NCBI GenBank assembly: GCA_052033715.1 | Contig: JBPOJJ010000003.1 | Location: 52,383-116,382 of the forward strand | Direction of reading: 5' to 3' | Source of the DNA: Patescibacteria group bacterium | GTDB lineage: Bacteria; Patescibacteriota; Minisyncoccia; Phycocordibacterales; CSBR16-119 | Length of the DNA: 64,000 bases | In this document: piece by piece, positions 1 to 64,000 of the stretch | How positions within the stretch are numbered: the first letter of the stretch is position 1 | How the letters are laid out: the number at the start of each line of letters is the position of its first letter | The notes under the pieces: generated by a model | What the model was told of the DNA's origin: nothing | The model's database searches: none | The model's input: only the letters and a program-made list of their open reading frames with translations | Translations under genes and position numbers: made by a program

Positions 1-113
1 CATATATTTTATCGCTTTTCGTTGTTAACACTGCGATCGCCGCTAGAGACAGTGTTGAGCAAATTTCAGTTACAGGATTTCATTTTAATCCTGGGCACTT
101 CGATCCGTTTTTC

Positions 114-326
114 TTGTCGACTGGCGGCCAGACTTTTGTCATTATTCTCCTTTACTTGTTCTTGTTTGTCTCCATCTCGATTGGCCGAAAAATGGTCTAT
201 GGCCGCCACGGGGTTGACTATTACACGATTCCGTTTATGATCATCTTTAATCTAATCGCGCCTTTCTGGATACTCAAAGCCTTGTATAACTCGGTTTTTG
301 TCCGAAAAGGTGTCGCCTGGAGATAA
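114..326 (+). CDS. possible small two-TM membrane protein (TTG start), abutting next gene
   Basis: ORF with two hydrophobic helices; in-frame stop at 45-47 so not a run-in gene; no homology recognised. Confidence 0.25.
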   Translation: MSTGGQTFVIILLYLFLFVSISIGRKMVYGRHGVDYYTIPFMIIFNLIAPFWILKALYNSVFVRKGVAWR

Positions 327-331
327 CCTGT

Positions 332-1084
332 ATGAGACCCAATACTGACTGGAAGAGATATTTAGTAGCATTCTTAATCACAGCCTTCTTGTTTGCGATG
401 GCCTTTTTCTTGTCGAATTTCTTCAATAACCGAAAGATCCAAGAAATCAGATCAATCCAAGACTCCATCGCTGTCGACATCCTTTCGTCAGAGACTCAAT
501 ACAATTTACTCTCGGAGCTTTCTTGTAGCAACGTTGACGATTCGCTTCTTTCTCAGGAGCTAAACGAACTTGCAGCCAAGATTGAATACGGCGAAGAGAA
601 CAGTATCGGTTCCAAAGAAGAACTTATGTCACTACGAAAATATTATTCTTTGCTCCAGATCAAGGACTATCTTCTTATGAAAAAGACTCAGGAGAAATGT
701 GATCTCAAAGTCACTTCAATAATTTATTTCTACTCGAACAAAGACGGTTGTGCTGATTGTGAAAAACAAGGCTACATCCTGACTGATATCCGTCAGAATT
801 ATCCAAATGTTCGCGTTTATGCTTTTGACTACAATCTAGATTTGTCGGCTCTCTCGGCTCTAAAATCTATCTATAAAATCCGTGAACCAGAACGCCTACC
901 CGCGCTTATCATAAACGGTAGGGTTTATTACGGTCTCCAGGAATTCGAAGATATTCAAAAAATTGCGCCAACCGTCTTTATTGTCGCAGAAGAGAATGCT
1001 TCAAGTACGAAATCGACAATCAGTCCGAAGAGCTTGAAAGCCACTGATGCGAAAGAGACCGCGACAACAACTCCAGTCAACTAA
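332..1084 (+). CDS. membrane-anchored thioredoxin-fold-like protein (CxxC) of unknown function
   Basis: N-terminal TM helix; C-terminal CADC motif within a thioredoxin/DsbA-like pattern (IIYFYSNKDGCADC...PALIINGRV). Confidence 0.5.
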   Translation: MRPNTDWKRYLVAFLITAFLFAMAFFLSNFFNNRKIQEIRSIQDSIAVDILSSETQYNLLSELSCSNVDDSLLSQELNELAAKIEYGEENSIGSKEELMSLRKYYSLLQIKDYLLMKKTQEKCDLKVTSIIYFYSNKDGCADCEKQGYILTDIRQNYPNVRVYAFDYNLDLSALSALKSIYKIREPERLPALIINGRVYYGLQEFEDIQKIAPTVFIVAEENASSTKSTISPKSLKATDAKETATTTPVN

Positions 1085-1093
1085 AACAAAAAC

Positions 1094-1447
1094 ATGAAGA
1101 AAAGTCCCGTTCTAAAAAAGGGAATGAAAAATTATCTCATCGATATCGACGGGACTATTACAGACGATGTGCCGAACGAGGAGCCGAAGCGAATGGTGAC
1201 ATGTTTGCCGTACGTTGGTGCACGTGAAGCAATCAACAAACTCTTTGATGCAGGACACAGAATTACATTTTTTACTTCACGTACTACCAAAGAACACAAA
1301 AAGATTACCATCACGTGGCTCAAGAAACACGGCTTCAAATACCATGCGCTTCTCATGGATAAACCTCGGGGAGGGAACTATCACTGGATCGATAATCATC
1401 CTGTTAAAACGACGCTTTTCAAGAAAAGCTGGAAGGGGATTAGGTAA
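1094..1447 (+). CDS. HAD-superfamily hydrolase (small, nucleotidase-like)
   Basis: HAD motif I LIDIDGTIT near the N-terminus; 117 aa. Confidence 0.6.
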   Translation: MKKSPVLKKGMKNYLIDIDGTITDDVPNEEPKRMVTCLPYVGAREAINKLFDAGHRITFFTSRTTKEHKKITITWLKKHGFKYHALLMDKPRGGNYHWIDNHPVKTTLFKKSWKGIR

Positions 1448-1449
1448 AT

Positions 1450-1478
1450 CAAAAGCCCCGCGAAGGGGCTTTTGATTT
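1450..1478. terminator. bidirectional rho-independent terminator between the HAD gene and tRNA-Thr
   Basis: aaaagccccgcgaaggggctttt perfect hairpin flanked by A-run and T-run. Confidence 0.6.
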
Positions 1479-1553
1479 TGGAGCCGGAAGAGGGACTTGA
1501 ACCCACAACCTACTGTTTACAAAACAGTTGCTCTACCGTTGAGCTATTCCGGC
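1479..1553 (-). tRNA. tRNA-Thr (anticodon UGU), 3' CCA encoded
   Basis: Reverse complement folds as a cloverleaf: acceptor GCCGGAA/TTCCGGC, anticodon stem ACTGT/ACAGT with loop TTTGTAA, T-loop GGTTCAAGTCC, terminal CCA. Confidence 0.85.
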
Positions 1554-2053
1554 TTGTCTGCCTGTGCAGGCAATTTCGACTCATCAATTGTATTCATATC
1601 TGTCGTATTGTCAACTGAAGGAGTCGATTCTTCAGCGATGCGTGGGCGAGGCAATTCTTCTTCTACGGCCCCTTTGAGTTTTTTGATTTCTTTCTTATAC
1701 GTTTTGATTGTAGTCAAGAAAATCGATTGCTTCACTTCGCCGTTTCCGTCTTTTTGCTCTTGCTTGATCATCTGCTGTTCGACGCGACGTATGCCTTTAT
1801 GAAACCATGTACCGATATGATGTGTCAGTCTGGCCCAGAATTTACTCAATACGATGGCTGTAGAATGGATGAACTCAAGCCAAAGTTTTCTAGCTTTCTC
1901 GTTCAATAATTTGAAGTTCTCATAAGACAAATCCTTCGAAGGGAAGGCGTCGTGAAGACGGTCTTCACGACGCAATCTTTTCGCCTGTGAAGCAAACATC
2001 CAAACGATGCCGATGAGTGCCAAGAAGAAAATTATAATTGAAACGTCGAACAT
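1544..2053 (-). CDS. hypothetical membrane-anchored protein downstream of tsf
   Basis: ORF trimmed to the internal Met (MFDVSIIIFF...) so it no longer overlaps tsf; single N-terminal TM; the 3' end overlaps the tRNA by ~10 nt, so the true stop and extent are uncertain. Confidence 0.4.
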   Translation of the reverse strand: MFDVSIIIFFLALIGIVWMFASQAKRLRREDRLHDAFPSKDLSYENFKLLNEKARKLWLEFIHSTAIVLSKFWARLTHHIGTWFHKGIRRVEQQMIKQEQKDGNGEVKQSIFLTTIKTYKKEIKKLKGAVEEELPRPRIAEESTPSVDNTTDMNTIDESKLPAQADKPE

Positions 2054-2054
2054 T

Positions 2055-2828
2055 TTAGATTTGTTGTATCTTGAATGATACGATTTCATTATTAGCTTCC
2101 TTCAAAAGTTGGGCGATTGTCTTTGACGGGTCTTTGATGAAAGCTTGATTCAAAAGAATCTGCTCTTTGAAGTAAGAAGCGATTTTCCCATCAAGGATCT
2201 TGGCTTTCATGTCTTCTGGTTTTCCAGCCGCTTGTTCCTCGACTTCTTTAGCAAGTACTGATTTTGCGTTTTCTTTGTCGGTATCTGGAATGTCTCCTTC
2301 TGTCATGTAAGTTGGTCGCATGGCCGTCGCGTGCATAGCAATGTCTTTCGCCAACTCAGCGTTGTTTTCTTTCAAAACAACGATTGCGGCGAAGTGTCCA
2401 TTGTGATTGTAGACACCAGTGTTTCCAGAGGATATTTCAACGACCTCGCCAAGCTTGATGTTCTCACCAACCTTTTGCATAAGTCCATTCAATCCATCAA
2501 GTTCCCCCTCGAGAGAATCTTTGCCAGAAGATAGAACTTTCTCAGCCAAAGATTTGGCCATATTTACGAAGTCATCGTTTTTGGCGACAAAGTCGGTTTC
2601 AGAGAGAAGTGTGAGCATTACCGCTTTGTCTGCATTTTGAGCGGTAACGATAATACCGGCGCCGAGTTCTCGATCAGCCTTTTTAGCTGCGACGTCACCT
2701 GATTTCTTCTTTAGAATTACGCGAGCTTTTTCTATATCGCCACCCGCTTCTTCGAGAGCTTTTTTACATTGCATGACAGAAATACCTGTCTCGTCTCGCA
2801 AAGTTTTTAATTGTTCGGTTGTAATCAT
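2055..2828 (-). CDS. tsf: elongation factor Ts
   Basis: N-terminal UBA-like TEQLKTLRDETGISVMQCKKALEEAGGDIEKA; lies downstream of rpsB. Confidence 0.9.
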   Translation of the reverse strand: MITTEQLKTLRDETGISVMQCKKALEEAGGDIEKARVILKKKSGDVAAKKADRELGAGIIVTAQNADKAVMLTLLSETDFVAKNDDFVNMAKSLAEKVLSSGKDSLEGELDGLNGLMQKVGENIKLGEVVEISSGNTGVYNHNGHFAAIVVLKENNAELAKDIAMHATAMRPTYMTEGDIPDTDKENAKSVLAKEVEEQAAGKPEDMKAKILDGKIASYFKEQILLNQAFIKDPSKTIAQLLKEANNEIVSFKIQQI

Positions 2829-2891
2829 ATTTTTGTAGATTAAAGATAAAGAACGGTTAAGATGGGCTTGGCTATTATACCAAACTTCTAT

Positions 2892-3563
2892 TTAGGCTTT
2901 GTAGGCTTCGACAATCTTGTCGACGAAGAACTGCACACTCGTTCGAGAGGCGTCATTGGCGACAATGGGGTAGTCAACCTCGCGGATATCGTTGTCAGTA
3001 TTTACCAAAGCGACAACCGGGATTTTCATCATTTTGGCTTCGGTTAGGGCAATGCGTTCCTTCTTGGCATCGACGATAAATACTGCGTCAGGCTTTCGTG
3101 TCATGGTCGAAAGACCGCCGAAATTCTTCTGCATTTTTTCAATCTGGCGAGCAAAGTCAGACTGCTCTTTCTTTGTGTATTTTGCTAGATCACCTTTTTC
3201 TTGCTTGGCTTTTAGATCTGCCAACACAAGGATTCTTTTGTTGATTTGGGAAAAGTTTGTAAGCGTTCCGCCGATCCATCGATTCTCGACATAAGGCATT
3301 TTCAAATCTTTGGCGGCCGCTTCGATTATCTTCTTGGCTTCAGGCTTTGAACTTAGGAAAAGAATTGTTTTCTTCTCCTCCGCCAAACCTTTGACGAACT
3401 TCAATGCGTTCTCGAGCATACTTGCTGTCTGAGTCACATCGATGATGTCAGAATTGTTCTTGGTGCTAAAAACGTAGCTTTTGGTTGAAGGATGTCGTTT
3501 GGTCTTTGAATATCCAAAATGTCCTCCAGCCGCTAAAATATCGTTAATTAATTTGCTTTCCAT
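2892..3563 (-). CDS. rpsB: 30S ribosomal protein S2
   Basis: Conserved S2 sequence (GGHFGYSKTKRHPSTKSYVF...NRWIGGTLTNF). Confidence 0.95.
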   Translation of the reverse strand: MESKLINDILAAGGHFGYSKTKRHPSTKSYVFSTKNNSDIIDVTQTASMLENALKFVKGLAEEKKTILFLSSKPEAKKIIEAAAKDLKMPYVENRWIGGTLTNFSQINKRILVLADLKAKQEKGDLAKYTKKEQSDFARQIEKMQKNFGGLSTMTRKPDAVFIVDAKKERIALTEAKMMKIPVVALVNTDNDIREVDYPIVANDASRTSVQFFVDKIVEAYKA

Positions 3564-3599
3564 ATAAGTGTTCCCTTATCTGCACAAAAGCCTTGTTTA

Positions 3600-3700
3600 T
3601 AATAATGGCTTTCGTTTGACCCGCGGTGACTGCCGTGGGCATCCCGAGCTTTCCCGGTAGGGAGGCCCGAAGGATTAGAACAGATAGGGATATATTACAT
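3600..3700 (-). promoter_or_regulatory. GC-rich structured element in the rpsB 5' region (candidate leader or small RNA)
   Basis: ~60% GC block in AT-rich spacer; several short hairpins (ccgcgg-tgactg-ccgtgg; atcc...ggat). Confidence 0.3.
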
Positions 3701-3721
3701 GAAAAAGGGGGTTAGTCAACG

Positions 3722-3758
3722 CCCAAAAAGCGAAGACCCCGGAACAAGTTCCGGGGTC
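3722..3758 (-). terminator. rho-independent terminator of the 3780-4157 gene
   Basis: gaccccggaac-aa-gttccggggtc 11 bp perfect stem followed by a T-run on the minus strand. Confidence 0.6.
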
Positions 3759-3779
3759 GCGCGATGCGTGGTTTGGGCG

Positions 3780-4157
3780 CTAGGAGACTAGTCGTTTCCA
3801 AAGCCCTTCGTGAAAGATGAAGGTTGCCTTCCCGTTACGACCGGCGATTTTGCTGGTGTAGTTCACAACAAGCTCGTTGCCAAGGAGCTCTATGTTCAGG
3901 ATGCTGCGAGCTTGTCCCCACATGTATTCACCAAGTGGCAGTTCTTTCTTCTGGCCGTCGGTGTCGAGGTAAAATACACGATCGAAAGGATCCCTGTTGG
4001 CGCCGGCGTAATCGACGCTGTGGTAGGAGGTTTCGATCGTGAACCCCAGGTCTCCAACACGTATGTTCTTGGTGGTGACTTGGCTTTGGCAACACGCCTG
4101 AGCATTGATGTTCAGGGAAACGGCGATGAACGCCAGGAAGGTGACGATGGTTCTCAT
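3780..4157 (-). CDS. small secreted hypothetical protein (GC-rich orphan)
   Basis: Signal peptide MRTIVTFLAFIAVSLNINAQA; ~52% GC versus ~40% background; own terminator. Confidence 0.55.
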   Translation of the reverse strand: MRTIVTFLAFIAVSLNINAQACCQSQVTTKNIRVGDLGFTIETSYHSVDYAGANRDPFDRVFYLDTDGQKKELPLGEYMWGQARSILNIELLGNELVVNYTSKIAGRNGKATFIFHEGLWKRLVS

Positions 4158-4243
4158 GGATCAGGGTTTGGGTATATAGTACCATATTCAGGTACTATTG
4201 TCAAGCATAGTAAAAACCCCTAATTTCCAGTAATATAGAGCCC

Positions 4244-5500
4244 ATGAGACAAACAAAACTATTTACCAAGACCCGCAAAGAGGCCCCAGCGGATGAGACT
4301 TCAAAGAATGCCGAACTTTTGATCCGCGCTGGTTTCGTGCACAAAGAGATGGCTGGGGCCTATTCATATTTACCGCTTGGTCTCAGGGTTCTCAAAAATA
4401 TAGAAAAAATAATCCGCGAAGAAATGGATGCGATCGGCGGACAAGAACTTATCATGACAGCTTTGCAGAGGAAAGACGTTTGGGAAAAAGTTGGCCGATG
4501 GGACGATAATCTCGTCGATGTGTGGTTCAAAACGAAATTAAAAGATGGCGCTGATTTGGGTCTCGGCTTTACTCATGATGAGCAGGTTGTAAATCTGCTG
4601 ACTGAATATGTAAATTCGTATAAAGATTTGCCTCTATACGTCTATCAGATCCAGACAAAGTTTCGAAACGAACTTCGTGCCAAATCAGGCGTTATGCGCG
4701 GTCGCGAGTTTGTGATGAAAGATTTGTATTCTTTTGATACGAGCGAGGAGGCGCAGGACATGTTCTACGAAAAAGTAAAAAAAGCCTACATGAAAATCTA
4801 TTCCCGTTGCGGGATTGGCCACAAGACTTACATCACTCTTGCGACTGGCGGAACTTTTTCGCAATACTCTCATGAATTCCAAACCATATCTGAAGCCGGC
4901 GAGGACGTTATATTCTTGGACGAAGAAAAAAATATAGCAGTCAATCAGGAAATCACCACGGACGAGGAGCTTGCGAAGCTCGGTATCGAGAAAAAGAACT
5001 TGGTTGAACACAAATCCGTTGAGGTTGGAAACATATTCAAGCAGGGCACAAAATTTACAGATCCTTTTGATCTGAAATACAAAGACAGCGACGGAGAAAT
5101 AAAATCTATTTACATGGGAGGTTATGGTATTGGTGTTACGCGCTTGATTGGCGTTATCGCCGAAGTTTTATCAGACGACAAAGGAATGATCTGGCCAAAG
5201 GAAATCGCGCCGTTTGCTGTGCATTTGATTGCGGCTGGAAATGATGAAAACGTTTTAAAGACCGCCGAAGAAATTTACACTAATCTGACGAATGCTGGAA
5301 TCGAAGTTCTGTTTGACGATCGTGACACGGGCGCAGGAGAGAAATTCAATGACTCGGATTTAATCGGCATCCCCGTCCGCGTTGTTGTCGGAAAGAGATC
5401 TCTAGAAGCTGGCGAAGTCGAGATTAAAGAACGCCGTGATGAGAAGACGAAGATGGTCAAGATCGAAAGTATTGTAGAAGAATTAAAAAATTATGTTTGA
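4244..5500 (+). CDS. proS: prolyl-tRNA synthetase (short bacterial form without editing insertion)
   Basis: Class II aaRS ProRS motifs (YSYLPLGLRVLKNIEKIIREEMDAIGGQE...FRNELRAKSGVMRGREF). Confidence 0.9.
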   Translation: MRQTKLFTKTRKEAPADETSKNAELLIRAGFVHKEMAGAYSYLPLGLRVLKNIEKIIREEMDAIGGQELIMTALQRKDVWEKVGRWDDNLVDVWFKTKLKDGADLGLGFTHDEQVVNLLTEYVNSYKDLPLYVYQIQTKFRNELRAKSGVMRGREFVMKDLYSFDTSEEAQDMFYEKVKKAYMKIYSRCGIGHKTYITLATGGTFSQYSHEFQTISEAGEDVIFLDEEKNIAVNQEITTDEELAKLGIEKKNLVEHKSVEVGNIFKQGTKFTDPFDLKYKDSDGEIKSIYMGGYGIGVTRLIGVIAEVLSDDKGMIWPKEIAPFAVHLIAAGNDENVLKTAEEIYTNLTNAGIEVLFDDRDTGAGEKFNDSDLIGIPVRVVVGKRSLEAGEVEIKERRDEKTKMVKIESIVEELKNYV

Positions 5501-6522
5501 AAGATTCTATAAATTATTTTCAAATGACATCGGGATAGACTTGGGTACTGCAAATACCCTTGTTTACTTGAAGGGCAAAGGCATCGTCATCTCCGAGCCG
5601 TCGGTTGTCGCCGTGAACAAGAAAACAGGAACGATTGTCGCTGTCGGTGGCGAAGCTAAACAAATGCTCGGTCGAACCCCTCCGCATATAAAAGCCGTCC
5701 GTCCGCTTGTCGATGGTGTTATTTCTGATTACGAAGTTACCGAAGAAATGCTCGGCTATCTCATCAACAAGATTGAGAAAATGTCACCGAAGTTTTTCCG
5801 TCCGCGTGTGGTCATCGGCGTGCCATCAGCCATTACCTCCGTCGAAACACGCGCTGTTTATGACGCAGCCAAATCTGCTGGCGCGCGCGAAGTTTACATC
5901 GTCGAAGAGCCAACGGCCGCAGCGGTTGGCATCCGACTTCCAATTCACGACCCAGTCGGTTCGATGATTGTCGACATTGGCGGAGGCACAACTGACATTG
6001 CCGTCATTTCGCTCGGTGGAATCGTTCAATCAAAAAATCTCACCATCGCTGGCGATAAACTAAACACCGACATCATGTCTTACTTCAAAGACCAATTTAA
6101 ACTTTTGATCGGCGAGAAAACGGCCGAAAATATCAAGATCGCGATTGGTTCAGCGATTCCGTTTGGCGACACTGTCGAGATAGAAGTTAGAGGAAGGGAT
6201 TTGGTCACCGGACTCCCGCGAGAAGTTTTGGTCAACGACGACGATATTCGCGAAGCTATGGCTACGTCCATCAATTCTCTTGTTGAAGGTATTCGTGAAG
6301 TTTTAGAAAATACTCCACCGGAAATTCTGGCCGACATCATGCATCGTGGAATCGTCCTTGTGGGTGGTGGGGCAATGATAAAAGGTCTCGACAAGCTTCT
6401 TCATCAGAAAGTCAAAATGCCGATTCACATTGCCGAAGATCCGATTACGGCTGTGGCGCGTGGTACTGGTGTTGTTCTAGAAAATTTGGAAAAATACAAA
6501 GACATTCTAATTGATACTCAGT

Positions 6523-6542
<20 letters not shown>
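5493..6542 (+). CDS. mreB: rod shape-determining protein MreB
   Basis: Actin-like GIDLGTANTLVY...DIGGGTTDIAV. Confidence 0.95.
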
Positions 6543-8512
<1,970 letters not shown>

Positions 8513-8513
8513 T

Positions 8514-8813
8514 ATGCAAAGACCAGAACCGGGATTTTATTATCACTACAAACATAACCCCGAAGATATTTTTGATCATGCGTATGAAATCGTAAATATT
8601 TCTAGACACACCGAAACCGAAGAATACTTGGTGGTCTATAGACCATTCTATAAATCAGATTTTCTAGAACACGCCGATGCGAGCGCGAGACCTATTGATA
8701 TGTTTGTTGATATGGTGACCAAAGACGGCAAAACTTTTCCAAGATTTCAGAAAATCACCGATCCGGAAATAATCAAAAAGTTGGAGCAAAAAAGAGACGA
8801 GATGTATTCTTGA
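8514..8813 (+). CDS. DUF1653-family protein
   Basis: YYHYKHN...EIVNISRHTETEEYLVVYRPFY...RPIDMFV pattern typical of DUF1653; start trimmed to the Met after the tgt stop. Confidence 0.6.
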   Translation: MQRPEPGFYYHYKHNPEDIFDHAYEIVNISRHTETEEYLVVYRPFYKSDFLEHADASARPIDMFVDMVTKDGKTFPRFQKITDPEIIKKLEQKRDEMYS

Positions 8814-8937
8814 TACTCAAGGTCGAACCTCGGTTAAACACGTAATTTAAAAACATATGTTCAAAAAGTACGTGAAGTGAGATATTTAAAACAGATGAAG
8901 CCCCGTGAGGGGGCTCCGTCGTTCTGTCGAGTTGTTT

Positions 8938-9276
8938 TTAATCCCTCGTCTTGTTGTGTTTTTGCATTTGGTTTATGGTGTATACACCATTTGTCCAAAA
9001 GCAACCCTGTATGAAGATCAGGCCACCAGCGAGATCTTCCACTTTCACATTCTCGGCTTGTTTTCGCATGGCCCGTATCACTTGGAGGCAGTGACCCAAG
9101 ACAAGGTTCCTGCTTTCCATACGATGTATGGTGCGGCTCAAGCTTACTTCCATTGGTGTACGATGACCAAGCCTCGCAAGCCTCTTTTCGTAGGTGTCGA
9201 GCAGCTCAAGGAATTGTTGCTTCTCCATGATGTCCGTGTTTTCCGCCATACTAAAACTAATCCGGAAAGTTGTCAA
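8938..9276 (-). CDS. hypothetical protein (mildly GC-rich orphan; likely starts at internal MAEN/MEKQ)
   Basis: Helical-looking ORF; TTGACA-17-TAGTAT promoter-like element immediately upstream of the internal ATG; hairpin plus T-run downstream; competing + strand ORF judged less plausible. Confidence 0.35.
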   Translation of the reverse strand: MTTFRISFSMAENTDIMEKQQFLELLDTYEKRLARLGHRTPMEVSLSRTIHRMESRNLVLGHCLQVIRAMRKQAENVKVEDLAGGLIFIQGCFWTNGVYTINQMQKHNKTRD

Positions 9277-9390
9277 TCTTGGTCGAAAACAATATAATCA
9301 TCACGTGTCATTTAATCTCAAATCCGCCCCAGTCAGAAATCACGGACTTTAGAAAGTCCTATTTCTAACGGGGTAAAAATACAAGCCAGT

Positions 9391-11430
9391 ATGCCAAAAT
9401 TCAAACTTCAAAGTGAATACGTTCCTGCGGGAGATCAACCACGAGCAATTTCGGGGCTTTTGGATGGGCTTAAAAAAGGCTTCAAGAAACAGACGCTTCT
9501 AGGGGTTACAGGCTCTGGCAAGACTTTTACAGCGGCTAACGTCATTCAAAAAATCGGTAAACCAACTCTCGTGATCGCTCACAACAAAACTCTAGCGGCG
9601 CAGTTGGCGCAGGAGTTCAAAGAATTTTTCCCTGACAACGCCGTGCATTATTTCGTTTCGTACTACGACTACTATCAGCCGGAAGCCTACATTCCGCACT
9701 CGGATACGTACATTGAAAAAGACGCGAGCATTAACGAAGAAATCGACAGGCTTCGCCACGCCTCGACCCAATCATTACTCACACGAAATGACGTCATCAT
9801 AGTGGCGTCGGTATCGTGCATTTACGGTCTCGGATCTCCAGAAGAATACAAGACCAGCAACATGCTCATCAAAGTCGGTGACAAGCTCGGCCGAACTGAG
9901 ATTATGAAACGTCTTGTCGCTATTCACTATGAACGCACCAATGCCGATCTCAATTCTGGCGATTTTCGAAGCATCGGATCAAGCATGGTAGAAGTAATGC
10001 CAATATCAGAAAATTATGTGTATCGACTCGTGCTCGAGGGCGACATTATCAAAGAAATTTTGCTCATCGATCCAGTTAGTTCAAAAATTCTCGAGAAGCC
10101 GGCCCAAGTTTTCATCTTTCCAGCGAAACATTTCCTCACTGATGGCGCAAAGAAAGAAGCGGCAATCAAATCAATCAAAGCTGAACTGAAAGTTCAGTTG
10201 GCAAAATTAGAAAAAGCCGGACTTGTTCTCGAAGCCGAACGTCTGAAACGCCGAACGAATTATGACTTGGCTATGATCAAGGAAGTCGGATATTGCTCTG
10301 GTATTGAAAATTATTCCCGACATTTATCAGGCAAACTTCCGGGTGATCCGCCAGAAACATTACTTTCATATTTCCCACACGATAAAAAGGGCAATCCAGA
10401 ATTCCTGACCATTATCGACGAGTCGCACGTAACTCTGCCACAGCTTCGCGGGATGTACGCCGGAGATGCGTCGCGCAAAGAAACGCTCGTCAAATATGGT
10501 TTCCGACTGCCTAGCGCCAAAGACAACCGTCCTTTGCGTTATGAAGAATTCGAAGAACGCATTGGCCAAGTTATTTACACGTCGGCGACACCGAGCGAAT
10601 ATGAACTTACAAATAGTGAAAACGTGGCTGAACAGATCGTCCGTCCGACGGGACTCGTTGACCCGAAACTCGAAGTCAGATCCATCCTTGAAAACTTGGA
10701 TGCGGATTTCCCGGGTCAGGTGCAAGATTTTATAAACGAAGCTGAAAAAGAAATTGCCAAGGGTGGGAGAGTGCTCGCGACAACATTGACCAAGAAAATG
10801 GCCGAAGATCTGGCGTCGTATCTGAAAGAGCGCAAAATCAAATCCGAATACATTCACAGTGATATCAAAACAATCGAACGAATTAAAATTCTGACACAGT
10901 TTCGCAAAGGTGAATTTGATATTCTCGTCGGCGTAAACTTGCTTCGCGAGGGACTTGATCTGCCTGAAGTGTCACTCATCGGAATTCTCGATGCGGACAA
11001 AGAAGGATTTTTGCGCTCGGAAACTTCGCTTATCCAGACGATTGGACGCGCAGCGCGAAATGTCGATGGGCGAGTAATTCTCTACGCTGACAACATCACC
11101 GGTTCGATGGAGCGCGCAATGGGTGAGACGAATCGTCGTCGTGAAAAACAAGTTGCGTACAATCTAGCGAATGGCATCACGCCAAAATCAATCAAGAAAA
11201 AGATTCAGGACATTACCGAGCTTATGGATTCGGAACATGACAAAGCTGTGGCGCGGGAACTCGAAGTTGATTCAGCGGTGTTTAAAATTTCTGATCCGAA
11301 AAAACGTCGTTCGCAAATAAACAAACTTATAACATTGAAAAAAAGAGAAATGAATGAAGCGGTCAAAGAACTAGACTTTGAAACTGCGGCGATACTACGT
11401 GATGAAATAAAAGTTTTGGAAAATAAGTAA
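9391..11430 (+). CDS. uvrB: excinuclease ABC subunit B
   Basis: Helicase motifs GVTGSGKTF, beta-hairpin YYDYYQPEAY, C-terminal UVR domain. Confidence 0.95.
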   Translation: MPKFKLQSEYVPAGDQPRAISGLLDGLKKGFKKQTLLGVTGSGKTFTAANVIQKIGKPTLVIAHNKTLAAQLAQEFKEFFPDNAVHYFVSYYDYYQPEAYIPHSDTYIEKDASINEEIDRLRHASTQSLLTRNDVIIVASVSCIYGLGSPEEYKTSNMLIKVGDKLGRTEIMKRLVAIHYERTNADLNSGDFRSIGSSMVEVMPISENYVYRLVLEGDIIKEILLIDPVSSKILEKPAQVFIFPAKHFLTDGAKKEAAIKSIKAELKVQLAKLEKAGLVLEAERLKRRTNYDLAMIKEVGYCSGIENYSRHLSGKLPGDPPETLLSYFPHDKKGNPEFLTIIDESHVTLPQLRGMYAGDASRKETLVKYGFRLPSAKDNRPLRYEEFEERIGQVIYTSATPSEYELTNSENVAEQIVRPTGLVDPKLEVRSILENLDADFPGQVQDFINEAEKEIAKGGRVLATTLTKKMAEDLASYLKERKIKSEYIHSDIKTIERIKILTQFRKGEFDILVGVNLLREGLDLPEVSLIGILDADKEGFLRSETSLIQTIGRAARNVDGRVILYADNITGSMERAMGETNRRREKQVAYNLANGITPKSIKKKIQDITELMDSEHDKAVARELEVDSAVFKISDPKKRRSQINKLITLKKREMNEAVKELDFETAAILRDEIKVLENK

Positions 11431-12015
11431 AAAAAGAGGGCCGCCATTCTGGCGACCCCCTAGACGATGATCAACATTCCCTCCCAGGAATTGGTCTCAA
11501 AGACCAGTTGAACATCGGACAATTTTTCTGCCGTCCCGCGTTATGCTAGGCGGCCTGTGCTTCTCCGTCTGAAGATTCTCCCGAATCCTTTTGCCAGACG
11601 TTCACGTGGCATTCCTTTTCCGCTCGGAACCATGCTGATGCCAAAGGCAGCAACAATAACGCTTATGAAAGGTATGTATTCCATTAGCGGTTCCAGAGTT
11701 TTACTGGTTCACCATTTTGGCCTCCGCTGCGGAGTGCCCACACTACTATGGATGGCGCTACGCCAAAACATAGTACATAAAACGCTATTGTCAGTAACAT
11801 ACGGTTTTTTACGTGTTGTTGCATGTTTTGTGAGCCCGTTTGTTTTAAATGGTCGGTACCCTATGCCATTTCAACAATACTTCAAAGAACGAGTCCATAG
11901 AGTAAACCAGATTACAACTTTTGTCAAATTGGGGATTATCGACTCAGAATCATAAGATTTTGTATGTTTGACAGCATTGTCTGCAAAAAGTAGTATTGGC
12001 ACAAAAGACGAAGTC

Positions 12016-12270
12016 ATGACAACCAGAACAATACCAACAGCAGAACAGTGGGCCAAGGGAGCCCGCTTTTCTCCCGAAGGGTGTCCAAACCCCGATTCGC
12101 CCAAGAAAGGTGAGACTTACGCCGAGTATCGTGCCCGCGTCGATAAGTACGTGGAGGAAACGAGTTTCGACATTGGAGACCTCGGAAAACATGAATGGGA
12201 GGTCTATTGCATGGGCAGCGGACATTTCGAAGGTGTCAATTCGAATGATCTGATCTACCCCAAGAGGTAG
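12016..12270 (+). CDS. small hypothetical protein in the uvrB-uvrA spacer
   Basis: Balanced composition ORF (…EQWAKGARFSPEGCPNPDSPKKGETYAEYRARVDKY…); no homology recognised. Confidence 0.3.
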   Translation: MTTRTIPTAEQWAKGARFSPEGCPNPDSPKKGETYAEYRARVDKYVEETSFDIGDLGKHEWEVYCMGSGHFEGVNSNDLIYPKR

Positions 12271-12389
12271 AGACGCGCAATCTGTGGGGAGCGCCTTTCA
12301 ATGATGGAAGGCGCTTTCGCTTTTACTACGGAGTTCATGCTATATTATTTGTACTTACCCCCTACAAACTTCGACGGGGGATTTAGAAT

Positions 12390-15056
12390 ATGAATAAAAA
12401 AATTAATAAAAACGTCGATTACGGCGAAATAGTAGTGAAGGGCGCCAGAACACATAATTTGAAAAATGTGTCTGTTTCAATGCCTCGAAACAAGATGATC
12501 GTCTTTACGGGTCTTTCAGGATCGGGTAAGTCATCTCTCGCGTTCGACACAATTTTCGCTGAAGGCCAGCGTCGATATGTGGAGTCTCTTTCTTCTTACG
12601 CGCGCCAGTTTCTGTCTCAAATGCCGAAGCCTGATGTCGACGAGATCACGGGACTTTCGCCAGCAATTTCGATCGATCAAAAATCTCGCTCGAATAACCC
12701 GCGTTCGACTGTGGCGACGATTACAGAAATTTACGACTACTTGCGTGTACTCTATGCGCGCGTCGGCCGACCCTACAGTCCGATCTCGGGATTGGAAATC
12801 AAAAAACTTTCCAACCAAGAAATTTCTGAATTTATCAAAAATAAAGTTTCTGATCTTTCGAAAAAAGGAAACAATAAGAAAGTAATGGGCGCCGAATGGA
12901 ATGACACCCAGATTCACATCTTCTCGCCGGTTGTGCGCGGAAGAAAGGGTGAATACTATCAGTATCTCTACGATTTACTCGGCAAAGGTTACACCCAGAT
13001 ACGAATTGATGGTCGGATGAAAAATCTGCGCGAATCGATCGAGCTTTCCAAGAACAAGAAACATGAAATCGATTTACTCGTCGACTCTTTTGCAGTGCAC
13101 GAGATGCGTGATAACGGTCAAGACTTTGAAATGCGTTTGGGTGAAGCGATTGAGCGCGCCATTACCGAGTCCGAGGGCTTCATCAGAATTGTCGTTGGCG
13201 AACCTGATGTGGTCAAAGCCGAGAAGCTCGCTGACAAGCACGAAGAAACTTTGCTTTCAGCTAAACTTATTTGTCCAGAAGATGGTTATGTTTTTCCAGA
13301 AATCGAACCGAGACTTTTCTCTTTCAACTCGCCATACGGCGCATGTCCGGCATGTAATGGTCTGGGCACGAAACATCTTTTTGGTACTGAACCATGTGCG
13401 ACCTGCAACGGCGCCAGACTTCGCGAGGAAGCTCTAAACGTATTTCTGGGTGGAAAGCAGAAGGGCGTAAACATTGTCACATTTACCGGTATGACCATCC
13501 GTGATGCGTATGAATTTATTTCAACGGTTCCACTCACCGCCAAGGAACGCGAAATCTCCGCAGTGATCATCAAAGAGATCGAAGATCGTCTGAAATTCAT
13601 GCTAAACGTCGGACTCGATTATTTGGCGCTTGAACGTCGAGCCAACACGTTATCGGGCGGAGAAGCTCAGCGAATTCGCCTGGCGTCACAGCTCGGTTCC
13701 AGACTTGTCGGTGCGATGTACGTTCTCGATGAGCCGACAATCGGACTTCATCAGCGTGACAACGATCGGCTGATCAAGACTCTAGAAGAATTACGTGATC
13801 TTGGAAACACTATCGTCGTTGTTGAGCATGACGAAGATACTATTTATGCATCAGATTATATCGTCGACATTGGTCCAAAAGCTGGCGTCCATGGTGGGGA
13901 AATAATCGTGGCGGATTATCTCGATGAATTGCTCACTGCCAAGACGAATAAGTCAAAGTCGAGAACGCTCGCGTACTTGCGCGAAGAAGAATTTATTCCG
14001 ATTCCAGAATCTCGTCGTGAGGCCGATAAGGGCTGGATCAAAATTCGCGGAGGCAAAATTTTCAACATTGATAACCTAAACGTCGATGTGCCACTGGGTC
14101 GCATGACCGTCATTACAGGTGTGTCGGGTTCCGGAAAATCCTCTTTCATGTACGAAATACTCGACAAGAATTTGCGCGCCAGATTTGATCGTCGCTATCG
14201 AAGTGCCCAAACTTTCAATTGCGCTTCGTTTGCTGGAGCCGAATCTGTTTCGCGTTCGATTCTTATTGATCAATCACCAATTGGCCGAACACCGCGCTCG
14301 AATGTAGCGACTTATACTGGCGCATGGGGACATATCCGTGACATGTTTGCCGAGAGTGAAGAAGCCAGACTTCGTGGTTGGAAAGCGAATCGATTTTCAT
14401 TCAATGTCAAAGGTGGACGTTGTGAAGCCTGCGAGGGTCGCGGACTCGTGGCAGTGGAGATGCATTTCTTGCCGACAGTTTATGTGAAGTGCGATATCTG
14501 CGATGGCAAAAGATTCGACAAAGAAACTCTAAAAGTAAAATACAAAGGCAAAAATATTCACGACATTTTGAAAATGACCGTCGAAGACGGATTGAAATTC
14601 TTTGAAGATATCCCGGCTATTGCTGATCGGCTCGTGACGCTTGATGACGTTGGACTTGGTTATATCGAAATCGGTCAACCAGCAACGACGCTTTCGGGCG
14701 GGGAAGCCCAGCGTGTAAAAATATCATCTGAACTTTACAGACCGATGACAGAGCGAACAATTTATCTACTCGACGAACCAACTGTCGGGCTTCACTACGA
14801 CGACGTGGCGAAACTTATCGAAGTTTTAAACAAGCTCGTTGTCCGTGGAAATTCTGTCGTCATCATTGAACACAATCTAGATCTCATCAAAGTCGCGGAC
14901 TACATCATCGATCTTGGGCCCGAGGGCGGGGAATTGGGAGGCAAACTCATAGCCAAAGGCACGCCCGAAGAAGTCGCAAACACGGAAAAATCACATACCG
15001 GAAAATATTTGAAGAAAGTTTTGGTTAAGACGAAAAAGGTAATGAAAAATACATAG
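12390..15056 (+). CDS. uvrA: excinuclease ABC subunit A
   Basis: Two ABC ATPase modules (GLSGSGKSSLAFDTIFAEGQRRYVESLSSYARQF; second Walker A GVSGSGKSS), zinc fingers. Confidence 0.95.
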   Translation: MNKKINKNVDYGEIVVKGARTHNLKNVSVSMPRNKMIVFTGLSGSGKSSLAFDTIFAEGQRRYVESLSSYARQFLSQMPKPDVDEITGLSPAISIDQKSRSNNPRSTVATITEIYDYLRVLYARVGRPYSPISGLEIKKLSNQEISEFIKNKVSDLSKKGNNKKVMGAEWNDTQIHIFSPVVRGRKGEYYQYLYDLLGKGYTQIRIDGRMKNLRESIELSKNKKHEIDLLVDSFAVHEMRDNGQDFEMRLGEAIERAITESEGFIRIVVGEPDVVKAEKLADKHEETLLSAKLICPEDGYVFPEIEPRLFSFNSPYGACPACNGLGTKHLFGTEPCATCNGARLREEALNVFLGGKQKGVNIVTFTGMTIRDAYEFISTVPLTAKEREISAVIIKEIEDRLKFMLNVGLDYLALERRANTLSGGEAQRIRLASQLGSRLVGAMYVLDEPTIGLHQRDNDRLIKTLEELRDLGNTIVVVEHDEDTIYASDYIVDIGPKAGVHGGEIIVADYLDELLTAKTNKSKSRTLAYLREEEFIPIPESRREADKGWIKIRGGKIFNIDNLNVDVPLGRMTVITGVSGSGKSSFMYEILDKNLRARFDRRYRSAQTFNCASFAGAESVSRSILIDQSPIGRTPRSNVATYTGAWGHIRDMFAESEEARLRGWKANRFSFNVKGGRCEACEGRGLVAVEMHFLPTVYVKCDICDGKRFDKETLKVKYKGKNIHDILKMTVEDGLKFFEDIPAIADRLVTLDDVGLGYIEIGQPATTLSGGEAQRVKISSELYRPMTERTIYLLDEPTVGLHYDDVAKLIEVLNKLVVRGNSVVIIEHNLDLIKVADYIIDLGPEGGELGGKLIAKGTPEEVANTEKSHTGKYLKKVLVKTKKVMKNT

Positions 15057-15064
15057 CGAGTGAT

Positions 15065-15108
15065 GGCTAAAAACAGAAAACCCACACGGAGTGAGTTTCC
15101 CGTGCGGG
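15065..15108 (-). terminator. candidate terminator for the small minus-strand gene
   Basis: cccgcacgg / ccgtgtggg imperfect hairpin followed by a T-run on the minus strand. Confidence 0.4.
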
Positions 15109-15118
15109 CTGTAGTTGC

Positions 15119-15280
15119 TTATTTGTTCTGGTGGTTCGAGATGTCTATGGTCAACAGGGCGCAGAATGCCGCGCATCCGAAGCAGAGAGCGCTAAGGAAT
15201 TTCTCTGACTCAAAGTAGACTCCCAAGAACACAGCTGCGCCGGTGTAAAGTGCTAGTATTGCCAAGCCTGACTTTTTCAT
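15119..15280 (-). CDS. small two-TM membrane protein (~53 aa from MKKSGL)
   Basis: Two hydrophobic helices; terminator downstream. Confidence 0.35.
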   Translation of the reverse strand: MKKSGLAILALYTGAAVFLGVYFESEKFLSALCFGCAAFCALLTIDISNHQNK

Positions 15281-15393
15281 GTCTCGTTTTGTTGTTGGTC
15301 CGAAGACCAAGGTTGGGTTTCAACTGAACTCTGATTACAACTATATACTAATATCTCAGTTTTGTCAAGCTCTAAAAACCCGACATTTTCTTG

Positions 15394-15422
15394 ATAAAAT
15401 AAAAGAACCCCGCTAGAGCGGG
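15394..15422 (-). terminator. terminator of the 49-aa ORF
   Basis: cccgctagagcggg hairpin then TTCTTTTATTTT on the minus strand. Confidence 0.4.
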
Positions 15423-15446
15423 ACCTTCTATTTCCGGAAAGGTGTG

Positions 15447-15596
15447 TTACTTTTCCTTGGGCACGAAGCGCTTTATTACAGCGCTGAACAAAGAACTGAA
15501 TGTCAGGCACACCAATGCTCCCAGTAGGAGAAGTTTCGTGTTTTCTGTCATGTCGTCGCGTGTTGCGACGTCGAGAATCGTTTTTTCTGTGATCAT
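15447..15596 (-). CDS. 49-aa single-TM protein (below the ORF-track cutoff)
   Basis: Hand translation MITEKTILDVATRDDMTENTKLLLLGALVCLTFSSLFSAVIKRFVPKEK; own terminator; no clear SD. Confidence 0.3.
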   Translation of the reverse strand: MITEKTILDVATRDDMTENTKLLLLGALVCLTFSSLFSAVIKRFVPKEK

Positions 15597-15673
15597 TTGG
15601 TAAGAGTTCGGCAACACTATAGCTTTTTATTCTAGATTGGTCAAAATGTGGAAAACCAAGTAAGATAAAAATC

Positions 15674-16873
15674 ATGAAAAGGAAAGGAATTCCAAAACTA
15701 CCTGACAAACCAGGCGTCTATATATTCAAGTCTGGTAACAAGGTTCTGTATGTCGGCCGGGCGACGTCTCTTCGCGATCGAGTGCGGAGCTATTTCGGCG
15801 ATGACCTGATCGATACTCGCGGACCGCTCCTGGTCGACATGATTACAACATCAAAAACGCTAGAACACCTAACTACAGATTCAGTCCTCGAAGCAATCAT
15901 CTTGGAAGCCAATCTAATAAAAAAATATCAGCCAATTTATAACACCAAAGAAAAAGATGACAAGAGTTTTTATAATGTCGTTATTACAGAAGAGGGTTTC
16001 CCAAAAGTTTTATTGGAACGTGAAAGCGACCTACGCACTACGCACTACGAGCTACGCGCTAGCTTTGGGCCCTTTCCAAACGGCCCGGCTATTCGTGAAG
16101 GGTTGAAAATAATTAGAAAAATTTTCCCATTTCATGATGGTAGCTCAATAAAGAAAGACCAATTCACTTTTTACCGACAACTCGGTCTTGCACCGGACAC
16201 TAGTAATGTTGACGCACAAAAGTCTTATAACAAAAATATTGAAAATATCATTTTGTTTTTCAAGGGCAAGAAAAAAGAACTTTTGAAGAATTTGGAAAAA
16301 GAGATGATGATGTTGGCACGAAGCCAAGAATTTGAAAAAGCGAGTCTTGTTAGAAACAAGATTAGTGCGCTCCAACACATTCGCGACGTGTCTCTCATCA
16401 AGCGCGAAGAATTGCTTAGAAAAAGCGGGAACTTTCGTATCGAAGCGTATGATATTTCTCACATATCAGGGAAGTCGATGGTCGGCGTGATGACGGTCGT
16501 GACTGATGGTGTGGCGGATAAGAACGAGTATAGGAAATTCCGCATTCGCGGATACGACACCTCAAATGACGTCGGTGCTCTAGCCGAAGTCATCAAGCGT
16601 CGACTCGGACATCCAGAATGGCTGTATCCAAACTTGGTTGTTGTTGACGGATCGGTCGCCCAGAAGAGGAAAGTGGAAACTATTTTCAACGAACTTGGTG
16701 TGCAAATTCCAGTCGTGGCAGTGGTGAAAAATGAACGTCATAAACCAAAGGCAATTCTCGGGAATAAGAAAATTACTATCGAGCATGAAAAAGACATCAT
16801 TTTGGCTAATGCCGAGTCACACAGATTCGCTTTGCGATATCACCAGGATAGACGAAGCCAATTTCTTAAATAA
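15674..16873 (+). CDS. uvrC: excinuclease ABC subunit C, short form lacking C-terminal HhH
   Basis: GIY-YIG (GVYIFKS...VLYVGRA), UVR-like segment, RNase H-like endonuclease domain (IEAYDISHISG...VVVDGSVAQ). Confidence 0.85.
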   Translation: MKRKGIPKLPDKPGVYIFKSGNKVLYVGRATSLRDRVRSYFGDDLIDTRGPLLVDMITTSKTLEHLTTDSVLEAIILEANLIKKYQPIYNTKEKDDKSFYNVVITEEGFPKVLLERESDLRTTHYELRASFGPFPNGPAIREGLKIIRKIFPFHDGSSIKKDQFTFYRQLGLAPDTSNVDAQKSYNKNIENIILFFKGKKKELLKNLEKEMMMLARSQEFEKASLVRNKISALQHIRDVSLIKREELLRKSGNFRIEAYDISHISGKSMVGVMTVVTDGVADKNEYRKFRIRGYDTSNDVGALAEVIKRRLGHPEWLYPNLVVVDGSVAQKRKVETIFNELGVQIPVVAVVKNERHKPKAILGNKKITIEHEKDIILANAESHRFALRYHQDRRSQFLK

Positions 16874-16888
16874 TGATAAAATATCTTC

Positions 16889-17884
16889 ATGTTAAATGGA
16901 GATAAAACTCGCGTCGGGGTTTTGCGCGGTGGCGTGGGACCGGAATACAATGTTTCTCTAGAAACTGGCTCTTATGTGCTGGCGCATATTTCGCGCGACA
17001 AATATAGAGCCATCGACATATTGATTGATCGAGACGGTGTCTGGCATCAAAACGGCATACCAATGAGTCCGGACGATATTGGAATTCATATTGACGTGGT
17101 TTTTAATTGCTTACACGGATCAGATGGCGAAGACGGCCGGATCCAGAAATTCCTCGAAAGTAGAGATATTCCATTTGTGGGATCAGACACTCTCTCGTCG
17201 GCTCTGACCGGAAACAAAACCGCCACCAAAGAACGTTTAAAATCGATTGGTTACAAGACTCCACGATATGTCGTCCTCCAAGACCTGGGTCGATTCACCG
17301 ACGAGACCGAAAAATTAAATCATATCCGACGTAAAGCGATGGAAGTTTTTAAAAAACTCGGCGGTTCGTGGATCGTCAAACCTATTTTGGGAAGTGCTTC
17401 GACCCACACGTATCTCGTCACAAGTTTCTCCGAGCTTATTTCCATACTGCATCACTTGGCGGACATGTTTAATGAAATTTTGATTGAAGAATACGTCGAA
17501 GGCAAAGAAGTCGTCTCGGCAATTCTCGAAGGCTACAGAAATGAAAATCATTATGCGATGCCGACCCACGAAGTTATGTCGCGCGAGAACATGCCAAAGG
17601 CTGGGCCGAAACCGATGGGTTTGCACCGTGTGTACGTCGTCGGTAAAGACAGCGTCCAGAAAAAGAAAATTGAAGACATGACTCGTGAAATTCATCGTGA
17701 ATTTGGTCTTGCTGATTTTTCACTTGTCGAATACATCATTTCTCCAAAAGAAGAAATTTATGTAATCGAAGTCGACTCGGTGCCGATTCTCGGTCGCGGT
17801 ATGCCAGTACATAGCTTGCTTGAGTCAGTTGGGGTGTCCGAAGCTGATTTCATCGATCACCTGATTTCGAGGAATATAAAATGA
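16889..17884 (+). CDS. ddl: D-alanine--D-alanine ligase (ATP-grasp)
   Basis: RVGVLRGGVGPEYNVSL...NCLHGSDGEDGRIQ...WIVKP ATP-grasp pattern. Confidence 0.75.
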   Translation: MLNGDKTRVGVLRGGVGPEYNVSLETGSYVLAHISRDKYRAIDILIDRDGVWHQNGIPMSPDDIGIHIDVVFNCLHGSDGEDGRIQKFLESRDIPFVGSDTLSSALTGNKTATKERLKSIGYKTPRYVVLQDLGRFTDETEKLNHIRRKAMEVFKKLGGSWIVKPILGSASTHTYLVTSFSELISILHHLADMFNEILIEEYVEGKEVVSAILEGYRNENHYAMPTHEVMSRENMPKAGPKPMGLHRVYVVGKDSVQKKKIEDMTREIHREFGLADFSLVEYIISPKEEIYVIEVDSVPILGRGMPVHSLLESVGVSEADFIDHLISRNIK

Positions 17885-18450
17885 AGAAATTGAAACGTTG
17901 TGCTTGGCCGGGGGAAGACAAGTTGATACAGAAGTATCACGACACCGAGTGGGGCAAACCAGAGCGTCGGGACGATAAAATTTTTCGTGCAATCATTCTC
18001 GATACTTTCCAAGCCGGACTTTCGTGGAAAATAATTTTGCACAAGAGAGATAACTTCGCCAAAGCATTTGATAATTTTGATTACGAGAAAATTGCGAAAT
18101 ACGGCGAAGCGAAGAAAGCGAAACTTTTAAAAGACGCCGGAATCATCAGAAATCGTTTGAAAATAAATGGCGCGGTCGAAAATGCCAAAGCCTTCATTCG
18201 TGTGCGTAAAGAATTTGGAACATTTTCGAAATACATTTGGGGATTCGTCGGCAACAAACCGATCAATAATAAATACAAAACTCATTCGCACATTGCCGCA
18301 CGAACAGAACTATCAGATAAAATCGCTCTCGACATGAAATCGCGAGGATTTAAATTTTGCGGTTCGACGGTCACATATGCCTTCATGCAGGGAATCGGGA
18401 TGGTGAATGATCATTTGACGAATTGTTTTCGATATAAAGAATTGAAATGA
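17881..18450 (+). CDS. tag: DNA-3-methyladenine glycosylase I
   Basis: YHDTEWGKPE...LDTFQAGLSWKIIL pattern of Tag. Confidence 0.88.
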   Translation: MKKLKRCAWPGEDKLIQKYHDTEWGKPERRDDKIFRAIILDTFQAGLSWKIILHKRDNFAKAFDNFDYEKIAKYGEAKKAKLLKDAGIIRNRLKINGAVENAKAFIRVRKEFGTFSKYIWGFVGNKPINNKYKTHSHIAARTELSDKIALDMKSRGFKFCGSTVTYAFMQGIGMVNDHLTNCFRYKELK

Positions 18451-18457
18451 AAATGAG

Positions 18458-18482
18458 AAGACCCGCTGTGCAGCGGGCCTTT
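18458..18482. terminator. bidirectional terminator (tag / 18504-18842 gene)
   Basis: gacccgctg-tgc-cagcgggc hairpin between convergent genes. Confidence 0.5.
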
Positions 18483-18503
18483 CATGTTTCGTGGAGCTGT
18501 TCC

Positions 18504-18842
18504 TCAAAGAGAGAGGTCGATCCCGTCCGAGGCGAGCTGGGAGATGATGCGGAAGTTGATGTTGATCCGCTGCCCAAATCGTCCCCCGAACTTCTTTTTG
18601 AGTCCCGAGCGCTTTTCCCGGCAGTATTTCTGCCAGCCTTCGATACCACCGACGACCTCTTGGATGTATACCACGGTGTCGTCGCTGTCTTCCTCGCCGA
18701 TCCTGAGGAGTTTGTCCAGCACCTTTGGACCGCCGGCTTCTTCCACTTCGGGGTAATGATCGGTGTCGAGCCAGAGCTGGTCTTGTTCGCTGTAATCCTT
18801 GTGAAGGCCTAGTGTGGTGACGATGAAATATCGCTTAGCCAT
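18504..18842 (-). CDS. hypothetical protein (GC-rich orphan)
   Basis: Protein-like composition; local GC ~55%; chosen over overlapping + strand ORFs. Confidence 0.4.
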   Translation of the reverse strand: MAKRYFIVTTLGLHKDYSEQDQLWLDTDHYPEVEEAGGPKVLDKLLRIGEEDSDDTVVYIQEVVGGIEGWQKYCREKRSGLKKKFGGRFGQRININFRIISQLASDGIDLSL

Positions 18843-18961
18843 GGCAGGGTGTTTTATGAGCTCTCGCTCGAGTTCGTTTAAAGATTACACCGAAGTCTGG
18901 AAATGTCAAACCGCCTTTGCAAAAGATCAAAAATTGTATAGAATATTGCCTGTTACTATTT

Positions 18962-19034
18962 GGGCCCTTAGCTTAGTTGGTAGAGCGCCGCTTTTGCAAA
19001 GCGGAGGTCAGGAGTTCGAATCTCCTAGGGTCCA
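18962..19034 (+). tRNA. tRNA-Ala (anticodon UGC), no encoded CCA
   Basis: GGGCCCT acceptor with G3:U70 Ala identity pair, anticodon loop TTTGCAA, T-loop GGAGTTCGAATCTCC, discriminator A. Confidence 0.9.
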
Positions 19035-19045
19035 CGCGTTGAAAA

Positions 19046-19078
19046 AAGAGCCCACTTTTTGAGTGGGCCTTTTTTCTT
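19046..19078 (+). terminator. rho-independent terminator after tRNA-Ala
   Basis: gcccact-ttttg-agtgggc followed by cttttttc. Confidence 0.6.
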
Positions 19079-19154
19079 GCGTGGACCCGTAAAGTAGGCA
19101 AACTGCTTTGCCTGCGGGGAGATTCGAAAGCCGCAACGATGTCGCTTGCGACAA

Positions 19155-19242
19155 GTGAGGCGGGGTCGCGAGTACTTTTGAGCGTAGCGAATTAGTAACT
19201 CGTGACCGAACCCTAGGGTCCACAAAAGACACAAAGTCCCAA
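19155..19242. repeat. repeat unit 1 (ggggtcgcg...agtaactcgtgaccgaaccctagggtccac...), contains 12 bp identical to the tRNA-Ala 3' end
   Basis: Direct comparison with 19327-19431; palindrome accctagggt; followed by a 13 bp-stem hairpin. Confidence 0.6.
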
Positions 19243-19326
19243 CTGCTTGGGATTTTGTGCTTTTGTGGAAGGCGCAGCGTTGTTTTTGTTTGAGTCCGCC
19301 CGAGGTGGACGAAAGGCAAAAACCGC

Positions 19327-19431
19327 GAGCCGGGGTCGCGCAAAATTACCGTCAGGTAATTTATGTGTGACCACAAAAACTCAGTAACTCGTGACCGAAC
19401 CCCGGGGTCCATCCAAGACACAAAACCCAGA
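19327..19431. repeat. repeat unit 2 (ggggtcgcg...agtaactcgtgaccgaaccccggggtcca...)
   Basis: ~85% identity to unit 1 over the 48 bp core; palindrome changed ccctaggg to ccccgggg (symmetry preserved). Confidence 0.6.
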
Positions 19432-19462
19432 TTTATTTATAGTATAATAAACAGACTGAAAC

Positions 19463-22462
19463 ATGACTTTTCCAATCAAAAAAGTATTTGTTTTTGCTAT
19501 CCTATTTTTCTTTGTGGGTTTTTTGGACGTACAAGCGGCTACGATTACCGTTACTGACTCTACTGAAGCAGACACCGATAACGGACTATGTTCTATAGTC
19601 GAAGCGATTGCGAACGCAAATACTGATAGTCAGTCCGGCTCCGTTGATTGTGCTTCTGGATCTGGAACAGACACGATTAGTTTAGACACAGACGTCGTCT
19701 TGGACGCAGCCTTCAACAATGGCGGGGACATGAGCACTGCTACTCCAAATATAACCGGCTCTCTAACAGTTGACGGTGAAGGCAACACGATTACGCTCAC
19801 TGGAGATTTCAGGGCTTTTTATTCTGCGGCGGCCATTGATCTTGCGATAGTAGATATAGTCATATCCGGTGATGATACGGCTAATGCTGCGGCCGGAGGG
19901 GTCATGTATATTGATGGCGTTAACTCTCTTTCATTAAATGATGCAATAATTGATTCCCATTTGGCTGGCAATGGCGGAGTGATTTATGCCGAAGTTGATT
20001 CAAGTTCGACAGTCTCTATCGAAGATTCGAGTTTTATTGGAAATGAGGGGGGTGATGGTGGAGTTTTGTATGTAAACGATACTGTTAACTTAGCAAACAT
20101 ATCTATTGATAATTCTTATTTTTCTTTAAGTCTCGCTGGTTCTGGCGGAGTCTTCTATTTTAATGACGTTTTTAACGTAGACATAACGAGTTCAGTATTT
20201 TATGCCAACGAGAGCTTTTTAAAGGGAGGAGTCATAGATTTAAATGGAAATTTTGCCTCAGAGTTAAATATCACGAACAATTTTTTTGTCGCTAATATGG
20301 GTGGTGGTGGAGTTGGTGATGGCGGTGTCTTGTTTATGACTGGAGGAGATTATTCTATAAACGCAGCACACAATACTTTTCTGGGTAACGGACAAAGCGC
20401 TACCATTAAGGTCAGCGGGACTAATTCGGCGCCATCATTCTTTGAGAATAATATTTTTACCGAGGCCGGAGACTGTGAGGGGGATTTTACAAATTTTACT
20501 TTTACAAACAATCTCGCAGAAGACTCTGATTGTGGCAGTACAACTGAGGTTACAAACATGGACACAAGTCTCGCTGACAACGGTGGGTTATGGGACAGCA
20601 TAGCTTTGCAGGCGGGTAGTAATGCCATCGATGCTGGTGTTGCGGGAACTCTAGGCTGTCCGACAACTGACGCGAGAAGCGTGACTAGGCCCGTGGGAGC
20701 CGCTTGTGACATTGGAGCTTTTGAATTAGGTGTAGACGCCATCACCGTGACTCAGTCTGGCGGTAGTACGGCGGTTACTGAAGATGGTGCGACGGACACA
20801 TTTACACTCTATCTTGAGAACTTTCCGTCCGCTAGCGTTACTATAAATCTTACCGACGACAATCAGACAAATGTCTCACCGACCTCGGTTACATTCTTGC
20901 AGGCTGATTGGCCAGAGACGAAAACTGTAACTGTCTCAGCCGTTGATGATAGTGAGAACGAAGACGATACACACACAGGCTCCATTTCTTTTTCTGTGAC
21001 CTCAGGTGACGCCGGTTATAACAATTATTCTCTTTCTAATATTTCTGTTTCTGTGGCAGACAATGATTCTTCTGGGAGCAGCGGTAGTAGTGGGCCAGTT
21101 AATCCGCCACCGCCCCCACCACCAACTCCAATTCCGGGATGTACGAATCCTATCGCCCTCAATTACAACAGTGGTGCGAATACTGACAATGGATCATGTA
21201 CGTATCCTCCAGTGACGGTTCTCGGGTGTACTGATTCTTCAGCTACTAATTACAATCCATTGGCTAATCAAAACAATGGCTCGTGTACGTTTCCGCCAAC
21301 AGTAATTCTCGGATGTACCGATTCGTCCGCGACAAACTATGATTCTAGCGCAAATACTGACAATGGATCATGCATGTATCCTGTTTTGGAATTGGAAGAA
21401 GAGGTAATTCCTGTTGTCGAAGAGAGCATTCCGGTTGTTAGCGATGGCACAAAACCGGAACTTCCGGTCGCTGTAAAACATGTTTTTAATGGTTTGGTGC
21501 TCGGATTACCAGAAGTGCTTCAGGAGATCCCAAAAAACTTAGTCGACGCGATTTCTGTTGCCGGACTTGCCTTGCCTACTCTACTCGTTCTTACTACACA
21601 ACCAGCCACAGTTGCTTCTATCCCGCTTCGTTTGTGGAATCTTATCCCAACACTCTTAGGCTTCCGTCGGAAGAAGCGTCCGTGGGGAACAGTTTATGAT
21701 TCTGTTACCAAACAGCCGCTCGATCCGGTTTACGTCAAGCTTACTGATATGCGGGGTCGGGAAGTCGCTACGACCATTACTGATATTGATGGACGTTTCG
21801 GCTTCTTGGTTGCTCCGGGCACATATCGTTTGAGTGCCAACAAAGACAATTATGTTTTTCCATCACAAAGACTTGCCGGGAAAGATCATGACGAGCTTTA
21901 TGACAATCTGTATTTTCAAGAAGAGGTAACCATCAGCAACCAAGACGATCTTTTAATTAGAAACATTCCGATGGATTCGCAGAGTTTCAATTGGAATGAA
22001 TTTGAAAAAGCCAAGAACAAAAATCTGATGAAGTTTTATTCCAGAAGAGATTTATTCTTGGCGAAAACGGCAAGCGTTCTATTTATTCTCGGTATTGTTT
22101 CGTCTCTCGTCCTCATGTTTATGACACCCGTGCCGATCAATTTTATTATCCTCTGCTTCTACGGAGTTGTTTTGATTCTGCGAGCCTTTGGAGTGCGACC
22201 GAAAAAACCGGGGTATGTTATTGAAAAAGAAACGGGTTTTCCACTTTCTTTTGGTATTATTAAAATATTCAGTGCAGAGATTGGTCGGGAAGTCGCTCAT
22301 GTCGTTATCGGTAAAACCGGTAAGTACTACACCCTGGTTCCAAATGGGGAATATTACATGCAGATTATGAAAAAGACTGGCGAAGATACTTACGAGAAAG
22401 TTTTTCAGGGCGAGGATTTTGCTGTTAGAGGAGGATATATTGGAAAAGTTTTTAAGGTATAG
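19463..22462 (+). CDS. large surface protein with four parts: CSLREA-like N-terminal motif plus parallel beta-helix repeats; three Cys-framed ~30-aa repeats; a polyproline linker; C-terminal TM helices with two carboxypeptidase-regulatory-like domains
   Basis: Signal peptide; GLCSIVEAIANAN; Gly/Asn-rich beta-helix repeats; CDIGAFE motif; PPPPPPPTPIP; hydrophobic helices near the C-terminus. Confidence 0.85.
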   Translation: MTFPIKKVFVFAILFFFVGFLDVQAATITVTDSTEADTDNGLCSIVEAIANANTDSQSGSVDCASGSGTDTISLDTDVVLDAAFNNGGDMSTATPNITGSLTVDGEGNTITLTGDFRAFYSAAAIDLAIVDIVISGDDTANAAAGGVMYIDGVNSLSLNDAIIDSHLAGNGGVIYAEVDSSSTVSIEDSSFIGNEGGDGGVLYVNDTVNLANISIDNSYFSLSLAGSGGVFYFNDVFNVDITSSVFYANESFLKGGVIDLNGNFASELNITNNFFVANMGGGGVGDGGVLFMTGGDYSINAAHNTFLGNGQSATIKVSGTNSAPSFFENNIFTEAGDCEGDFTNFTFTNNLAEDSDCGSTTEVTNMDTSLADNGGLWDSIALQAGSNAIDAGVAGTLGCPTTDARSVTRPVGAACDIGAFELGVDAITVTQSGGSTAVTEDGATDTFTLYLENFPSASVTINLTDDNQTNVSPTSVTFLQADWPETKTVTVSAVDDSENEDDTHTGSISFSVTSGDAGYNNYSLSNISVSVADNDSSGSSGSSGPVNPPPPPPPTPIPGCTNPIALNYNSGANTDNGSCTYPPVTVLGCTDSSATNYNPLANQNNGSCTFPPTVILGCTDSSATNYDSSANTDNGSCMYPVLELEEEVIPVVEESIPVVSDGTKPELPVAVKHVFNGLVLGLPEVLQEIPKNLVDAISVAGLALPTLLVLTTQPATVASIPLRLWNLIPTLLGFRRKKRPWGTVYDSVTKQPLDPVYVKLTDMRGREVATTITDIDGRFGFLVAPGTYRLSANKDNYVFPSQRLAGKDHDELYDNLYFQEEVTISNQDDLLIRNIPMDSQSFNWNEFEKAKNKNLMKFYSRRDLFLAKTASVLFILGIVSSLVLMFMTPVPINFIILCFYGVVLILRAFGVRPKKPGYVIEKETGFPLSFGIIKIFSAEIGREVAHVVIGKTGKYYTLVPNGEYYMQIMKKTGEDTYEKVFQGEDFAVRGGYIGKVFKV

Positions 22463-22503
22463 AATCCCTGCACTGATTTGACAAATCATTAAAACTATGT
22501 AAT

Positions 22504-23970
22504 ATGGAGATACTTATGAAAATAAAATTCTTGATTTTTGTCGCACTATTCTTTTTAGTTTCGGCTAGAGCTTCGGCTGCCACGATAAATACAGGTCCAG
22601 ATTGTCCGCTTTTGGACGCTGTTATTTCGGCTCAGACAAATACCTCTTCATCGGGATGCGTTGCTGGTTTTGGGGCGGACACAATCAATATTACCCAAGA
22701 TGAAACAATTTCTTCCGAATACGATTCTTCTGGCAATTCTTTTCCTGTTATAACTGAACCTCTTACGATAAATGGAAACGGTTACACTATAATTCACGAA
22801 AATCCCGGCTTCAATCTCGTGCGCCTTTTTCAGGTTGTTGGCACAGATTTCACTTTGGATAACATTAAATTCGAACACACATACGGCTTTACTGCAGACG
22901 ACGGTGGCATGATTCACGCCACGGATTCCGTCGTTACTCTTAAGAGATCAGATTTTTCTTCCTTTAACGCGGGAGCCAAGGGCGGTGTTATTTATATACA
23001 AAATGGAAATCTTGTCATCCAAAAGAGCAATTTCAGCGGGAATTGGGCCTATGACGGTGGAGCCATATATATAGATAATGGAAACTTAAACATTCAATCA
23101 GGTAATTTTAGTGGCAATAGTTGTTGGAACGAAGGATGTGCTGTTATGACCGAGGGTCAGGTTAGCACAACTATTTCATCTTCTGTTTTTTTTCAAAACA
23201 TTGGAGCTCGGGCTGCCGCCATAAGTGCGGGCGCTAATTCAAATGGAAAATCTCTCACCGTGATAGATTCGGAATTTATAGAAAATAGTGTGATTAATGG
23301 AAATGATAGTGGTGCTGTGATTTGGAAAGGAGAAAATGGAACCGTAAAGATAACCAGGACAACCTTTTTTGGTAATCAGGGGTCAGGTTTTGGTGCAGGG
23401 TTCTACAACGAAGGAAGCTCGTCGAATGTTATTGTGATCAATTCAACGTTCTCGGATAACCACACCAATGGTCCGGGCTCGGCGATATTAAATGTTGCCG
23501 AAGGCGTCAGATTGGATGTCGCGTACAATACCTTCATCAACAATGACTCTTTCACAATTGAAGGAGCGCTTTCGATCACTGGTCCGCAGCTAGTTGATTC
23601 TGTTGTAGAAAACAATATTTTTACTAACAACGACGGCGATTGTAATTTTGCTTCTCATTTGGGAGTTAATTTTGTTAACAATCTTTCTGATGACGGAAGC
23701 TGTAGTTCTGTTGTCGCGACAAACATATCTTCAGTCCTCGCCCATAATGGCGGCCCCACTAGGACGCACGCGCTTTTGGCGGGAAGTAACGCTGTCGACA
23801 CAGCGGTGACTGATATGTTGTTGGTCCGAAACCCTTGTCCAAAAGGAGATCAAAGAATATATCCTCGAATGATCGATGGAAATAATGACGGAATTTTGAA
23901 ATGTGATATCGGAGCATACGAAAGACAAAAGAAAATCGCTCAAACTGTCCTAAAGCCATTTAGGCCGTAA
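22504..23970 (+). CDS. secreted CSLREA / beta-helix repeat protein (paralogous architecture; likely starts at MKIKF, 22516)
   Basis: Signal peptide; DCPLLDAVISA; NGN/GGA beta-helix repeats; C-terminal CDIGAYE motif; TTGACA-16-TAATAT promoter abutting the start. Confidence 0.85.
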   Translation: MEILMKIKFLIFVALFFLVSARASAATINTGPDCPLLDAVISAQTNTSSSGCVAGFGADTINITQDETISSEYDSSGNSFPVITEPLTINGNGYTIIHENPGFNLVRLFQVVGTDFTLDNIKFEHTYGFTADDGGMIHATDSVVTLKRSDFSSFNAGAKGGVIYIQNGNLVIQKSNFSGNWAYDGGAIYIDNGNLNIQSGNFSGNSCWNEGCAVMTEGQVSTTISSSVFFQNIGARAAAISAGANSNGKSLTVIDSEFIENSVINGNDSGAVIWKGENGTVKITRTTFFGNQGSGFGAGFYNEGSSSNVIVINSTFSDNHTNGPGSAILNVAEGVRLDVAYNTFINNDSFTIEGALSITGPQLVDSVVENNIFTNNDGDCNFASHLGVNFVNNLSDDGSCSSVVATNISSVLAHNGGPTRTHALLAGSNAVDTAVTDMLLVRNPCPKGDQRIYPRMIDGNNDGILKCDIGAYERQKKIAQTVLKPFRP

Positions 23971-24072
23971 AAACTCCAAACCCAGCTTTCAAATTGTTTC
24001 AATTTTTGTACGGGCCCAGTAAAATTCTTCTTCCACACTCTAAAAACAGCCTAGTCTGTTAAAATTAGATCA

Positions 24073-25983
24073 ATGAAACATTTTTTGGTTTTTCTTTTTG
24101 TTATTTTTTGTGCTGGGATTGTTGGGCATTTTGTTTTTGCCGATCAGGTTGAAAGGGTAAGTGTGACTACTTCTGGTACCCAAGGAAATGGGACCTCTTT
24201 TGGAGCACAAATGTCTTCGGATAATGAATATATTGTCTTCACTTCTTCCGCTTCTAACTTGGTAGATGGAGACACGAACGGCGTGGCCGATGTGTTCGTC
24301 TATAGTAGAGATACGGGCGTAATCGAGAGAGTCAGCCTTGATAGTTTGGGTACTCAAGGAAATGGTGCTCCAATTTATGAACCAGCTATTTCTGCCGACG
24401 GACGGTATGTCGCTTTTGATTCCGAAGCAATAAATTTTGATTTAAGTGACACGAATGGTTTATCAGATATCTTTGTCTATGACCGTCAAACCGACACCAT
24501 TGAACGGGTGAGTGTTGACGATGTGGGCACGGAAGCAGATGGTGCGTCGTACATTGTCTCAATGTCTTCTGATGGAAGGTATGTCGCATTCAATTCCGAC
24601 GCAACCAATCTTGTGGCGGGAGACACGAACGGTGTCGCCGATGTTTTTGTCTATGACCGTCAAACCGACACCATTGAACGGGTGAGTGTTGACGATGTGG
24701 GCACGGAAGCAGACCTTGGTACTATAAATTACCTTGATATTTCCGATGACGGACAATATGTCACTTTTGATTCCGACGCAACCAATCTTGTGGCGGGAGA
24801 CACGAACGGTGTCGCCGATGTTTTTGTCTATGACCGTCAAGCCGACACCATTGAACGGGTGAGTGTTGACGATGTGGGCACGGAAGCAGATGGTGGTTCG
24901 TTGTTTCCATCTTTGTCGGGAGATGGTCGGTATGTGGCTTTTCTTTCCTTGGCAACGAATCTTGTTTCTGGAGATACAAATGGCACATTTGATATTTTCG
25001 TTTATGACCGTCAAACCGACACTATTGAACGGGTGAGTGTAAACAGCCAGGGTCAGCAAGCAAACAATGCATCTTCTTATTATTCTTCAATTTCTTTTGA
25101 TGGACGATATGTCATTTTCAATTCTATAGCCACAAATCTTGTGGCAAATGATACCAACGGCAAGGCAGATATCTTTGTTCGTGATCGAACACTTGGTACC
25201 ACTGAACGTATAAGTGTTGGAGAAAATGGTGTCGAAGCAAATGACCACTCCTTCTTTCGTGCAAATGTTTCCACTGACGGTCGGTATGTTTTGTTTCCTT
25301 CACTCGCATCAAATCTTGTTTCCGGAGACACGAACGCCGCAATAGACGTATTTGTTTACGATAGAGAGTATGAAGAAGTCGAGGCGGCTGTTGTTTCAGG
25401 TGGGGTAAATAGTTCTGGATTTTTGCAGCCTCACATAAGTCTAGAAAATTATGCAACACAGACGTCGAGTCAGACGGTCAATTTAGTTGCGCATATTCCT
25501 GTAACAACTACTTTTTATGAGATTTCCAATACGTCTGATTTCGCTAATCGACAGATTTTCATCCGGGACGGTTTGGAAAAAATTCTACAGTGGGATATTT
25601 GTAATAATTTAAAAACTTGCGAACCCGGACAAAAAAAGATTTACGCGCGTTTTTATAATCAAGAGAGGATGATTTCGGAACAGATTTTGGAAATAAATTA
25701 CTTGCAGACGAGAGAGTGTCCGTATTTCAAGCAATACTTACGAATGGGCTCCAACAAGAATAACCCAGATGAGGTTATAAAGATGCAAGCATTTTTGAAT
25801 GCATATATGGGAGAGAATCTTTCCGTCGACGGCTATTTTGGCCGATCTACCGACAGGGCCGTTAGAAGATTTCAAGAGAAATATCCAGACCAAATAATCC
25901 GTCCATGGCCGACACTCGACCGCTCGACCGGTTGGTGGTACATCACCACTTCCGGCTACGCTAACGTTTTGGTTGGGTGCTAG
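24073..25983 (+). CDS. secreted PD40/TolB-like beta-propeller repeat protein with C-terminal peptidoglycan-binding-like domain
   Basis: Signal peptide; >7 repeats of (DTNGVADVFVYDRQTDTIERVSVD...SDGRYVAF); C-terminal GYFGRSTDRAVRRFQ motif. Confidence 0.85.
   Translation: MKHFLVFLFVIFCAGIVGHFVFADQVERVSVTTSGTQGNGTSFGAQMSSDNEYIVFTSSASNLVDGDTNGVADVFVYSRDTGVIERVSLDSLGTQGNGAPIYEPAISADGRYVAFDSEAINFDLSDTNGLSDIFVYDRQTDTIERVSVDDVGTEADGASYIVSMSSDGRYVAFNSDATNLVAGDTNGVADVFVYDRQTDTIERVSVDDVGTEADLGTINYLDISDDGQYVTFDSDATNLVAGDTNGVADVFVYDRQADTIERVSVDDVGTEADGGSLFPSLSGDGRYVAFLSLATNLVSGDTNGTFDIFVYDRQTDTIERVSVNSQGQQANNASSYYSSISFDGRYVIFNSIATNLVANDTNGKADIFVRDRTLGTTERISVGENGVEANDHSFFRANVSTDGRYVLFPSLASNLVSGDTNAAIDVFVYDREYEEVEAAVVSGGVNSSGFLQPHISLENYATQTSSQTVNLVAHIPVTTTFYEISNTSDFANRQIFIRDGLEKILQWDICNNLKTCEPGQKKIYARFYNQERMISEQILEINYLQTRECPYFKQYLRMGSNKNNPDEVIKMQAFLNAYMGENLSVDGYFGRSTDRAVRRFQEKYPDQIIRPWPTLDRSTGWWYITTSGYANVLVGC
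24476..24900 (+). repeat. near-identical ~174-180 bp in-frame tandem repeats inside the PD40 gene (3 copies)
   Basis: gtctatgaccgtcaaaccgacaccattgaacgggtgagtgttgacgatgtgggcacggaagcaga recurs at ~24476, ~24650, ~24830 with 1-2 mismatches. Confidence 0.8.
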
Positions 25984-26064
25984 ATATCAAAAGGTTTACA
26001 AAAAACAAGTTTTTGTTTATAGTCTTTCGTGAACCAGGAACAAACCATATAAACCCGCAAGGTC

Positions 26065-26421
26065 ATGCACACCGCAGCAATGAAAATTCCAGTGTCTGTG
26101 CCTTTAGCCAGACCCGAGGAGGTCGAGTCCCCAACTGACCCGATGTCTCAAAGGACAAAAAGGCAAAGGCAGATCTACGACAACGGCTCCTACCAATTCA
26201 GGCACCTTATCCTTGTTGTCCTCAAAACCAACAAGAGAGGCAGGGCTGGATACGACACCACAACCCACTTTGTGCTCAGGGATTACCCAGATCTGAGGTG
26301 GGAAGAAGAGAAGGAGTTCGTGCGTGAGCTGCTCAAGAAGCACCATCCTGGACTCTATAAGCGTCTGGAGACCAATAAGTGGATATGGGTGAAGCCTGAA
26401 CCAAAGAAGAAACTCGCTTAA
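26065..26421 (+). CDS. hypothetical protein (GC-rich orphan; start uncertain)
   Basis: ~52% GC; strong terminator immediately downstream; no recognisable domain. Confidence 0.4.
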   Translation: MHTAAMKIPVSVPLARPEEVESPTDPMSQRTKRQRQIYDNGSYQFRHLILVVLKTNKRGRAGYDTTTHFVLRDYPDLRWEEEKEFVRELLKKHHPGLYKRLETNKWIWVKPEPKKKLA

Positions 26422-26437
26422 CCGTGTCCTTTCGTCG

Positions 26438-26481
26438 TAAAGCGCCCCCTGACCTCACCAGTCGGGGGCGCTTATCGTTTT
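26438..26481 (+). terminator. rho-independent terminator
   Basis: aagcgccccc...gggggcgctt long stem followed by atcgtttt. Confidence 0.6.
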
Positions 26482-26521
26482 AAATAAGGTTTTTTAAAAT
26501 TTATCTCGATAAAAAGTCGTT

Positions 26522-26603
26522 TTGACAGCCAAATCAAAAAAAGTAGAATTAACGAAAATGTTGGGGTAGATTGCTTGACAAATGAAATGTCTTGCCGTAT
26601 AAT
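26522..26603 (+). promoter_or_regulatory. two tandem sigma70-like promoters (TTGACA-16-TAGAAT and TTGACA-17-TATAAT) with ~150 nt leader
   Basis: Exact consensus hexamers at 26575-26580 / 26598-26603; weaker pair at 26522-26527 / 26544-26549. Confidence 0.5.
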
Positions 26604-26761
26604 CCCGCCATAAAGATTCGAACGTCTTTTTCGCTCGAATTTGTAAAAAAGATTGTTTGATGAGATGGGAGGCTTGAAACCTTTCGAATAATCTTGTCTG
26701 GCAACCAATGTAGTTCAATTCGTTTATTAATTTTGCGTTTATTACTAAAAAATATTTTATT

Positions 26762-29416
26762 ATGAAGAATTTTAAGATTAAAAATCTATCGAAAAGAGCG
26801 CTTCTCGGCGTCTTTGTTTTTCAGTTTGCAGTAACAACCTCTTTCGCCCCGATAATCGCGCGAGCTCAGGTGGTAACCGAAGAGATGGCCGTTGATACGG
26901 TGGAAACTGTGGCTGAACCTGTAGAAATCAGTACCTCTGAAGAAGTTGTCGTAGAAGAAACAACTACAGACGTACCTGAAGGCGAAACAACAACTCCTTC
27001 CGGTGAGGAAACCACCGAACCAGAGGCAAAGACCGAAGAAAAGTCATTTTCTGTTGTTGGTGGCGGCGGACACGATCCCGTTGATATCTGCCACGCAGCC
27101 GGCCAGAGCGGTAATTACATTTTTCTTACAGTCGACGACGATGGTGCATACGGAGGACATGGCGGTCATGAAAATGACATCTTGCCAATTACTGATGTCA
27201 ATGGTGACAGGGAAATCAATCAAGCCGATTGTGATTATCAGGCTCCGGAAGAAGAATCTTGCGATGCTTCAATAAACCTATTTGATAACTCGGGATTTGA
27301 AAATCCGGTTCTTCCTGGATCTTGGAACATCTATGCTGATGGAACATCTGGTTTGGCTTGGGATGTCGAGTGGCAAGCTGGCTCTGGCGACAACACTCCT
27401 GCCAAAGCCGAATTGCAACAGATCTACACTGCTCACTCTGGCGAACAATATTTAGAACTAGATTCTGATTTTGATGGACCAGGGGGATCAATTTCAAACG
27501 AAGAAGCTTCTACTCGAATCTCCCAAACTATTACGACTGTTCCTGGACAAGAATACGAAATCTCATACTTCTATTCTGCTCGACCTGGATATGGATACGA
27601 TGACAACAAGGTTGGTCTATATATTGATGGGTTCCCTTGGGATCTTTCTGTAACGACTAATGGCGTTGGTGACTCAGATACTTTTTGGGCACAGAAATTC
27701 AATCATTTTACAGCTGATAGCACTTCTCACACGATAACTTTTGCTGATCTTGGAACAGCTAATTCTTTTGGAATGTTTCTAGATGATATGCGTGTAAATT
27801 GTGTCGAAGAAGATGGCGGTGGTGACGACGACAAGAATACTCCTCCAGACATTGATGTCGTTCCAGAAATTATCGAAGTTTTCATCGGTTCAGTTTGTGA
27901 CGAAGCGCTTATAATGGGTGGCGTTACGGCTGATGACCTTGAAGACGGTAATCTAACAAATGAAATCGAATATGCTGGAACTGTCAATTGTAATGTTCTG
28001 GGCGACTATCCAGTGACTTACAATGTCGAAGATTCCGAAGGGCTCCCAGCCGAAGAGGAAACTCGTATTATTCGCGTTGTAAATAATGACGACGAAGAAG
28101 AAAATCCTTCTTGTGATTCACAGGCAATTTGGGCTCGAGTCGTCGTTACTTCATACTCAAATGTCGGTGCGGGTGATATGACCAACACTATCTACCTCGG
28201 TTCTTCGATCAACACTGTCACTACAGGAGAATGGTTCCCGGTTTCTCCGGCAGATGTTCAGAATATAGAAAACTTCGCGGACGTATCAGGACTCGCTGTT
28301 AAAAGACGAGTAGACAACAAGATCGTTCTTGAACTTCACGGAAGTCATCTTCCAAAAGGAACTGGTAAGGAATACGCCGATGGGTATATTGAATTCTTTA
28401 ATGCTGTACCAAGCGTTCTTGTGGGTGCAACTGGTCAGAATAAACTAGAACTCAATGGAGATAATGAAATTGGCCACCAGGATATTGTTTGGATTGATGG
28501 AGATAAGGCAAATTTCAATCTCGGAGTCGGGACAGCCGATGATCGATTCTCTACAACCTATACATATTCTCTAGACGAAGAGTGCGATGACGATGGCGGT
28601 GGAGACAATAACAATCCTCCGGCTATCGTTTTGGCTGACGAGTGTATCCTTTGGTCAGAAGAATCTTTCAATTTCACATCTGGCGTTACAACATCAGATG
28701 CTGACGGAGATACAGTTAACCTTACTTACGTAGTTAGCCCTGATCCAATAGTTTTTGGTCAAGATGGAACTTATACAATCACTTATACTGCTGATGACGG
28801 AGAAGACACCACGGTCGTCTCAAAGACTCTAACCATTGATGAAGATTGTGAAGAGGACAATGGGGGTGGCGGAGGTGATGACGAAGAGGACAATGGCGGC
28901 GGAGGCGGTGGAGGTAGTTCAGGAAGTATTCTTGGCGGCGGAGGTTCAAACAGACAAGGTGAAGTCTTGGGTGCCACAACTGCGGCTTGTGCACAATTCA
29001 CTCAGTATCACGATACTGGAAGTACTCAGAGCGAAGTCAGAGCTCTCCAGACATTCCTAAACGAATACATGGATGCGGGACTTACAGTGAACGGAACTTA
29101 CGACTGGGCAACGACTCAGGCAATACATGACTTCCAGGCTTTGCACTGGGATGCCATCATCAAACCATGGCTTGGTTCACCAAGTAAAATCAGTCCGAAC
29201 ACAACTGGCCGAACCCGACAGACGACAACTCAGGCTTTGAACTTCATCATCAACTGTCCAAATGATGCCATGTATCTAGAAGATCCTCAGATTTTCTACA
29301 AACTTACTGAAATCAAAAACAAAAAAGAATTTTCCGCGGATCAAATTATGAAGATAACGAATATCTTGGATGAAGTTCACGGAATAGTTCTCGGAGCTGA
29401 GGCAATGGAAAAATAA
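26762..29416 (+). CDS. large secreted protein with five parts: acidic Thr/Glu-rich linker; Cys/His N-module plus jelly-roll-like domain; two Ig-like (DUF5011-like) domains; Gly-rich linker; C-terminal peptidoglycan-binding-like domain
   Basis: Signal peptide; VDICHAAG...H..H motif; LFDNSGFENPV...FLDDMRVNCVEE; TADDLEDGNLT; GGGGG runs; ALQTFLNEY...DGTYDWATTQAIHDFQ. Confidence 0.85.
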   Translation: MKNFKIKNLSKRALLGVFVFQFAVTTSFAPIIARAQVVTEEMAVDTVETVAEPVEISTSEEVVVEETTTDVPEGETTTPSGEETTEPEAKTEEKSFSVVGGGGHDPVDICHAAGQSGNYIFLTVDDDGAYGGHGGHENDILPITDVNGDREINQADCDYQAPEEESCDASINLFDNSGFENPVLPGSWNIYADGTSGLAWDVEWQAGSGDNTPAKAELQQIYTAHSGEQYLELDSDFDGPGGSISNEEASTRISQTITTVPGQEYEISYFYSARPGYGYDDNKVGLYIDGFPWDLSVTTNGVGDSDTFWAQKFNHFTADSTSHTITFADLGTANSFGMFLDDMRVNCVEEDGGGDDDKNTPPDIDVVPEIIEVFIGSVCDEALIMGGVTADDLEDGNLTNEIEYAGTVNCNVLGDYPVTYNVEDSEGLPAEEETRIIRVVNNDDEEENPSCDSQAIWARVVVTSYSNVGAGDMTNTIYLGSSINTVTTGEWFPVSPADVQNIENFADVSGLAVKRRVDNKIVLELHGSHLPKGTGKEYADGYIEFFNAVPSVLVGATGQNKLELNGDNEIGHQDIVWIDGDKANFNLGVGTADDRFSTTYTYSLDEECDDDGGGDNNNPPAIVLADECILWSEESFNFTSGVTTSDADGDTVNLTYVVSPDPIVFGQDGTYTITYTADDGEDTTVVSKTLTIDEDCEEDNGGGGGDDEEDNGGGGGGGSSGSILGGGGSNRQGEVLGATTAACAQFTQYHDTGSTQSEVRALQTFLNEYMDAGLTVNGTYDWATTQAIHDFQALHWDAIIKPWLGSPSKISPNTTGRTRQTTTQALNFIINCPNDAMYLEDPQIFYKLTEIKNKKEFSADQIMKITNILDEVHGIVLGAEAMEK

Positions 29417-29430
29417 TAAATTAAAAGAAA

Positions 29431-29470
29431 GAGAAAATCCCCCGCGTCTGACGTGGGGGATTTTCTCTTG
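29431..29470 (+). terminator. strong rho-independent terminator
   Basis: gagaaaatcccccgcg-tctga-cgtgggggattttctc. Confidence 0.65.
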
Positions 29471-29486
29471 CTCCTATCATAAACAC

Positions 29487-29495
29487 TGGTATAAT
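29487..29495 (+). promoter_or_regulatory. extended -10 element TGGTATAAT
   Basis: TGnTATAAT match ~20 nt upstream of the 29516 start. Confidence 0.4.
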
Positions 29496-29515
29496 TTAAC
29501 CAAGTCAAATATTTC

Positions 29516-30019
29516 ATGCAAACTCAAAGCTTCCATCGAAGTAAATACAATATCTGTTGGATCTCCGTACTGGTGATCTTTGTCGGTACGATTATTTATC
29601 CGATTAGTTTTGAGCGCGCAGATAAAAAAAGCCATACTCCTGTCGTCCAGTCTGTCACGCCGACTTTTTCGTTTCCGACAGTAGAAGTTACTCCAATAAG
29701 AAATTATCCAACCACTGTCAAAACTGAAACCATAAAACCGGTAACTTCATCCAAACTAATTTTTACTCGCGATCTGAAAATAGGGGACAAGGGCCCAGAC
29801 GTGAAAAAACTTCAGCAATATTTGAATCAGCGCGGATTTATCGTAGCAACCTCTGGTAATGGTTCTCCGGGACAAGAAAGTGAATTATTCGGTCCAGGAA
29901 CACAAAACGCACTCAAGCGTTTTCAGGAAAGTTATGCAGAGATACTTCTCAAGCCCTACGGATTATCAGAAGGGACGGGATTTTTCGGGGAAGTTACGCG
30001 AAAATTCGTTAATTCATAA
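29516..30019 (+). CDS. membrane-anchored protein with peptidoglycan-binding-like domain
   Basis: N-terminal TM; GDKGPDVKKLQQYLNQRGF...FGPGTQNALKRFQ. Confidence 0.7.
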   Translation: MQTQSFHRSKYNICWISVLVIFVGTIIYPISFERADKKSHTPVVQSVTPTFSFPTVEVTPIRNYPTTVKTETIKPVTSSKLIFTRDLKIGDKGPDVKKLQQYLNQRGFIVATSGNGSPGQESELFGPGTQNALKRFQESYAEILLKPYGLSEGTGFFGEVTRKFVNS

Positions 30020-30029
30020 AGATTATTTC

Positions 30030-31253
30030 ATGAAGGATTTTCTAAAAATTTTAGTTGTTATGTCGATAATCTGCCCGACATTTCTGTTGGCGCAGACACC
30101 CACTGTTCCAGACGCTCCTTTGAATTTACTGGGTCGTTCGGCAGCTAAAGAAATTTACGTTCAGTGGGATGTTCCATTAAGTGACGGCGGTTCAGCCATA
30201 GACGGATATAACTTAAATTACAGAGAAGGGAATAGCGGTGTCTGGATGTCGTCGTTTACAACACTGACAAACTATACACTATCGAGTTTGACACAGAACA
30301 CAGAGTATCAGATTTTTGTCACGGCGGTTAATATCGTAGGAGAAAGTCGGCCGTCGGAAACCATAAACATACAGCTTGGCCCGTTTGATGAAGAAGATAC
30401 GGTGTCCCCGGTTGTAGTTGGAGAGATTGTCGTATCAAATATTTCCAACGATGGAGCGACAATTACTTGGACCACAGACGAACCGACCACCTCGGCAATT
30501 TATTATGATGTTCATCGCGAAGATCAACATGGTCTTGTTATCGGTGCAACATTAACGACCGAACATCAGATTGATTTGTCGGGGCTGATTTCTTGCTCAG
30601 AGTATTTCTTTGTTGTTGGAGGAGAAGATGCGAGCGAAAATTTTTACACGAGTAGCGTAGAAGAATTTGAAACATCTGGTTGTGTTGGGCAAGTTACATC
30701 CCAGGATGTTGGAGATCTTGTTCCGCCAGATAGTGTGAATACGTTTTCTTTTGAAAATGCCAAAGTTGAAATCGTTGCTGGTCCTGGAATAGTCGATCGA
30801 GATGCTGTATTTCAAGTAAAAAGATTGAGTGTCTCTTCTGTTGACGGAGAAGTGGGTTGTCCAGTCGATGCAAAACCACTGGGAGAGAATATTTATGACA
30901 TAAAACTCTTAGATAATTATGATTCTGTGGCGAGTATTCGAGAACCCGTCACCGTAACGATAGATTATGGCGATGAGGACATAGATAATATAAAAGAAGA
31001 AAGCTTGTCACTCTATCATTATGCCGAAGGTGTGGGTTGGCAAAAACTAAATTCTTGCTCGGTAAACAAAGAAGAGAAAAAAATAACTTGTGAGGTTCAG
31101 AATTTCTCAAAATTTATGGTTGCCGTAGAAGAAAATTGTGATTCAGAACAAAATAACTGGTTTTTTTCTAAATTTGATTCGTTTTTTTCCAAAATAGACC
31201 ATAAAATAAAGACTTTTTTCTGGGGAAAGATAATGGGCATGAAGGTATTTTAG
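30030..31253 (+). CDS. secreted fibronectin-type-III repeat protein
   Basis: Signal peptide MKDFLKILVVMSIICPTFLLAQT; FN3-like segments (PDAPLNL...YQIFVTAVN; ATITWTTDEPTTSAIYY); start reassigned from overlapping ORF. Confidence 0.75.
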   Translation: MKDFLKILVVMSIICPTFLLAQTPTVPDAPLNLLGRSAAKEIYVQWDVPLSDGGSAIDGYNLNYREGNSGVWMSSFTTLTNYTLSSLTQNTEYQIFVTAVNIVGESRPSETINIQLGPFDEEDTVSPVVVGEIVVSNISNDGATITWTTDEPTTSAIYYDVHREDQHGLVIGATLTTEHQIDLSGLISCSEYFFVVGGEDASENFYTSSVEEFETSGCVGQVTSQDVGDLVPPDSVNTFSFENAKVEIVAGPGIVDRDAVFQVKRLSVSSVDGEVGCPVDAKPLGENIYDIKLLDNYDSVASIREPVTVTIDYGDEDIDNIKEESLSLYHYAEGVGWQKLNSCSVNKEEKKITCEVQNFSKFMVAVEENCDSEQNNWFFSKFDSFFSKIDHKIKTFFWGKIMGMKVF

Positions 31254-31287
31254 TCCTTGATTTTTAAATCTTTCATGTTATAATATA

Positions 31288-32352
31288 GTGGTGAAAAAAA
31301 CCTTAAAGAAATATTTTATCCCACACGCGGAGAATGAACACAAACCGCATATTTTGCGCGAACGCGCCGTTTTGTCGATAGCACTTGTCGTCGTCGTGCT
31401 CTTTGCGGCCTCAGTCCTCGGTACTTATGCGGTAAAAAATATAAAATTTTTGGCCGCCATCCAATCAGCTTTTCTTGTCGATCTGGCCAATGAAGACCGT
31501 GCCGATCTTGGCCTCAAACAACTTGCCATAAACGATAAACTTGTAAATGCCGCTACCCTCAAAGCCGCCGACATGGCCGAAAAAAGTTATTTTGCACACA
31601 TCAGTCCAGAAGGTAGAACGCCTTGGTACTGGATTCAGCAAGCTGGCTACACATACATTTATGCCGGCGAAAATTTGGCTGTGAATTTCGATGACTCGGA
31701 AGATGTCGAGCGCGCTTGGATGAATTCACCTACTCACAAGGCGAACATTTTAAATAATAGATACACCGAAATCGGCATCTCGACCGCCGTTGGAACCTAT
31801 AAGGGCAAAAAGACAACTTTTGTCGTCCAGATGTTTGGTACCCCGAGGAAATCAGTGATCAGTAATATTGAAACAAGCTTATCTCCGAGGGTTGCCGAGG
31901 CCTCAGAGACTAGACCCGCAATAAACCCTGAAAGCAACACCGCTTCTATAGTGGTCGTAAAGGTTCCGGAAGAAGAACCTGTTCCAGAAGCTATTGTCAC
32001 GGCCCAGGAAGCTACTTCTGTAGAGGAAGGAAATTTTATGTCTTTCACCAATCCAGAAGTATCTCCCGAAGAACTTGCTCAAGTCGAAGAAGTGGATAGT
32101 ACCGATCAAAAAGTAACTTATACTAATTGGTTCGAGCGCGTCCTTGTGTCGCCTTCGGTTGTAGTTAAAAATATCTATTTCGTTCTTGTCGCCCTCATAA
32201 TTTTCTCTCTGATATTGAAAATATTTATCGAGATTCGTCTTCAACATCCAAGGAATATTGCTTATGGAGTAATACTACTTGCCATAATACTAATTTTTAT
32301 GTATTTAAATTCTAGCGTGGGACCCGCTACCACCATTGTCGTCGCATCTTAG
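31288..32352 (+). CDS. CAP/SCP (YkwD-like) domain protein with N- and C-terminal TM helices (GTG start)
   Basis: YFAHISPEG...AWMNSPTHKANILNNRYTEIGIS CAP signature. Confidence 0.75.
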   Translation: MVKKTLKKYFIPHAENEHKPHILRERAVLSIALVVVVLFAASVLGTYAVKNIKFLAAIQSAFLVDLANEDRADLGLKQLAINDKLVNAATLKAADMAEKSYFAHISPEGRTPWYWIQQAGYTYIYAGENLAVNFDDSEDVERAWMNSPTHKANILNNRYTEIGISTAVGTYKGKKTTFVVQMFGTPRKSVISNIETSLSPRVAEASETRPAINPESNTASIVVVKVPEEEPVPEAIVTAQEATSVEEGNFMSFTNPEVSPEELAQVEEVDSTDQKVTYTNWFERVLVSPSVVVKNIYFVLVALIIFSLILKIFIEIRLQHPRNIAYGVILLAIILIFMYLNSSVGPATTIVVAS

Positions 32353-32479
32353 GATAATTGAAATAAGGCCTTGTTTTTTGCGTCATAAGGGGTAGACTAG
32401 TAATGATTTTATTGGTCTTTTTAAGGGCCAATTTTAAGGGGTTTTACTAAGTAGATTATCATTAAAAAATAAGAACATT

Positions 32480-33886
32480 ATGAAAAATATTTTATCAAAA
32501 GGTTTTGGGGTATTGGTTATGTTTGCGATGACTTTCAACGTCGCCTTGGCCACACCCTCTTCGCAAATTACTATTTGTCATTTTCCACCAGGAAATCCTA
32601 ATAATCCGCAGACGATAACCATAAGCGCTAATTCCTGGAACGCGCATCAGTCGCACGGTGATTATCAGGGAGAATGCGAGGGGGAAGAAAATATTCCGGT
32701 TTGTGATATCGAAGAAAATTTGATTTACAACGGTGGTTTCGAGTCTCCGGTCGTAACGGCTGGTCAGGGCTGGGATGTTTATCCAAACGGCACTGCTGGA
32801 CTTGGATGGAGTGTCGCTTGGAACGGGGTTTTTGCTGGTGCACCGGCCGTAGCAAATCTTGAACTTCATCGGGGGGTGAATGCTTGGGTGCATGATGAGG
32901 GTATGCAGCATGCAGAACTTGATACTGACTGGGTTGCCGGAGGTTCAGAACAAGCATCAGTTGTAATTTCTCAAGACATCGCAACGATACCCGGAGCAAC
33001 ATATGAATTGTCTTATGCATTCTCTCCACGACCAGGAACCGGAGCCGCAGAAAATGTTTTAGAAGTTTTGGTTGATGGATCACTCGTCCAAACCCAAGGT
33101 CCTGTTGCTGGAGGAGGAAATACATCTTGGACAACACATACTTACAATTTTGTTGCAGATGGTTCGACAACAACGATTGCTCTACGAGATGCCGGAACAC
33201 CGAATACACTTGGAACTTTCCTTGACGACGTTTCTGTTCGATGTGTCGAAGAACCAGAAGAATGCGAATTGTTGTATGCTCGCATTAGAACTGCTGAACG
33301 TGGGTGGTGGAACAATTGGGGGACTGGAAATTTGGGCGCCTGGAATACAAAGGGTGTAGCCAATCCTCCGGTTTATGTTGGAGGAAATAATCTTCTACAC
33401 AATTCTCTTGGCGGAGACGGTTACACATCACAAGAATGGTTCCCGCTCGTCGATGAAGAAACTTGTGAAGCAATTGTTGATGAAGAATTCAACTTTGACC
33501 TTCCTGGTCTTGCCGTTCAAAGACTTGACGGATCACTTCGAGTTGTCCTTTACGGATCACATGACGCTGGTGAAGATCCAGCACGTCTTCTGAATCGAGA
33601 GTTCGCAAGAGGATACATTGAACTTTCAAAAGACATGGTTACGAAATTGACGGGGGCATGGGACAAGTCAAACGGTTGGGTTGATCCAGTGGATACCTAC
33701 ACTCGTATTCATGATCCTCTTGTAAATGATGCTGCTAATCCAATGGATGCACGCGGTTCATTTAATGGCTCTATTCACATACACCATCCACTCTATGATA
33801 ATGTAAAGGTTTTGGGCGATTTGTTTAGATTCCATCTCGTTGTTACTACTGGAAATGATGGATTCTACGCAAAATACAATAACTAA
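32480..33886 (+). CDS. secreted protein paralogous to the N-terminal half of the 26762 gene product (Cys/His module plus jelly-roll-like domain)
   Basis: Signal peptide; ITICHFPPGNPNNP...H..HGD; LIYNGGFESPV...FLDDVSVRCVEE. Confidence 0.8.
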   Translation: MKNILSKGFGVLVMFAMTFNVALATPSSQITICHFPPGNPNNPQTITISANSWNAHQSHGDYQGECEGEENIPVCDIEENLIYNGGFESPVVTAGQGWDVYPNGTAGLGWSVAWNGVFAGAPAVANLELHRGVNAWVHDEGMQHAELDTDWVAGGSEQASVVISQDIATIPGATYELSYAFSPRPGTGAAENVLEVLVDGSLVQTQGPVAGGGNTSWTTHTYNFVADGSTTTIALRDAGTPNTLGTFLDDVSVRCVEEPEECELLYARIRTAERGWWNNWGTGNLGAWNTKGVANPPVYVGGNNLLHNSLGGDGYTSQEWFPLVDEETCEAIVDEEFNFDLPGLAVQRLDGSLRVVLYGSHDAGEDPARLLNREFARGYIELSKDMVTKLTGAWDKSNGWVDPVDTYTRIHDPLVNDAANPMDARGSFNGSIHIHHPLYDNVKVLGDLFRFHLVVTTGNDGFYAKYNN

Positions 33887-33904
33887 TACCTAAAGTTATG
33901 CTAA

Positions 33905-33935
33905 AAACTCCGGCCCTGGTCGGGGTTTTTAGTTT
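33905..33935 (+). terminator. candidate terminator
   Basis: ctccggccctggtcgggg imperfect hairpin followed by ttttt. Confidence 0.4.
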
Positions 33936-33970
33936 TGGAAAAAGCCTTATTTTGCGGTATTATCTAGGCT

Positions 33971-35794
33971 ATGGCAGATACTTACGACCACAAATCCATC
34001 GAAGCTAAATGGCGAGAAATATGGGCCAAAGACGGGATTTACAAGACTTCCGAATCTTTCTCCAAACCTAAAAAATATGTTCTTGATATGTACCCTTATC
34101 CGTCCGGAGAGGGTCTTCATGTCGGTCATCCAAAAGGCTATATTGCTACCGACGTTTACGCGCGAATGTCGCGTATGCAGGGCTTTAATGTTCTTCATCC
34201 AATGGGCTGGGATGCCTTTGGACTTCCAGCCGAACAATTTGCGCTCAAAAATAAGGTACATCCGAAAATTTCTGTTGCCAAAAATATTGCACGTTACAAA
34301 GAACAGCTTCAAATGGTTGGGCTTGATTACGATTGGTCGCGAGAGATAAATACAACGGATTCGGAATATTATAAATGGACACAATGGTGTTTCGTCAAAA
34401 TGTTTGAAAAAGGTTTAGTCTATCAGTCTAATGAACCGATTAATTGGTGTCCTTCTTGTAAAACCGGTCTTGCAAACGAAGACTTAGAGGATGGTAAATG
34501 TGAACGATGCGGATCAGAAATTGAACAGAAGCCTTTGGCCCAGTGGGTTATTCGCATCACCGATTATCGTGATCGCTTGGTTGAAGATTTAAATTTACTT
34601 CCAAAATGGCCGGAGTATGTTAAAACAAGCCAGAAAAATTGGTTGGCCAATCTTCGCGACTGGGTTTTTGCCAGACAGCGTTATTGGGGTGAGCCAATAC
34701 CCCTTATTCACTGTGAGAAATGTGGAACTGTCGCCGTGCCAGAAAAAGATTTACCAGTCAGACTTCCAGAAGTTGTCAATTACGAACCAACTGGCACGGG
34801 CGAGTCGCCGCTTGCTGGGATAACAGATTGGGTGAATACAACTTGTCCGAAGTGTGACGGAGTAGCCAAGCGTGAGACAAACACGATGCCACAATGGGCG
34901 GGCAGTTCTTGGTATTACTTGCGTTACATGGATCCGAAAAATTCTGATGCCATTGTCGACAAAGAAAAAGAAAAATATTGGAACAGTGTTGATGTGTATG
35001 TCGGGGGCATGGAACACGCAACTAGACATCTCATATATGCTCGTTTTTGGCACAAATTCCTTTATGACATTGGAGTCGTGTCGACCAAAGAACCATTCGA
35101 GGAACTTCACACCGTAGGGCTTATCCAGGCCTCTGATGGACGCAAGATGTCCAAACGTTGGGGCAATGTTGTCAATCCAGACGAGATGGTGGAACGTTTT
35201 GGCGCCGACGCATTTCGACTTTATGAAATGTTTATGGGGCCATTTGAACAATCAGTTGCTTGGAATACCGATGGAGTCGTCGGCACAAAAAGATTTTTAG
35301 AGAGGGTTTGGAAGATGAGAGAAAATCTTAGTGACTCGAACGAGGAAAATCACACAAACCTTCAAAAGATGATAAAAAAAGTCGGTGAAGATATCGTTAA
35401 CTTCAAATTTAATACGGCCGTTTCAACCATGATGATTTTTTTAAATTCTTCATCCGATATTTCTGCTTTAGATTATAAAGATTTTATAAAAATTCTTGCA
35501 CCGTTTGCACCGCATTTGACCGAAGAAATCTGGTATGGGCTTGGCGAAACAGAATCAATTCACGTATCAGATTGGCCACGATACGACGAATCAAAAATCA
35601 AAGACGACAAAGTAAAAATCGTTATACAGGTTAATGGCAAGCTCCGTGACGAGATAGAAGTTGATGTTGGAACTTCTGAAGACGAGGTGAAAAGTCTTGT
35701 TTTAGCGCGAGAAAAAGTTGTAGAGAAAATCGCTGGAGCATCAATCAAGAAATTTATCTATATCGAGAACAAGCTCGCTAATATCGTCATCTAA
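33971..35794 (+). CDS. leuS: leucyl-tRNA synthetase, CP1 editing domain absent
   Basis: HVGH (GLHVGHPKGY), zinc knuckle, KMSKR; sequence runs from NWLANLRDW directly into FARQRYWGEPIP with no ~190-aa CP1 insert; 607 aa. Confidence 0.9.
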   Translation: MADTYDHKSIEAKWREIWAKDGIYKTSESFSKPKKYVLDMYPYPSGEGLHVGHPKGYIATDVYARMSRMQGFNVLHPMGWDAFGLPAEQFALKNKVHPKISVAKNIARYKEQLQMVGLDYDWSREINTTDSEYYKWTQWCFVKMFEKGLVYQSNEPINWCPSCKTGLANEDLEDGKCERCGSEIEQKPLAQWVIRITDYRDRLVEDLNLLPKWPEYVKTSQKNWLANLRDWVFARQRYWGEPIPLIHCEKCGTVAVPEKDLPVRLPEVVNYEPTGTGESPLAGITDWVNTTCPKCDGVAKRETNTMPQWAGSSWYYLRYMDPKNSDAIVDKEKEKYWNSVDVYVGGMEHATRHLIYARFWHKFLYDIGVVSTKEPFEELHTVGLIQASDGRKMSKRWGNVVNPDEMVERFGADAFRLYEMFMGPFEQSVAWNTDGVVGTKRFLERVWKMRENLSDSNEENHTNLQKMIKKVGEDIVNFKFNTAVSTMMIFLNSSSDISALDYKDFIKILAPFAPHLTEEIWYGLGETESIHVSDWPRYDESKIKDDKVKIVIQVNGKLRDEIEVDVGTSEDEVKSLVLAREKVVEKIAGASIKKFIYIENKLANIVI

Positions 35795-35796
35795 TC

Positions 35797-37521
35797 ATGG
35801 TCAAACGAGTTTTTAATCTTTTAAATCGCGAGTTCAAAAACATCAACCAGGCAGCGATAATTTTGGGGTTTTTCACGCTACTATCTCAGATTCTTGGGCT
35901 TGTCAGAGATAGATCTTTTGCGCACTTTCTTGGGCCATCATCAAGCCTGGACGTTTACTATGCGGCATTTAAAGTGCCAGATTTTATTTTTATGTCAGTG
36001 GCTTCGCTTGCCTCAGTTACTGTCATACTGCCGTTTTTGGTAGATAAACTCGGTGTTCGAGAAGATGGGGAACTAAACGGTAATTCTGTCGCAGCAAAAA
36101 AATTCTTAAGCGAAACATTCACCGTGTTTTTGATTGCGATGATTTTGGTTTCCATGGTCGCTTTTATCTTTATGCCAAGCCTAGTCAAACTTGTGGCGCC
36201 TGGATTTTCTGGTGCGGAACTTAAAGACCTGGTGATGCTAAGTCGCATCATGGTGCTCTCTCCCATATTTTTAGGACTTTCAAATCTATTTGGTTCGGTC
36301 ACGCAAATGTTCAAAAAGTTTTTCGTCTTTGCCCTTAGTCCTTTGTTCTATAACTTGGGAATTATTCTGGGAGTAATTATCTTCTATCCAATTTTTGGAC
36401 TTCCTGGACTTGCTTATGGAGTTGTTTTGGGCGCCCTTTTGCATCTTTTTATCCAATTTCCGGTATTGGCTAAACAGGGATTTTTGCCGAAAATTTCTTT
36501 AAAGATTTCTTGGAAAGACCTGCGAGAGATGGTTGTGATTTCTCTCCCGAGAACCATTGGATTGTCGCTGTCAACACTTTCTCTTATCGCGATCGTAGCC
36601 ATTGCTTCGCTTATTGGAACTGGTTCAATTTCCATTTTCCAGTTCTCATTAAATCTCCAAAACGTACCGCTCGGTATCATCGGTATTTCGTATTCGGTTG
36701 CGGCTTTTCCGACGCTCGCTCGGTTTTTCTCCTCTGATCGGATCAAAGATTTCGTCGAGTATATTGCTGTGGCAGCCAGACAAATAATGTTCTGGTCCCT
36801 TCCGGTGATGTTTCTTTTTATCGTCTTACGTGCCCAAATCGTGCGTGTCATTTTAGGAACTGGTAATTTCTCTTGGGACGATACCCGTTTGGTTGCAGCC
36901 TCGCTTGCGCTTTTCGCCATCTCCATTACGGCTCAGAGTCTGATCCTACTTTTCACTCGTGGGTATTACGCGGCAGGCAATACCAAGCGTCCACTTTTTA
37001 TAAATTTTTTCTCTACCGCCGTAACAATTGTCTGCGCTTTTTGGTTCGTCGATATTTTTCGAACAATTCCTACTATTCAATATTTCTTTGAGTCACTTTT
37101 ACGTATTGAAAATATTAAACATGCGGAGATTGTAATGCTTCCGCTCGCATATTCTGTCGGCGCAATTTTAAATGCCTTCTTGCTTTGGTTTTATTTCCGT
37201 CGGGACTTCAAGATCGAAAACAAAAAAGAGTCTTTCTTGGCTAAATCTTTTTTTCAGAGTTTCGTGGCGGCGTTTTTCGTTGGAGATATTGCCTACGTAT
37301 TTCTTGGGGTGTTCGATAATGTTTTTGATATAAATAAATTCTGGGGTATTTTGGGTCAAGGATTTTTTGCTGGAATTATCGGAATTTTCGCCGGATATAT
37401 AATTCTCAAAGTTTTGGATAACGAACAGATTGAGCAAATAGAAAAAGCTTTCAAGATAAAGAGATTCTGGAAAACCGACGTTGTTAAAGAAAGCGAGGAT
37501 GAACTCCACACCTTGTCATAA
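35797..37521 (+). CDS. murJ: lipid II flippase MurJ/MviN
   Basis: 14-TM profile; MurJ N-terminal LLSQILGLVRDRSFAHFLG. Confidence 0.88.
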   Translation: MVKRVFNLLNREFKNINQAAIILGFFTLLSQILGLVRDRSFAHFLGPSSSLDVYYAAFKVPDFIFMSVASLASVTVILPFLVDKLGVREDGELNGNSVAAKKFLSETFTVFLIAMILVSMVAFIFMPSLVKLVAPGFSGAELKDLVMLSRIMVLSPIFLGLSNLFGSVTQMFKKFFVFALSPLFYNLGIILGVIIFYPIFGLPGLAYGVVLGALLHLFIQFPVLAKQGFLPKISLKISWKDLREMVVISLPRTIGLSLSTLSLIAIVAIASLIGTGSISIFQFSLNLQNVPLGIIGISYSVAAFPTLARFFSSDRIKDFVEYIAVAARQIMFWSLPVMFLFIVLRAQIVRVILGTGNFSWDDTRLVAASLALFAISITAQSLILLFTRGYYAAGNTKRPLFINFFSTAVTIVCAFWFVDIFRTIPTIQYFFESLLRIENIKHAEIVMLPLAYSVGAILNAFLLWFYFRRDFKIENKKESFLAKSFFQSFVAAFFVGDIAYVFLGVFDNVFDINKFWGILGQGFFAGIIGIFAGYIILKVLDNEQIEQIEKAFKIKRFWKTDVVKESEDELHTLS

Positions 37522-37599
37522 AATACAAAAACCACACGGGTGTGCGGGTCGTACATAATCAAATCATGAATTCGCGAGTTCTCCAACAAAGAAACGGGT

Positions 37600-37900
37600 T
37601 TTGGTCTCCGATCGAGTCCAGGTTTTTTAGACCAGGACCGACCGGAGACCACCAAACCCCCAAGGAGGCTACTGTCCAGGTACCCCTTGGAAGAGAATCG
37701 CCAAACAAATAGACAGAGATTTGGGCACATCTTTTGCCCGTTGTCTCACCTATTTTGTTTGGCAACGCGTTAGATCAATGTTATTCCGGCTCGCAAGGAG
37801 CACAGCGTCGAGGTAGGGAGGGCAAGCTACTGCTTTTGGGCGTTTCCTGCCTTTGGGCCTAGTGGTCCTCGAGCTGTGTCCCTGCGAGGGGCCGGTTCTT
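37600..37900. ncRNA. candidate structured RNA region in the convergent murJ/topA spacer (identity unresolved)
   Basis: GC-rich (~55%) 415 bp spacer; ggtctccg...cggagacc, ccaagg...ccttgg, and a long imperfect inverted repeat 37789-37812 / 37866-37890. Confidence 0.2.
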
Positions 37901-37937
37901 CATTTGGTAGTCTATAACACCCATGCTTGGTTGTCAA

Positions 37938-40151
37938 TTATTTCTTCTCAATTCTATGAGGATTATGATTTGGGCAGGATTTATCGCTACATCTCGTCGG
38001 TATGGTTTTTGTGCCTTCCATCATCAGTTTGCCACAAGTCGGACACAGATCGCCGGTCGGCTTGGCTTTGATGGCGCTTTTACAATTTGGATAATTCGAG
38101 CAACTATAGAAAATTCCAAATCTTCCACGGCGCTCCACCATCTCGCCGTCTTTACACTCGGTGCATTTCACACCCGTGCGTTTCTTGGCAGCCTCTTCCT
38201 CGGATTCTTTAATGAATTTACATTTTGGATATCGAGAGCACGAGATGAAAAGTCCGAAACGACCTTCGCGTTGGACAAGCTTGCCCTCGTTTTTATCTCC
38301 ACACTTCGGACACATCTCGCCGATTTCTTTTGGTGGCTCTAACTCCTTACCTTCGGCGTTTCTGGCGCCGACACAATTCGGGAAATCTGAGCAACTCATG
38401 AACTTTCCATTCTTAGAGAGTTTGAAAACCATTTCTTTGCCACAAATTGGGCAAGGGAATTCTTTTGGCGCGATACCGATGTTGGTGAGTTTCTCAATCT
38501 TGTCTTTGCTCTTCAGATCCTTGGTAAATGGCCCATAGAAATCTTTCAGAGTTTTCAAGTAGGTTGTGGTGCCTTCGGCGATTTCGTCCAAATGTCCTTC
38601 CATCTCGGCGGTGAAGGAATCTGAAATGTATTCGCCGAAATTATTTTCAATGAAAGTCGAAACAACGTCGCCGGTTTCGGTTGGGAAAAGGGTTCGGCCT
38701 TCCTTGGTTACATAGCCACGTTCTTCGATGGTGCGAATAATAGAAGCATAGGTTGATGGTCGACCGATGTCGCGTTTCTCAAGCTCTTTGATGAGACCAG
38801 CTTCGGTGTAACGATCTGGCGGAAGAGTTTGTTTTTCTTCAGAGTTTATTTTTATTGTATCTAATGCATCACCTTCTTTTAGCTTTGGAACTTCGGTGTC
38901 TTCTCCGCGCGCACGGGTGTCCACCGCGAGCCATCCGGGGAAAAGTACGCGTGAGCCGTTAATTGAAAAGTTTGGAATAGAGTTTGATTCGGTATTGGCC
39001 GAGACTTTGGTCTTTAGCACTTTAGCTGGAGACATTTGTGAAGAAATCGCACGTTCCCAAATTAGACGATAGAGTTTTTGCTCATCATCATTTGCGGAAA
39101 TATTTTTTTCGAGCGGATGTGTTGGGCGGATTGCTTCGTGAGCTTCTTGAGCGTTTTTGGATTTCTTGGCGAAGAAATTGGCTTGAGCGTATTCTTTACC
39201 CAAGTTTTTCTCTACCCATGAGAGCATTTCACTTTGTGCACCTTTGGATAGATTCACACTATCGGTTCGCATGTAGGTGATAAAGCCTTTTTCGTACAAT
39301 TTCTGTGCGACGCCCATGGTGCGTGATGGCGCGAAGCCAAGACGTGTCGAAGCAACCTGCTGAAGGGTGGAAGTGGTAAACGGTGGACGAGCAACGCGGT
39401 TCTGTTCACTTTCTTTTACTGAGATTACGGACCATTTTTCTTTTTCTGCAACATCAACAATTCGTTCAGCTTCCTTTCTGTCAAAAATTTCTTTGTCGCA
39501 AGTAAAAAGCATCTCGTCGCCATCACGCTTTAAAAGTGCGCTCAATATGTAGTAGTCTTCTGGCTTGAAAGCGCGGATTTCTCTTTCTCGCTCCATGATT
39601 ATACGCAGAGCCGGTGACTGAACACGTCCCGCAGAAAGTCCATAACGAACTTTTTTCCAGATGAGACCAGACAGATCGTAACCGAAAAGTCTGTCGAGCA
39701 CACGACGCGCTTCTTGTGCGTTTTTTAAATTATCATCAATCATGCGCGGATGCTTGAGCGCTTCTTTGATTGCTGTTTCAGTAATTTCGTTAAAAACAAT
39801 TCGCTTTGGATTTTTGAGACCCAAAGCTTCTGATAGGTGCCAGGCGATAGCCTCGCCTTCGCGGTCGAGATCGGTTGCGAGTATTACTTCGGACGCTTTC
39901 TTAGAAAGAGTCTTCAATTCTGAGACGACTTTGACTTTCAATGGAGAAATCTCGTAATGGGGAATAAATCCACCCTCAATGTCGACGGCTTTTTTGTTTG
40001 ATTTTGGCAGGTCACGAATGTGGCCGACAGAAGCGCGTACCGTATACGCGCCATCCAAATATTTCTCTATAGTTTTGGCCTTTGAGGGCGACTCGACGAT
40101 AAGTAACTTCATAATCCTAATAGTAATACTATGGATTTTCAATTTTTGCAA
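37938..40151 (-). CDS. topA: DNA topoisomerase I (alternative start at 40112, MKLLIVESPSKAKTI)
   Basis: TOPRIM, active-site region, C-terminal C4 zinc ribbons. Confidence 0.93.
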   Translation of the reverse strand: MQKLKIHSITIRIMKLLIVESPSKAKTIEKYLDGAYTVRASVGHIRDLPKSNKKAVDIEGGFIPHYEISPLKVKVVSELKTLSKKASEVILATDLDREGEAIAWHLSEALGLKNPKRIVFNEITETAIKEALKHPRMIDDNLKNAQEARRVLDRLFGYDLSGLIWKKVRYGLSAGRVQSPALRIIMEREREIRAFKPEDYYILSALLKRDGDEMLFTCDKEIFDRKEAERIVDVAEKEKWSVISVKESEQNRVARPPFTTSTLQQVASTRLGFAPSRTMGVAQKLYEKGFITYMRTDSVNLSKGAQSEMLSWVEKNLGKEYAQANFFAKKSKNAQEAHEAIRPTHPLEKNISANDDEQKLYRLIWERAISSQMSPAKVLKTKVSANTESNSIPNFSINGSRVLFPGWLAVDTRARGEDTEVPKLKEGDALDTIKINSEEKQTLPPDRYTEAGLIKELEKRDIGRPSTYASIIRTIEERGYVTKEGRTLFPTETGDVVSTFIENNFGEYISDSFTAEMEGHLDEIAEGTTTYLKTLKDFYGPFTKDLKSKDKIEKLTNIGIAPKEFPCPICGKEMVFKLSKNGKFMSCSDFPNCVGARNAEGKELEPPKEIGEMCPKCGDKNEGKLVQREGRFGLFISCSRYPKCKFIKESEEEAAKKRTGVKCTECKDGEMVERRGRFGIFYSCSNYPNCKSAIKAKPTGDLCPTCGKLMMEGTKTIPTRCSDKSCPNHNPHRIEKK

Positions 40152-40162
40152 ATTTCATGTTT

Positions 40163-41023
40163 TTAAATCTTCCTTATTTCTCCCATTGTTTCTTGTATGT
40201 GGCCTTTGATTTCGAGAAGGGAAAGAAACATATTGAGGTCGGTTACGGAGCCCGGATATTTTTGCATCAAGAGTTCTTTCGGCATTGGTTCGTAGAGTAA
40301 TTCGAGGATGACAACTTCTTCGGGCGTACAATTGTCATAGTTCTTACCGACATTTTCTTGGGCCTTGAATCCGAGGATTTCCAAAACCTCTTTGGCCCCG
40401 AGACATGGATGCGCACCTTCTTTGAGAAGCTTGTTGGTGCCGATGGATGTAGGGCTTCCTATGTCGCCTGGTACGACCAAGACGTCGCGGTTGTAATCCA
40501 TGGCGAGCCTTGCCGTGATTAGGGTTCCGGACTTTTCTTCGGCCTCTATTAATAGAACCGCGTCAGCGAGTCCCGCCATGATGCGATTGCGACGTGGAAA
40601 AGTCCACTCGGCCGCGATAGTTTTTGGTGGAAGTTCCGAAATCAAGCACCCGTCTTTTTTCAAAATCTCTTTGGCTAAAGCGAAGTTGCTTTTTGGATAC
40701 AAGAATTTCTCATCAAGTCCGGATCCGGGAACTGAAAGTGTTACAAGTCCATTACGAATCGCCGTCTCATGAGCAATGGTGTCGATTCCGAGTGCCAATC
40801 CTGAGACTATGACGATCGGATATCCAGCGAGTCCTTGGATAATTTTTTCACAAGCCGCTCGGCCGTAATTGCTATGCTTTCTTGATCCGACCACAGCCAA
40901 AAACTTCACTTCCGGGTCATCAAAGTCGGGAAGCTTGCCTGAAAAATATAGTTCCTTTGGGGGGTCTGGGATTTCTCCCAAGCGTTTAGGAATCGACGAG
41001 AGTTTTTTAATCTCGTAGGACAT
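40163..41023 (-). CDS. dprA: DNA processing protein DprA/Smf
   Basis: Rossmann-like LAVVGSRKHS...GIDTIAHETA...VLLIEAEEKSGTLITA. Confidence 0.88.
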   Translation of the reverse strand: MSYEIKKLSSIPKRLGEIPDPPKELYFSGKLPDFDDPEVKFLAVVGSRKHSNYGRAACEKIIQGLAGYPIVIVSGLALGIDTIAHETAIRNGLVTLSVPGSGLDEKFLYPKSNFALAKEILKKDGCLISELPPKTIAAEWTFPRRNRIMAGLADAVLLIEAEEKSGTLITARLAMDYNRDVLVVPGDIGSPTSIGTNKLLKEGAHPCLGAKEVLEILGFKAQENVGKNYDNCTPEEVVILELLYEPMPKELLMQKYPGSVTDLNMFLSLLEIKGHIQETMGEIRKI

Positions 41024-41058
41024 TGGCCTTAATTATAGCAATTTTGTATAATAGCGAA

Positions 41059-42321
41059 ATGTTAGATATCAAATTTATTCGGGAAAACAAAGACATCGTC
41101 ATCTCTGGAGCCAAGAAAAAATTGGTCAAAATTGATATTGATGAACTCATAAAGATTGATGACAAGCGTCTGGCTCTTCTTTCAGAAGTCGAAACTTTGC
41201 GTGCCAAACAAAATTCTGTTTCTGATCGAATGTCTCAACTCACAAATCCTTCCGAAAAAGCCGAACTCATCAAATCAATGCAAGTTCACAAAGAAGATTT
41301 GAAGGCTAAAGAAGAAGAACTAAAAGCGATCATGGAAACTTGGCGAGATTTAATGTTACGAGTTCCGAATATCCCAGAACCAACTTCTCCAGAGGGTGCA
41401 TCCGAAGAAGAGAACGTCGAGATTCGCTCGTGGGGGGTTAAGCCAGAATTTGATTTCACTCCGAAAGGCCATGTGGAAATAATGACGGCACTCGGGATGT
41501 TAGATGTTGATCGCGGAACAAAAGTTCACGGATTTCGCGGATACTTTTTGACTGGCGATGGAGTACGATTGTGTTTTGCAATTTGGAATTATGCGCTCGA
41601 CTTTTGGAGCAAGCGTGGATTCAATCCGATTATGCCACCGATAAATGTCAGGCGCGAGCCATTACTCGGCTGCGCATTTATCCCACAGGGTGAAGCAGAT
41701 ATTTATAAAGCCCAAGACGAAAGTTATTTTGTCGGGACTTCCGAGGTTCCGCTTATGGGGATGTATATGAATGAAATTTTGGACGGTTCGACATTGCCGA
41801 TAAAGATGCTTGGCTTTTCTCCATGCTTTCGTCTCGAAGCTGGAAGTCACTCCAAAGACATCAAAGGTCTTATCCGTGTTCATGAATTTTACAAGTTTGA
41901 ACAAGTCGTTTTGTGCGCTGGTAGTCACGAAGAATCCGTTAAACATCACGAAGACATCCAGAAGAATATTGAAGAATTCATCCAGTCGTTTGGCATTCCG
42001 TACCAAGTGGTTGATGCTTGTACCGGAGATATGGGGTTTGCTAAGGTTCGTATGTACGACACGAACTTATGGGTCCCGCAGGAACAGAAATATCGTGAGA
42101 TTTCTTCGGCCTCATATTTTCACGATTTTCAGACTCGCCGATTGGGAATTCGTTACCGCGATGCAGAAGGCAAAACAAACTTCGCTCACTCACTAAACTG
42201 CACTGCCATCCCGACTCCACGAATCCTCGTATCACTCATCGAGAATTTCCAGACTGCCGACGGACATATCCGCATTCCGGAAGCTCTACAAAAATACTTC
42301 GGCAAAGATTTAATCTCTTAA
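41059..42321 (+). CDS. serS: seryl-tRNA synthetase
   Basis: N-terminal coiled-coil arm, class II motifs; start trimmed to MLDIKFIREN. Confidence 0.92.
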   Translation: MLDIKFIRENKDIVISGAKKKLVKIDIDELIKIDDKRLALLSEVETLRAKQNSVSDRMSQLTNPSEKAELIKSMQVHKEDLKAKEEELKAIMETWRDLMLRVPNIPEPTSPEGASEEENVEIRSWGVKPEFDFTPKGHVEIMTALGMLDVDRGTKVHGFRGYFLTGDGVRLCFAIWNYALDFWSKRGFNPIMPPINVRREPLLGCAFIPQGEADIYKAQDESYFVGTSEVPLMGMYMNEILDGSTLPIKMLGFSPCFRLEAGSHSKDIKGLIRVHEFYKFEQVVLCAGSHEESVKHHEDIQKNIEEFIQSFGIPYQVVDACTGDMGFAKVRMYDTNLWVPQEQKYREISSASYFHDFQTRRLGIRYRDAEGKTNFAHSLNCTAIPTPRILVSLIENFQTADGHIRIPEALQKYFGKDLIS

Positions 42322-42327
42322 TAATTT

Positions 42328-43197
42328 ATGAGGCCATCCCTAAGCTCTCCGACACCCTTAAAAAAAGTTAGGCGTAATCGAGCGTTGTCTCGATTTATTT
42401 GGACGCTTGTGGTACTTGTTGTCTTGTTTGTCGGACTCGGACTTTTGTCACATATTTCAAAGGTGATGATTGGAGAAGTAAATGTTTCTGGTACGAAAGT
42501 TTTGAAAGGCGAAGAAGTTTCGCAGGGTGTACAAGAATATCTCACTGGCAACGTTGCGCTCTTCTATGCTCGAGGCAATATTTTCTTGTACTCGAAGAAT
42601 AAATTAGAGACTTTTGTCTTGGAAAGATTTCCAAGAGTTTATCAAGTTGTTGAAATTACTCGTGACGGCAGAAAATTGAATATTGTGCTCGAAGAACGTC
42701 AGGCGGCGTTTACTTGGTGTGGTCTCGAGGCCCCAGTTTACGTATCTAGGTTCGAGAAAAGAGAATGTTATTTCTTGGATCAGACAGGATTTATTTTTGA
42801 TCGTTCACCCTTTTTTACTCCGGGGGTATATTTGTCTTTTTACGGTGGGATCAAGTCTGGTGTTGAAGTAATAGGTCAAACTCTCGCGACTAAAAACAGT
42901 ATTATGGATTTCGGACATCTTTCCAGAGTCTTTGATCAGCTAGGCCTCCCGATCCACTCAGTCATCATAAAATCAGACGGACAAAATGAGTTCTTGCTCG
43001 ATATTTTTACGACAACCGGGGATTATGCCAAAATTCTCTTCAATGAAGATGTCGATCTAAAAGACATCGAAGCCAAGATCACTTCTGCCGTAGTCGAAGA
43101 ATCTTTTATCGAACAATTTTCTGATAGTGGCTCTGACCTCGAATACATTGACACTCGATTCAGCAATAGAGTATTCTACAAATTCAAAGAAATTTAA
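42328..43197 (+). CDS. FtsQ/DivIB-like POTRA-domain cell-division protein
   Basis: N-terminal TM then POTRA-like IGEVNVSGTKVLKGEEV... Confidence 0.7.
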   Translation: MRPSLSSPTPLKKVRRNRALSRFIWTLVVLVVLFVGLGLLSHISKVMIGEVNVSGTKVLKGEEVSQGVQEYLTGNVALFYARGNIFLYSKNKLETFVLERFPRVYQVVEITRDGRKLNIVLEERQAAFTWCGLEAPVYVSRFEKRECYFLDQTGFIFDRSPFFTPGVYLSFYGGIKSGVEVIGQTLATKNSIMDFGHLSRVFDQLGLPIHSVIIKSDGQNEFLLDIFTTTGDYAKILFNEDVDLKDIEAKITSAVVEESFIEQFSDSGSDLEYIDTRFSNRVFYKFKEI

Positions 43198-44235
43198 ATG
43201 TGGCTTTCTAAATTATTCAAGAAAAAACCGGTTTCCTCCGAGCCGATTAATATGGGATTTTGGGCAAGTTTTACCAAGCCCCTGTTTGTGCTGGCGCCGA
43301 TGGCTGATGTTACTGATTGTGCTTTCCGGAAATTGATTGCTAAGTACGGCAAGCCCGATGTCTTGTGGACAGAGTTTGTCTCGGCTGATGGGTTGGCTTC
43401 ACGTGGACGGGAAGCACTATTGGTAGATTTGCGTTTTGATTTATCTGAACACCCGATTGTCGCGCAGCTCTTTGGTTCGAATCCAGAAAGTATGGAAGTG
43501 GCCGCCAAACTAGTCGTCGAACTTGGTTTCGATGGAATCGACATCAATATGGGTTGTCCTGATCGTTCGATAGAAAAATCAAAAAGTGGAGCGTATTGTA
43601 TTAAAGACCCAAAGCTTGCGAAGAAAATTGTTGAAGCCGCTCGTCGTGGCGCCGGAAATTTACCTGTTTCAGTCAAAACAAGACTCGGCTACAATTCGGT
43701 CGAGTGGGATTGGATAAAAGAAGTTTTGTCTTGGAGGCTTCCGCTCGTTACGTTTCATCTGCGTACCAGAAAAGAAATGTCTCTCGTCGAAGCGCATTGG
43801 GACATTATGCCGAAAATCATCGAGCTTCGAAATGAAATTTCTCCTGATACAATCGTTCTTGGAAATGGCGACGTGAAAGATTTGGCAGACGGAAATGAAA
43901 AAGTTTCTACATCTGGCGCAGATGGTGCTATGCTCGGTCGGGCGATATTTGGGAACCCTTGGTTATTCTCTAATTCGCGCGAATTAGAGAATAGTTACGT
44001 TCCAAATATAAAAGAAAAACTTACTGTAATGCTTGAACATACAAAACTATTTCTAGATATGCTCGGGGACTACAAAAATTTTGCCATCATGAAGAAGCAT
44101 TACAAGGCATACGTAAATGGTTTTCCTGGCGCCAAAGAACTTCGAGTCGAACTTATGAATGCCACGACTTACGAAGAAATTGAAAAACTGACTCGGGAAT
44201 TCCTACAAGGTTTTAGCGAAGAAAAAGTATCTTGA
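43198..44235 (+). CDS. dus: tRNA-dihydrouridine synthase
   Basis: LAPMADVTDCAFR...IDINMGCP TIM-barrel Dus motifs. Confidence 0.88.
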   Translation: MWLSKLFKKKPVSSEPINMGFWASFTKPLFVLAPMADVTDCAFRKLIAKYGKPDVLWTEFVSADGLASRGREALLVDLRFDLSEHPIVAQLFGSNPESMEVAAKLVVELGFDGIDINMGCPDRSIEKSKSGAYCIKDPKLAKKIVEAARRGAGNLPVSVKTRLGYNSVEWDWIKEVLSWRLPLVTFHLRTRKEMSLVEAHWDIMPKIIELRNEISPDTIVLGNGDVKDLADGNEKVSTSGADGAMLGRAIFGNPWLFSNSRELENSYVPNIKEKLTVMLEHTKLFLDMLGDYKNFAIMKKHYKAYVNGFPGAKELRVELMNATTYEEIEKLTREFLQGFSEEKVS

Positions 44236-44306
44236 CACTAAAAGACGTCGGTTGTTATAATTTTCATGTGATTTTCGGATCACGCTTATCATTAACTTTC
44301 AATAAT

Positions 44307-44453
44307 ATGGTTCTAGAGGATCTAAAACTAATCGGCCTTAACGCAGTAGTTGCTGATATGGATGAAGACACTGGTGAGGAAAAGGACATGGAAGAAAACG
44401 ATGAAGAGAACGGTGATGATAACGGCATGGACGGAGACGACGAATTACTTTAA
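44307..44453 (+). CDS. small highly acidic protein (48 aa)
   Basis: DMDEDTGEEKDMEENDEENGDDNGMDGDDELL; followed by a perfect terminator. Confidence 0.3.
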   Translation: MVLEDLKLIGLNAVVADMDEDTGEEKDMEENDEENGDDNGMDGDDELL

Positions 44454-44462
44454 TTTAAACGG

Positions 44463-44496
44463 CAAAAGCGGCTAGAAATAGCCGCTTTTGCTTTAT
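44463..44496 (+). terminator. rho-independent terminator
   Basis: aaaagcggcta-gaaa-tagccgctttt plus T-run. Confidence 0.7.
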
Positions 44497-44511
44497 GCTA
44501 GAATATAGGCC

Positions 44512-45537
44512 ATGAGTGAAGCTTTATACCGAAAATATCGTCCAGCAGCCTTTGACGAGGTCTTGGGCCAAGAGCATATCGTCCGGGTTCTAAAAGGCGC
44601 TATTTCGCTTGGTAATATTTCGCATTCATATCTTCTGCACGGATCGCGCGGTACAGGCAAGACGACGATTGCCAGAATCATTGCTCGGGAATTAGAAACA
44701 TCGGACGAAGACATTTTTGAAATAGATGCGGCTTCGAACCGCGGGATTGACGACATCCGAGAACTTCGCGAAGGCGTCTCGAGCGCGCCGTTTAATTCGA
44801 AATACAAAGTTTACATCATTGACGAGGTGCACATGTTGACCAAGGAAGCCTGGAACGCTCTTTTGAAAACACTCGAAGAGCCACCAGCTCACGTCATCTT
44901 TATTTTGGCCACCACTGAGCTTGAGAAAGTTCCTGAAACGATCGTGTCTCGTTGCCAAGTTTTTTCTTTTAAAAAGCCGTCACTTGCTGTGCTCAAAGAG
45001 CTTGTCCAAAACATTGTCAAAAAAGAAGGTTTCAAAATCGATGCGGCCGGAACCGAGCTTGTCGCTATCTTGGGTGACGGATCTTTCCGTGATACGCATG
45101 GAATTTTGCAGAAGATTATGTCGTATTCCAAAGACAAAAATATTGATGCCAAAGAAATTGCTCTGGTAACTGGCGCGCCGCAAACGTCTCTGGTCAACGA
45201 ATTTTTACAAAGTCTGGCGGAAAAGAATCTCGAGAAAGGTCTTCAGGCTATTCAAAAAGCGGGCATTGAAAATATTGACATGGCGCTTTTCTCGAAACTT
45301 ATTTTAATGAAACTTCGAACCGCGCTATTACTGCGTTATGCGCCAGAAATGAAAAATACTTTGATGGAAGTACAGACCCTTGATGACAGGGAATTTGTTT
45401 TGGGAATTTTGAAAGAAAAAGGTGGCGCCATTAATTCCAAATCTCTCGAAATTCTACTCGAGGCTGGCGAGACTCTAAAATACGCTTCAGTCAAAGAACT
45501 CCCTCTCGAACTTGCGCTTATAAAAATTTTAATGTAA
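44512..45537 (+). CDS. dnaX: DNA polymerase III gamma/tau subunit (short form)
   Basis: YRKYRPAAFDEVLGQEH...GSRGTGKTT Walker A, sensor motifs. Confidence 0.85.
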   Translation: MSEALYRKYRPAAFDEVLGQEHIVRVLKGAISLGNISHSYLLHGSRGTGKTTIARIIARELETSDEDIFEIDAASNRGIDDIRELREGVSSAPFNSKYKVYIIDEVHMLTKEAWNALLKTLEEPPAHVIFILATTELEKVPETIVSRCQVFSFKKPSLAVLKELVQNIVKKEGFKIDAAGTELVAILGDGSFRDTHGILQKIMSYSKDKNIDAKEIALVTGAPQTSLVNEFLQSLAEKNLEKGLQAIQKAGIENIDMALFSKLILMKLRTALLLRYAPEMKNTLMEVQTLDDREFVLGILKEKGGAINSKSLEILLEAGETLKYASVKELPLELALIKILM

Positions 45538-45552
45538 AAAATAGAAAACCCC

Positions 45553-45870
45553 TTGATCATGGCAGAGTTCGTCAAAGTGCATGGCTTTCGGCCCAGAGGC
45601 CGCGACCAACAACATGACTATTTCCCCGCATCCGACAGGCGAGGGGAAAACCCCATCCTTGATGGGAAGATCGTCCAGGTGCACGAAGTAGGCGGCCCAA
45701 AGACGGTGCATGCGAACATCACTTTCGAGGTTCGCCGGTATGGCAATGGACATGTCGAGCTTTGGCTTACGGACGCAGAAGCTCGCGGCAGAACAGCTTG
45801 GTGGATGAATAAGCCACTCTCCAACACTGAGCTCGATCGTCTGCGTTTCGATCTTTCTAACCTGGATTGA
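45553..45870 (+). CDS. hypothetical protein, first gene of the GC-rich islet
   Basis: GC-rich coding region; hairpin plus T-run terminator 45893-45930. Confidence 0.35.
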   Translation: MIMAEFVKVHGFRPRGRDQQHDYFPASDRRGENPILDGKIVQVHEVGGPKTVHANITFEVRRYGNGHVELWLTDAEARGRTAWWMNKPLSNTELDRLRFDLSNLD

Positions 45871-45892
45871 TCATGATCATCCCAACATCCGT

Positions 45893-45930
45893 CAGGCGCA
45901 ATTCGAAAGAACGGCGCCTTTCGCTTTTTA
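45893..45930 (+). terminator. candidate terminator
   Basis: aggcgc...gcgcct hairpin followed by ttcgctttttt. Confidence 0.45.
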
Positions 45931-46005
45931 ATTTAGTTTCTTAATGATTTTCCAATTTTCTCCCGACGCCTCTCTACTAGTCTTGCACTACTTAGCTTTA
46001 TTCGT

Positions 46006-46024
46006 GCTGCGGGACTAGGACTCG
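46006..46024. repeat. 19 bp direct repeat of the tRNA-Gln 3' end (att-like core)
   Basis: gctgcgggactaggactcg identical at 46006-46024 and at the tRNA 3' end (46190-46208). Confidence 0.6.
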
Positions 46025-46191
46025 GTCACAAATCACTAAGTCTTTTATTTCGCTTCGCTCATAAAATCCAAAGTGTTCGCGACCCCGTCTCGGCACTTCA
46101 TCCTGCTTTGGCAGGCGTGCCTGCGATCTTCTCGTCCTTCAGAAACAGTCATGTAAATTTTGCTGGAATAGCCCAGACAAAATTTTCATAG

Positions 46192-46262
46192 CTGCGGGAC
46201 TAGGACTCGAACCTAGATACCCAGGACCAAAACCTGGTGTCCTACCATTAGACGATCCCGCA
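46192..46262 (-). tRNA. tRNA-Gln (anticodon UUG), U1:A72, discriminator G73, no encoded CCA
   Basis: Reverse complement TGCGGGA...CCAGG-TTTTGGT-CCTGG...CTAGG-TTCGAGT-CCTAG-TCCCGCA-G cloverleaf. Confidence 0.88.
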
Positions 46263-46362
46263 ATTCGTTTATTTTGCCTCAAAATTATCTTTTAATCAAG
46301 AAAAAAGTAACTCTTGCCAAAAACTGTTTCAGGGCGTAGATTGAATACGAAAAACAACACTG

Positions 46363-46827
46363 ATGCCCAAACCAAACAGCCCAGGTTATGTCGTGGTTTC
46401 TTTCCTTGAGGATGAACCACCGCGTTTTTTCCTAAAGGGTGATTGGCCACTTCATGTGACCATCGCGCCACCTTTCGTCTTCTCGAGGGACTTTCAGAAG
46501 CTCGTCTTTCTGCTCGAAGAGGTCTCAGTTGGCCTAGCCCCATTTCGGACAGTCGGAATTCGTCGCGATCTATTCGGCAAGAACAAGGACGTGCCGGTCA
46601 CGTTGGTCGAAAGCGTTCCTTCGCTGGTGACCTTGAACAGGAAATTCATTGGAACTGCTTCATTGTGGGTCGAGTTTCGAGGGATAGATCACGGAGGGTA
46701 TCGGCCGCATGTTTCAGATCAGTTGTGTGGAAGACTGGACGTCGGGCAATCGATCATACTCGGCTCTGTCTCGCTAGTCGAGATGCGGCGAGACGAACGT
46801 CGTATTGCTCACACACTGGTGTTCTGA
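46363..46827 (+). CDS. 2H phosphoesterase superfamily protein (LigT / 2'-5' RNA ligase-like)
   Basis: Two H-x-T/S-x motifs (PLHVTIAPPF and YRPHVSDQL) about 90 aa apart. Confidence 0.5.
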   Translation: MPKPNSPGYVVVSFLEDEPPRFFLKGDWPLHVTIAPPFVFSRDFQKLVFLLEEVSVGLAPFRTVGIRRDLFGKNKDVPVTLVESVPSLVTLNRKFIGTASLWVEFRGIDHGGYRPHVSDQLCGRLDVGQSIILGSVSLVEMRRDERRIAHTLVF

Positions 46828-46844
46828 TTGTCCGCTCGCATCAA

Positions 46845-46890
46845 GGTAGCCCCGCCGTATTCTCGGCGGGGCTTCCGTGTTTTATGCAAG
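46845..46890 (+). terminator. rho-independent terminator
   Basis: agccccgccg-tattct-cggcggggct then tccgtgtttt. Confidence 0.6.
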
Positions 46891-46943
46891 CTAATTTCCG
46901 CGCACAATGTTACACTGAAATTAAACGAACACAGGACATAAAC

Positions 46944-47996
46944 ATGGCACAGCCATCAACATCAGCAGCATTTCTCAAAGACCTGGAAGATTGTCGAGCC
47001 TCGCTCGTCAGCAACAGGTACGGCAACACAAGCCTTTACATCAAGGGCTTGGTACTCGCAGCAGCATTTGTCGTTTGCTGGAGCACACTCGTATTCTTCT
47101 TGCCCGAGCATTCGCTTCTTGCGATTGCTCCCGGCATGGCGCTCGGTTTCGTGATTGCACTCCTTGGCTTCAACGTCTTCCACGACGTCGGCCACGGTAG
47201 CTTCTTCAGAACTCCGAGAATGAACAAGCGCATGCATTGGCCTCTCGGAGTATTCCTGGGCGCAAGCATCCTCGTTTGGAATCCGCAGCACAACTTGCAT
47301 CATCGACATCCGAACAGCGAGACTGATACGGACATCGATGTGCCGGGAGTGAGAATGCATCCGGGACAGCCATGGAAGTGGTATCACCGCTTCCAAGCTT
47401 TCTATGCGCCTCTCATCTACTCGCTCGGATACTTCGCATGGATCTGGCGAGACCTACGCCGGTCTATGGCAAACCGTGTCGGAACTGTCGAGATCGGTAT
47501 GAAGCCGAGAGACAAAGTAGAGCTTTGGATTCAGAAGGTGCTCTACATCGGTCTCGTTATTACTCCCATCGTTGTGGTGAATGGAGCGGCGGCGATTGTG
47601 CCACTGGTAGCGATGTATCTGACGGCCGGCATCGTGCTCGCGATTGTATTCCAGTGCGCGCACGTTGTTGAGGTGAGTGAATTCCCGAACGCAGAACGAA
47701 TGGGGGAGATTGATAATGCGGAGCATCAACTACGCACGACCGTCGACTTCAGCACCGGGAATAACTTGTCGAGCCGGGTGTTTCGATGGTTTGTCGGAGG
47801 TCTCAATTTCCAGGTGCTTCATCATTTGCGCCCGGACATCAGTCACGTACATTACGCCAAGCTTCATGGACCAGTCCAGAAGCTCACCGCCAAGTACGGT
47901 TTGCCTTACCGACAGATGTCGTACCTCCAAGCTCTTTGGTCACACCTCACGACCCTTTATCGCAATGGAAGGAAACCTTCCGTCCTTGCGGTGTGA
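46944..47996 (+). CDS. membrane fatty-acid desaturase family protein
   Basis: Three His boxes HDVGH, HNLHHRH, QVLHH with multiple TM helices; SD AGGA 6 nt upstream of ATG; ORF-track N-terminal extension rejected. Confidence 0.85.
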   Translation: MAQPSTSAAFLKDLEDCRASLVSNRYGNTSLYIKGLVLAAAFVVCWSTLVFFLPEHSLLAIAPGMALGFVIALLGFNVFHDVGHGSFFRTPRMNKRMHWPLGVFLGASILVWNPQHNLHHRHPNSETDTDIDVPGVRMHPGQPWKWYHRFQAFYAPLIYSLGYFAWIWRDLRRSMANRVGTVEIGMKPRDKVELWIQKVLYIGLVITPIVVVNGAAAIVPLVAMYLTAGIVLAIVFQCAHVVEVSEFPNAERMGEIDNAEHQLRTTVDFSTGNNLSSRVFRWFVGGLNFQVLHHLRPDISHVHYAKLHGPVQKLTAKYGLPYRQMSYLQALWSHLTTLYRNGRKPSVLAV

Positions 47997-48002
47997 AGTA
48001 AC

Positions 48003-48045
48003 GCGGCCCTGTCATAGAGCAGGGCCGCTCTTCTTTTTAAATATA
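48003..48045 (+). terminator. terminator of the desaturase gene
   Basis: gcggccctg-tcatagag-cagggccgc then tcttcttttt. Confidence 0.6.
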
Positions 48046-48047
48046 AA

Positions 48048-48085
48048 AATGAAGAAGCCCCGCCAAGGCGGGGCTTCCGTTCGAA
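48048..48085 (-). terminator. terminator of the 48091-48498 gene
   Basis: gaagccccgcc-aag-ggcggggcttc perfect 11 bp stem; T-run on the minus strand. Confidence 0.6.
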
Positions 48086-48090
48086 CAGGC

Positions 48091-48498
48091 TCATGCTTGG
48101 CCTGCAAGCTCTCGTTCGCAGAGCTTGATCCATTCGTCCATGTTCTGGTCGATGTAGGCGACACCAATGTAGGCGCACCGATCAGTGATCGCGGGGATGA
48201 GTTTGGTCCAGCCTATGAACAAATCAACCTCGTCCTTCATCGTCATGACGCTTTTTCCAGCATGGTTTTGCTTGAGGTGTTCGAGTATCTGCGGGAGCAG
48301 GGGCCTGCCGATCTTCTTGAGCTCTTGACGAGCTTTGGAGCGATCGAATTTCTTGTTCGGCGACATGTTATTCTTGGCCAACATGTCTTTTTCGAACTGC
48401 AAAATCAGGGCAAGGTGTTCAGGCACGGGAGTTATTGGGAGCATGGTGGTGGAGTTGGGTTCGGTCAAGATATTACGATAAAAATGCGGTAGCGTCAA
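48091..48498 (-). CDS. hypothetical protein (GC-rich islet)
   Basis: Protein-like ORF with own terminator; no recognised domain. Confidence 0.5.
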   Translation of the reverse strand: MTLPHFYRNILTEPNSTTMLPITPVPEHLALILQFEKDMLAKNNMSPNKKFDRSKARQELKKIGRPLLPQILEHLKQNHAGKSVMTMKDEVDLFIGWTKLIPAITDRCAYIGVAYIDQNMDEWIKLCERELAGQA

Positions 48499-48600
48499 AT
48501 AAATTTTTTAGCTATTCTCATTTAGGCTGACGCCGCCGCACGTTAGGCTTTGATGAAAGAATAATTTATAAATTAATAAATAACTTTGTGAAAAGTGAGA

Positions 48601-48632
48601 AGGCCACCGCGTAACGGTGGCCTTCGTCATCC
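48601..48632 (-). terminator. terminator of the 48645-49250 gene
   Basis: aaggccaccg-cgtaa-cggtggcctt perfect 10 bp stem. Confidence 0.55.
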
Positions 48633-48644
48633 AAAGGATCTTCG

Positions 48645-49250
48645 TCAATTCACTCCAGCTACTCTGCGACGTTCTCGAAGCAATTCAGCATCTCCTGGGT
48701 GGTTTAGTTCACAGAGTTGGTCACCTTCCACCGGTTCGGGGTGTGGGCCCTCGATCGGGGTGTCTTTGGTCCGAGGCTCTTCTTCACACAGCTGATCTCC
48801 CAAGGCCTTCTTGGTAAGCTCGGCGATCAACCTCTGGGCTGAAAACCTAGACCGAAGAGCACCAACAACCCCTTTGTCCTCGAGTCGACCATTGATGTAG
48901 TTGAGCCGGTGGTCAACAACTCGGAATTTCTCTCGGACGTAATCCTTGGAACGTTTGGCGGCCCGGGTGAAAAGGTGGTTGATCATGGACCACAGAAGGA
49001 GGAGTAACCCTCCCGCTATGATAATCGGCCAGCCGTTCTTGGAACCCAGAACATTGTGATTCAAATACAGGCCCAAGGTCAGGCACGCGCAGAAGATCAA
49101 CATCACCAGAAGCATGTACCAGGGGTTGTCTCGTACACGCTTCTTGAGCCAGGGGCCGGTCTCTGTCTGGATGTACAGTTCGATATCCATCCTGTCCTTC
49201 CGTTCTTGCCGGTTTTCGTTCTTGTGTTCTTGATGTGTCGTGGTTGTCAT
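48645..49250 (-). CDS. hypothetical two-TM membrane protein (start trimmed to MTTTTHQ)
   Basis: Two hydrophobic helices, charged tail; GC-rich. Confidence 0.5.
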   Translation of the reverse strand: MTTTTHQEHKNENRQERKDRMDIELYIQTETGPWLKKRVRDNPWYMLLVMLIFCACLTLGLYLNHNVLGSKNGWPIIIAGGLLLLLWSMINHLFTRAAKRSKDYVREKFRVVDHRLNYINGRLEDKGVVGALRSRFSAQRLIAELTKKALGDQLCEEEPRTKDTPIEGPHPEPVEGDQLCELNHPGDAELLRERRRVAGVN

Positions 49251-49403
49251 GGTGGTGGAATTGGTGATTTTTAGGGAGCGGGTTTCGTCAGACCTCTTTT
49301 TACACCAAAAACGGCTTTTGGTCAACCTGGGCTTTGCAATCAATGGAAAATAATGTATAGTGTTAGCCCATCCCACCTCGGGATTTATTTTTTCTCAAAT
49401 CAT

Positions 49404-51161
49404 ATGGAAATCCGAAATATCGCCATCATCGCTCACGTCGACCATGGCAAGACTACTCTTACTGACGCCATCATGCGCCAAACCGGCATGGTCACCGACG
49501 AGTCAATTTCAATGGACTCAAATGCTCTCGAAAAAGAGCGCGGCATTACTATTTACGCCAAAAACACTTCCGTGGATTACAAAGGCACGAAGATAAACAT
49601 TGTTGATACGCCAGGCCACGCCGACTTTGGTTCTGAGGTTGAGCGCGTGTTACGTTCTATCGACTCCGTGCTTCTCATCGTCGATGCTCAGGAAGGTCCG
49701 ATGCCACAAACTCGTTTCGTTTTGAAAAAGTCTCTCGAGATCGGCCACAAGCCAATCGTTGTTTTGAATAAAATTGATAAACCGGCAGCGGATGCCAAAC
49801 GCGCACACGACGAAGTCTTTGAACTATTTTTCGAGCTCGGCGCAACCGAAGAACAGCTAAACTTCACAACTGTTTACGCCATCGGCAAGCAGGGGGTCGC
49901 GATGCGAAATTTAGAAGATGAGAAGAAAGACATCACTCCGCTTCTAGATGTCGTTATCGAAAAAGTCGCACCGGCCAAAAGTGAGGCCACGCTTCCACTC
50001 AAAGCCCAGCCATTCAATCTCGGTTACGACAACTTCTTCGGACGTATGGCTGTTGGCCGAATTTACGAAGGAACTCTCAAAGATGGCCAGAATGTTTTTG
50101 TAAAGAAACATGATGGTACTGTGGACACTGGTCGTGTGACGAAGCTCTTCACCTTCTCAGGAACAACCAGAAAAGAGGTCAAAGAGGTTACGGCTGGAGA
50201 CATCTTTATGGTTGCTGGTCTTCCGGAAATTTATATCGGTGACACCATTTGTGATTCCAAAGATACTGAACCACTTCCAACAATCAAAGTCGACGAACCA
50301 ACGATTGCTCTAAACTTCCTCGTCAACAATTCACCGTTCGGCGGACGCGAAGGTAAATTTGTTACGTCTCGCCAGATTCGTGAAAGACTTTTAAAAGAGC
50401 TTGAGATAAACGTCGGACTTCGTGTCGACTTCGAGGGCGACAACATGAAAGTGTTTGGTCGTGGAGAATTGCATGTCGCAATCCTAATTGAGAATATGCG
50501 ACGCGAAGGTTACGAACTTCAGGTCTCTCAGCCACAGGTCATCATCAAAGAAGAAGGCGGTGAGAAAACCGAACCTTACGAAGAAGTTACGATTGAAATT
50601 CCAGAAGATTCCCAGGGTGCTGTCATCGACAAACTTTCTCGTCGTGGGGTGCATGTTACAAACATCAAACCCGAAGAGGGAAATCGTGTACGCATGATGC
50701 TCGAAGGTCCGACTCGCGGACTTTTGGGATACAGGGGACAGTTTATGGTTGATACCAAAGGCGAGGGAATTTTCGCATCGCGCGTGATTGGATTCAAACC
50801 ATACGCAGGAGCTATCGAAAAGCGCGCAGTGGGATCAATGGTCTCAATGGCGACAGGCAAGGCGCTTGGCTACTCGCTCTGGAATCTTCAGGATCGCGGA
50901 ACTCTATATATTGGTGCCAACACCGAAGTCTACGAAGGAATGGTTCTCGGCAACACTTCCAAGGGTGAAGAGATGATGGTCAATCCAACCAAAGGTAAGA
51001 ACCTCACAAATGTTCGTTCGTCTGGAAACGACGAAGCGATTACGCTCGTTCCGCCGCTTTTGCTGACAATCGAACGCGGACTCGAAATTATGTCTGACGA
51101 TGAGTATCTAGAAGTTACGCCAATATCTGTGCGACTCAGGAAGCAAGTATTAAAAAGATAA
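49404..51161 (+). CDS. typA: translational GTPase TypA/BipA
   Basis: IRNIAIIAHVDHGKTTL G1, DTPGHADF G3, NKIDK G4; EF-G-like domains. Confidence 0.93.
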   Translation: MEIRNIAIIAHVDHGKTTLTDAIMRQTGMVTDESISMDSNALEKERGITIYAKNTSVDYKGTKINIVDTPGHADFGSEVERVLRSIDSVLLIVDAQEGPMPQTRFVLKKSLEIGHKPIVVLNKIDKPAADAKRAHDEVFELFFELGATEEQLNFTTVYAIGKQGVAMRNLEDEKKDITPLLDVVIEKVAPAKSEATLPLKAQPFNLGYDNFFGRMAVGRIYEGTLKDGQNVFVKKHDGTVDTGRVTKLFTFSGTTRKEVKEVTAGDIFMVAGLPEIYIGDTICDSKDTEPLPTIKVDEPTIALNFLVNNSPFGGREGKFVTSRQIRERLLKELEINVGLRVDFEGDNMKVFGRGELHVAILIENMRREGYELQVSQPQVIIKEEGGEKTEPYEEVTIEIPEDSQGAVIDKLSRRGVHVTNIKPEEGNRVRMMLEGPTRGLLGYRGQFMVDTKGEGIFASRVIGFKPYAGAIEKRAVGSMVSMATGKALGYSLWNLQDRGTLYIGANTEVYEGMVLGNTSKGEEMMVNPTKGKNLTNVRSSGNDEAITLVPPLLLTIERGLEIMSDDEYLEVTPISVRLRKQVLKR

Positions 51162-51167
51162 AAATTC

Positions 51168-51192
51168 GAAAGGGGCTGGAAGGCCCCTTTCA
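51168..51192 (+). terminator. rho-independent terminator
   Basis: ggggc-tggaag-gcccc then tttcac. Confidence 0.5.
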
Positions 51193-51423
51193 CTTGGTCA
51201 GAAGACCGGCGTGGAATTACACAGAATTCTGGAATTTTTGAAGCAGGAAAAGAAGGCCAAGAGATTATCCAAATACAAGAACTCTAAAGGTGAAATAAAT
51301 GTCGTTTTTTGTAGTAGCCGACACAATGTTTCCTTATATCGAGAATTATTTCGAAGTTTTGGGAAAAAATCTATAATTTAGGGGTATTTTTACGCCCTGG
51401 AATTCGTGATATAATGGCGTTAT

Positions 51424-52167
51424 ATGAATACAAGAAAAATATTTGAAACCCCAAACAGTATTCCAGCGACAATTCTCGGAATCGCCTTTATTATAGCCAT
51501 TATCATTGCCGGAGGATTTGCTCTCTCGGCCAAGAATTCAGGCAATACTCTAACCTCGACTGGTTCGGCTAAGACAAGCGTGGTATCTGACTCAGCCAAG
51601 TTTTCTGGCTCAATTATCGCTTACGGCGCGCAGTATGAACTCCCACAAAAGTATCGCGACATGGAAGTCCATACCGCTCGAGTCAAAAAATATTTGTTGG
51701 ATAATGGTGTAACCGAAGAAGAATTGACCATCTCTCCTGTAACACAATTCGAACAATACAATTACAACAACAATGATGCCAATCAGCCAAAACAATTCCA
51801 ACTTTCACAAACCGTCTCGGTTGATTCGACAGACGTGGAAAAAATTACCAAGATCTCAAACGGCGTTTCCGAAATCGCCAAGGCTGGAGTATTGTTCCAG
51901 ACCAACGGCGCTCAGTATTTCTACTCGAAACTTGCTGATCTCCGAGTGTCGCTTTTGGGCGAGGCTGTTATCGATGCCAAGGCCCGCGCCCGCGAAATCG
52001 CCAAAGCGTCTGGTGGCAATGTCGGTAAACTGAAATCTGCAACCTCTGGCGTCGTCCAAGTTCTGGCGCCAAATTCAATCGACACATCTGATTACGGCAC
52101 ATATGACACTTCGACCATAGAAAAAGACGTGATGGTGACTGTCCGCGCAACATTTATTATTAAATAG
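51424..52167 (+). CDS. SIMPL / DUF541 domain protein
   Basis: N-terminal TM; C-terminal ...VDAKARAREIAKASGGNVGKLKS... typical of DUF541. Confidence 0.8.
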   Translation: MNTRKIFETPNSIPATILGIAFIIAIIIAGGFALSAKNSGNTLTSTGSAKTSVVSDSAKFSGSIIAYGAQYELPQKYRDMEVHTARVKKYLLDNGVTEEELTISPVTQFEQYNYNNNDANQPKQFQLSQTVSVDSTDVEKITKISNGVSEIAKAGVLFQTNGAQYFYSKLADLRVSLLGEAVIDAKARAREIAKASGGNVGKLKSATSGVVQVLAPNSIDTSDYGTYDTSTIEKDVMVTVRATFIIK

Positions 52168-52168
52168 T

Positions 52169-52654
52169 ATGCAAATGACGCTTCTGAAAAATATTATTAT
52201 TGTAATCGTTGGAGCACTGGTGGTGTTCTTTGTATTATCCAAAGTAACGCACGCTCCTGTGCCTGTGGTTGAAGAACCAACACCTATTATTGATGCATTC
52301 GACAATGAGACCAAGCTTATATCGCTAAAAGGTGTTGAGATTTATATAAGTATGCCTCATCCGAATGAGGTTTCTGGAAGCCCGCTAAAAATTTCTGGAC
52401 GAGCTCCAGGTAATTGGTTCTTTGAAGCGAGCGCGCCGGTAACGCTTACGAATTGGGATGGACTTATTATTGGCGAGAGTTATGTCCAAGCACAAGGTGA
52501 ATGGATGACGACGAACTACGTGCCATTTGAAGGCGAGATTATTTTCCCAGAGGGTAATCTATACAACAGAGGATTCTTAATATTTAAAAAAGATAATCCT
52601 TCAGGATTGCCTGAAAACGATGACTCAGTCGAAATGATGATTAAAATCAAATAA
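52169..52654 (+). CDS. membrane-anchored Gmad2 Ig-like domain protein
   Basis: SPLKISGRAPGNWFFEASAPVTL...AQGEWMTTNYVPF pattern. Confidence 0.7.
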   Translation: MQMTLLKNIIIVIVGALVVFFVLSKVTHAPVPVVEEPTPIIDAFDNETKLISLKGVEIYISMPHPNEVSGSPLKISGRAPGNWFFEASAPVTLTNWDGLIIGESYVQAQGEWMTTNYVPFEGEIIFPEGNLYNRGFLIFKKDNPSGLPENDDSVEMMIKIK

Positions 52655-52735
52655 AACGACAGAGCTTGACCCAATTTGCCATAGGCTCGTCCATAGGTAT
52701 AATTGGTGTAAGATATTACTAGTTTAAATCTTTTT

Positions 52736-53278
52736 ATGACCACATTTGGAAAAATTTTAATCGGACTCATGCTCGCCACTGCGGCAGTCCTTATAATGAA
52801 AGGAGGGGACAAACCCTCAGAGACAGTTCTTGTCGAAGAGGTTCAGGACACCAGTACCCCAGCGACTTCAGCAGATGCTCCGAAAGAGGGAAAATTTAAT
52901 GGTTCAGTTAATGAACTCATTGCTCGCGGAGGAGACTATGAATGTAACTTCAGTCATACTACCGATGTGTCGGATACGATTGGCACGGTCTTCATCTCAG
53001 GCAAGAAAATGCGCGGAGATTTCAATTCATCAACCAAAGTTGGAACTAATATGAAAATCGAATCGCACATGATTTCTGATGGAGAATATTTGTACAACTG
53101 GTCGTCATCTGTGCCAATGGGATTCAAGGTTGCGATTGCCAAAACCGAAAACGCAACTTCAACACCAGGATCTTCTGGCCTAGATTATAATCAAAAGCTC
53201 GACTATGATTGCAAGGCTTGGACAGTTGATGCCAGCAAGTTTGTAATTCCAGCCGAGATTAAATTCACGACAATCTAA
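52736..53278 (+). CDS. secreted hypothetical protein
   Basis: Signal peptide; beta-rich composition. Confidence 0.6.
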   Translation: MTTFGKILIGLMLATAAVLIMKGGDKPSETVLVEEVQDTSTPATSADAPKEGKFNGSVNELIARGGDYECNFSHTTDVSDTIGTVFISGKKMRGDFNSSTKVGTNMKIESHMISDGEYLYNWSSSVPMGFKVAIAKTENATSTPGSSGLDYNQKLDYDCKAWTVDASKFVIPAEIKFTTI

Positions 53279-53280
53279 AC

Positions 53281-54600
53281 ATGTCTCAATTCTTCAAGAA
53301 AAATTGGAAAAGATTTTTGGGCGTTATCGTCCTGGTTGTTTTACTGATTGCGATTATTGGACGCAAGAAAGACGTTGTCTTAGCAACACACACTGTTGCG
53401 CGTCAGGATGTTTCAGACATATTGCTTTTGTCTGGTAAAGTTGAGCCGGTTGATCGTGTTGAGATGGCTTTTGCTGGAAGTGGTATTATCGATGGCGTTT
53501 TTAAACAAAATGGCGATACTGTCAGGTCTGGAGAAAAAATCGTTGAACTTGATAATGCATCACTGCGCGCAGATTTGGCCGACATCACTGCTGGATCTGT
53601 AAACAAAGAACAAGAGCTTTTGGTCGCTAATGCGCGCAAGAGACTTCTGAACGATGATTTGGCGGCCTATTTGGTTTCAAGCGGAGATAATGATTTGTCG
53701 GCGACCGTAACGGGCTCATATCAAAATCTTGAAGAAGGAACATATTATCTCAATGCTTATGCTTCAGCGGCTGATTCGGGTTTTTCTCTGAAAATTACCG
53801 GCCTTGAAAATGCGAGTGCTCCGGTTAATTTTAATTCTCCTGTTGCTGTCGGTAAGCGTGGGCTCTTTATTCAATTTAACGACTCAGAAGCCTCTTATGC
53901 CGGAAGTTCGTGGGTTATTGAAATTCCAAACAAACGTGGCTCCAACTATATTAGTAATCTAAATGCTTATGAGTCAGCTCAAAAAACGCGAGATATAGAA
54001 ATTGCGCAGACTTCAGCGCGCGTTGCTGGTATCCAGGCGGACATCGAAGCCAGAACTTTGCGTGCACCTTTTGATGGCGTGGTGTCGAAAGTTGACGCCC
54101 GAAAAGGCGAGATCGCAAGCGCGGGAGAAATTGTAGCGACAATAATTTCCAAAGATAAATTCCGTGTCAAAGTCCAGGTTCCAGAAGTAGATATCGTAAA
54201 TCTCCTACCAGGACTTGTGGCGGAGATCACGCTCGATGCTTATGGCAAAGATGTTGTTTTCCCAGCCAAAGTTATAGCTGTTGATCAATCCGAAACTAGA
54301 GTTGACGGAGTGTCTGTCTATGAAGCTGAAGTATTGTTCGACAATGTTGACCCTCGAATTCTCTCTGGTTTGTCGGCCAATGTCTCGATTTTGAAAAGCA
54401 AGAAAGAGGCGGTTCTCTGTGTGCCAGCGAGATTTATCGATAAAGATAGTACCGGAGAATTTGTTCTAATCCAAAATTTGGCCACCGAAACTAACGACAA
54501 GACTGCCGTCACAACAGCTCTTCAGGGTTCTGATGGCTGCGTCGAGATTTTGTCTGGAGTCAAAGAAGGAGACGTCGTCGTAGGTGATTTCGAAAAATAA
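53281..54600 (+). CDS. HlyD-family periplasmic adaptor (membrane fusion protein)
   Basis: N-terminal TM, coiled coil, beta-barrel / lipoyl-like segments (KFRVKVQVPEVDIV...). Confidence 0.8.
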   Translation: MSQFFKKNWKRFLGVIVLVVLLIAIIGRKKDVVLATHTVARQDVSDILLLSGKVEPVDRVEMAFAGSGIIDGVFKQNGDTVRSGEKIVELDNASLRADLADITAGSVNKEQELLVANARKRLLNDDLAAYLVSSGDNDLSATVTGSYQNLEEGTYYLNAYASAADSGFSLKITGLENASAPVNFNSPVAVGKRGLFIQFNDSEASYAGSSWVIEIPNKRGSNYISNLNAYESAQKTRDIEIAQTSARVAGIQADIEARTLRAPFDGVVSKVDARKGEIASAGEIVATIISKDKFRVKVQVPEVDIVNLLPGLVAEITLDAYGKDVVFPAKVIAVDQSETRVDGVSVYEAEVLFDNVDPRILSGLSANVSILKSKKEAVLCVPARFIDKDSTGEFVLIQNLATETNDKTAVTTALQGSDGCVEILSGVKEGDVVVGDFEK

Positions 54601-54603
54601 TTT

Positions 54604-55851
54604 ATGATGTCGGCGCTTCGCGTAGGATTACTTCTGGGTTTACGACAGATTAAAAGAGCCAATAAATGGACGACGGCTCTTATTGTATTTATCATGATGC
54701 TGACGTTTCTGAATCTCGTTGGAGTTTCTGGTATCTTGGTTGGACTCATCGAGGGCTCGGTCAAGGCCAACCGCGAACAATACAGTGGCAATGTTTTTCT
54801 AAGCACTCCAAAAGGCGAATCTTTCATCGAGCGTAGCCAAGAAATTCTCTCGACGATTGAGACAATTCCGGAAGTCAAAAATTATACTGCGCGATTTATC
54901 GAGTCAGCAAACATCGAAGCAAACTATCGAACACGACGTGACCCAGATGCTTTGCGCGATAGTATTGGCGGACAAGTCACTGGCATAAATTTGGTAAAAG
55001 AAAACGAAGTCACGAATCTCTCTAAATACGTGGCCGAAGGAGAATTTCTAGACGCGGGCGATGACGAATACGTGCTTATGGGTGCGAACATGATTCAGCG
55101 GTACGTGTCGGCTTTTGGTGAAGGCTTTGACACGCTTGATGATATTTTTCCTGGAACACGTATTAGGATTTCGGCAAACGGTAAGACCAAAGAGTACACA
55201 GTTAAAGGTATTGTCGATAGTAAGGTTGATCAAACGTCTTTTCGAATTTTTATGACCGAAGCCGAGTTTATTAGATTTTTTGATCGAACAAGTCTTAATA
55301 TTAATGAAATTGCCGTTCTCGCAGATGACGGAGTATCTGAAGACACACTTAAAAACATTTTTCTTCGAAGTGGATTCGATCGAACGGCAAAAATCCAGAC
55401 CTCGGCCGAAGCCATTCCGCAATTTTTGGTCGATATCAAACTCGCTTTCGGACTACTCGGTAACATTATTGGCGGTATCGGTATCATCGTTGCTTCGATT
55501 ACCATCTTCATCATTATCTTCATCAACGCTATTACTCGTAGGAAATACATCGGTATCTTGAAAGCTATTGGAATCGAAGCGCGTTCGATCAAATTTGCCT
55601 ATATCTTCCAGTCACTTTTTTACGCGGTCTCTGGCGCGCTTCTCGGGATGATCGTTTTGTATGGCGTTATGGTTCCAGGGTTCAATGCGCACCCGATAGA
55701 TTTTCCATTCTCTGACGGAATACTGGTTGCGCCCTTCGACAGTACGATGAGAAAATTTGTTTTACTTCTTGTTGTGACGTTCTTGGCTGGATATATTCCT
55801 GCGTCGATGATTATCAAAAAGAATACACTTGATTCGATTCTGGGAAGATAA
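54604..55851 (+). CDS. ABC transporter permease, FtsX/MacB-like
   Basis: N-terminal TM, large extracytoplasmic domain, C-terminal 3-TM FtsX fold. Confidence 0.85.
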   Translation: MMSALRVGLLLGLRQIKRANKWTTALIVFIMMLTFLNLVGVSGILVGLIEGSVKANREQYSGNVFLSTPKGESFIERSQEILSTIETIPEVKNYTARFIESANIEANYRTRRDPDALRDSIGGQVTGINLVKENEVTNLSKYVAEGEFLDAGDDEYVLMGANMIQRYVSAFGEGFDTLDDIFPGTRIRISANGKTKEYTVKGIVDSKVDQTSFRIFMTEAEFIRFFDRTSLNINEIAVLADDGVSEDTLKNIFLRSGFDRTAKIQTSAEAIPQFLVDIKLAFGLLGNIIGGIGIIVASITIFIIIFINAITRRKYIGILKAIGIEARSIKFAYIFQSLFYAVSGALLGMIVLYGVMVPGFNAHPIDFPFSDGILVAPFDSTMRKFVLLLVVTFLAGYIPASMIIKKNTLDSILGR

Positions 55852-55881
55852 TTTATCCGCCAAATTTTATGTATTAAATTT

Positions 55882-56592
55882 ATGATCTCAGTAAAAAATC
55901 TTACAAAAACATACACAAACGGCAAACTCGAGACACATGTCTTGAAAGGTATTGATCTTGAAATAAAGAAAGGCGAATTTGTGGCGATCATGGGGAAATC
56001 TGGCGCCGGTAAATCAACCCTTATGTATCAAATGAGCCTTCTTGATGAACCAACCACAGGAGAAATAATCGTCGATGGGGAAGAAGTTTTGAAACTATCA
56101 AACAAAAAAAGAACTCGTTTTCGACTGGATCGGCTTGGTTACGTCTTTCAAGATTATGCATTGGTACCGGAACTGACCGCTTCAGAAAACGTTTTGATTC
56201 CGCTTCTTATGAAAGGCAAATCTCCTGAAAATTCCAAGGTTATTGCCCTCAAAGCCTTGACCGAAGTTGGTTTGGCTCATCGTGAGAATAATCGACCAGC
56301 CCAGCTTTCTGGTGGAGAACAACAACGCGTCTCAATCGCTCGCGCCATTGCCGAAGACCCAAGAATTCTTTTTGCTGATGAACCGACGGCGAATCTCGAC
56401 TCTGCCTCCGGAACACACATCATCGAAGTCCTCCGAGATCTAAACAAGAAAGGTCAGACCATCGTTATGGTTACCCACGAAAAAGAATATACTCTCTATT
56501 GCGATCGAATAATTCATCTGGAGGATGGAAGGATTACGAGGGAAGAGACATTGCACTCCGTAAATAGCACCTCTTTGGAAAGACCAGAATAA
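55882..56592 (+). CDS. ABC transporter ATP-binding protein (MacB/LolD-type)
   Basis: Walker [10 protein letters not shown], signature [14 protein letters not shown], Walker B ILFADEPT. Confidence 0.92.
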
Positions 56593-56713
56593 CTTTTACT
56601 TGAGGGAAAAATTTTCTTCCACCTCGGATTTTTATAAACAAAAATCCTCTGGCGAGCCTTCTTTAAGTGGTCTGTTTGCTCCGCCAGGAGGTAAATAAGG
56701 TAAAATACTAATT

Positions 56714-57418
56714 ATGGAACAAATAAACATCATCACTTCATTTTTGGCAGGAATCTTTATGTTCTTGGCGCCGTGCACGCTTCCGTTGGTGCCGGGATTT
56801 GTCGCTTTTATCTCAGCCGGGGATCGATCAAAAGCAGTTAGAAATTCAGCATTGTTTTGTCTCGGATTTTTGATTACATTTCTAGTGTTTGGAATTTTGG
56901 CTGGAATTTTGGGACACGTGTTGTTGCCATACAAAATCATCCTTCAGAAGATTGGCGGACTTTTTATAATCTTCTTCGGGCTTTACATAATGGGACTTTT
57001 CCGGTTACCGTTTTTTGAGCAGAACTTTTCTCCGGCGCTTTTCCAGAAAATTTTGAAACACAAATATTCACCATTTATTTTTGGCGTGTCTTTTGCCTGT
57101 GGTTGGACGCCGTGCGTGGGGCCAGTGTTGGCCGGGATATTTTTCTACGCCGCCTTTAGTTTCAGCGTCCTGAAGGCGCTGTGGCTTTTCTTGTTCTTTG
57201 CGCTTGGATTTATCGTCCCGTTTTTGATCATTTCAGTTCTAGTCAAAAGAGGCAAGAATTTGTCTCTGCGCTCTTCTCGCTGGTTTTCTTTTCTCGCAGG
57301 AGTCTTGCTGATATTTGTTGGAGTATTGTTATTCGTAGACAACTTTAATGCGCTGTCTGTTTGGGCCTACAAACTATTTCAATTCTTAAATTACGAAGGA
57401 ATAAATAATTTACTTTAG
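56714..57418 (+). CDS. ccdA: cytochrome c-type biogenesis / thiol-disulfide transporter CcdA (DsbD core)
   Basis: Six TM; Cys motifs APCTLPL and CGWTPCVGP. Confidence 0.8.
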   Translation: MEQINIITSFLAGIFMFLAPCTLPLVPGFVAFISAGDRSKAVRNSALFCLGFLITFLVFGILAGILGHVLLPYKIILQKIGGLFIIFFGLYIMGLFRLPFFEQNFSPALFQKILKHKYSPFIFGVSFACGWTPCVGPVLAGIFFYAAFSFSVLKALWLFLFFALGFIVPFLIISVLVKRGKNLSLRSSRWFSFLAGVLLIFVGVLLFVDNFNALSVWAYKLFQFLNYEGINNLL

Positions 57419-58090
57419 TTTCTTTTTAGGTGTTTCTGGTGTTTTTATCTCGAGGCCTGGAATAATAGTCGGGATAAATTCTCCTATGCGGCGCAACCAG
57501 CTTATAAAATTTTTCTGAATATATCTAAGTACGACGATAGTGAAAACAATAAGCAGGCCAGTTAACAAATAATTTTTAAATCGGCCTACGCCTTCGGTGA
57601 TGATTTCAATCTGTTTGTGGAAATGATGTCCGAGTCCAAGAAAAATGTTTACATAGATAACCAGAGCCAAAAAATTATGCGTTAAAAAAGTCTTACGGTC
57701 GACTTTCAAGTACCCAGACATAACTGGTCCGATAAAACGCAAATAAACCAGAAATCTAGAAAAGAAAATAATCTTTTTGATATGTCGGCGAGTGTAGCCC
57801 TCGTTCTTTAGAAGACCTCTTTTTTGAAGTCTTTTAATAAATCCTCGAACTAGTCGACTGCCGCGTAAAGTTAAGCTGTATAGAGCGTAGTCTGAAATCA
57901 TTAGCCCTAAAATGAAAATACCCATAACCATTGGATACATAAATAATCCATTTCCTGACAAATATCCCATTACGACCAGAATCAGTTCTTCTGGAACCGG
58001 AATGAACATGTTTGATAACATAGCCAAAATAAGGACTCCAAAATAAGAAAGTCCTCCCAAAGAAGCTATTATGGCGTTTGAATCTTCCAT
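57410..58090 (-). CDS. DedA / SNARE-associated family membrane protein
   Basis: DedA signature ...FIPVPEELILVVMGYL... Confidence 0.85.
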   Translation of the reverse strand: MEDSNAIIASLGGLSYFGVLILAMLSNMFIPVPEELILVVMGYLSGNGLFMYPMVMGIFILGLMISDYALYSLTLRGSRLVRGFIKRLQKRGLLKNEGYTRRHIKKIIFFSRFLVYLRFIGPVMSGYLKVDRKTFLTHNFLALVIYVNIFLGLGHHFHKQIEIITEGVGRFKNYLLTGLLIVFTIVVLRYIQKNFISWLRRIGEFIPTIIPGLEIKTPETPKKKLK

Positions 58091-58182
58091 GTAGTTGTTA
58101 GTTAATTATACCAAAAAGGTATTTTTGCAAAAGTGCAAAGATGTTATAATTGATCTGCGAGATTAAATTTAATTTAAAAAAT

Positions 58183-58641
58183 ATGGAAAATAATAATACT
58201 TTTAAAACCTTGGCCTATATCATGCTTGGTGTTGCCGTTGTGATTGTCGCCATTGTTCTACTTACCAAGAACAAGAATTCCTCTGACGAGAACATGGTTA
58301 TCGGTACGGCCAACGTTGAAAGCATCGAAGTTACCAAAACAGACGCTTTTCCTGTCGCTGTGAATATCTTGGCCAAGGGATATTTGGAAGATTCGTGTAC
58401 ACAGTTGGGTGACACGAAACAAGCTTATGACAATGGAACATTTACTATCACTCTAGAATCAAAGAGGCCTCAAGACGCGGAAGTTTGTGCAGAAATGATT
58501 CAAAGCTTCGAGGAGAATATTTCTCTAGCCGGGGTTACTGGATTACCAAAAGGAACCTATAATGTTGAAGTTAATGGTGTAAAAGGGGCATTTACTCTAG
58601 GAGTAGATAACTTTATAAGCGGAAACGATCCGTTGAAATAG
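58183..58641 (+). CDS. membrane-anchored hypothetical protein
   Basis: N-terminal TM (TLAYIMLGVAVVIVAIVLL), beta-rich ectodomain with two Cys. Confidence 0.5.
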   Translation: MENNNTFKTLAYIMLGVAVVIVAIVLLTKNKNSSDENMVIGTANVESIEVTKTDAFPVAVNILAKGYLEDSCTQLGDTKQAYDNGTFTITLESKRPQDAEVCAEMIQSFEENISLAGVTGLPKGTYNVEVNGVKGAFTLGVDNFISGNDPLK

Positions 58642-58643
58642 TC

Positions 58644-59450
58644 ATGAAAGGTTTTTTATTGGCCATATCAATAATATTTTTTACGCCGCTGACGTCTTTT
58701 GCGACTACGGCTTCTCCGACCACTGGGTTTATCGATGGTTCGGTTTGGAGCGATTCGAACGTTGTCGTTGGCGAGAGGATAAAACTCTACGCGGCTGTTT
58801 TCAATGGCGAAAAATCTCGTGTTGATTTTGTCATCGAATTCCATGACGGCGCGACTGTTCTAGGTAAATCCGAAGTTTCTATTTGGCCCAAAGAAGCCAA
58901 AGCCGCATCGGTTGACTGGGTGGTGGAGAATGGCCGACACAATATTGTGGCCAAAATAACCTCGGCCAAACTTGATGAAGTGACACTTGATCTTGATCGA
59001 GTCGAGACCAAGAAAATGTCTTTCAATGTCAGTGAAGAAACCAAAGGAACCGATACTCCTGCTACCACAGAAAATTCTGAAACAGAAAGTTCGACAGAGC
59101 TCTCTGGTTTAATTGAAAAAATTTCTTTTAAAGATGGAAGCTTCGGTGATAAAGCCAAGAATTATACCATAAACGTTCTCGACAAAATTGATTCTTGGAG
59201 ATCGTTAACTAAATCACACCTATCTGAATCGATCGAAAAAATAAAGGATTCACGAAAAGACGTGGCAAATATGAAGCCAGAGACAAAAACCATGTCTTTC
59301 TTGCACCTCTGGGTAGTTCAGATACTTAAATTTATTTTCTCAGTAGGGGTGGTGTTCTACGGACTTGGGATAATTCTCTCCATTATAATCTTACGAAAAT
59401 TCTTTACCTTCTTGGGCTGGTTGTTCCGAAAAAGACCGGAAATGGCCTAA
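58644..59450 (+). CDS. secreted hypothetical protein with C-terminal TM anchor
   Basis: Signal peptide, Ig-like beta region, C-terminal hydrophobic helix. Confidence 0.55.
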   Translation: MKGFLLAISIIFFTPLTSFATTASPTTGFIDGSVWSDSNVVVGERIKLYAAVFNGEKSRVDFVIEFHDGATVLGKSEVSIWPKEAKAASVDWVVENGRHNIVAKITSAKLDEVTLDLDRVETKKMSFNVSEETKGTDTPATTENSETESSTELSGLIEKISFKDGSFGDKAKNYTINVLDKIDSWRSLTKSHLSESIEKIKDSRKDVANMKPETKTMSFLHLWVVQILKFIFSVGVVFYGLGIILSIIILRKFFTFLGWLFRKRPEMA

Positions 59451-59486
59451 TTTTGCCTCGTTACGAATAGGGGATATAATGTCGGG

Positions 59487-59759
59487 GTGAGATTCGCGTA
59501 TCTTAAAATCCCGACCGCTGTTTTAATAACTATTTCAGCTCTCTTTTTTCCTTTCTCTGTAACGGTTATTTTGTTTGTTCTTGGAACTTTCTTATTCAGG
59601 AATTTTTATTTTGGAATGTTTATACTATTTTTCATGGACGCGGTTTATGCTCTCGAGGGTATAAAATTTACGCCCTTTTATGGAATGATTACAGTTCTCG
59701 GAATTTTGGCTTTCCTTGCAATTTCTATGATCAAGGAAAGGATATTTAATCTCGAATAA
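59487..59759 (+). CDS. small 3-TM membrane protein immediately upstream of mrdA (possible MreD analogue)
   Basis: 90 aa, three hydrophobic helices; position only. Confidence 0.4.
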   Translation: MRFAYLKIPTAVLITISALFFPFSVTVILFVLGTFLFRNFYFGMFILFFMDAVYALEGIKFTPFYGMITVLGILAFLAISMIKERIFNLE

Positions 59760-59760
59760 G

Positions 59761-61479
59761 ATGGTCTTTAGGAAAAAAAGAAAACTAAATAGAACCGGAA
59801 TTGACTTTGATGAAATTTTGATGGATTCGAGGAATATTCCGTCTTTTGATACTCAGCAGTTTGAAGGACGTATCGAGAAAACAATTTCCAAAAAATCGAT
59901 TTTGGCTGTTGGTGTATTTTTTGTTGTAATTGTTTTTGTTTTCGTCTTACGATTGGGCGCGCTTCAGTTGAAACGTGGCGAGGAATATTTGGCTTTGTCG
60001 CAAAAAAATAGTTTTAATAGTCAAATAATATTTGCCGATCGTGGTGTCATCTTTGATCGTAATAACGTCGAACTCGCCTGGAATGAACGCACCGAAGAAA
60101 TGACAGAGTTTGATTTTTCTCATCGCGCTTATATCAAAACTCCCGGCAATACGCTTCTTTTGGGATACATAAAATATCCACAAAAAGACAAAGCCGGATT
60201 TTATTGGCAAAAATCTTTTATTGGGATGGACGGAATTGAGAAAGCCGAGAACAATATATTGAATGGTCAAAATGGTTCAAAGATTATTGAAACTGATGCG
60301 TTGGGCGAGATTTCATCTGAGAATATTGTAAATCCTCCGATTGACGGCAAGAACTTGGTTTTAACTGTTGACTCTCGTTTACAAACGGCCATGTATAATT
60401 CGATTAAAAGTCTTGCTGAAAGTGTAGGATATCAGGGCGGTGCTGGAGCTGTCATGGATATAAATACAGGTGAATTATTGGTGGCGACCAGTTATCCAGA
60501 ATACGATTCTCAAATTTTATCTGACGGAGACAATGTCGAAGCGATTAATGGTTATTTAAACTCCGAACAAAAACCTTTCATTAATCGATTGGTTTCTGGT
60601 CTTTATTCACCCGGTTCGACCATCAAACCTTTTATCGCCATGGGGGCACTAAACGATGGAATTGTGACGCCCTACACCACTGTCTTCTCCAAGGGTGCGA
60701 TTGAAATCCCAAATCCATACGACCCGAGTCAGTCAACAAAATTCCGTGATTGGAAAGAGGGCGGTCATGGGGTGACTGACATCAAAAAAGCCTTGGCCGA
60801 GTCCGTCAACACTTATTTTTATGCTATCGGCGGAGGATATCAGGGTCAAAAGGGTTTGGGAATTTCTGGTATCGAGAAGTACGTAAAACTTTTTGACATT
60901 GGTTCTAAAACAAAAGTCGACATCGAAGGTGAAGTTGCAGGAGTCGTTCCTTCGCCAGAATGGAAGAAAGTTAATTTTAAAAACGATCCAACCTGGCGAC
61001 TCGGAGACACTTATCACACGTCAATCGGTCAGTATGGATTCTTGGTAACACCGATTATGATGCTGCGGGCTATGTCGGCTATCGCGAACTCCGGAACGCT
61101 TGTAACAGCGCATGTCATGCAAGATTCACCGCTGACGTTCCAGAAAGTCGCCGAAGATTTACAGGGAGCTGATTACGAGGTTGTACGTGGGGGATTACGT
61201 TCGGTTATTACCGAAGGAACAGGTCAAATTCTAAATGTTCCGTATGTTCGAATTGCTGCCAAAACAGGTACCGCTCAAGCGGGTTTTAAAAACCAATTCG
61301 TTAATTCTTGGGTCATAGGATTTTTCCCTTATGATAAACCCAAATATGCTTTTGTTGTTCTAATGGAAAAGGGTCCTTCGGAAAGTGAAAGAAGTGCTTC
61401 CTTTGCCATGAGAACCTTTGTTGATTGGGTCAATCAAAATACCCCAGAGTATTTTGAAATAGATTCGCCAGAACTTTAG
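59761..61479 (+). CDS. mrdA: penicillin-binding protein 2 (elongasome transpeptidase)
   Basis: N-terminal TM, dimerisation domain, SxxK (STIKP), SxN, KTGT motifs. Confidence 0.9.
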   Translation: MVFRKKRKLNRTGIDFDEILMDSRNIPSFDTQQFEGRIEKTISKKSILAVGVFFVVIVFVFVLRLGALQLKRGEEYLALSQKNSFNSQIIFADRGVIFDRNNVELAWNERTEEMTEFDFSHRAYIKTPGNTLLLGYIKYPQKDKAGFYWQKSFIGMDGIEKAENNILNGQNGSKIIETDALGEISSENIVNPPIDGKNLVLTVDSRLQTAMYNSIKSLAESVGYQGGAGAVMDINTGELLVATSYPEYDSQILSDGDNVEAINGYLNSEQKPFINRLVSGLYSPGSTIKPFIAMGALNDGIVTPYTTVFSKGAIEIPNPYDPSQSTKFRDWKEGGHGVTDIKKALAESVNTYFYAIGGGYQGQKGLGISGIEKYVKLFDIGSKTKVDIEGEVAGVVPSPEWKKVNFKNDPTWRLGDTYHTSIGQYGFLVTPIMMLRAMSAIANSGTLVTAHVMQDSPLTFQKVAEDLQGADYEVVRGGLRSVITEGTGQILNVPYVRIAAKTGTAQAGFKNQFVNSWVIGFFPYDKPKYAFVVLMEKGPSESERSASFAMRTFVDWVNQNTPEYFEIDSPEL

Positions 61480-62996
61480 ATATCCAAATCATGTCTAAAT
61501 TTGCGAATTGTTATGGCTCTTGTTACGAGAACTATAATTATGATACCAGCAAGGAAAAAACCGACGAGTATTAGTATTGGAGAGTCGTTTATGTTTAGTG
61601 AAGAGAAGAATGAGTCACTCGCAACCCTTATCTCAACTGGCTTGGACCATTCGCTCTTGGCTCCTCGGATATCTGTTACCCTAAACGAGGCAAAGACAAT
61701 GCCTTTCTTTAGGCCTTCTTGTTCAAAAGTGAATTTACCCGAAGCACTTTGGAACTCTTCGCGGATCAAAAAGTTATTTCTCTTGCTTGTAATTTTCGCC
61801 TCGACGTTTCCATTTGGAATTGTTTCACCCTTGATGACTAATTTATCTCCAACATTTATCTCGGCCGGATAATCAACCACCTCTGGAACCTCTAGGGCCT
61901 TAACGGTTATTGGCAAGAACGCTTCATTTTTATTTCCGGCGCGATCGTATGTCGTGATCAAAAGTTCCCATTCGCCCGGTTCAATTGTTTCGAGTCGGAG
62001 ATTTCCATTTGGGAGCTTCTCATAATCCAATATCTCGCCATTCAATGAAAATTCAAAACTTTTAACACAAGAAATCTTGTCGTTTATGCTGAGTTTTATT
62101 ATTGGTTTCGGGTCTGTCAGATCTAGGCGAGAGACTTCAGAGGCTTCGATTATTGGAGGAGTGTGGTCGATTTTGATCTTAAAATGTTCCGTCTTGCTCC
62201 ATCCGGAATTATTCTGAAGTGACAAATGGAAGTACCAAATACCATCTTCGAGATTCTCGTATCGTTTCTCAACAATCGCTGGACTGTTAATTGTGGTTGG
62301 TTCGGTGTCAGGATTTTTATCAAAAGCTATTTTGCTTGCTAGCGTGTCTTTCTCTATATCCCACGAAAATGCGGCGGTATTTTCTCGTCTCCAGACAACT
62401 CCCGGATGTGTGGCGGAGCTTATGATGGAGTCCGGCTCACAAACTTCTTCTTTTACCACATCCTCTTCAACCGGTTTTAGATCGTCGAGTTTTATAACTT
62501 CTGGTTCTTTAACTTCGGCTTCTTTAATTACAAAACTTGCACCAGACACACTTTTTAAAATATTTGTTCCAATACCGTCGTTGGCCAAAACTGAAGACGA
62601 TGAAATGCTAATCCCGGCTGTTCCGACGGATTTGCCTTTGAAGTTAACCGTCAGGATTTTCCCAGCAGCACCCTGATATCCTGGAGTGAGCACGACACCT
62701 TCCATTTTTATTTCACCTGTTGCGTTTGAAAAACTCGGCTCTTGTGCCCAGAAATCAATTATTGATCCAGTTTTTGACACAGATACAACTTGTAATTTGT
62801 CGGCCGGGAACTTCACGGTCGCACCGGCTGCATTCATGGGCTGGTCCGGACTCGCGACATACACACCGACAGAGAAAGTTGCGTTCTTGTCGTAGGTTCC
62901 GGACGAAGGAGAAAAATGTAGGGTCGCGGCGAAAAGCGCGTTTGTGGAAATAAAAAACGCGAATAAAAAAACAAAAACTTTTACGAGTAATTTCAC
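61476..62996 (-). CDS. secreted surface protein with cohesin-like N-terminal domain and C-terminal TM anchor
   Basis: Signal peptide; TLHFSPSSGTYDKNATFSVGVYV...GATVKFPADKLQVVSV cohesin-like; C-terminal TM plus basic tail. Confidence 0.75.
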   Translation of the reverse strand: MKLLVKVFVFLFAFFISTNALFAATLHFSPSSGTYDKNATFSVGVYVASPDQPMNAAGATVKFPADKLQVVSVSKTGSIIDFWAQEPSFSNATGEIKMEGVVLTPGYQGAAGKILTVNFKGKSVGTAGISISSSSVLANDGIGTNILKSVSGASFVIKEAEVKEPEVIKLDDLKPVEEDVVKEEVCEPDSIISSATHPGVVWRRENTAAFSWDIEKDTLASKIAFDKNPDTEPTTINSPAIVEKRYENLEDGIWYFHLSLQNNSGWSKTEHFKIKIDHTPPIIEASEVSRLDLTDPKPIIKLSINDKISCVKSFEFSLNGEILDYEKLPNGNLRLETIEPGEWELLITTYDRAGNKNEAFLPITVKALEVPEVVDYPAEINVGDKLVIKGETIPNGNVEAKITSKRNNFLIREEFQSASGKFTFEQEGLKKGIVFASFRVTDIRGAKSEWSKPVEIRVASDSFFSSLNINDSPILILVGFFLAGIIIIVLVTRAITIRKFRHDLDI

Positions 62997-63089
62997 GCTT
63001 GGTTCATTATCTCATCTTTGCAAGATGAGTTCAAATACTTTTCAACATATTTTGTTGTAAAAAGGCCATTTTTTTAATAAAATAGGGAA

Positions 63090-64000
63090 GTGAAGTTTAA
63101 TCTAATCAAGATATTTGGCTCTGTTTTTTTAAACAAGAAGTTTTTTGTTTCTTTTCTTGTATTTTTAAGTTTAATACCTGGTAATTTTGCTAATGCGGTA
63201 ACTGGTGTTCCAGAAATTATTAGTCATCAGGGCCGATTGTTGAGTTCAGGGGGAACACTTCTTGGCGGGGCATCAGGAACAAATTATTGTTTTAAATTTT
63301 CTTTTTATGACGACGCTACTGTCGGTGGTGGAGATGTGAAGTTGTGGCCAGCTGGTGCGCCGTCGACCATGACGGTCAATGTCAAAAACGGAGTTTTCAA
63401 TGTTGGGATTGGCGATACATCGGTTGATGGAGACACGCTTGATTTTGATTTTGAATCAAACGATTCAGCGTATTTGAATACCGAGGTTGGTGCTCAAGTG
63501 GCGGGTTCTTGTGCTGGTGCATCTTTTGAAAATCTTTCTCCTCGCCAAAGAATTAATTCTTCTGGTTTCGCAATCAATGCTTCAACGGTCGGAGGATTTA
63601 CTCCTTCACAGTCAGCAGATGGTAATGATGTTGTGGCGTTAACTTCTGATGATCTCATCCTGGGCGGAGTAAATCCAGAAATTGCCGCAAGTGGATCGAA
63701 CACGCTTACTCTCCAAGGTGCTGGCGCTACCGGTAATTTGCAATTTTTTTCAAGTTCAAACTCGCTTTCGTCGACGGGTAATTTAGACGTAGCCGGAACA
63801 CTTCAATCTGGTTCTTCAAACGTGGCCTTAACGCTCGGTACTGGATTTTTGGATGCTGACGCGATTACTCTTGTTGCCTCCGGTACTACCGGCGTTGCCG
63901 GTTCAGCCTCTGGTCTAGAAGTAGTGTCTGATGGACTCTCACTTTTGCGTGGTTGTGCCAATAATGAAATTTTGAAATGGAACGATGTCGCCGGCACATG
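63090..64000 (+). CDS. partial gene (runs off the window end) for a secreted Gly/Ser/Thr-rich beta-rich protein
   Basis: Hand translation gives open frame of >300 codons with signal peptide (KIFGSVFLNKKFFVSFLVFLSLIPGNFANA); start codon uncertain (GTG at 63090); absent from the ORF track because it has no stop. Confidence 0.55.
   Translation, partial: MKFNLIKIFGSVFLNKKFFVSFLVFLSLIPGNFANAVTGVPEIISHQGRLLSSGGTLLGGASGTNYCFKFSFYDDATVGGGDVKLWPAGAPSTMTVNVKNGVFNVGIGDTSVDGDTLDFDFESNDSAYLNTEVGAQVAGSCAGASFENLSPRQRINSSGFAINASTVGGFTPSQSADGNDVVALTSDDLILGGVNPEIAASGSNTLTLQGAGATGNLQFFSSSNSLSSTGNLDVAGTLQSGSSNVALTLGTGFLDADAITLVASGTTGVAGSASGLEVVSDGLSLLRGCANNEILKWNDVAGT

Follow-up and report, generated by a model that had tools for sequence, protein, structure and literature searches.

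The repeats at positions 19155-19431 lie directly downstream of a tRNA-Ala gene in a 64,000-nucleotide stretch of Patescibacteria DNA, which is referred to in full as the window. Its housekeeping gene content and the names carried by homologues of its DNA polymerase III clamp-loader gene point to a Patescibacteria/Paceibacterota-like chromosome; this gene (44512-45537) is called HolB here, its homologues being annotated gamma/tau. The tRNA-Ala gene does not encode CCA, and its final 12 nt read CCTAGGGTCCAC. Two consecutive units follow, Ala-1 next to the tRNA and Ala-2 distal to it, and the end of Ala-2 lies 50 nt ahead of a 999-aa surface-protein ORF at 19463 and is overlapped by a promoter-like site. 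A profile of the units (nhmmer) run on the window located a further element, Gln, behind tRNA-Gln; the tRNA-Thr of the window carries no element and is followed by a plain terminator only. Elements of all types (Ala, Gln, Ser) measure 179-204 bp and share one order of parts: an intrinsic terminator, with which every unit opens, an antisense tRNA tail, a small hairpin (P4), a hairpin (P5) and a sense tRNA tail. Coordinates are collected in Table 1.

Table 1. Positions of the two tRNA genes, the three elements and their parts in the window.
Feature	Position	Strand	Basis
tRNA-Ala(UGC), candidate attachment point	18962..19035	+	ARAGORN; Rfam tRNA 72 bits
Element Ala-1, 188 bp (unit 1 plus unnoticed 5' half)	19036..19223	+	homologous single copies in L035/L036, L046/L048
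Ala-1 terminator hairpin, intrinsic, bidirectional-looking	19049..19076	+	terminator scan
GTGGACCC, antisense copy of tRNA-Ala acceptor 3' strand; 5' strand of closing helix P1	19081..19088	+	inverted repeat I3; folds
GGGGAGATTCGAA, antisense T-stem 3' strand and T-loop, in loop of hairpin P3	19116..19128	+	match test
Ala-1 P5 hairpin type i, foot GGUCGCG/CGUGACC, invariant G.U pair, tip GAGCGUAGCGAA, then GA	19162..19209	+	covariance model 62 bits; covariation count
Sense copy of tRNA-Ala 3' end, T-loop CGA to C74 (CGAACC-CTAGGGTCCAC)	19207..19223	+	sequence match
Element Ala-2, 189 bp, tRNA-distal	19224..19412	+	nhmmer E=5e-22; fold
Ala-2 terminator hairpin and U-tract	19230..19269	+	13-bp stem 19230-19259, then CTTTTGTGGA
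Ala-2 P5 hairpin type ii, GGGGUCGCGCAAAAUUACC-GUCA-GGUAAUUUAUGUGUGACC	19332..19374	+	type-i model, untrained: 25.8 bits, E about 8e-4
Further 3' foot strand resembling type i (AGTAACTCGTGACC) and decayed tail copy, equal to the 29-nt core	19383..19412	+	sequence comparison
tRNA-Gln(UUG), second candidate attachment point in the window	46191..46262	-	ARAGORN; Rfam 60.9 bits
Element Gln (185 bp), composed of hairpin/terminator, antisense acceptor copy in degenerate form (CUG..GGAC), type-i P5 and tail copy	46006..46190	-	nhmmer E=9e-12; sequence; fold
P5 of element Gln	46022..46086	-	covariance model 87.6 bits
CGAGTCCTAGTCCCGCAGC, 19 nt identical to tRNA-Gln 3' end, T-loop to C74	46006..46024	-	sequence match

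Two tandem units behind tRNA-Ala

The two direct repeat units announced in a preliminary description are present where it had placed them. GGGGTCGCG occurs at 19162-19170 and 19332-19340, a spacing of 170 nt, and the 29-nt core AGTAACTCGTGACCGAACCCNNGGGTCCA at 19194-19222 and 19383-19411, a spacing of 189 nt; no further match to this core with up to 3 mismatches exists in the 64 kb, and 100 shuffles also gave none. The 12-nt match to the tRNA-Ala 3' end claimed for unit 1 is real and beyond chance, with CCTAGGGTCCAC at 19212-19223 repeating 19024-19035, these being its only two sites against a chance expectation of 0.04 per window. A unit size of about 90 bp had been given, which is too small: a unit begins at the first base beyond the tRNA, or beyond the preceding unit, and continues through its tail copy. 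The motif described as T-loop-like, ccgaacc, turns out to be the tRNA's actual T-loop, the tRNA sequence CGAATCTCCTAGGGTCCAC corresponding to CGAATC-CTAGGGTCCAC in relatives. Unit 1 has CCCTAGGG as its central octamer and unit 2 has CCCCGGGG, and the change from TA to CG keeps the dyad, as had been observed. The selection deduced from this compensated palindrome is statistically weak and not needed, symmetry being kept in one third of cases once both bases have changed. CCTAGG is a palindrome already contained in tRNA-Ala, and a small deletion within the tail copy accounts for CCCTAGGG. The octamer change in unit 2 may extend a local helix, CCGGGG/CCCCGG, in this one sequence.

The terminator stem of Ala-1 has another sequence in L035, L029 and L048, with pairing kept (L-numbers label the contigs and loci compared). 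A hairpin divides the antisense tRNA copy of the Ala type into GTGGACCC and GGAGATTCGAA. The closing helix P1 of unit 1, GUGGACCC/GGGUCCAC, joins the 5' segment to the 3' tail copy in the predicted fold, and GTGGACCC can alternatively pair with the tRNA-Ala's own 3' end across the terminator through inverted repeat I3. GGGGAGATTCGAA matches tRNA-Ala over 11 nt and tRNA-Ser over 13 nt in reverse complement, which 0 of 1000 shuffles reached, and an identical 18-mer is present in L040. The tail copy of Ala-1, exact over its last 12 nt, serves both as the right-hand direct repeat and as the 3' strand of P1.

The tail copy of Ala-2, CCCCGGGGTCCAT, carries 3 mismatches in 12 positions. Its P5 hairpin is of the subtype found in the tRNA-Ser element of L040, as determined by sequence comparison, so that Ala-1 and Ala-2, having different P5 subtypes, represent separate events and no simple tandem duplication. 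Read from its sequence, Ala-2 is a composite of the two subtypes, with a type-ii P5 followed by a second, type-i-like foot strand.

Elements at three tRNA genes and probable empty sites

Further homologous copies, for which the preliminary description had proposed a search elsewhere, occur behind tRNA-Gln in the window, behind tRNA-Ala on other contigs and behind tRNA-Ser in L040. Eight distinct copies are known, all at tRNA ends, and the tRNA gene is their sole constant neighbour. The same architecture thus stands behind three different tRNAs (Ala, Gln and Ser), and in each copy the sense tail reproduces the 3' end of its own upstream tRNA from the T-loop CGA on, the starting point in every type. 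Cognate tail matches span 12-13 nt for Ala, 12 nt for Ser and 19 nt for Gln, lengths reached by 0 of 1000 shuffles, and matches to non-cognate tRNAs span at most 7 nt. The direct repeats at both ends of an element consist of the tRNA segment from the T-loop to the 3' end: CGAA(T/C)C-CTAGGGTCCAC for Ala, CGAGTCCTAGTCCCGCAGC for Gln and CGA...CCCTCTCCGCCA for Ser. The antisense part copies the 3' side of the tRNA acceptor and T-arm, clearly for Ala and Ser and in degenerate form for Gln.

Contigs for comparison were chosen for close homologues of the neighbouring glycosylase gene (Tag), and L040, L046 and L048 came from a metagenome scan. L132 carries a near-identical Gln-type element, whose tail likewise matches tRNA-Gln over 19 nt. 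In L040, the homologous unit follows tRNA-Ser(CGA) and ends in the tRNA-Ser tail CCCTCTCCGCCA; 18 nt of it, GAGAGGGGGAGATTCGAA, are an exact antisense copy of the tRNA-Ser positions TTCGAATCTCCCCCTCTC. L035/L036 contain tRNA-Ala, a terminator and one unit with the end CCTAGGGTCCAC. The unit behind tRNA-Ala in L029/L030 and L046/L048 has its right-hand repeat shortened to CGAATCT, and its remainder is well conserved.

Elements are missing at tRNA-Ala in L032 and L056 and at tRNA-Gln in L133 and L134. The downstream flank of L032 (TTTGACAWT...CGTAAAGTTAA) is shared with the occupied L029 and L048, so L032 resembles an unoccupied site. Among close relatives, the tRNA site occurs both with and without the element, a pattern by which integrative elements are recognised. 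Gene order breaks exactly at the right end of the element in different lineages, and the orientation of the tRNA relative to its neighbours flips; according to PMC5495485, integrase-driven rearrangements between tRNA genes give such a pattern. The neighbours of the tRNA-Gln, L035 and L132 copies are unrelated housekeeping genes: either a short ORF lacking annotation and then a clamp-loader subunit of DNA polymerase III, or a 3-methyladenine glycosylase. Other insertions occur at the same tRNA ends in relatives (element X in L031, L029 and L132). A group II intron was considered for the neighbouring element X and rejected, there being no Rfam match and no convincing domain V.

Structure of the P5 hairpin and database searches

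Folding and covariation were analysed, as the preliminary description had recommended. The fold energy of 19078-19270 reaches z = -7.7 against shuffles, and the folds of all types display a common multi-branch architecture. P5 stands immediately before the tail copy; its foot GGUCGCG/YGUGACC is invariant, including a fixed G.U pair, and its distal stem varies in sequence with pairing kept. Across six type-i copies, 95% of cells are paired, compared with 33-48% when partners are slid, 7 pairs are changed on both sides, and no shuffle reached the covariation score. P4 has compensatory changes as well. The covarying P5 with its invariant foot shows that the structure is kept under selection. A covariance model of the six type-i copies finds exactly three copies in the window and recovers type-ii hairpins on which it was not trained, at 25.8 bits for unit 2 and 30.7 bits for L040. 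The opposite strand scores 17-20 bits where the sense strand of the same loci scores 85-89 bits, about 70 bits lower; this identifies the tRNA-sense strand as the folded one, and it alone has the G.U pairs. Between the Gln elements of the window and L132, P5 and the tail repeat show 1 difference in about 82 positions and the 5' half about 12 in 104, which suggests purifying selection in place and would favour a host-level function.

No conserved ORF is present inside the 179-204 bp element; a small one was considered and rejected on reading the sequences, the frame across GGGGTCGCG in the Ala type not being that of the Gln type. A scan of 39 window ORFs revealed no recombinase, transposase or reverse transcriptase and no Phage_integrase or other recombinase domain, and no such gene was found next to any copy. 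Neither an excised form nor a full-length autonomous relative was found, and searches with the 112-aa neighbour ORF gave neither a homologue nor an exact record. In a consensus scan, unit 1 contained no promoter-like site, and none preceded the conserved parts of unit 2. Opening with a terminator and having no promoter-like sequence poses a difficulty for an RNA gene, whereas neither matters for a DNA site.

Searches of all three element types against Rfam 15, at gathering and at permissive thresholds, brought only tRNAs to threshold, and the weaker hits (rimP leader, Trp leader, sX4 and permuted tmRNA at 13 bits) were dismissed as chance, overlapping terminators or the tRNA. A tmRNA, including the two-piece form, was suggested by GGGGAGAUUCGA and rejected, as ARAGORN reports none and the motif is the antisense T-arm. 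Also rejected were a diversity-generating retroelement, with the repeats as its template/variable pair ahead of surface-protein genes (copies lie at other tRNAs, differences are not adenine-specific and no reverse transcriptase was found), a retron (no reverse transcriptase) and a role of the antisense copy as primer-binding site, as the last 5 nt of the tRNA are left uncovered.

Scans with exact patterns, which covered 185,579 species genomes, the JGI metagenomes and IMG/VR, revealed very few copies or none. A scan of genome contigs with CGTGACCGAACCCNNGGGTC gave 27 matches, all due to chance in high-GC genomes and none with GGTCGCG or AGTAAC upstream, and a metagenome scan with GGGGAGATTCGAAAGCCG gave 19 loci, of which L040, L046 and L048 are real. 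In IMG/VR, two exact-pattern scans yielded 0 matches and a gapped pattern yielded 73 loci, none of which matched the unit profile in nhmmer; phage and plasmid collections searched with blastn returned nothing. No larger relative was found in the phage, plasmid, IMG/VR, GTDB-species or JGI collections.

Candidate integrative elements and competing explanations

The best reading, to which we give a probability of roughly one half, is that the repeats at 19155-19431 are two tandem insertions of gene-less, hairpin-rich elements of about 180-200 bp directly 3' of tRNA genes, belonging to a family of miniature non-autonomous integrative elements whose attachment site is the tRNA T-loop. The family resides in a lineage of Patescibacteria, which are ultra-small bacteria, and is previously undescribed: size-constant, structured, gene-less and attached to tRNA T-loops. 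In kind it would belong with the tRNA-targeting integrative elements, its movement and mechanism being inferred. A direct repeat from the T-loop to the tRNA 3' end is the signature of tyrosine-integrase integration at the T-loop sublocation (bioRxiv 10.1101/2020.11.02.365908), and phage Ms6 is described as integrating at tRNA-Ala T-loops (PMC1762012). The T-loop repeat, presence polymorphism, constant size, tandem arrangement with a decayed distal repeat and gene-order breaks together make a miniature integrative element the best explanation. Of the identities suggested in the preliminary description, successive integrations at tRNA-Ala come closest to the evidence, in view of the T-loop repeats, the subtypes, the decayed distal repeat and the empty relatives; the units are not, however, shapeless remnants, one architecture of 180-200 bp recurring behind tRNA-Gln and tRNA-Ser with a conserved, covarying hairpin.

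Under this integrative model, one tail copy would complete the tRNA and the other would mark the far end of the insert, and the element, being non-autonomous, would be moved by a recombinase encoded elsewhere. The recombination site would probably be a folded, strand-specific structure in which the antisense and sense tail copies pair and imitate the double-stranded 3' end of the tRNA gene. The folded duplex would be identical to that 3' end, the P5 foot would continue it beyond the T-loop, and the invariant foot would act as the second arm, next to a crossover between GTGAC and CGA. The site may be a folded single strand in view of its strand specificity, the invariance of its foot and the antisense copy that matches the tRNA, with CTX phage attP(+) (PMC3442271) and integron attC (PMC4792948) as the described analogues. 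If insertions followed one another at the tRNA, which stays intact, older copies would be displaced outward, and this fits the position of Ala-1, with its perfect repeat, at the tRNA and of the decayed, composite Ala-2 beyond it. A new class of minimal mobile element, a cassette of about 185 nt that carries no gene and recombines while folded as a single strand, with the tRNA T-loop as the 'attI' of an integron-like array and retargeting through changes in the two tail copies, is a speculative and unlikely extension of this model. Certain observations stand against mobility: a 185-bp double-stranded circle is a poor recombination substrate, the antisense copy matched to its own tRNA is not explained by an integrase model alone, the right-hand repeat is shortened to CGAATCT in L029/L030 and L046/L048 with the rest conserved, the copies are few, no recombinase was found beside them or among the 39 window ORFs scanned, and neither an excised form nor an autonomous relative came to light.

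The elements might instead encode a functional structured RNA that lies in the 3' trailer of the tRNA and is produced when transcription reads through the terminator or starts at a promoter that escaped recognition, its closing helix P1 and loop-to-linker pairing being built from the antisense and sense tRNA-tail copies. Possible roles would be tRNA maturation or quality control, or service as a sponge or decoy for factors that bind tRNA 3' ends. The strong strand-specific fold of 19078-19270, the single multi-branch architecture across types, the compensatory changes in P5 and P4, the G.U pairs confined to the tRNA-sense strand, with the opposite strand some 70 bits lower, and the far better conservation of P5 and the tail than of the 5' half between the window and L132 all argue for such an RNA. 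Reduced Patescibacteria genomes retain little non-functional DNA, which counts in the same direction. Against it, the P1 3' strand is absent in L029/L030 and L046/L048 with the remainder intact, presence is sporadic (none at tRNA-Thr or in L032, L056, L133 and L134), Rfam offers no match at permissive thresholds, and the constant T-loop CGA start of the tail copy is left unexplained. The tRNA-derived regulatory RNA put forward in the preliminary description is thus retained as a competing but rather unlikely explanation, weakened by the good intrinsic terminator ahead of every unit and by the consensus scan, which finds no promoter-like site before the conserved parts.

It is improbable, too, that the units are scars of larger islands or prophages integrated at the T-loop, CIME-like remains that lost their interior and kept the attL-side and attR-side sequences, with hairpins that are former att-arm or terminator sequences of no present role. 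The direct repeats are those of classic tRNA-integrating islands, other insertions (X) share the same tRNA ends, repeats are shortened in L029/L030 and L046/L048, and CIMEs are by definition decay products that retain attL and attR and build up in tandem (PMC5704250). Independent deletions would not, however, yield an equal size of 179-204 bp and one order of parts at three tRNAs; a covarying hairpin with an invariant foot is a selected structure, and the IMG/VR, phage and plasmid collections yielded no larger element ended by this core. By far the least probable explanation is local tandem duplication serving as an operator, a dimeric protein site or a leader for the downstream surface-protein genes. 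The position of unit 2 before the 999-aa ORF, the promoter-like site overlapping its end and the palindromic central octamer of both units would suit this role, which the preliminary description had also proposed. It fails to account for the tRNA-Gln, L035 and L132 copies, which abut unrelated housekeeping genes; the palindrome is simply tRNA sequence (CCTAGG), and the two units, being of different subtypes, reflect no recent duplication.

Tyrosine-integrase tRNA islands and prophages (Ms6 at tRNA-Ala, P4-like) likewise keep the tRNA intact through one copy, form tandem arrays and occupy different tRNAs with different members, but they span kilobases, whereas the present elements span 180-200 bp, lack an integrase or any other gene, and add an antisense tail copy and a conserved covarying hairpin abutting the crossover. 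CIMEs resemble them in att-type flanking repeats, absence of recombination genes and tandem placement at the same tRNA end (definition in PMC5704250); they are heterogeneous decay products, however, in contrast to the single conserved, size-constant architecture seen at three tRNAs, for which the collections searched gave no larger element from which it could derive by deletion. Integron attC and CTX attP(+) have in common with the elements a strand-specific hairpin beside the crossover, its foot conserved and its distal stem variable and covarying. Integron arrays also carry the newest unit nearest the attachment site, as would be the case here, and in both a folded strand could imitate a duplex target. 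Unlike attC, the present elements have no IntI in the window and no RYYYAAC/GTTRRRY boxes, their foot being GGTCGCG/YGTGACC and their target a tRNA T-loop; Xer/dif-like sites are also lacking, and for the present elements the single-stranded state is putative.

MITEs and intergenic repeats such as Correia, RUP, ERIC and REP are similarly non-coding, hairpin-rich and non-autonomous, about 100-200 bp long and often equipped with terminators. MITEs are dispersed over many sites, with terminal inverted repeats that match a parent IS and target duplications that are short and constant in length, whereas the present elements occur strictly at tRNA ends, are bounded by a terminator and a tail copy, and have repeats of 12-19 nt of tRNA. 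The IS110 bridge RNA, the omega RNAs of IscB and TnpB and the tRNA-targeting homing crRNAs of CRISPR-associated transposons are structured non-coding units with target-matching stretches, sense and antisense as in the present elements. IS110 differs in having an adjacent recombinase and two internal loops for target and donor guides, a layout absent from the fold predicted here; with respect to the guide RNAs of mobile elements, there is no nuclease gene, no likeness to the Rfam families tested, and match lengths and layout are other. RNAs of tRNA 3' external transcribed spacers, such as 3'ETS-leuZ, share the location in the tRNA trailer but not the intervening terminator, the duplicated tRNA tail or the strain-variable presence.

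If mobile, these would be the smallest tRNA-targeting integrative elements known; nothing comparable was found in the literature, and to our knowledge no smaller one has been described. The reduced genomes of Patescibacteria are thought to carry few mobile elements, and mobile units of this kind could explain the gene-order breaks at tRNA genes in this lineage. The conserved hairpin beside the crossover, together with the target-matched antisense and sense pair, suggests a programmable, structure-based choice of tRNA attachment site, which would be of interest for recombinase retargeting. If they are RNAs, they would constitute an undescribed class of tRNA-linked RNA. Either way they are an annotation hazard, resembling pseudo-tRNA tails, extra terminators and assembly break points.

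Insertion X at tRNA ends

In relatives, the tRNA ends that carry small elements (gene-less, hairpin-rich units of ~185 bp behind tRNA genes, each ending in a copy of that tRNA's tail) also host a second type of insertion, designated X. X is a GC-rich sequence of ~775 nt without ORFs, contains a 23-nt long-range helix, and has no match in Rfam. Its terminus reads ...GTTCGGAYTTTGTT..GACA; next come the four terminal nucleotides of the tRNA, which are CCAC at tRNA-Ala and CAGC at tRNA-Gln, and then either a small element or the flank of an empty site. Contig breaks fall within X. X resembles one end of a transposon-like element that inserted exactly at the tRNA end and duplicated 4 bp of its target.

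Upstream of X in L031 lies a block that is missing from the otherwise identical L032, encoding glyoxalase/bleomycin-resistance, LUD-domain, HTH, Na/Ca-exchanger, GmrSD/HNH, and EcoRI-methylase-like proteins. This block looks like a strain-specific island with defence genes.

Features discussed, with their coordinates
Feature	Sequence	Position	Strand
Run of large proteins predicted to be at the surface or secreted	window	19463-33886	
112-aa ORF between glycosylase gene and tRNA-Ala	window	18504-18842	minus
Marginal P5 match	window	1946-1974	plus
GC-rich segment	window	46001-50000	
X	L031	about 7815-8600	minus
X	L029	7660-7795	
X	L132	5226-5288	
Apparent strain-specific island	L031	8653-12561	

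Other features of the window

The GC-rich segment, situated immediately upstream of tRNA-Gln, has a GC content of 0.49-0.51 vs about 0.43 elsewhere, and encodes a 517-aa protein with a fatty-acid-desaturase domain along with ORFs lacking a Pfam match. The covariance model of P5, a conserved hairpin of the small element, gave a marginal match within an ORF (15.6 bits, E about 0.2), which is probably due to chance.

Gene order and breaks at tRNA-Ala

The surface-protein run begins 50 nt past the second of the two tandem small elements behind tRNA-Ala, with domains including beta-helix/pectate-lyase-like, CarboxypepD_reg, Ig-like, fn3, CAP, DUF642, and peptidoglycan-binding. A comparable 1438-aa protein occurs in L032 on the opposite side of its tRNA-Ala. 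The 112-aa ORF had no word-sharing homologue among 5.8 billion proteins, its sole Pfam match being a sub-threshold one to DUF4286, and different small genes occupy its position in relatives.

The contigs L028, L035, and L036 all end inside tRNA-Ala(UGC), at ...TAGAGCGCC, the same break point being reached by several independent assemblies. Together with the variant anticodon stem of the L032 tRNA-Ala, this shared break point is suggestive of either strain mixtures or an additional tRNA-Ala copy, such as one in the rRNA operon.

Comparison of the tRNA-Ala locus in the window (17881-19463), L032 (6001-8839), and L035 (6001-6819) revealed a common order of 3-methyladenine glycosylase gene, tRNA-Ala, and surface-protein genes, with the tRNA orientation flipping among the loci and the intervening genes differing. 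The 3' end of tRNA-Ala is a rearrangement breakpoint in this Patescibacteria lineage.

Follow-up and report, generated by a model that had tools for sequence, protein, structure and literature searches.

The 14 kb block of same-strand genes between tRNA-Ala and leuS in this Patescibacteria (Paceibacteria/Parcubacteria-type) bacterium is probably (roughly 60%) a lineage-specific cell-surface display locus, in which binding passengers are combined with retention modules that would hold them on the cell's own wall. Eight of its nine genes are predicted to encode Sec-exported proteins built from a binding passenger and a retention module. The putative passengers are RbtA-like β-helices (g1 and g2), a PD40 propeller (g3), CBM-like jelly rolls and Ig-like domains (g5 and g9), FN3 (g7) and CAP (g8). 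Retention would be provided by C-terminal PG_binding_1 domains (g3 and g5), a TM segment with PG_binding_1 (g6), a polytopic membrane module (g1) and TM anchors (g8), while g2, g7 and g9, which lack an anchor, would be either released or held indirectly.

Organization of the locus

The block extends from the start of g1 to the stop of g9 (19463–33886) within the window (the whole 64 kb stretch of DNA that was analysed), exactly where a sequence-only reading had placed it. It appears to gather most of the organism's exported adhesive-type proteins that would be held on wall or membrane. Every ORF is on the + strand, as are the bordering tRNA-Ala and leuS, the repeat region, the g5 control region and the terminator hairpins after g5 and g9. 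That reading counted eight genes, whereas nine were found; g4 is real and g6 is a separate gene. Its statement that all products are secreted or membrane-anchored holds for eight of the nine, in which signal and TM analysis located an N-terminal hydrophobic signal or anchor; the exception is g4. Domains were assigned by HMM searches against Pfam and NCBIfam, with bit scores compared with the family cut-offs. The three PG_binding_1-type domains expected were recovered in g3, g5 and g6 and are confined to these genes within the whole 64 kb. All comparisons with relatives, whose loci are designated by L numbers, were made on MAG or metagenome contigs, several of which end at the tRNA and one of which (L161) shows apparent frameshifts. 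A reduced genome size is assumed from the placement in Patescibacteria.

Domain architecture of the encoded proteins

The 999-residue g1 (19463–22462) consists of a signal peptide, an RbtA-like right-handed β-helix with choice-of-anchor Q (NF041518, 65 bits; cut-off 25), a β-sandwich, three 29-residue Cys repeats and a C-terminal polytopic membrane module containing two CarboxypepD_reg-like β-sandwiches. A Foldseek search matched g1 to Rhombotarget A (PDB 9CDV) with an E value of 3.4e-7. Within its family, the membrane module shows the strongest conservation; its topology is ambiguous and, by the positive-inside rule, the two β-sandwiches may be cytoplasmic. The 488-residue g2 (22504–23970) contains a signal peptide, a β-helix and choice-of-anchor Q (51 bits) without an anchor module, and is a paralogue of the N-terminal half of g1 (28% identity over about 490 residues, E = 7e-26). 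Both had been described as CSLREA/β-helix proteins; the β-helix and choice-of-anchor Q assignments are borne out by the HMM searches, whereas the CSLREA model (TIGR04214) gave no match to the N-termini even at E ≤ 10. The g1 β-helix carries a conserved CSxxEA motif.

The 636-residue g3 (24073–25983) has a signal peptide, about seven 58-residue PD40-type blades, a β-sandwich and a C-terminal PG_binding_1 domain (32.2 bits; cut-off 23). The blades correspond to the DNA repeat families D1, D2 and D5, with a periodicity of 174–177 nt. The gene that follows, g4 (26065–26421), encodes a basic 118-residue protein without a signal peptide, is served by a promoter-like site and a terminator of its own and is atypical in composition (GC3 of 0.62). 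It has no family match in the Pfam/NCBIfam HMM searches and a single true homologue cluster among 1.84 billion representative proteins. The L161 protein is 74% identical, and the bias of the substitutions towards third codon positions (13, 11 and 40 by codon position) shows that g4 is a real gene; it is a lineage-restricted, non-secreted orphan.

The 884-residue g5 (26762–29416) starts with a signal peptide and a jelly roll that is CBM-like and of the choice-of-anchor C type (the choice_anch_C match scores below the cut-off); then come a second domain, also present in g9, Ig-like domains (Bact_surface_Ig-like, PF16403, the former DUF5011) and a C-terminal PG_binding_1 domain (24.3 bits). It is very acidic and contains 12 cysteines, a feature atypical of S-layer-like major surface proteins. 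In the 468-residue g9 (32480–33886), a signal peptide precedes a small domain with a Cys/His motif, and a jelly roll of CBM-like type (DUF642, 30 bits; cut-off 27) and a second β domain follow; there is no anchor module. The two are jelly-roll paralogues (39% identity over 230 residues, E = 7e-35). The domains predicted for an Ig-like (DUF5011-like) protein and two jelly-roll paralogues are thus all present, but the Ig-like protein and one of the paralogues are the same protein, g5.

Between them lie g6 (29516–30019; 167 residues), with an N-terminal TM anchor and a PG_binding_1 domain (38.3 bits), g7 (30030–31253; 407 residues) and g8 (31288–32352; 354 residues). The g7 protein has a signal peptide, an fn3 domain (68 bits), a second FN3-like domain and a C-terminal domain without a family; the start at 29859 in the ORF list is too far upstream, the source's own gene call giving 407 residues. 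In g8, an N-terminal TM segment is followed by a CAP/YkwD-type domain (60.8 bits) and two C-terminal TM segments. The HMM searches thereby confirm the PD40, FN3 and CAP assignments made earlier from the translations.

The Beta_helix match and weak Pectate_lyase_5 match in g2, together with the CBM-like jelly-roll folds, might be taken to indicate secreted enzymes that degrade or scavenge polysaccharides, in which the β-helices would be the lyases or hydrolases and the jelly rolls would supply carbohydrate binding. We consider this most unlikely, as none of the proteins has an above-threshold match to a catalytic family, no recognizable catalytic domain is joined to the jelly rolls, domains of the choice-of-anchor families are surface passengers and PF20585 is an adhesive pectate-lyase-like domain.

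Expression signals

The control region of g5 (26522–26761) contains two tandem σ70-type promoters, at 26522–26549 (11 of 12 consensus positions) and 26575–26603 (12 of 12), followed by a conserved 5′ UTR, some 160 nt long, whose 5′-proximal hairpin shows one compensatory pair. The 5′ UTR matches no Rfam family. The promoter is kept in five relatives, and the region shares about 98% identity with that of L161, compared with more diverged neighbouring coding DNA. The class of promoter-like sites shows no overall enrichment (31 observed versus 32 expected), but perfect consensus promoters number two in 64 kb against an expected 0.02. A terminator hairpin after g5 (29426–29472; inverted repeat I3 with 23 nt arms) folds at −33.0 kcal/mol, and the hairpin after g9 (33900–33935; −21.8 kcal/mol) marks the right border of the locus, ahead of a promoter-like site of leuS. 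The tandem promoters and strong terminators noticed at the outset are therefore real, with strong hairpins (−22 to −34 kcal/mol) 3′ of the tRNA region, g4, g5 and g9, and the nine genes are likely to be split into about five or six transcription units. The perfect promoter, nearly invariant 5′ UTR and strong terminator suggest that g5 is a major wall-associated protein.

Probable retention on the cell's own wall

The locus is flanked by ddl and murJ, which indicates that the organism should make its own peptidoglycan; leuS (33971–35794; TIGR00396, 772 bits), the right-hand core neighbour, is followed 3′ by murJ in ten loci, a linkage that is kept far outside this lineage. A published list of modules by which monoderm surface proteins bind the wall non-covalently includes PF01471 (PGB1), and PG_binding_1 is regarded as a putative peptidoglycan binder for which the reviewers call for further characterization (PMC5817068). 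As in other monoderm bacteria, the PG-binding modules would tie the proteins to the cell's own peptidoglycan by non-covalent contacts, and the passengers would face outward and bind the glycans or proteins that a partner cell or a substrate presents.

The same modules could instead grip the wall of a host, with the other domains as adhesins, so that the locus would equip an episymbiont to adhere to its host cell. Domains of these types are characteristic of adhesins, and the content of the locus differs between close relatives. The Patescibacteria in culture are all episymbionts (PMC11623550), and PGBD-containing proteins of Paceibacteria have been proposed to act in host attachment (PMC10936435). 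We nevertheless regard a host-wall grip as rather unlikely. The PG-binding module sits at a conserved, non-swapped C-terminus, the usual place of wall-retention modules, and the cell makes its own peptidoglycan; furthermore, g6 is tethered to its own membrane, so its PG_binding_1 domain is best placed for the cell's own wall. Methanogenic archaea are not known to have peptidoglycan. The hosts in the published case are methanogenic archaea (PMC10936435), which weakens binding to host peptidoglycan as a general mechanism. Although sequence alone fits both arrangements, retention on the cell's own peptidoglycan would be the more parsimonious, given the flanking ddl and murJ and the membrane-anchored g6.

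With the proteins probably held on their own wall, a role in host attachment is still plausible. Paceibacteria are reported to have similar extracellular proteins, highly expressed and with PGBD, Ig-like and galactose-binding folds (PMC10936435). They resemble the predicted products of this locus, for which the functions proposed here are drawn from domain analogy; the protein type itself is not new.

The tRNA-Ala border

The left border is formed by tRNA-Ala (TGC) at 18962–19035 (ARAGORN; Rfam, 72 bits), which is identical to those of L165, L166 and L169. The att-like repeats reported beside it are genuine: the 12 nt 3′ end of the tRNA, CCTAGGGTCCAC, has an exact second copy at 19212–19223 (0.04 expected) and a degenerate third copy at 19401–19412. 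These lie in a repeat region (19036–19424; family D10) that has no Rfam family match, contains a hairpin of −33.8 kcal/mol and includes a 42 nt junction repeat at two sites (19194–19235 and 19383–19424). The ancestral tRNA-downstream flank with its terminator (19224–19268), which matches the sequence directly 3′ of tRNA-Ala in L167, is displaced by 188 nt.

The adjoining g1–g2 segment is a presence/absence cassette of ∼4.6 kb with clean breakpoints, being present in the window and in L169 (74% and 79% identity for g1 and g2, respectively) and absent in L165, L162 and L170. The tRNA-proximal content differs among seven relatives, giving six arrangements with the window included; the tRNA is inverted in L162 and L167, and in L169 and L170 a 450-residue gene begins immediately at the end of the tRNA. 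The exact duplication, displaced flank, clean indel and varied content beside a tRNA would fit a mobile island integrated at tRNA-Ala and comprising the whole 14 kb or at least g1–g2. Such an origin is nonetheless improbable. The HMM family searches detected neither an integrase or recombinase nor a phage gene within the block or beside it, the repeat search found no tRNA-end copy at the g2/g3 or distal g9/leuS border and neither the junction nor the tRNA end matched viral contigs. The G+C content and codon usage, proposed as a check, are native for g1–g2 and for the rest.

Conservation and divergence among relatives

Genes g3–g9 are syntenic in L161, L162 and L165, relatives with core proteins that are 85–94% identical. 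Together with the native composition and the lack of integrase or phage genes, this argues against the whole block being mobile; the same synteny, native G+C and missing distal tRNA-end repeat contradict an integrated or accessory 14 kb island. The earlier description of the locus as an accessory module is upheld in that it is a dense array of exported surface proteins in which g1–g2 and other parts vary, but not for the block as a whole. Lineage specificity and turnover near the tRNA were found, with g3–g9 conserved in close relatives. A more distant relative (L167 plus L001) also has an equivalent surface-protein block between tag/tRNA-Ala and leuS. Upstream of leuS in distant Patescibacteria, no homologues of the block genes were found except for one weak partial match in L125, and the locus is thus lineage-specific.

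Variation among relatives involves the type of propeller (PD40 or NHL), a Kelch-DUF4907 protein and g4. Kelch-DUF4907 is present in L161; only DUF4907 is seen in L165, at the end of the locus and preceded by 1.6 kb without annotation. The anchor can be kept while the passenger is swapped: the L169 counterpart of g3 has NHL repeats in place of the PD40 propeller with a C-terminal 195 residues that are 57% identical, and the g1 membrane module also occurs behind cadherin-type and other N-termini. The g5 orthologues are 72–88% identical in L161, L162 and L165, whereas L169 and L167 have longer versions that carry four Ig-like domains. Identities for g6 are 64–79% in L161, L162, L165 and L169 and 48% in L167, and those for g8 are 78–79% in L161 and L162 and 55% in L001. 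The locus is best read as chromosomal and vertically inherited, with content that probably turns over cassette by cassette, most strongly beside tRNA-Ala. It belongs to a known kind of locus and is unexceptional among these, with parts that can be swapped between relatives.

The turnover could also reflect phage pressure on a flexible envelope island, with the exposed wall proteins, including an S-layer-like g5, serving as phage receptors and cassette replacement providing phage escape rather than a change of host. We regard this as possible but less likely. It accounts for the cassette presence/absence and domain swaps among relatives with such similar core proteins, for the strong g5 expression signals and for the fast divergence of g3 and g7. 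A genomic island associated with the cell wall in Haloquadratum walsbyi offers a precedent (PMC4535781). Against it, g5 is Cys-rich and dN/dS is low (<0.25 throughout, with saturated dS that makes the selection analysis weak); moreover, phage pressure is compatible with an adhesive role. The values of dN for g3 and g7 are 0.40–0.56, compared with 0.05–0.16 for the flanking genes, with g7 being the most diverged orthologue (43–74% identity; dN of 0.55–0.56). The g5, g8 and g9 genes diverge no faster than uvrC, ddl or tag.

Gene content and domain architecture

The block between tRNA-Ala (18962–19035) and leuS (33971–35794) contains nine genes, all on the + strand: g1 (19463–22462, 999 aa), g2 (22504–23970, 488 aa), g3 (24073–25983, 636 aa), g4 (26065–26421, 118 aa), g5 (26762–29416, 884 aa), g6 (29516–30019, 167 aa), g7 (30030–31253, 407 aa), g8 (31288–32352, 354 aa) and g9 (32480–33886, 468 aa). 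A sequence-only reading had counted eight; g6 is a gene of its own. The start adopted for g7 is that of the source annotation's own gene call; the first ATG (29859) overlaps g6. Eight of the nine proteins carry a hydrophobic N-terminal signal or anchor segment, so that the earlier description of the block as encoding only secreted or membrane proteins applies to all but g4, which has no signal peptide. The flanks are housekeeping genes (uvrB, uvrA, uvrC, ddl and tag upstream; leuS, murJ, topA, dprA and serS downstream). The organism belongs to the Patescibacteria. The closest relatives of LeuS, Ddl and g9 belong to MAGs labelled Paceibacteria, Parcubacteria or Falkowbacteria, and the nearest relative MAG found in these searches is labelled 'uncultured Candidatus Saccharibacteria'.

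Nearly all of the domains named from the sequence were supported by HMM searches (Pfam and NCBIfam). The predicted PD40 propeller is g3 (PF07676, 40.4 bits; cut-off 20.9), whose DNA contains about seven repeats of 174–177 nt encoding PD40-type blades, followed by a PG_binding_1 domain. The FN3 and CAP proteins correspond to g7 and g8, which match fn3 and CAP in Pfam, respectively. The Ig-like (DUF5011-like) protein corresponds to g5, which matches PF16403 and PG_binding_1; it is not separate from the two proposed jelly-roll proteins but is one of them. The paralogy of this pair was confirmed, with g5 and g9 sharing 39% identity over 230 aa. Against choice-of-anchor C (TIGR04362; cut-off 120), g5 reaches 47.4 bits and g9 59.2 bits, both too low, while DUF642 (PF04862) matches g9 (30 bits; cut-off 27) and gave no match in g5. 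Their shared fold is a CBM-like jelly roll. In g9, the jelly roll is preceded by a Cys/His motif domain (residues 29–66, window 32564–32677; ICHxPxGNPxNPxTIxxxxxxxxxHxxHGDxxGxC) that is also present in homologues, and a related stretch occurs in g5 at about 27060–27200. No family match was obtained for this domain in either protein.

Unlike the surface proteins around it, the g4 product is not secreted; it is a small, basic orphan protein. Substitutions relative to L161 (GCA_964606255.1), a related MAG locus, number 13/11/40 by codon position, and this third-position bias, a signature of purifying selection, identifies g4 as a real gene. Only one cluster of true homologues was found among 1.84 billion representative proteins. 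The GC3 of g4 is 0.62, compared with 0.33–0.43 in the neighbouring genes. Its product might regulate g5.

The β-helix proteins g1 and g2

Both g1 and g2 match choice-of-anchor Q (NF041518; 65.4 and 51 bits, respectively; NCBIfam cut-off 25), with an additional Pfam Beta_helix match in g2, and are paralogues with 28% identity along the entire β-helix. The predicted structure of g1 (mean pLDDT 68) suggests a long right-handed β-helix, a β-sandwich and three small Cys repeats, followed by a C-terminal region in which four or five helices appear to be interleaved with two CarboxypepD_reg-like sandwiches. The Cys repeats correspond to three tandem 29-aa units (window 21119–21382; GCTDxxAxNYNxxAxxDNGSC), each with two conserved Cys residues, and have no match to any Pfam family. 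The C-terminal module (residues ∼670–999, window 21470–22459) contains transmembrane helices, an RRKKRPWG motif and the two CarboxypepD_reg-like β-sandwiches. The most conserved parts of the g1 family are these C-terminal ∼330 residues and the motif C43-S44-x-x-E47-A48, and the N-terminal Cys-Ser-x-x-Glu-Ala motif is invariant across the family. The C-terminal module also occurs behind other N-termini, such as cadherin-type domains, in Patescibacteria-type proteins.

The two proteins had been described as CSLREA/parallel β-helix proteins. The β-helix part of this assignment stands, together with the choice-of-anchor Q domain; CSLREA membership was dropped, as TIGR04214 gave no match at E ≤ 10 in the first 130 residues of g1 and g2, leaving a CSxxEA-like motif and a similarity in fold. 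The best solved match of the g1 helix is Acinetobacter RbtA (Rhombotarget A, PDB 9CDV; Foldseek E = 3.4e-7), with which g1 and g2 have in common the right-handed β-helix fold, the CSxxEA motif and the choice-of-anchor Q domain. The rhombotarget A model TIGR04212, however, reaches only 16.3 bits (cut-off 295), and neither a GlyGly-CTERM sorting signal nor a rhombosortase signal is present at the C-terminus of g1 or g2. In contrast to RbtA, g1 ends in a polytopic membrane module of transmembrane segments and CarboxypepD_reg modules; g2 has no hydrophobic tail.

Putative wall-binding tails

The claim that three proteins carry PG_binding_1-type domains was borne out for g3, g5 and g6, which score 32.2, 24.3 and 38.3 bits, respectively, against PF01471 (Pfam gathering cut-off 23). 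The three domains can be aligned with each other, and an HMM built from them found no further match in the whole 64 kb. In well-studied bacteria PF01471 is mostly joined to wall hydrolases. Non-covalently wall-anchored surface proteins of monoderms resemble the present proteins in joining a variable functional passenger to a Sec signal peptide and to a wall-binding module at the terminus; they differ in that the tail here stands behind propellers, Ig-like domains and jelly rolls without an enzyme domain. Retention on the cell's own wall is favoured for these putative peptidoglycan-binding proteins, since the cell makes peptidoglycan, the PG-binding end of the protein stays conserved and is not swapped, and PF01471 is counted among the recognized wall-binding modules of monoderm surface proteins (PMC5817068).

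Promoters, leader and transcription units

The proposed tandem consensus promoters and strong terminators that divide the block into several units were both found. Two tandem promoters lie upstream of g5, the second of which is a perfect TTGACA-17-TATAAT. Perfect consensus sites number two in 64 kb (0.02 expected), the only other being TTGACA-N18-TATAAT at 44232–44261, upstream of a DNA polymerase III gamma/tau-like gene at 44512. Taken as a whole, the class of promoter-like sites shows no enrichment. The g5 promoter is kept in five relatives. The perfect promoter and the leader of ∼160 nt (together 26575–26761) are about 98% identical to those of L161, whereas the adjoining coding DNA is clearly more diverged. 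Pairing in the 5′-proximal hairpin of the leader is preserved by one compensatory change. The leader belongs to no Rfam family and may be mRNA-stabilizing or regulatory. Strong hairpins (−22 to −34 kcal/mol) follow the tRNA region, g4, g5 and g9; none was found between g1 and g2, g6 and g7 or g7 and g8. This placement suggests g1–g2(–g3), g3, g4, g5, g6–g7–g8 and g9 as likely transcription units.

We considered g5 as an S-layer or major surface protein; such a protein would be expected to be highly expressed, to self-assemble, to carry a wall-anchoring domain and to have few if any Cys residues. Judged from its sequence, g5 has a probable wall-binding module and strong predicted expression signals; it contains 12 Cys residues.

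Synteny and cassette variation among relatives

Close relatives were obtained only through protein searches with g9, ddl and g1; a LeuS search of JGI metagenomes found none, with a best match of 63%. The nearest loci retain the order of the window. In L162 (Logan; LeuS 90%, MurJ 92% and TopA 94% identical to the window) g3, g5, g6, g7, g8, g9, leuS and murJ follow in this order, and g1, g2 and g4 are missing. L161 (MurJ 92%) has g3, g4, g5, g6, g7, an extra Kelch propeller, a DUF4907 gene, g8 and g9. In L165 (GCA_964557535.1; Ddl 85%), uvrBAC-ddl-tag-tRNA-Ala is followed 63 nt further on by the g3 orthologue, without g1–g2. L164 and L169, from one sample (Ddl 90%), contain tRNA-Ala, an extra 450-aa membrane-anchored protein, g1 (74%) and g2 (79%), and then an NHL-repeat propeller, a 1202-aa g5-type protein, g6 and a Kelch protein. 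The C-terminal 195 residues of this NHL-propeller protein are 57% identical to the g3 tail. In L170 (Ddl 88%), tRNA-Ala and a 455-aa gene are followed directly by an NHL-type propeller gene that is cut by the contig end; compared with L170, L169 has a clean 4.7 kb insertion carrying g1–g2. Further away, L167 and L001 (LeuS 81%, Ddl 69%) have a surface-protein block of ∼15 kb from tag/tRNA-Ala to leuS with partly different genes. In L001, a 2391-aa ORF without a Pfam match (13627–20802) follows murJ, a position held by topA in the window.

The block had been regarded as accessory. This fits g1–g2, Kelch-DUF4907 and g4, which vary in presence among the close relatives, but not g5, g6, g8 and g9, whose synteny is kept in each of them. 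More distant Patescibacteria with leuS–murJ linkage have no conserved island upstream, where housekeeping genes and an occasional large secreted protein are found instead. The synteny in close relatives, the cassette differences and the absence from distant Patescibacteria together indicate, at the level of sequence comparison, that the locus is lineage-specific, inherited in place and cassette-variable.

The genes also differ in divergence. Relative to L162 and L165, dN is 0.40–0.56 for g3 and g7, 0.13–0.23 for g5, g6, g8 and g9 and 0.05–0.16 for flanking genes, so that by this measure only g3 and g7 appear clearly fast-evolving. We make no claim of positive selection, as no dN/dS reaches 0.25 and saturation affects dS, which ranges from 1.2 to above 4.

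The tRNA-Ala border

The att-like repeats noted beside the tRNA are real in so far as an exact repeat of the final 12 nt of tRNA-Ala lies at 19212–19223 and a degenerate copy at 19401–19412. The second copy is followed by AAAAGACACAAA and a hairpin, which are homologous to the sequence directly 3′ of tRNA-Ala in L167, and this displaced flank implies an insertion of ∼188 nt at the tRNA end. A junction of 42 nt is found again 189 nt further on and is absent from the rest of the window and from 168 loci. This junction is all that the two ∼189-nt units downstream of the tRNA have in common; the rest of them aligns at random level, and they were rejected as copies of one element. The repeat region has no Rfam match, and in a scan of viral contigs neither the junction nor the tRNA 3′ end was matched exactly.

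The block resembles tRNA-linked integrative islands in that it adjoins a tRNA 3′ end, the tRNA end is duplicated and the tRNA-proximal content varies. It differs from them in lacking an integrase, a distal att copy around g1–g2 or the whole block, and a foreign composition, and the duplication encloses only ∼188 nt of noncoding DNA. Copies of the tRNA 3′ end lie only within 400 nt of the tRNA, with none near 24000 or 33900, and no integrase or recombinase was found in the island ORFs or the neighbours searched (Pfam, NCBIfam and PHROGs). The G+C content of the block is 0.40–0.45 (flanks 0.40–0.47), with only slightly lower GC3; the GC and codon-usage profile is native and does not point to an integrative island, g4 alone deviating (GC3 0.62). 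The PHROGs matches arise only through common domains (PG_binding, as in endolysins; FN3, as in tail proteins; and CAP), and a prophage origin was discarded. We read the border as a probable recombination hotspot that bears the marks of old site-specific events, and not as an att-bounded island.

Counting the window, six arrangements of the tRNA-Ala 3′ end are seen among seven relatives (window 18962–19424; L162 1–960; L167 14369–14558; L169 1–1440; L170 3184–4700), none of those compared containing an integrase. The tRNA is inverted in two of them, L162 and L167, and L162 retains a 'TAGTCCAC' remnant before g3. In two of the relatives the 450-aa ORF begins immediately after the tRNA.

Proposed function

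A surface-display locus is the most economical reading of the block. The proteins would be exported by Sec and retained by the PG_binding_1 tails (g3 and g5), a membrane-plus-peptidoglycan tether (g6) or membrane modules (g1 and g8), with passengers that would bind glycans and proteins oriented outward. Explanations of how ultra-small Patescibacteria recognize and hold their partners are, to our knowledge, largely confined to type IV pili. A role in partner-cell attachment is plausible and would be consistent with published data for Paceibacteria: in Ca. Yanofskyibacterium/Minisyncoccaceae, extracellular proteins in which PGBD, Ig-like and galactose-binding folds are found are highly expressed, and they were proposed to serve partner attachment (Kuroda et al., 2024, PMC10936435). 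They come from the same bacterial class and, compared by domains, have the same combination as g5, g3 and g6, and their high expression is paralleled by the strong sequence-based expression signals of g5. A clustered, tRNA-adjacent and cassette-variable locus is not part of that description.

The turnover of cassettes has an equally live explanation in phage-driven variation, for which the cell-wall-associated islands of Haloquadratum walsbyi offer a precedent (PMC4535781). Those islands are likewise chromosomal and dense in surface proteins, and their content differs between otherwise near-identical genomes; they belong, however, to another organism and other protein families, g5, g6, g8 and g9 are stable here and the variation here is between species-level relatives and not inside one population.

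A further reading, which we regard as unlikely, is a dedicated partner-recognition locus of an episymbiont, in which the PG_binding_1 tails and the g1-type membrane module would persist as conserved anchors and the outward binding domains would be swapped as cassettes. The exchanges observed are of PD40 for NHL propellers, of FN3 with or without Kelch-DUF4907 and of the β-helix pair, present or absent. If this were true, cassette content would set which host cells can be attached, and the tRNA-Ala 3′ end would be a recurrent insertion point without a resident integrase. In itself, the architecture of the locus is already known from Gram-positive surface proteins and published Paceibacteria transcriptomes (wall-binding tails, clustering and variability), and the present finding adds an example and detail but no new principle. 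The locus nevertheless yields a short list of candidate surface proteins, and its natural swap variants (g1–g2 present or absent, PD40 or NHL, Kelch-DUF4907 present or absent) lend themselves to correlation with host range or with susceptibility to phages.

Other observations

LeuS of the window (607 aa, 33971–35794) lacks the CP1 editing domain, as do its counterparts in L001, L162, L163 and L081 (the last two being further comparison loci); in more distant Patescibacteria among the loci LeuS is ∼800 aa long. Among the papers searched, none ties CP1 loss to Patescibacteria. The 607-aa protein and the 637-aa LeuRS of PDB 3ZIU align along their full lengths, whereas alignment of the former with LeuRS structures of 877–880 aa is broken at residue ∼227, with two matched stretches in some and the N-terminal stretch alone reported for others. 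Ahead of KMSK, too, the protein has only a short segment, like that of Mycoplasma mobile LeuRS.

A fatty-acid desaturase gene (PF00487, 46443–47996) adjoins tRNA-Gln in a G+C-rich patch (46191–48500; 0.49–0.54, compared with ∼0.43 elsewhere). The lineage usually lacks lipid synthesis, and the gene may be a horizontal acquisition.

Follow-up and report, generated by a model that had tools for sequence, protein, structure and literature searches.

A leucyl-tRNA synthetase lacking the CP1 editing domain encoded in a Patescibacteria genome

Introduction

Natural leucyl-tRNA synthetases (LeuRSs) devoid of the CP1 editing domain are represented in the searchable literature by the enzymes of Mycoplasma mobile and of microsporidia, a pair of cases central to the view that organisms confined to a host abandon translational quality control. 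The M. mobile enzyme (MmLeuRS; PDB 3ziu, 637 aa), characterized both biochemically and proteomically (PMC3643597, PMC3553970), is of the bacterial type and contains neither CP1 nor the leucine-specific domain. It still aminoacylates, with a nonapeptide linker (KEEIDGKIT) in the place of CP1 (PMC3643597), and the mistranslation of Leu codons in M. mobile reaches up to about 1 in 200 (PMC3553970).

The LeuRS of Vavraia culicis is another case of natural loss of editing in a reduced, host-dependent organism: its editing domain is deleted and Leu-codon mistranslation amounts to up to 5.9% (PMC7373986). This enzyme belongs, however, to an unrelated lineage of the eukaryotic/archaeal type, in which CP1 occupies another point of the CP1 hairpin (PMC4138327). 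A similarly clean loss of a cis-editing insertion is seen in the INS-less prolyl-tRNA synthetases (ProRSs; NF008979 type, PDB 2i4l), although these are class II enzymes with a different editing fold.

We found no report of a CP1-less LeuRS from the phylum Patescibacteria in the searchable literature. Here we analyze such an enzyme, encoded by leuS in a 64-kb stretch of DNA (the window) from an ultra-small, uncultivated member of this phylum.

Results and Discussion

The leuS gene and its product

The leuS gene (33971..35794, + strand) is an uninterrupted ORF with an ATG start, encoding a 607-aa bacterial-type LeuRS without the CP1 and leucine-specific modules. The original prediction had named this ORF as a LeuRS of exactly this length and position, and profile comparisons agree: the protein scores 772.2 bits on TIGR00396 (leuS_bact, class Ia; curated equivalog cut-off 548.4), in a match that the missing modules break into three stretches, and it contains the Pfam domains tRNA-synt_1, tRNA-synt_1g and Anticodon_1.

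The motifs named in the prediction were all located in the protein. The HIGH signature, HVGH (residues 50-53, 34118..34129, +), occupies columns that are invariant in alignment A1, as do C160, C177 and C180 of the ZN-1 zinc knuckle (C160-x2-C163 ... C177-x2-C180; 34448..34510, +). Like HVGH, KMSKR (residues 392-396) and the equivalents of the substrate-binding residues, Y43 and D81, are invariant in a 53-sequence alignment. A motif search revealed a second Cys4 motif (C248, C251 ... C292, C295; 34712..34855, +) in the CP2-side insertion, with C248, C292 and C295 invariant and C251 at least 90% conserved in A1.

The C-terminal half carries the anticodon-binding helical domain PF08264 (residues 463-570, 35357..35680, +), followed by a tRNA-binding domain (residues about 547-607, 35609..35791, +), recognized by alignment, which extends to residue 876 of the Thermus thermophilus enzyme (TtLeuRS) and residue 637 of MmLeuRS, and by the beta-alpha-beta elements of an AF2 model (pLDDT 85.9, pTM 0.83). 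Neither a tRNA-Leu gene nor rRNA (Rfam) was found in the 64-kb window.

Absence of the CP1 and leucine-specific domains

The claim of the original prediction that the CP1 insertion of approx. 190 residues is missing was upheld. In a phmmer comparison with TtLeuRS (1h3n), residues 4-227 of the query correspond to Tt 3-226 and residues 226-388 to Tt 417-580; the gap between Tt 226 and 417 therefore equals the approx. 190 residues of CP1. The LeuRS editing domain (PF13603) had no Pfam match in the protein, and when 120 homologues were aligned with MAFFT, the gap began precisely after residue 226.

The junction, NWLA/NLRDW (residues 223-231, 34637..34663, +), has its break between codons 226 and 227 (nt 34648/34649); this stretch is followed by V and then by FARQRYWGEPIP at residues 233-244. 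There are no linker residues at this site, versus about 190 aa in canonical enzymes, and the AF2 model shows a helix (215-226), a loop (227-230) and a strand (231-235). The profile alignment runs through the junction without a break, so the protein does not contain a divergent CP1; the gene has no frameshift.

The leucine-specific domain (Tt about 581-633), which the prediction had not mentioned, is absent as well. In the alignment it is replaced by the tetrapeptide ASDG (residues 387-390), followed by R391 and KMSKR (35129..35158, +). CP1-containing relatives also lack this domain, which indicates that its loss is older than that of CP1.

Comparison with MmLeuRS

Among solved structures, 3ziu is both the best phmmer match (E 2e-169, one contiguous stretch) and the top Foldseek match of the leuS model (E 1e-57, TMq 0.81, TMt 0.80, or 0.85 for chain B, with mutual coverage), versus TMt of about 0.6 for canonical LeuRSs. 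In addition to the lack of both modules, the two proteins share a DG-containing tetrapeptide before the KMSK motif (GKDG-Q-KMSKS in MmLeuRS, ASDG here; PMC3643597), and both come from small-genome, host-dependent bacteria.

In contrast to MmLeuRS, the query has no residues at all in the position of the nonapeptide, is 30 aa shorter, and has Tyr instead of Phe at position 41. The linker of MmLeuRS reportedly matters for activity (a finding attributed to Tan et al. 2013, Biochem J), and therefore the activity of an enzyme without any linker cannot simply be extrapolated from the M. mobile case.

Conservation of the locus

About 24 orthologues of 75-90% identity, recovered from independent NCBI, JGI, ENA and Logan assemblies, display the same architecture, junction and gene order. 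The gene order CAP-leuS-murJ-topA-dprA-serS-x-dus-holB is identical around one 10-residue-linker relative (P0019) in three independent assemblies and matches that of the window. The values of pN (0.12-0.14) are far below the saturated pS (0.75-0.88), which demonstrates purifying selection on leuS. The gene is thus intact, conserved in its architecture among orthologues, and maintained by selection.

It might be argued that leuS arose from faulty assembly or annotation, or that it is a pseudogene in decay: contigs of MAGs may contain collapsed regions, and the NCBI label of similar short proteins is simply "class I tRNA ligase family protein". Given the uninterrupted ORF, a junction repeated in more than 20 independent assemblies, the conservation of all catalytic residues and the low pN, we regard the probability of this as negligible. 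A consequence of the labelling is that surveys of such genomes may count leuS as absent.

Relatives and the origin of the deletion

According to the original prediction, editing-deficient LeuRSs are known only from a few reduced genomes. The published precedents hold (M. mobile, PMC3643597, PMC3553970; microsporidia, PMC7373986), but database sequences show that such enzymes are not uncommon in Patescibacteria: 35 of the 120 best homologues are devoid of CP1. The named homologues, on which the taxonomic placement rests, are from Wolfebacteria, Nomurabacteria, Paceibacteria and Minisyncoccia. The number of residues at the CP1 site of the relatives forms a graded series: 0, 10-11, 108-160, about 190 and 250-665, the longest forms holding nested NUDIX, hydrolase or GNAT domains.

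Some of the relatives with approx. 190 residues have a decayed T-rich motif; in P0026, P0027, P0053, P0054 and others TTRPDT is replaced (e.g. by SAYPAW), while HDERD is kept. Post-transfer editing is presumably lost or weakened in these enzymes, which differ from the query in having kept the domain. A full-size but decayed CP1 is also a feature of human mitochondrial LeuRS.

The forms with 10-11 residues (P0019, P0015, P0028, P0049, P0085, and L002 of "Ca. Nomurabacteria") represent the same loss in the same phylum. They differ from the query in retaining a hairpin remnant (REEHDGKVTY, KEIDENGKVSY and similar) derived from the ends of the two CP1-tethering strands, which closely resembles the M. 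mobile nonapeptide.

The query is 61-67% identical to CP1-bearing LeuRSs of Patescibacteria and 42-44% identical to 3ziu. In an NJ tree constructed with CP1 masked, the query clade is placed among the CP1-bearing Patescibacteria enzymes, with M. mobile on a long branch in the outgroup. This nesting indicates that the loss of CP1 within Patescibacteria is independent of that in Mycoplasma; the resemblance to MmLeuRS is one of architecture in a separate lineage, not of common descent. The related bacteria themselves appear to have lost CP1 several times independently.

Three of the 10-residue forms (P0015, P0019 and P0021) belong to the same clade as the query. A two-step history is plausible, in which CP1 would first have been reduced to a 10-residue hairpin remnant, still seen in these forms, and then to nothing; two NJ trees, however, place the 10- and 0-residue forms in different order within the clade.

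Search for CP1 or another editing activity in trans

The LeuRS could be complemented by an editing module encoded elsewhere, either as a free-standing CP1-like deacylase or as the other half of a split gene. There are parallels for other synthetases, since YbaK and ProXp-ala serve ProRS and AlaX serves AlaRS (PMC4014445, PMC11415595), and the window, at 64 kb, is a small part of the genome.

When the window was searched by tblastn with 13 CP1 domains, the lowest E was 0.026; an HMM derived from 47 CP1 domains and run on the whole 64 kb, translated in six frames, reached no better than E 2.4. The flanks (roughly 10 kb) of the CP1-less loci L001, L002 and L081-L083 likewise showed no CP1 signal, while the positive controls of these searches yielded E 8e-68 and 3e-30. 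No editing-factor family was identified in Pfam scans of the 40 larger ORFs of the window. Hence, neither an adjacent ORF for the missing domain nor a free-standing editing factor, the two possibilities raised alongside the original prediction, was found there. Moreover, CP1 was removed cleanly and in frame, without splitting the gene, and neither the window nor the flanks of the relatives contain a separate module ORF of the kind expected for a split LeuRS (Aquifex alpha/beta type). We are not aware of any description of a free-standing CP1 protein of LeuRS. From the window and flanks covered, editing in trans is very unlikely.

Three regions with tblastn matches to CP1 (46298-46348, 46977-47312 and 63722-63910) were rejected as chance similarities (E at least 0.026, at most 27 bits); all of them fall within unrelated ORFs or opposite to such ORFs, and none has profile support.

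The synthetic site

The amino-acid-binding motif of the query reads MYPYPSG (residues 40-46, 34088..34108, +), with a clade-specific F41Y substitution revealed by alignment. Tyr is present at this position in 22 of the 23 clade members (P0020 keeps Phe), whereas Phe is found in all 59 relatives with an intact CP1, in all 10 other CP1-less sequences and in M. mobile. In NgLeuRS, the main-chain carbonyl of F41, together with D80, binds the amino group of leucine, and Y43 stacks on the substrate (PMC9424281).

These data raise the possibility that fidelity was kept without CP1: a synthetic site retuned by F41Y in MFPYPSG, along with A150V, L194I and S234A, might reject norvaline, Ile and Met, either at the activation step or by tRNA-independent pre-transfer editing, so that mistranslation would not be elevated. 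Near-fixation of the substitution in the clade, its absence from all intact-CP1 relatives and the contact of residue 41 with the substrate in NgLeuRS, made through the backbone, are in line with this, and synthetases that lost an editing domain may show increased substrate specificity, as noted for INS-less ProRS and mitochondrial PheRS (PMC11415595). However, ten other CP1-less sequences and M. mobile retain Phe41, so that F41Y does not generally accompany the loss of CP1; one member of the clade retains Phe as well, and any effect of the Tyr hydroxyl on the side-chain pocket would be conjectural. We consider such retuning unlikely; it is in any case a variant of the explanation proposed below and compatible with it.

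A LeuRS probably reduced to a catalytic minimum

Taken together, the observations indicate that leuS most likely encodes the housekeeping LeuRS of the cell, cut down to its catalytic minimum and devoid of CP1 editing, which was lost independently within Patescibacteria. Retained are the Rossmann fold with the HIGH and KMSKS signatures, two zinc modules and the anticodon-binding and C-terminal domains. The cut that removed CP1 appears to lie at the foot of the two strands that tether it, so that helix 215-226 runs through a 4-residue loop directly into strand 231-235.

The enzyme is predicted to activate leucine and to charge tRNA-Leu, while CP1-dependent post-transfer hydrolysis of Nva-, Ile- and Met-tRNA-Leu would be impossible. 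We infer that the enzyme is functional, that the cell has no other LeuRS, and that the synthetic site alone secures fidelity at Leu codons. The original prediction inferred either tolerated mistranslation or trans-editing from the lack of CP1; the outcome envisaged here would be tolerated mistranslation, as in M. mobile, or sharper discrimination by the synthetic site, possibly through F41Y.

A different role would follow if leuS were an accessory paralogue, with a function in resistance or regulation, and a canonical LeuRS were encoded elsewhere. Specialized duplicates do exist, such as the agrocin-immunity LeuRS AgnB2 (PDB 5ah5), and Natrialba magadii has two LeuRSs (PMC4005665). Yet leuS has conserved housekeeping genes as neighbours (murJ, topA and serS), is under strong purifying selection, and nests within the ordinary Patescibacteria LeuRS tree and not on a separate paralogue branch. 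Patescibacterial genomes are small and their synthetases are rarely duplicated. A pattern-based scan of the L001 assembly detected one locus, which is a weak argument, as the patterns favour close relatives. This alternative is highly improbable, and the housekeeping enzyme of minimal size is the explanation that we retain.

On a broader scale, we tentatively suggest, as a rather doubtful generalization, that LeuRS proofreading is dispensable across Patescibacteria, in which ProRS is uniformly INS-less. In different lineages CP1 would have been deleted several times independently (leaving 10-11 residues or none), cut to 108-160 aa, kept at full size with a decayed T-rich motif, or turned into a docking site for nested NUDIX, serine-hydrolase, GNAT, nucleotidyltransferase or endonuclease-like domains.

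If these readings are true, a major environmental radiation of bacteria would have statistical proteomes at Leu codons, or an undescribed solution to the fidelity problem (e.g. a Y41-modified synthetic site), and no natural bacterial LeuRS scaffold would be smaller than that of the zero-linker enzymes. To the known CP1-less enzymes leuS adds an independent origin in Patescibacteria/CPR and a form more reduced than MmLeuRS. The graded series at the CP1 site (0, 10-11, 108-160, approx. 190 and more than 250 residues) could help to separate the contributions of tether and domain to aminoacylation. It is predicted that the leuS enzyme should not deacylate Nva- or Ile-tRNA-Leu, that it should be intrinsically insensitive to benzoxaboroles acting at the CP1 site, and that Leu-codon substitutions should be detectable in metaproteomes.

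Neighbouring elements

Upstream of leuS, a predicted terminator-like hairpin of the preceding gene (33912-33927, +) is followed by a promoter-like sequence, TTGGAA-17-TATTAT (33935-33963, +), which ends 7 nt before the leuS ATG and suggests a separate, possibly leaderless, transcript start; it is a consensus match only, and the count of such matches does not exceed the shuffle expectation. Downstream, murJ (lipid II flippase; 35797..37521, +), a conserved partner, starts 2 nt past the leuS stop codon.

The window also contains proS (4244..5500, +), encoding a 418-aa bacterial-type ProRS which, by profile and homologue comparison, lacks the INS editing domain. The INS-less form is uniform among the best homologues in Patescibacteria (120 of 120), whereas the loss of CP1 from LeuRS is patchy; this ProRS provides context for a genome-wide loss of cis-editing.

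Architecture of the leuS product

The product of leuS has a complete catalytic and tRNA-binding apparatus and lacks the hydrolytic editing module. The open reading frame lies exactly where the original prediction placed it (33971..35794, + strand, ATG start, 607 aa), and all of the predicted motifs were found in the protein: HVGH (residues 50-53), the zinc knuckle CxxC...CxxC (160-180), KMSKR (392-396) and NWLANLRDW (223-231), after which VFARQRYWGEPIP comes next. Its Pfam matches comprise class I catalytic families and the anticodon-binding domain, and PF13603, the LeuRS editing domain (CP1), is absent from them. The NCBIfam bacterial leuS equivalog matched with 772 bits (cut-off 548), split over three stretches. 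In PDB sequence comparison, residues 4-227, 226-388 and 389-607 correspond to residues 3-226, 417-580 and 634-876 of Thermus thermophilus LeuRS (1h3n). Two segments are skipped, so both CP1 (approx. 190 residues, T. thermophilus 227-416), as predicted, and the leucine-specific domain (LSD), whose absence had gone unmentioned, are missing. An AlphaFold2 model based on a 53-sequence alignment was confident (pLDDT 85.9, pTM 0.83); at the junction, helix 215-226 leads through a 4-residue loop into strand 231-235.

The active site contains the segment GGMEHATRH (residues 351-353, T-R-H), in which R352 is invariant and T351 nearly invariant in all 53 aligned Patescibacteria LeuRS. Mycoplasma mobile LeuRS has V-L-H at these positions, and the equivalent segment of Neisseria gonorrhoeae LeuRS is GIEHAILH (L550-H551), involved in helix capping and a catalytic peptide-plane flip. 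T-R-H is a lineage-wide active-site difference, independent of CP1 status.

Within 33912-33973, a promoter-like element (TTGGAA-17-TATTAT) ends 7 nt 5′ of the leuS ATG. As no clear Shine-Dalgarno sequence is evident, leuS and murJ may be transcribed as a leaderless mRNA; only 2 nt separate the leuS stop codon from the start of murJ.

Genuineness of the truncated gene

A protein identical to the query is recorded from an NCBI assembly (117-kb contig), and 24 homologues with 75-90% identity originate from NCBI, JGI, ENA and Logan assemblies; none of the 24 contains PF13603. When the 120 best homologues were aligned with MAFFT, the CP1 gap started directly after residue 226. The locus of one of these relatives (P0019, 79% identity) was found in three independent assemblies and shares with the window the order CAP-domain protein, leuS, murJ, topA (-), dprA (-), serS, hypothetical gene, dus, holB. 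Comparison with the DNA of two orthologues gave 0.12-0.14 non-synonymous differences per site against saturated synonymous differences of 0.75-0.88, which indicates strong purifying selection. Together with the shared junction and the confident model, these observations exclude, for practical purposes, an assembly artefact, a frameshift or a pseudogene.

The missing domain is not encoded by an adjacent or nearby ORF, which speaks against a split gene. In tblastn with 13 CP1 domains of relatives, which included intact, decayed and truncated forms, the lowest E in the 64-kb window was 0.026; when its six-frame segments were all searched with an HMM of 47 CP1 domains, the lowest E was 2.4. The same HMM found no match in the flanks of five CP1-less loci of relatives (L001, L002, L081-L083), while two CP1-bearing loci used as positive controls were recovered with E = 8e-68 and 3e-30. 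Pfam scans of the 40 larger window ORFs detected no YbaK, ProX, AlaX or DTD-type proteins. A trans-editing factor or a second leuS could conceivably lie elsewhere in the genome, outside the window.

Independent origin of the CP1-less form

The closest solved structure is M. mobile LeuRS (MmLeuRS, PDB 3ziu), which was the best match both in sequence (one contiguous stretch, E = 2e-169) and in structure (Foldseek E = 1e-57, TMq 0.81, TMt 0.80-0.85). Canonical LeuRS span the query well, yet approx. 40% of the canonical chain has no counterpart in it (TMt ~0.6). In MmLeuRS, which is active in aminoacylation, a nonapeptide (227-KEEIDGKIT-235) and a tetrapeptide (398-GKDG-401) stand in for CP1 and LSD (PMC3643597), whereas the query has no residues at all at the CP1 junction (NWLA|NLRDW).

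In a neighbour-joining tree of the CP1-masked alignment, M. mobile formed a long outgroup branch, and the query's clade (P0001-P0024) was monophyletic and surrounded by CP1-bearing Patescibacteria LeuRS, to which the query is 61-67% identical (42-44% to 3ziu). These relationships show that CP1 loss in this clade is independent of that in Mycoplasma. Since LSD is missing from all these Patescibacteria LeuRS, with or without CP1 ('GLI.A.DGRKMSKR'), it was lost before CP1 in the query's lineage.

Three clade members (P0015, P0019, P0021) retain NWIG-REEHDGKVTY-NLRDW or a similar sequence at the junction, and 10-11-residue peptides, e.g. KEIDENGKVSY, occur there in several other lineages. They resemble the ends of both CP1-tethering strands in full enzymes (RSEG...GGKxxTTY), and this would account for the likeness to the nonapeptide of M. 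mobile in the absence of common descent. CP1 was probably reduced first to a hairpin remnant and then to nothing; two neighbour-joining trees differ in how they order the 10-residue and 0-residue forms within the clade.

Variation at the CP1 site

We classified the 120 best homologues by the number of residues between the NWIG and DWVFSRQRYWG anchors. No residues were present in the query's clade and, separately, in P0051 and P0070, and 10-11 in 11 sequences of several lineages. Truncated CP1 comprised 112-160 residues and full-size CP1 ~172-215, with the TTRPDT and GTGAIMAVPAHDERD motifs intact in most; full-size domains of ~187-198 residues retained HDERD with a decayed threonine-rich motif (e.g. 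SAYPAW), and regions of 250-447 residues contained CP1 plus inserted extra domains. Among reference genomes, the site had 0 residues in L001, 10 in L002 and 108 in L034, L053 and L077. An exhaustive scan over 1.84 billion representatives (50% identity) added further short LeuRS (P0235, 608 aa, NWIA|QMRDW; P0196, P0185, P0244, P0246, P0232) and none with 20-100 residues at the site, which leaves a gap in the size distribution.

In the neighbour-joining tree, which carries no support values, CP1-less LeuRS arise at three clearly distinct positions at least, and probably at more: the P0028, P0049/73/116, P0064/71, P0050 and P0051/70 lineages are interleaved with CP1-bearing sequences in this unsupported topology.

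In truncated CP1 of 108-118 aa (P0030, P0033, P0048, P0065, P0089, P0108; loci L034, L053, L077), TTRPDT is kept, as is HDERD in several, and approx. 40 middle residues and the C-terminal part are missing. In full-length CP1 of P0026, P0027, P0032, P0043, P0052-54, P0060, P0075, P0077, P0092, P0097, P0099, P0106, P0110 and P0113, TTRPDT is replaced (e.g. SAYPAW, NAHFEA) and GTG...HDERD retained, which suggests that editing specificity has decayed or altered within a retained domain. Many Patescibacteria LeuRS have 250-665 residues at the site (e.g. P0029, P0036, P0041, P0076, P0080, P0218, P0268; loci L004, L023, L027, L036, L045, L078), in which Pfam detected extra domains nested in or adjoining CP1: NUDIX (once or twice), serine-hydrolase (alpha/beta-hydrolase), GNAT, nucleotidyltransferase or endonuclease-like (DUF559/MTES_1575). 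We know of no description of extra enzyme domains nested in or beside LeuRS CP1.

Possible consequences for translational accuracy

The query would charge tRNA-Leu, and mischarged tRNA-Leu would not be cleared by it after transfer. Accuracy would then be a matter of the synthetic site, perhaps aided by pre-transfer hydrolysis of the tRNA-independent kind, as reported for chimeras on the MmLeuRS scaffold (PMC3643597). In M. mobile, misincorporation at Leu and Phe codons is reported at up to ~1 in 200 (PMC3553970).

Five positions consistently set the clade apart from 59 relatives with intact CP1. Notable among them is F41Y, within the MFPYPSG motif: Tyr is present in 22 of 23 clade members and Phe in every other sequence compared, M. 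mobile and ten further CP1-less LeuRS among them. The leucine amino group is held in N. gonorrhoeae LeuRS by the F41 backbone carbonyl and the D80 side chain, and Y43 is stacked on the substrate (PMC9424281). F41Y is located at the synthetic site; any effect on selectivity is conjectural.

A relaxed need for editing is a plausible reason why CP1 loss is tolerated. Norvaline, reportedly identified by Cvetesic et al. in 2014 as the main threat that LeuRS editing counters in E. coli, is a by-product of that organism's own branched-chain amino-acid pathway, which is generally missing from Patescibacteria. In yeast, too, norvaline is the main threat countered by LeuRS editing (PMC5499588).

Natural loss of LeuRS editing is already known in reduced, host-dependent organisms, microsporidia being the documented case besides M. 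mobile (PMC7373986). A full-text literature search found no paper on CP1 loss in Patescibacteria LeuRS, and an earlier mention is possible. New here are a separate origin of the loss in another phylum, a form without any linker, and evidence that the loss has recurred in that phylum. The reading of the 607-aa protein as a CP1-less LeuRS is confirmed as an observation and its interpretation supported; the broader view that LeuRS proofreading is dispensable and remodelled phylum-wide in Patescibacteria is only partly supported.

Other features of the window

The window also encodes a bacterial-type ProRS of 418 aa (4244-5500, + strand) that has no INS editing domain (PF04073): residues 1-266 and 256-408 correspond to residues 1-265 and 403-555 of Enterococcus faecalis ProRS, ~266-402 being skipped. 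Thus neither of the two window synthetases that normally bear a cis-editing domain has one; SerRS (41023-42321), to our knowledge, has none in any organism. All 120 best ProRS homologues (Parcubacteria/Patescibacteria) are 400-455 aa long and without PF04073, so the INS-less form is an older trait, uniform throughout the group.

At NCBI, the CP1-less LeuRS P0216 (MEK6818349.1) and P0273 (MHB8928785.1), from MAGs labelled Bacillota and Nanoarchaeota, go by no more specific name than 'class I tRNA ligase family protein'; for similar INS-less ProRS the name is 'aminoacyl--tRNA ligase-related protein'. Given such names, these essential genes may be scored as missing in automated genome assessments.

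Directly upstream of leuS (19463-33886), seven or eight same-strand genes encode large secreted or surface proteins with CarboxypepD_reg, beta-helix, PD40/Kelch with PG_binding_1, Ig-like, fn3, CAP and DUF642 domains; the orthologous locus L081 also has CAP and DUF642/Ig-like members. The stretch 46191-50000 has a GC content of 0.49-0.51 (~0.43 elsewhere), begins beside tRNA-Gln (46191-46262, -) and includes an ORF for a fatty-acid desaturase (46443-47996) together with overlapping ORFs; it could represent an island gained by horizontal transfer at a tRNA gene.
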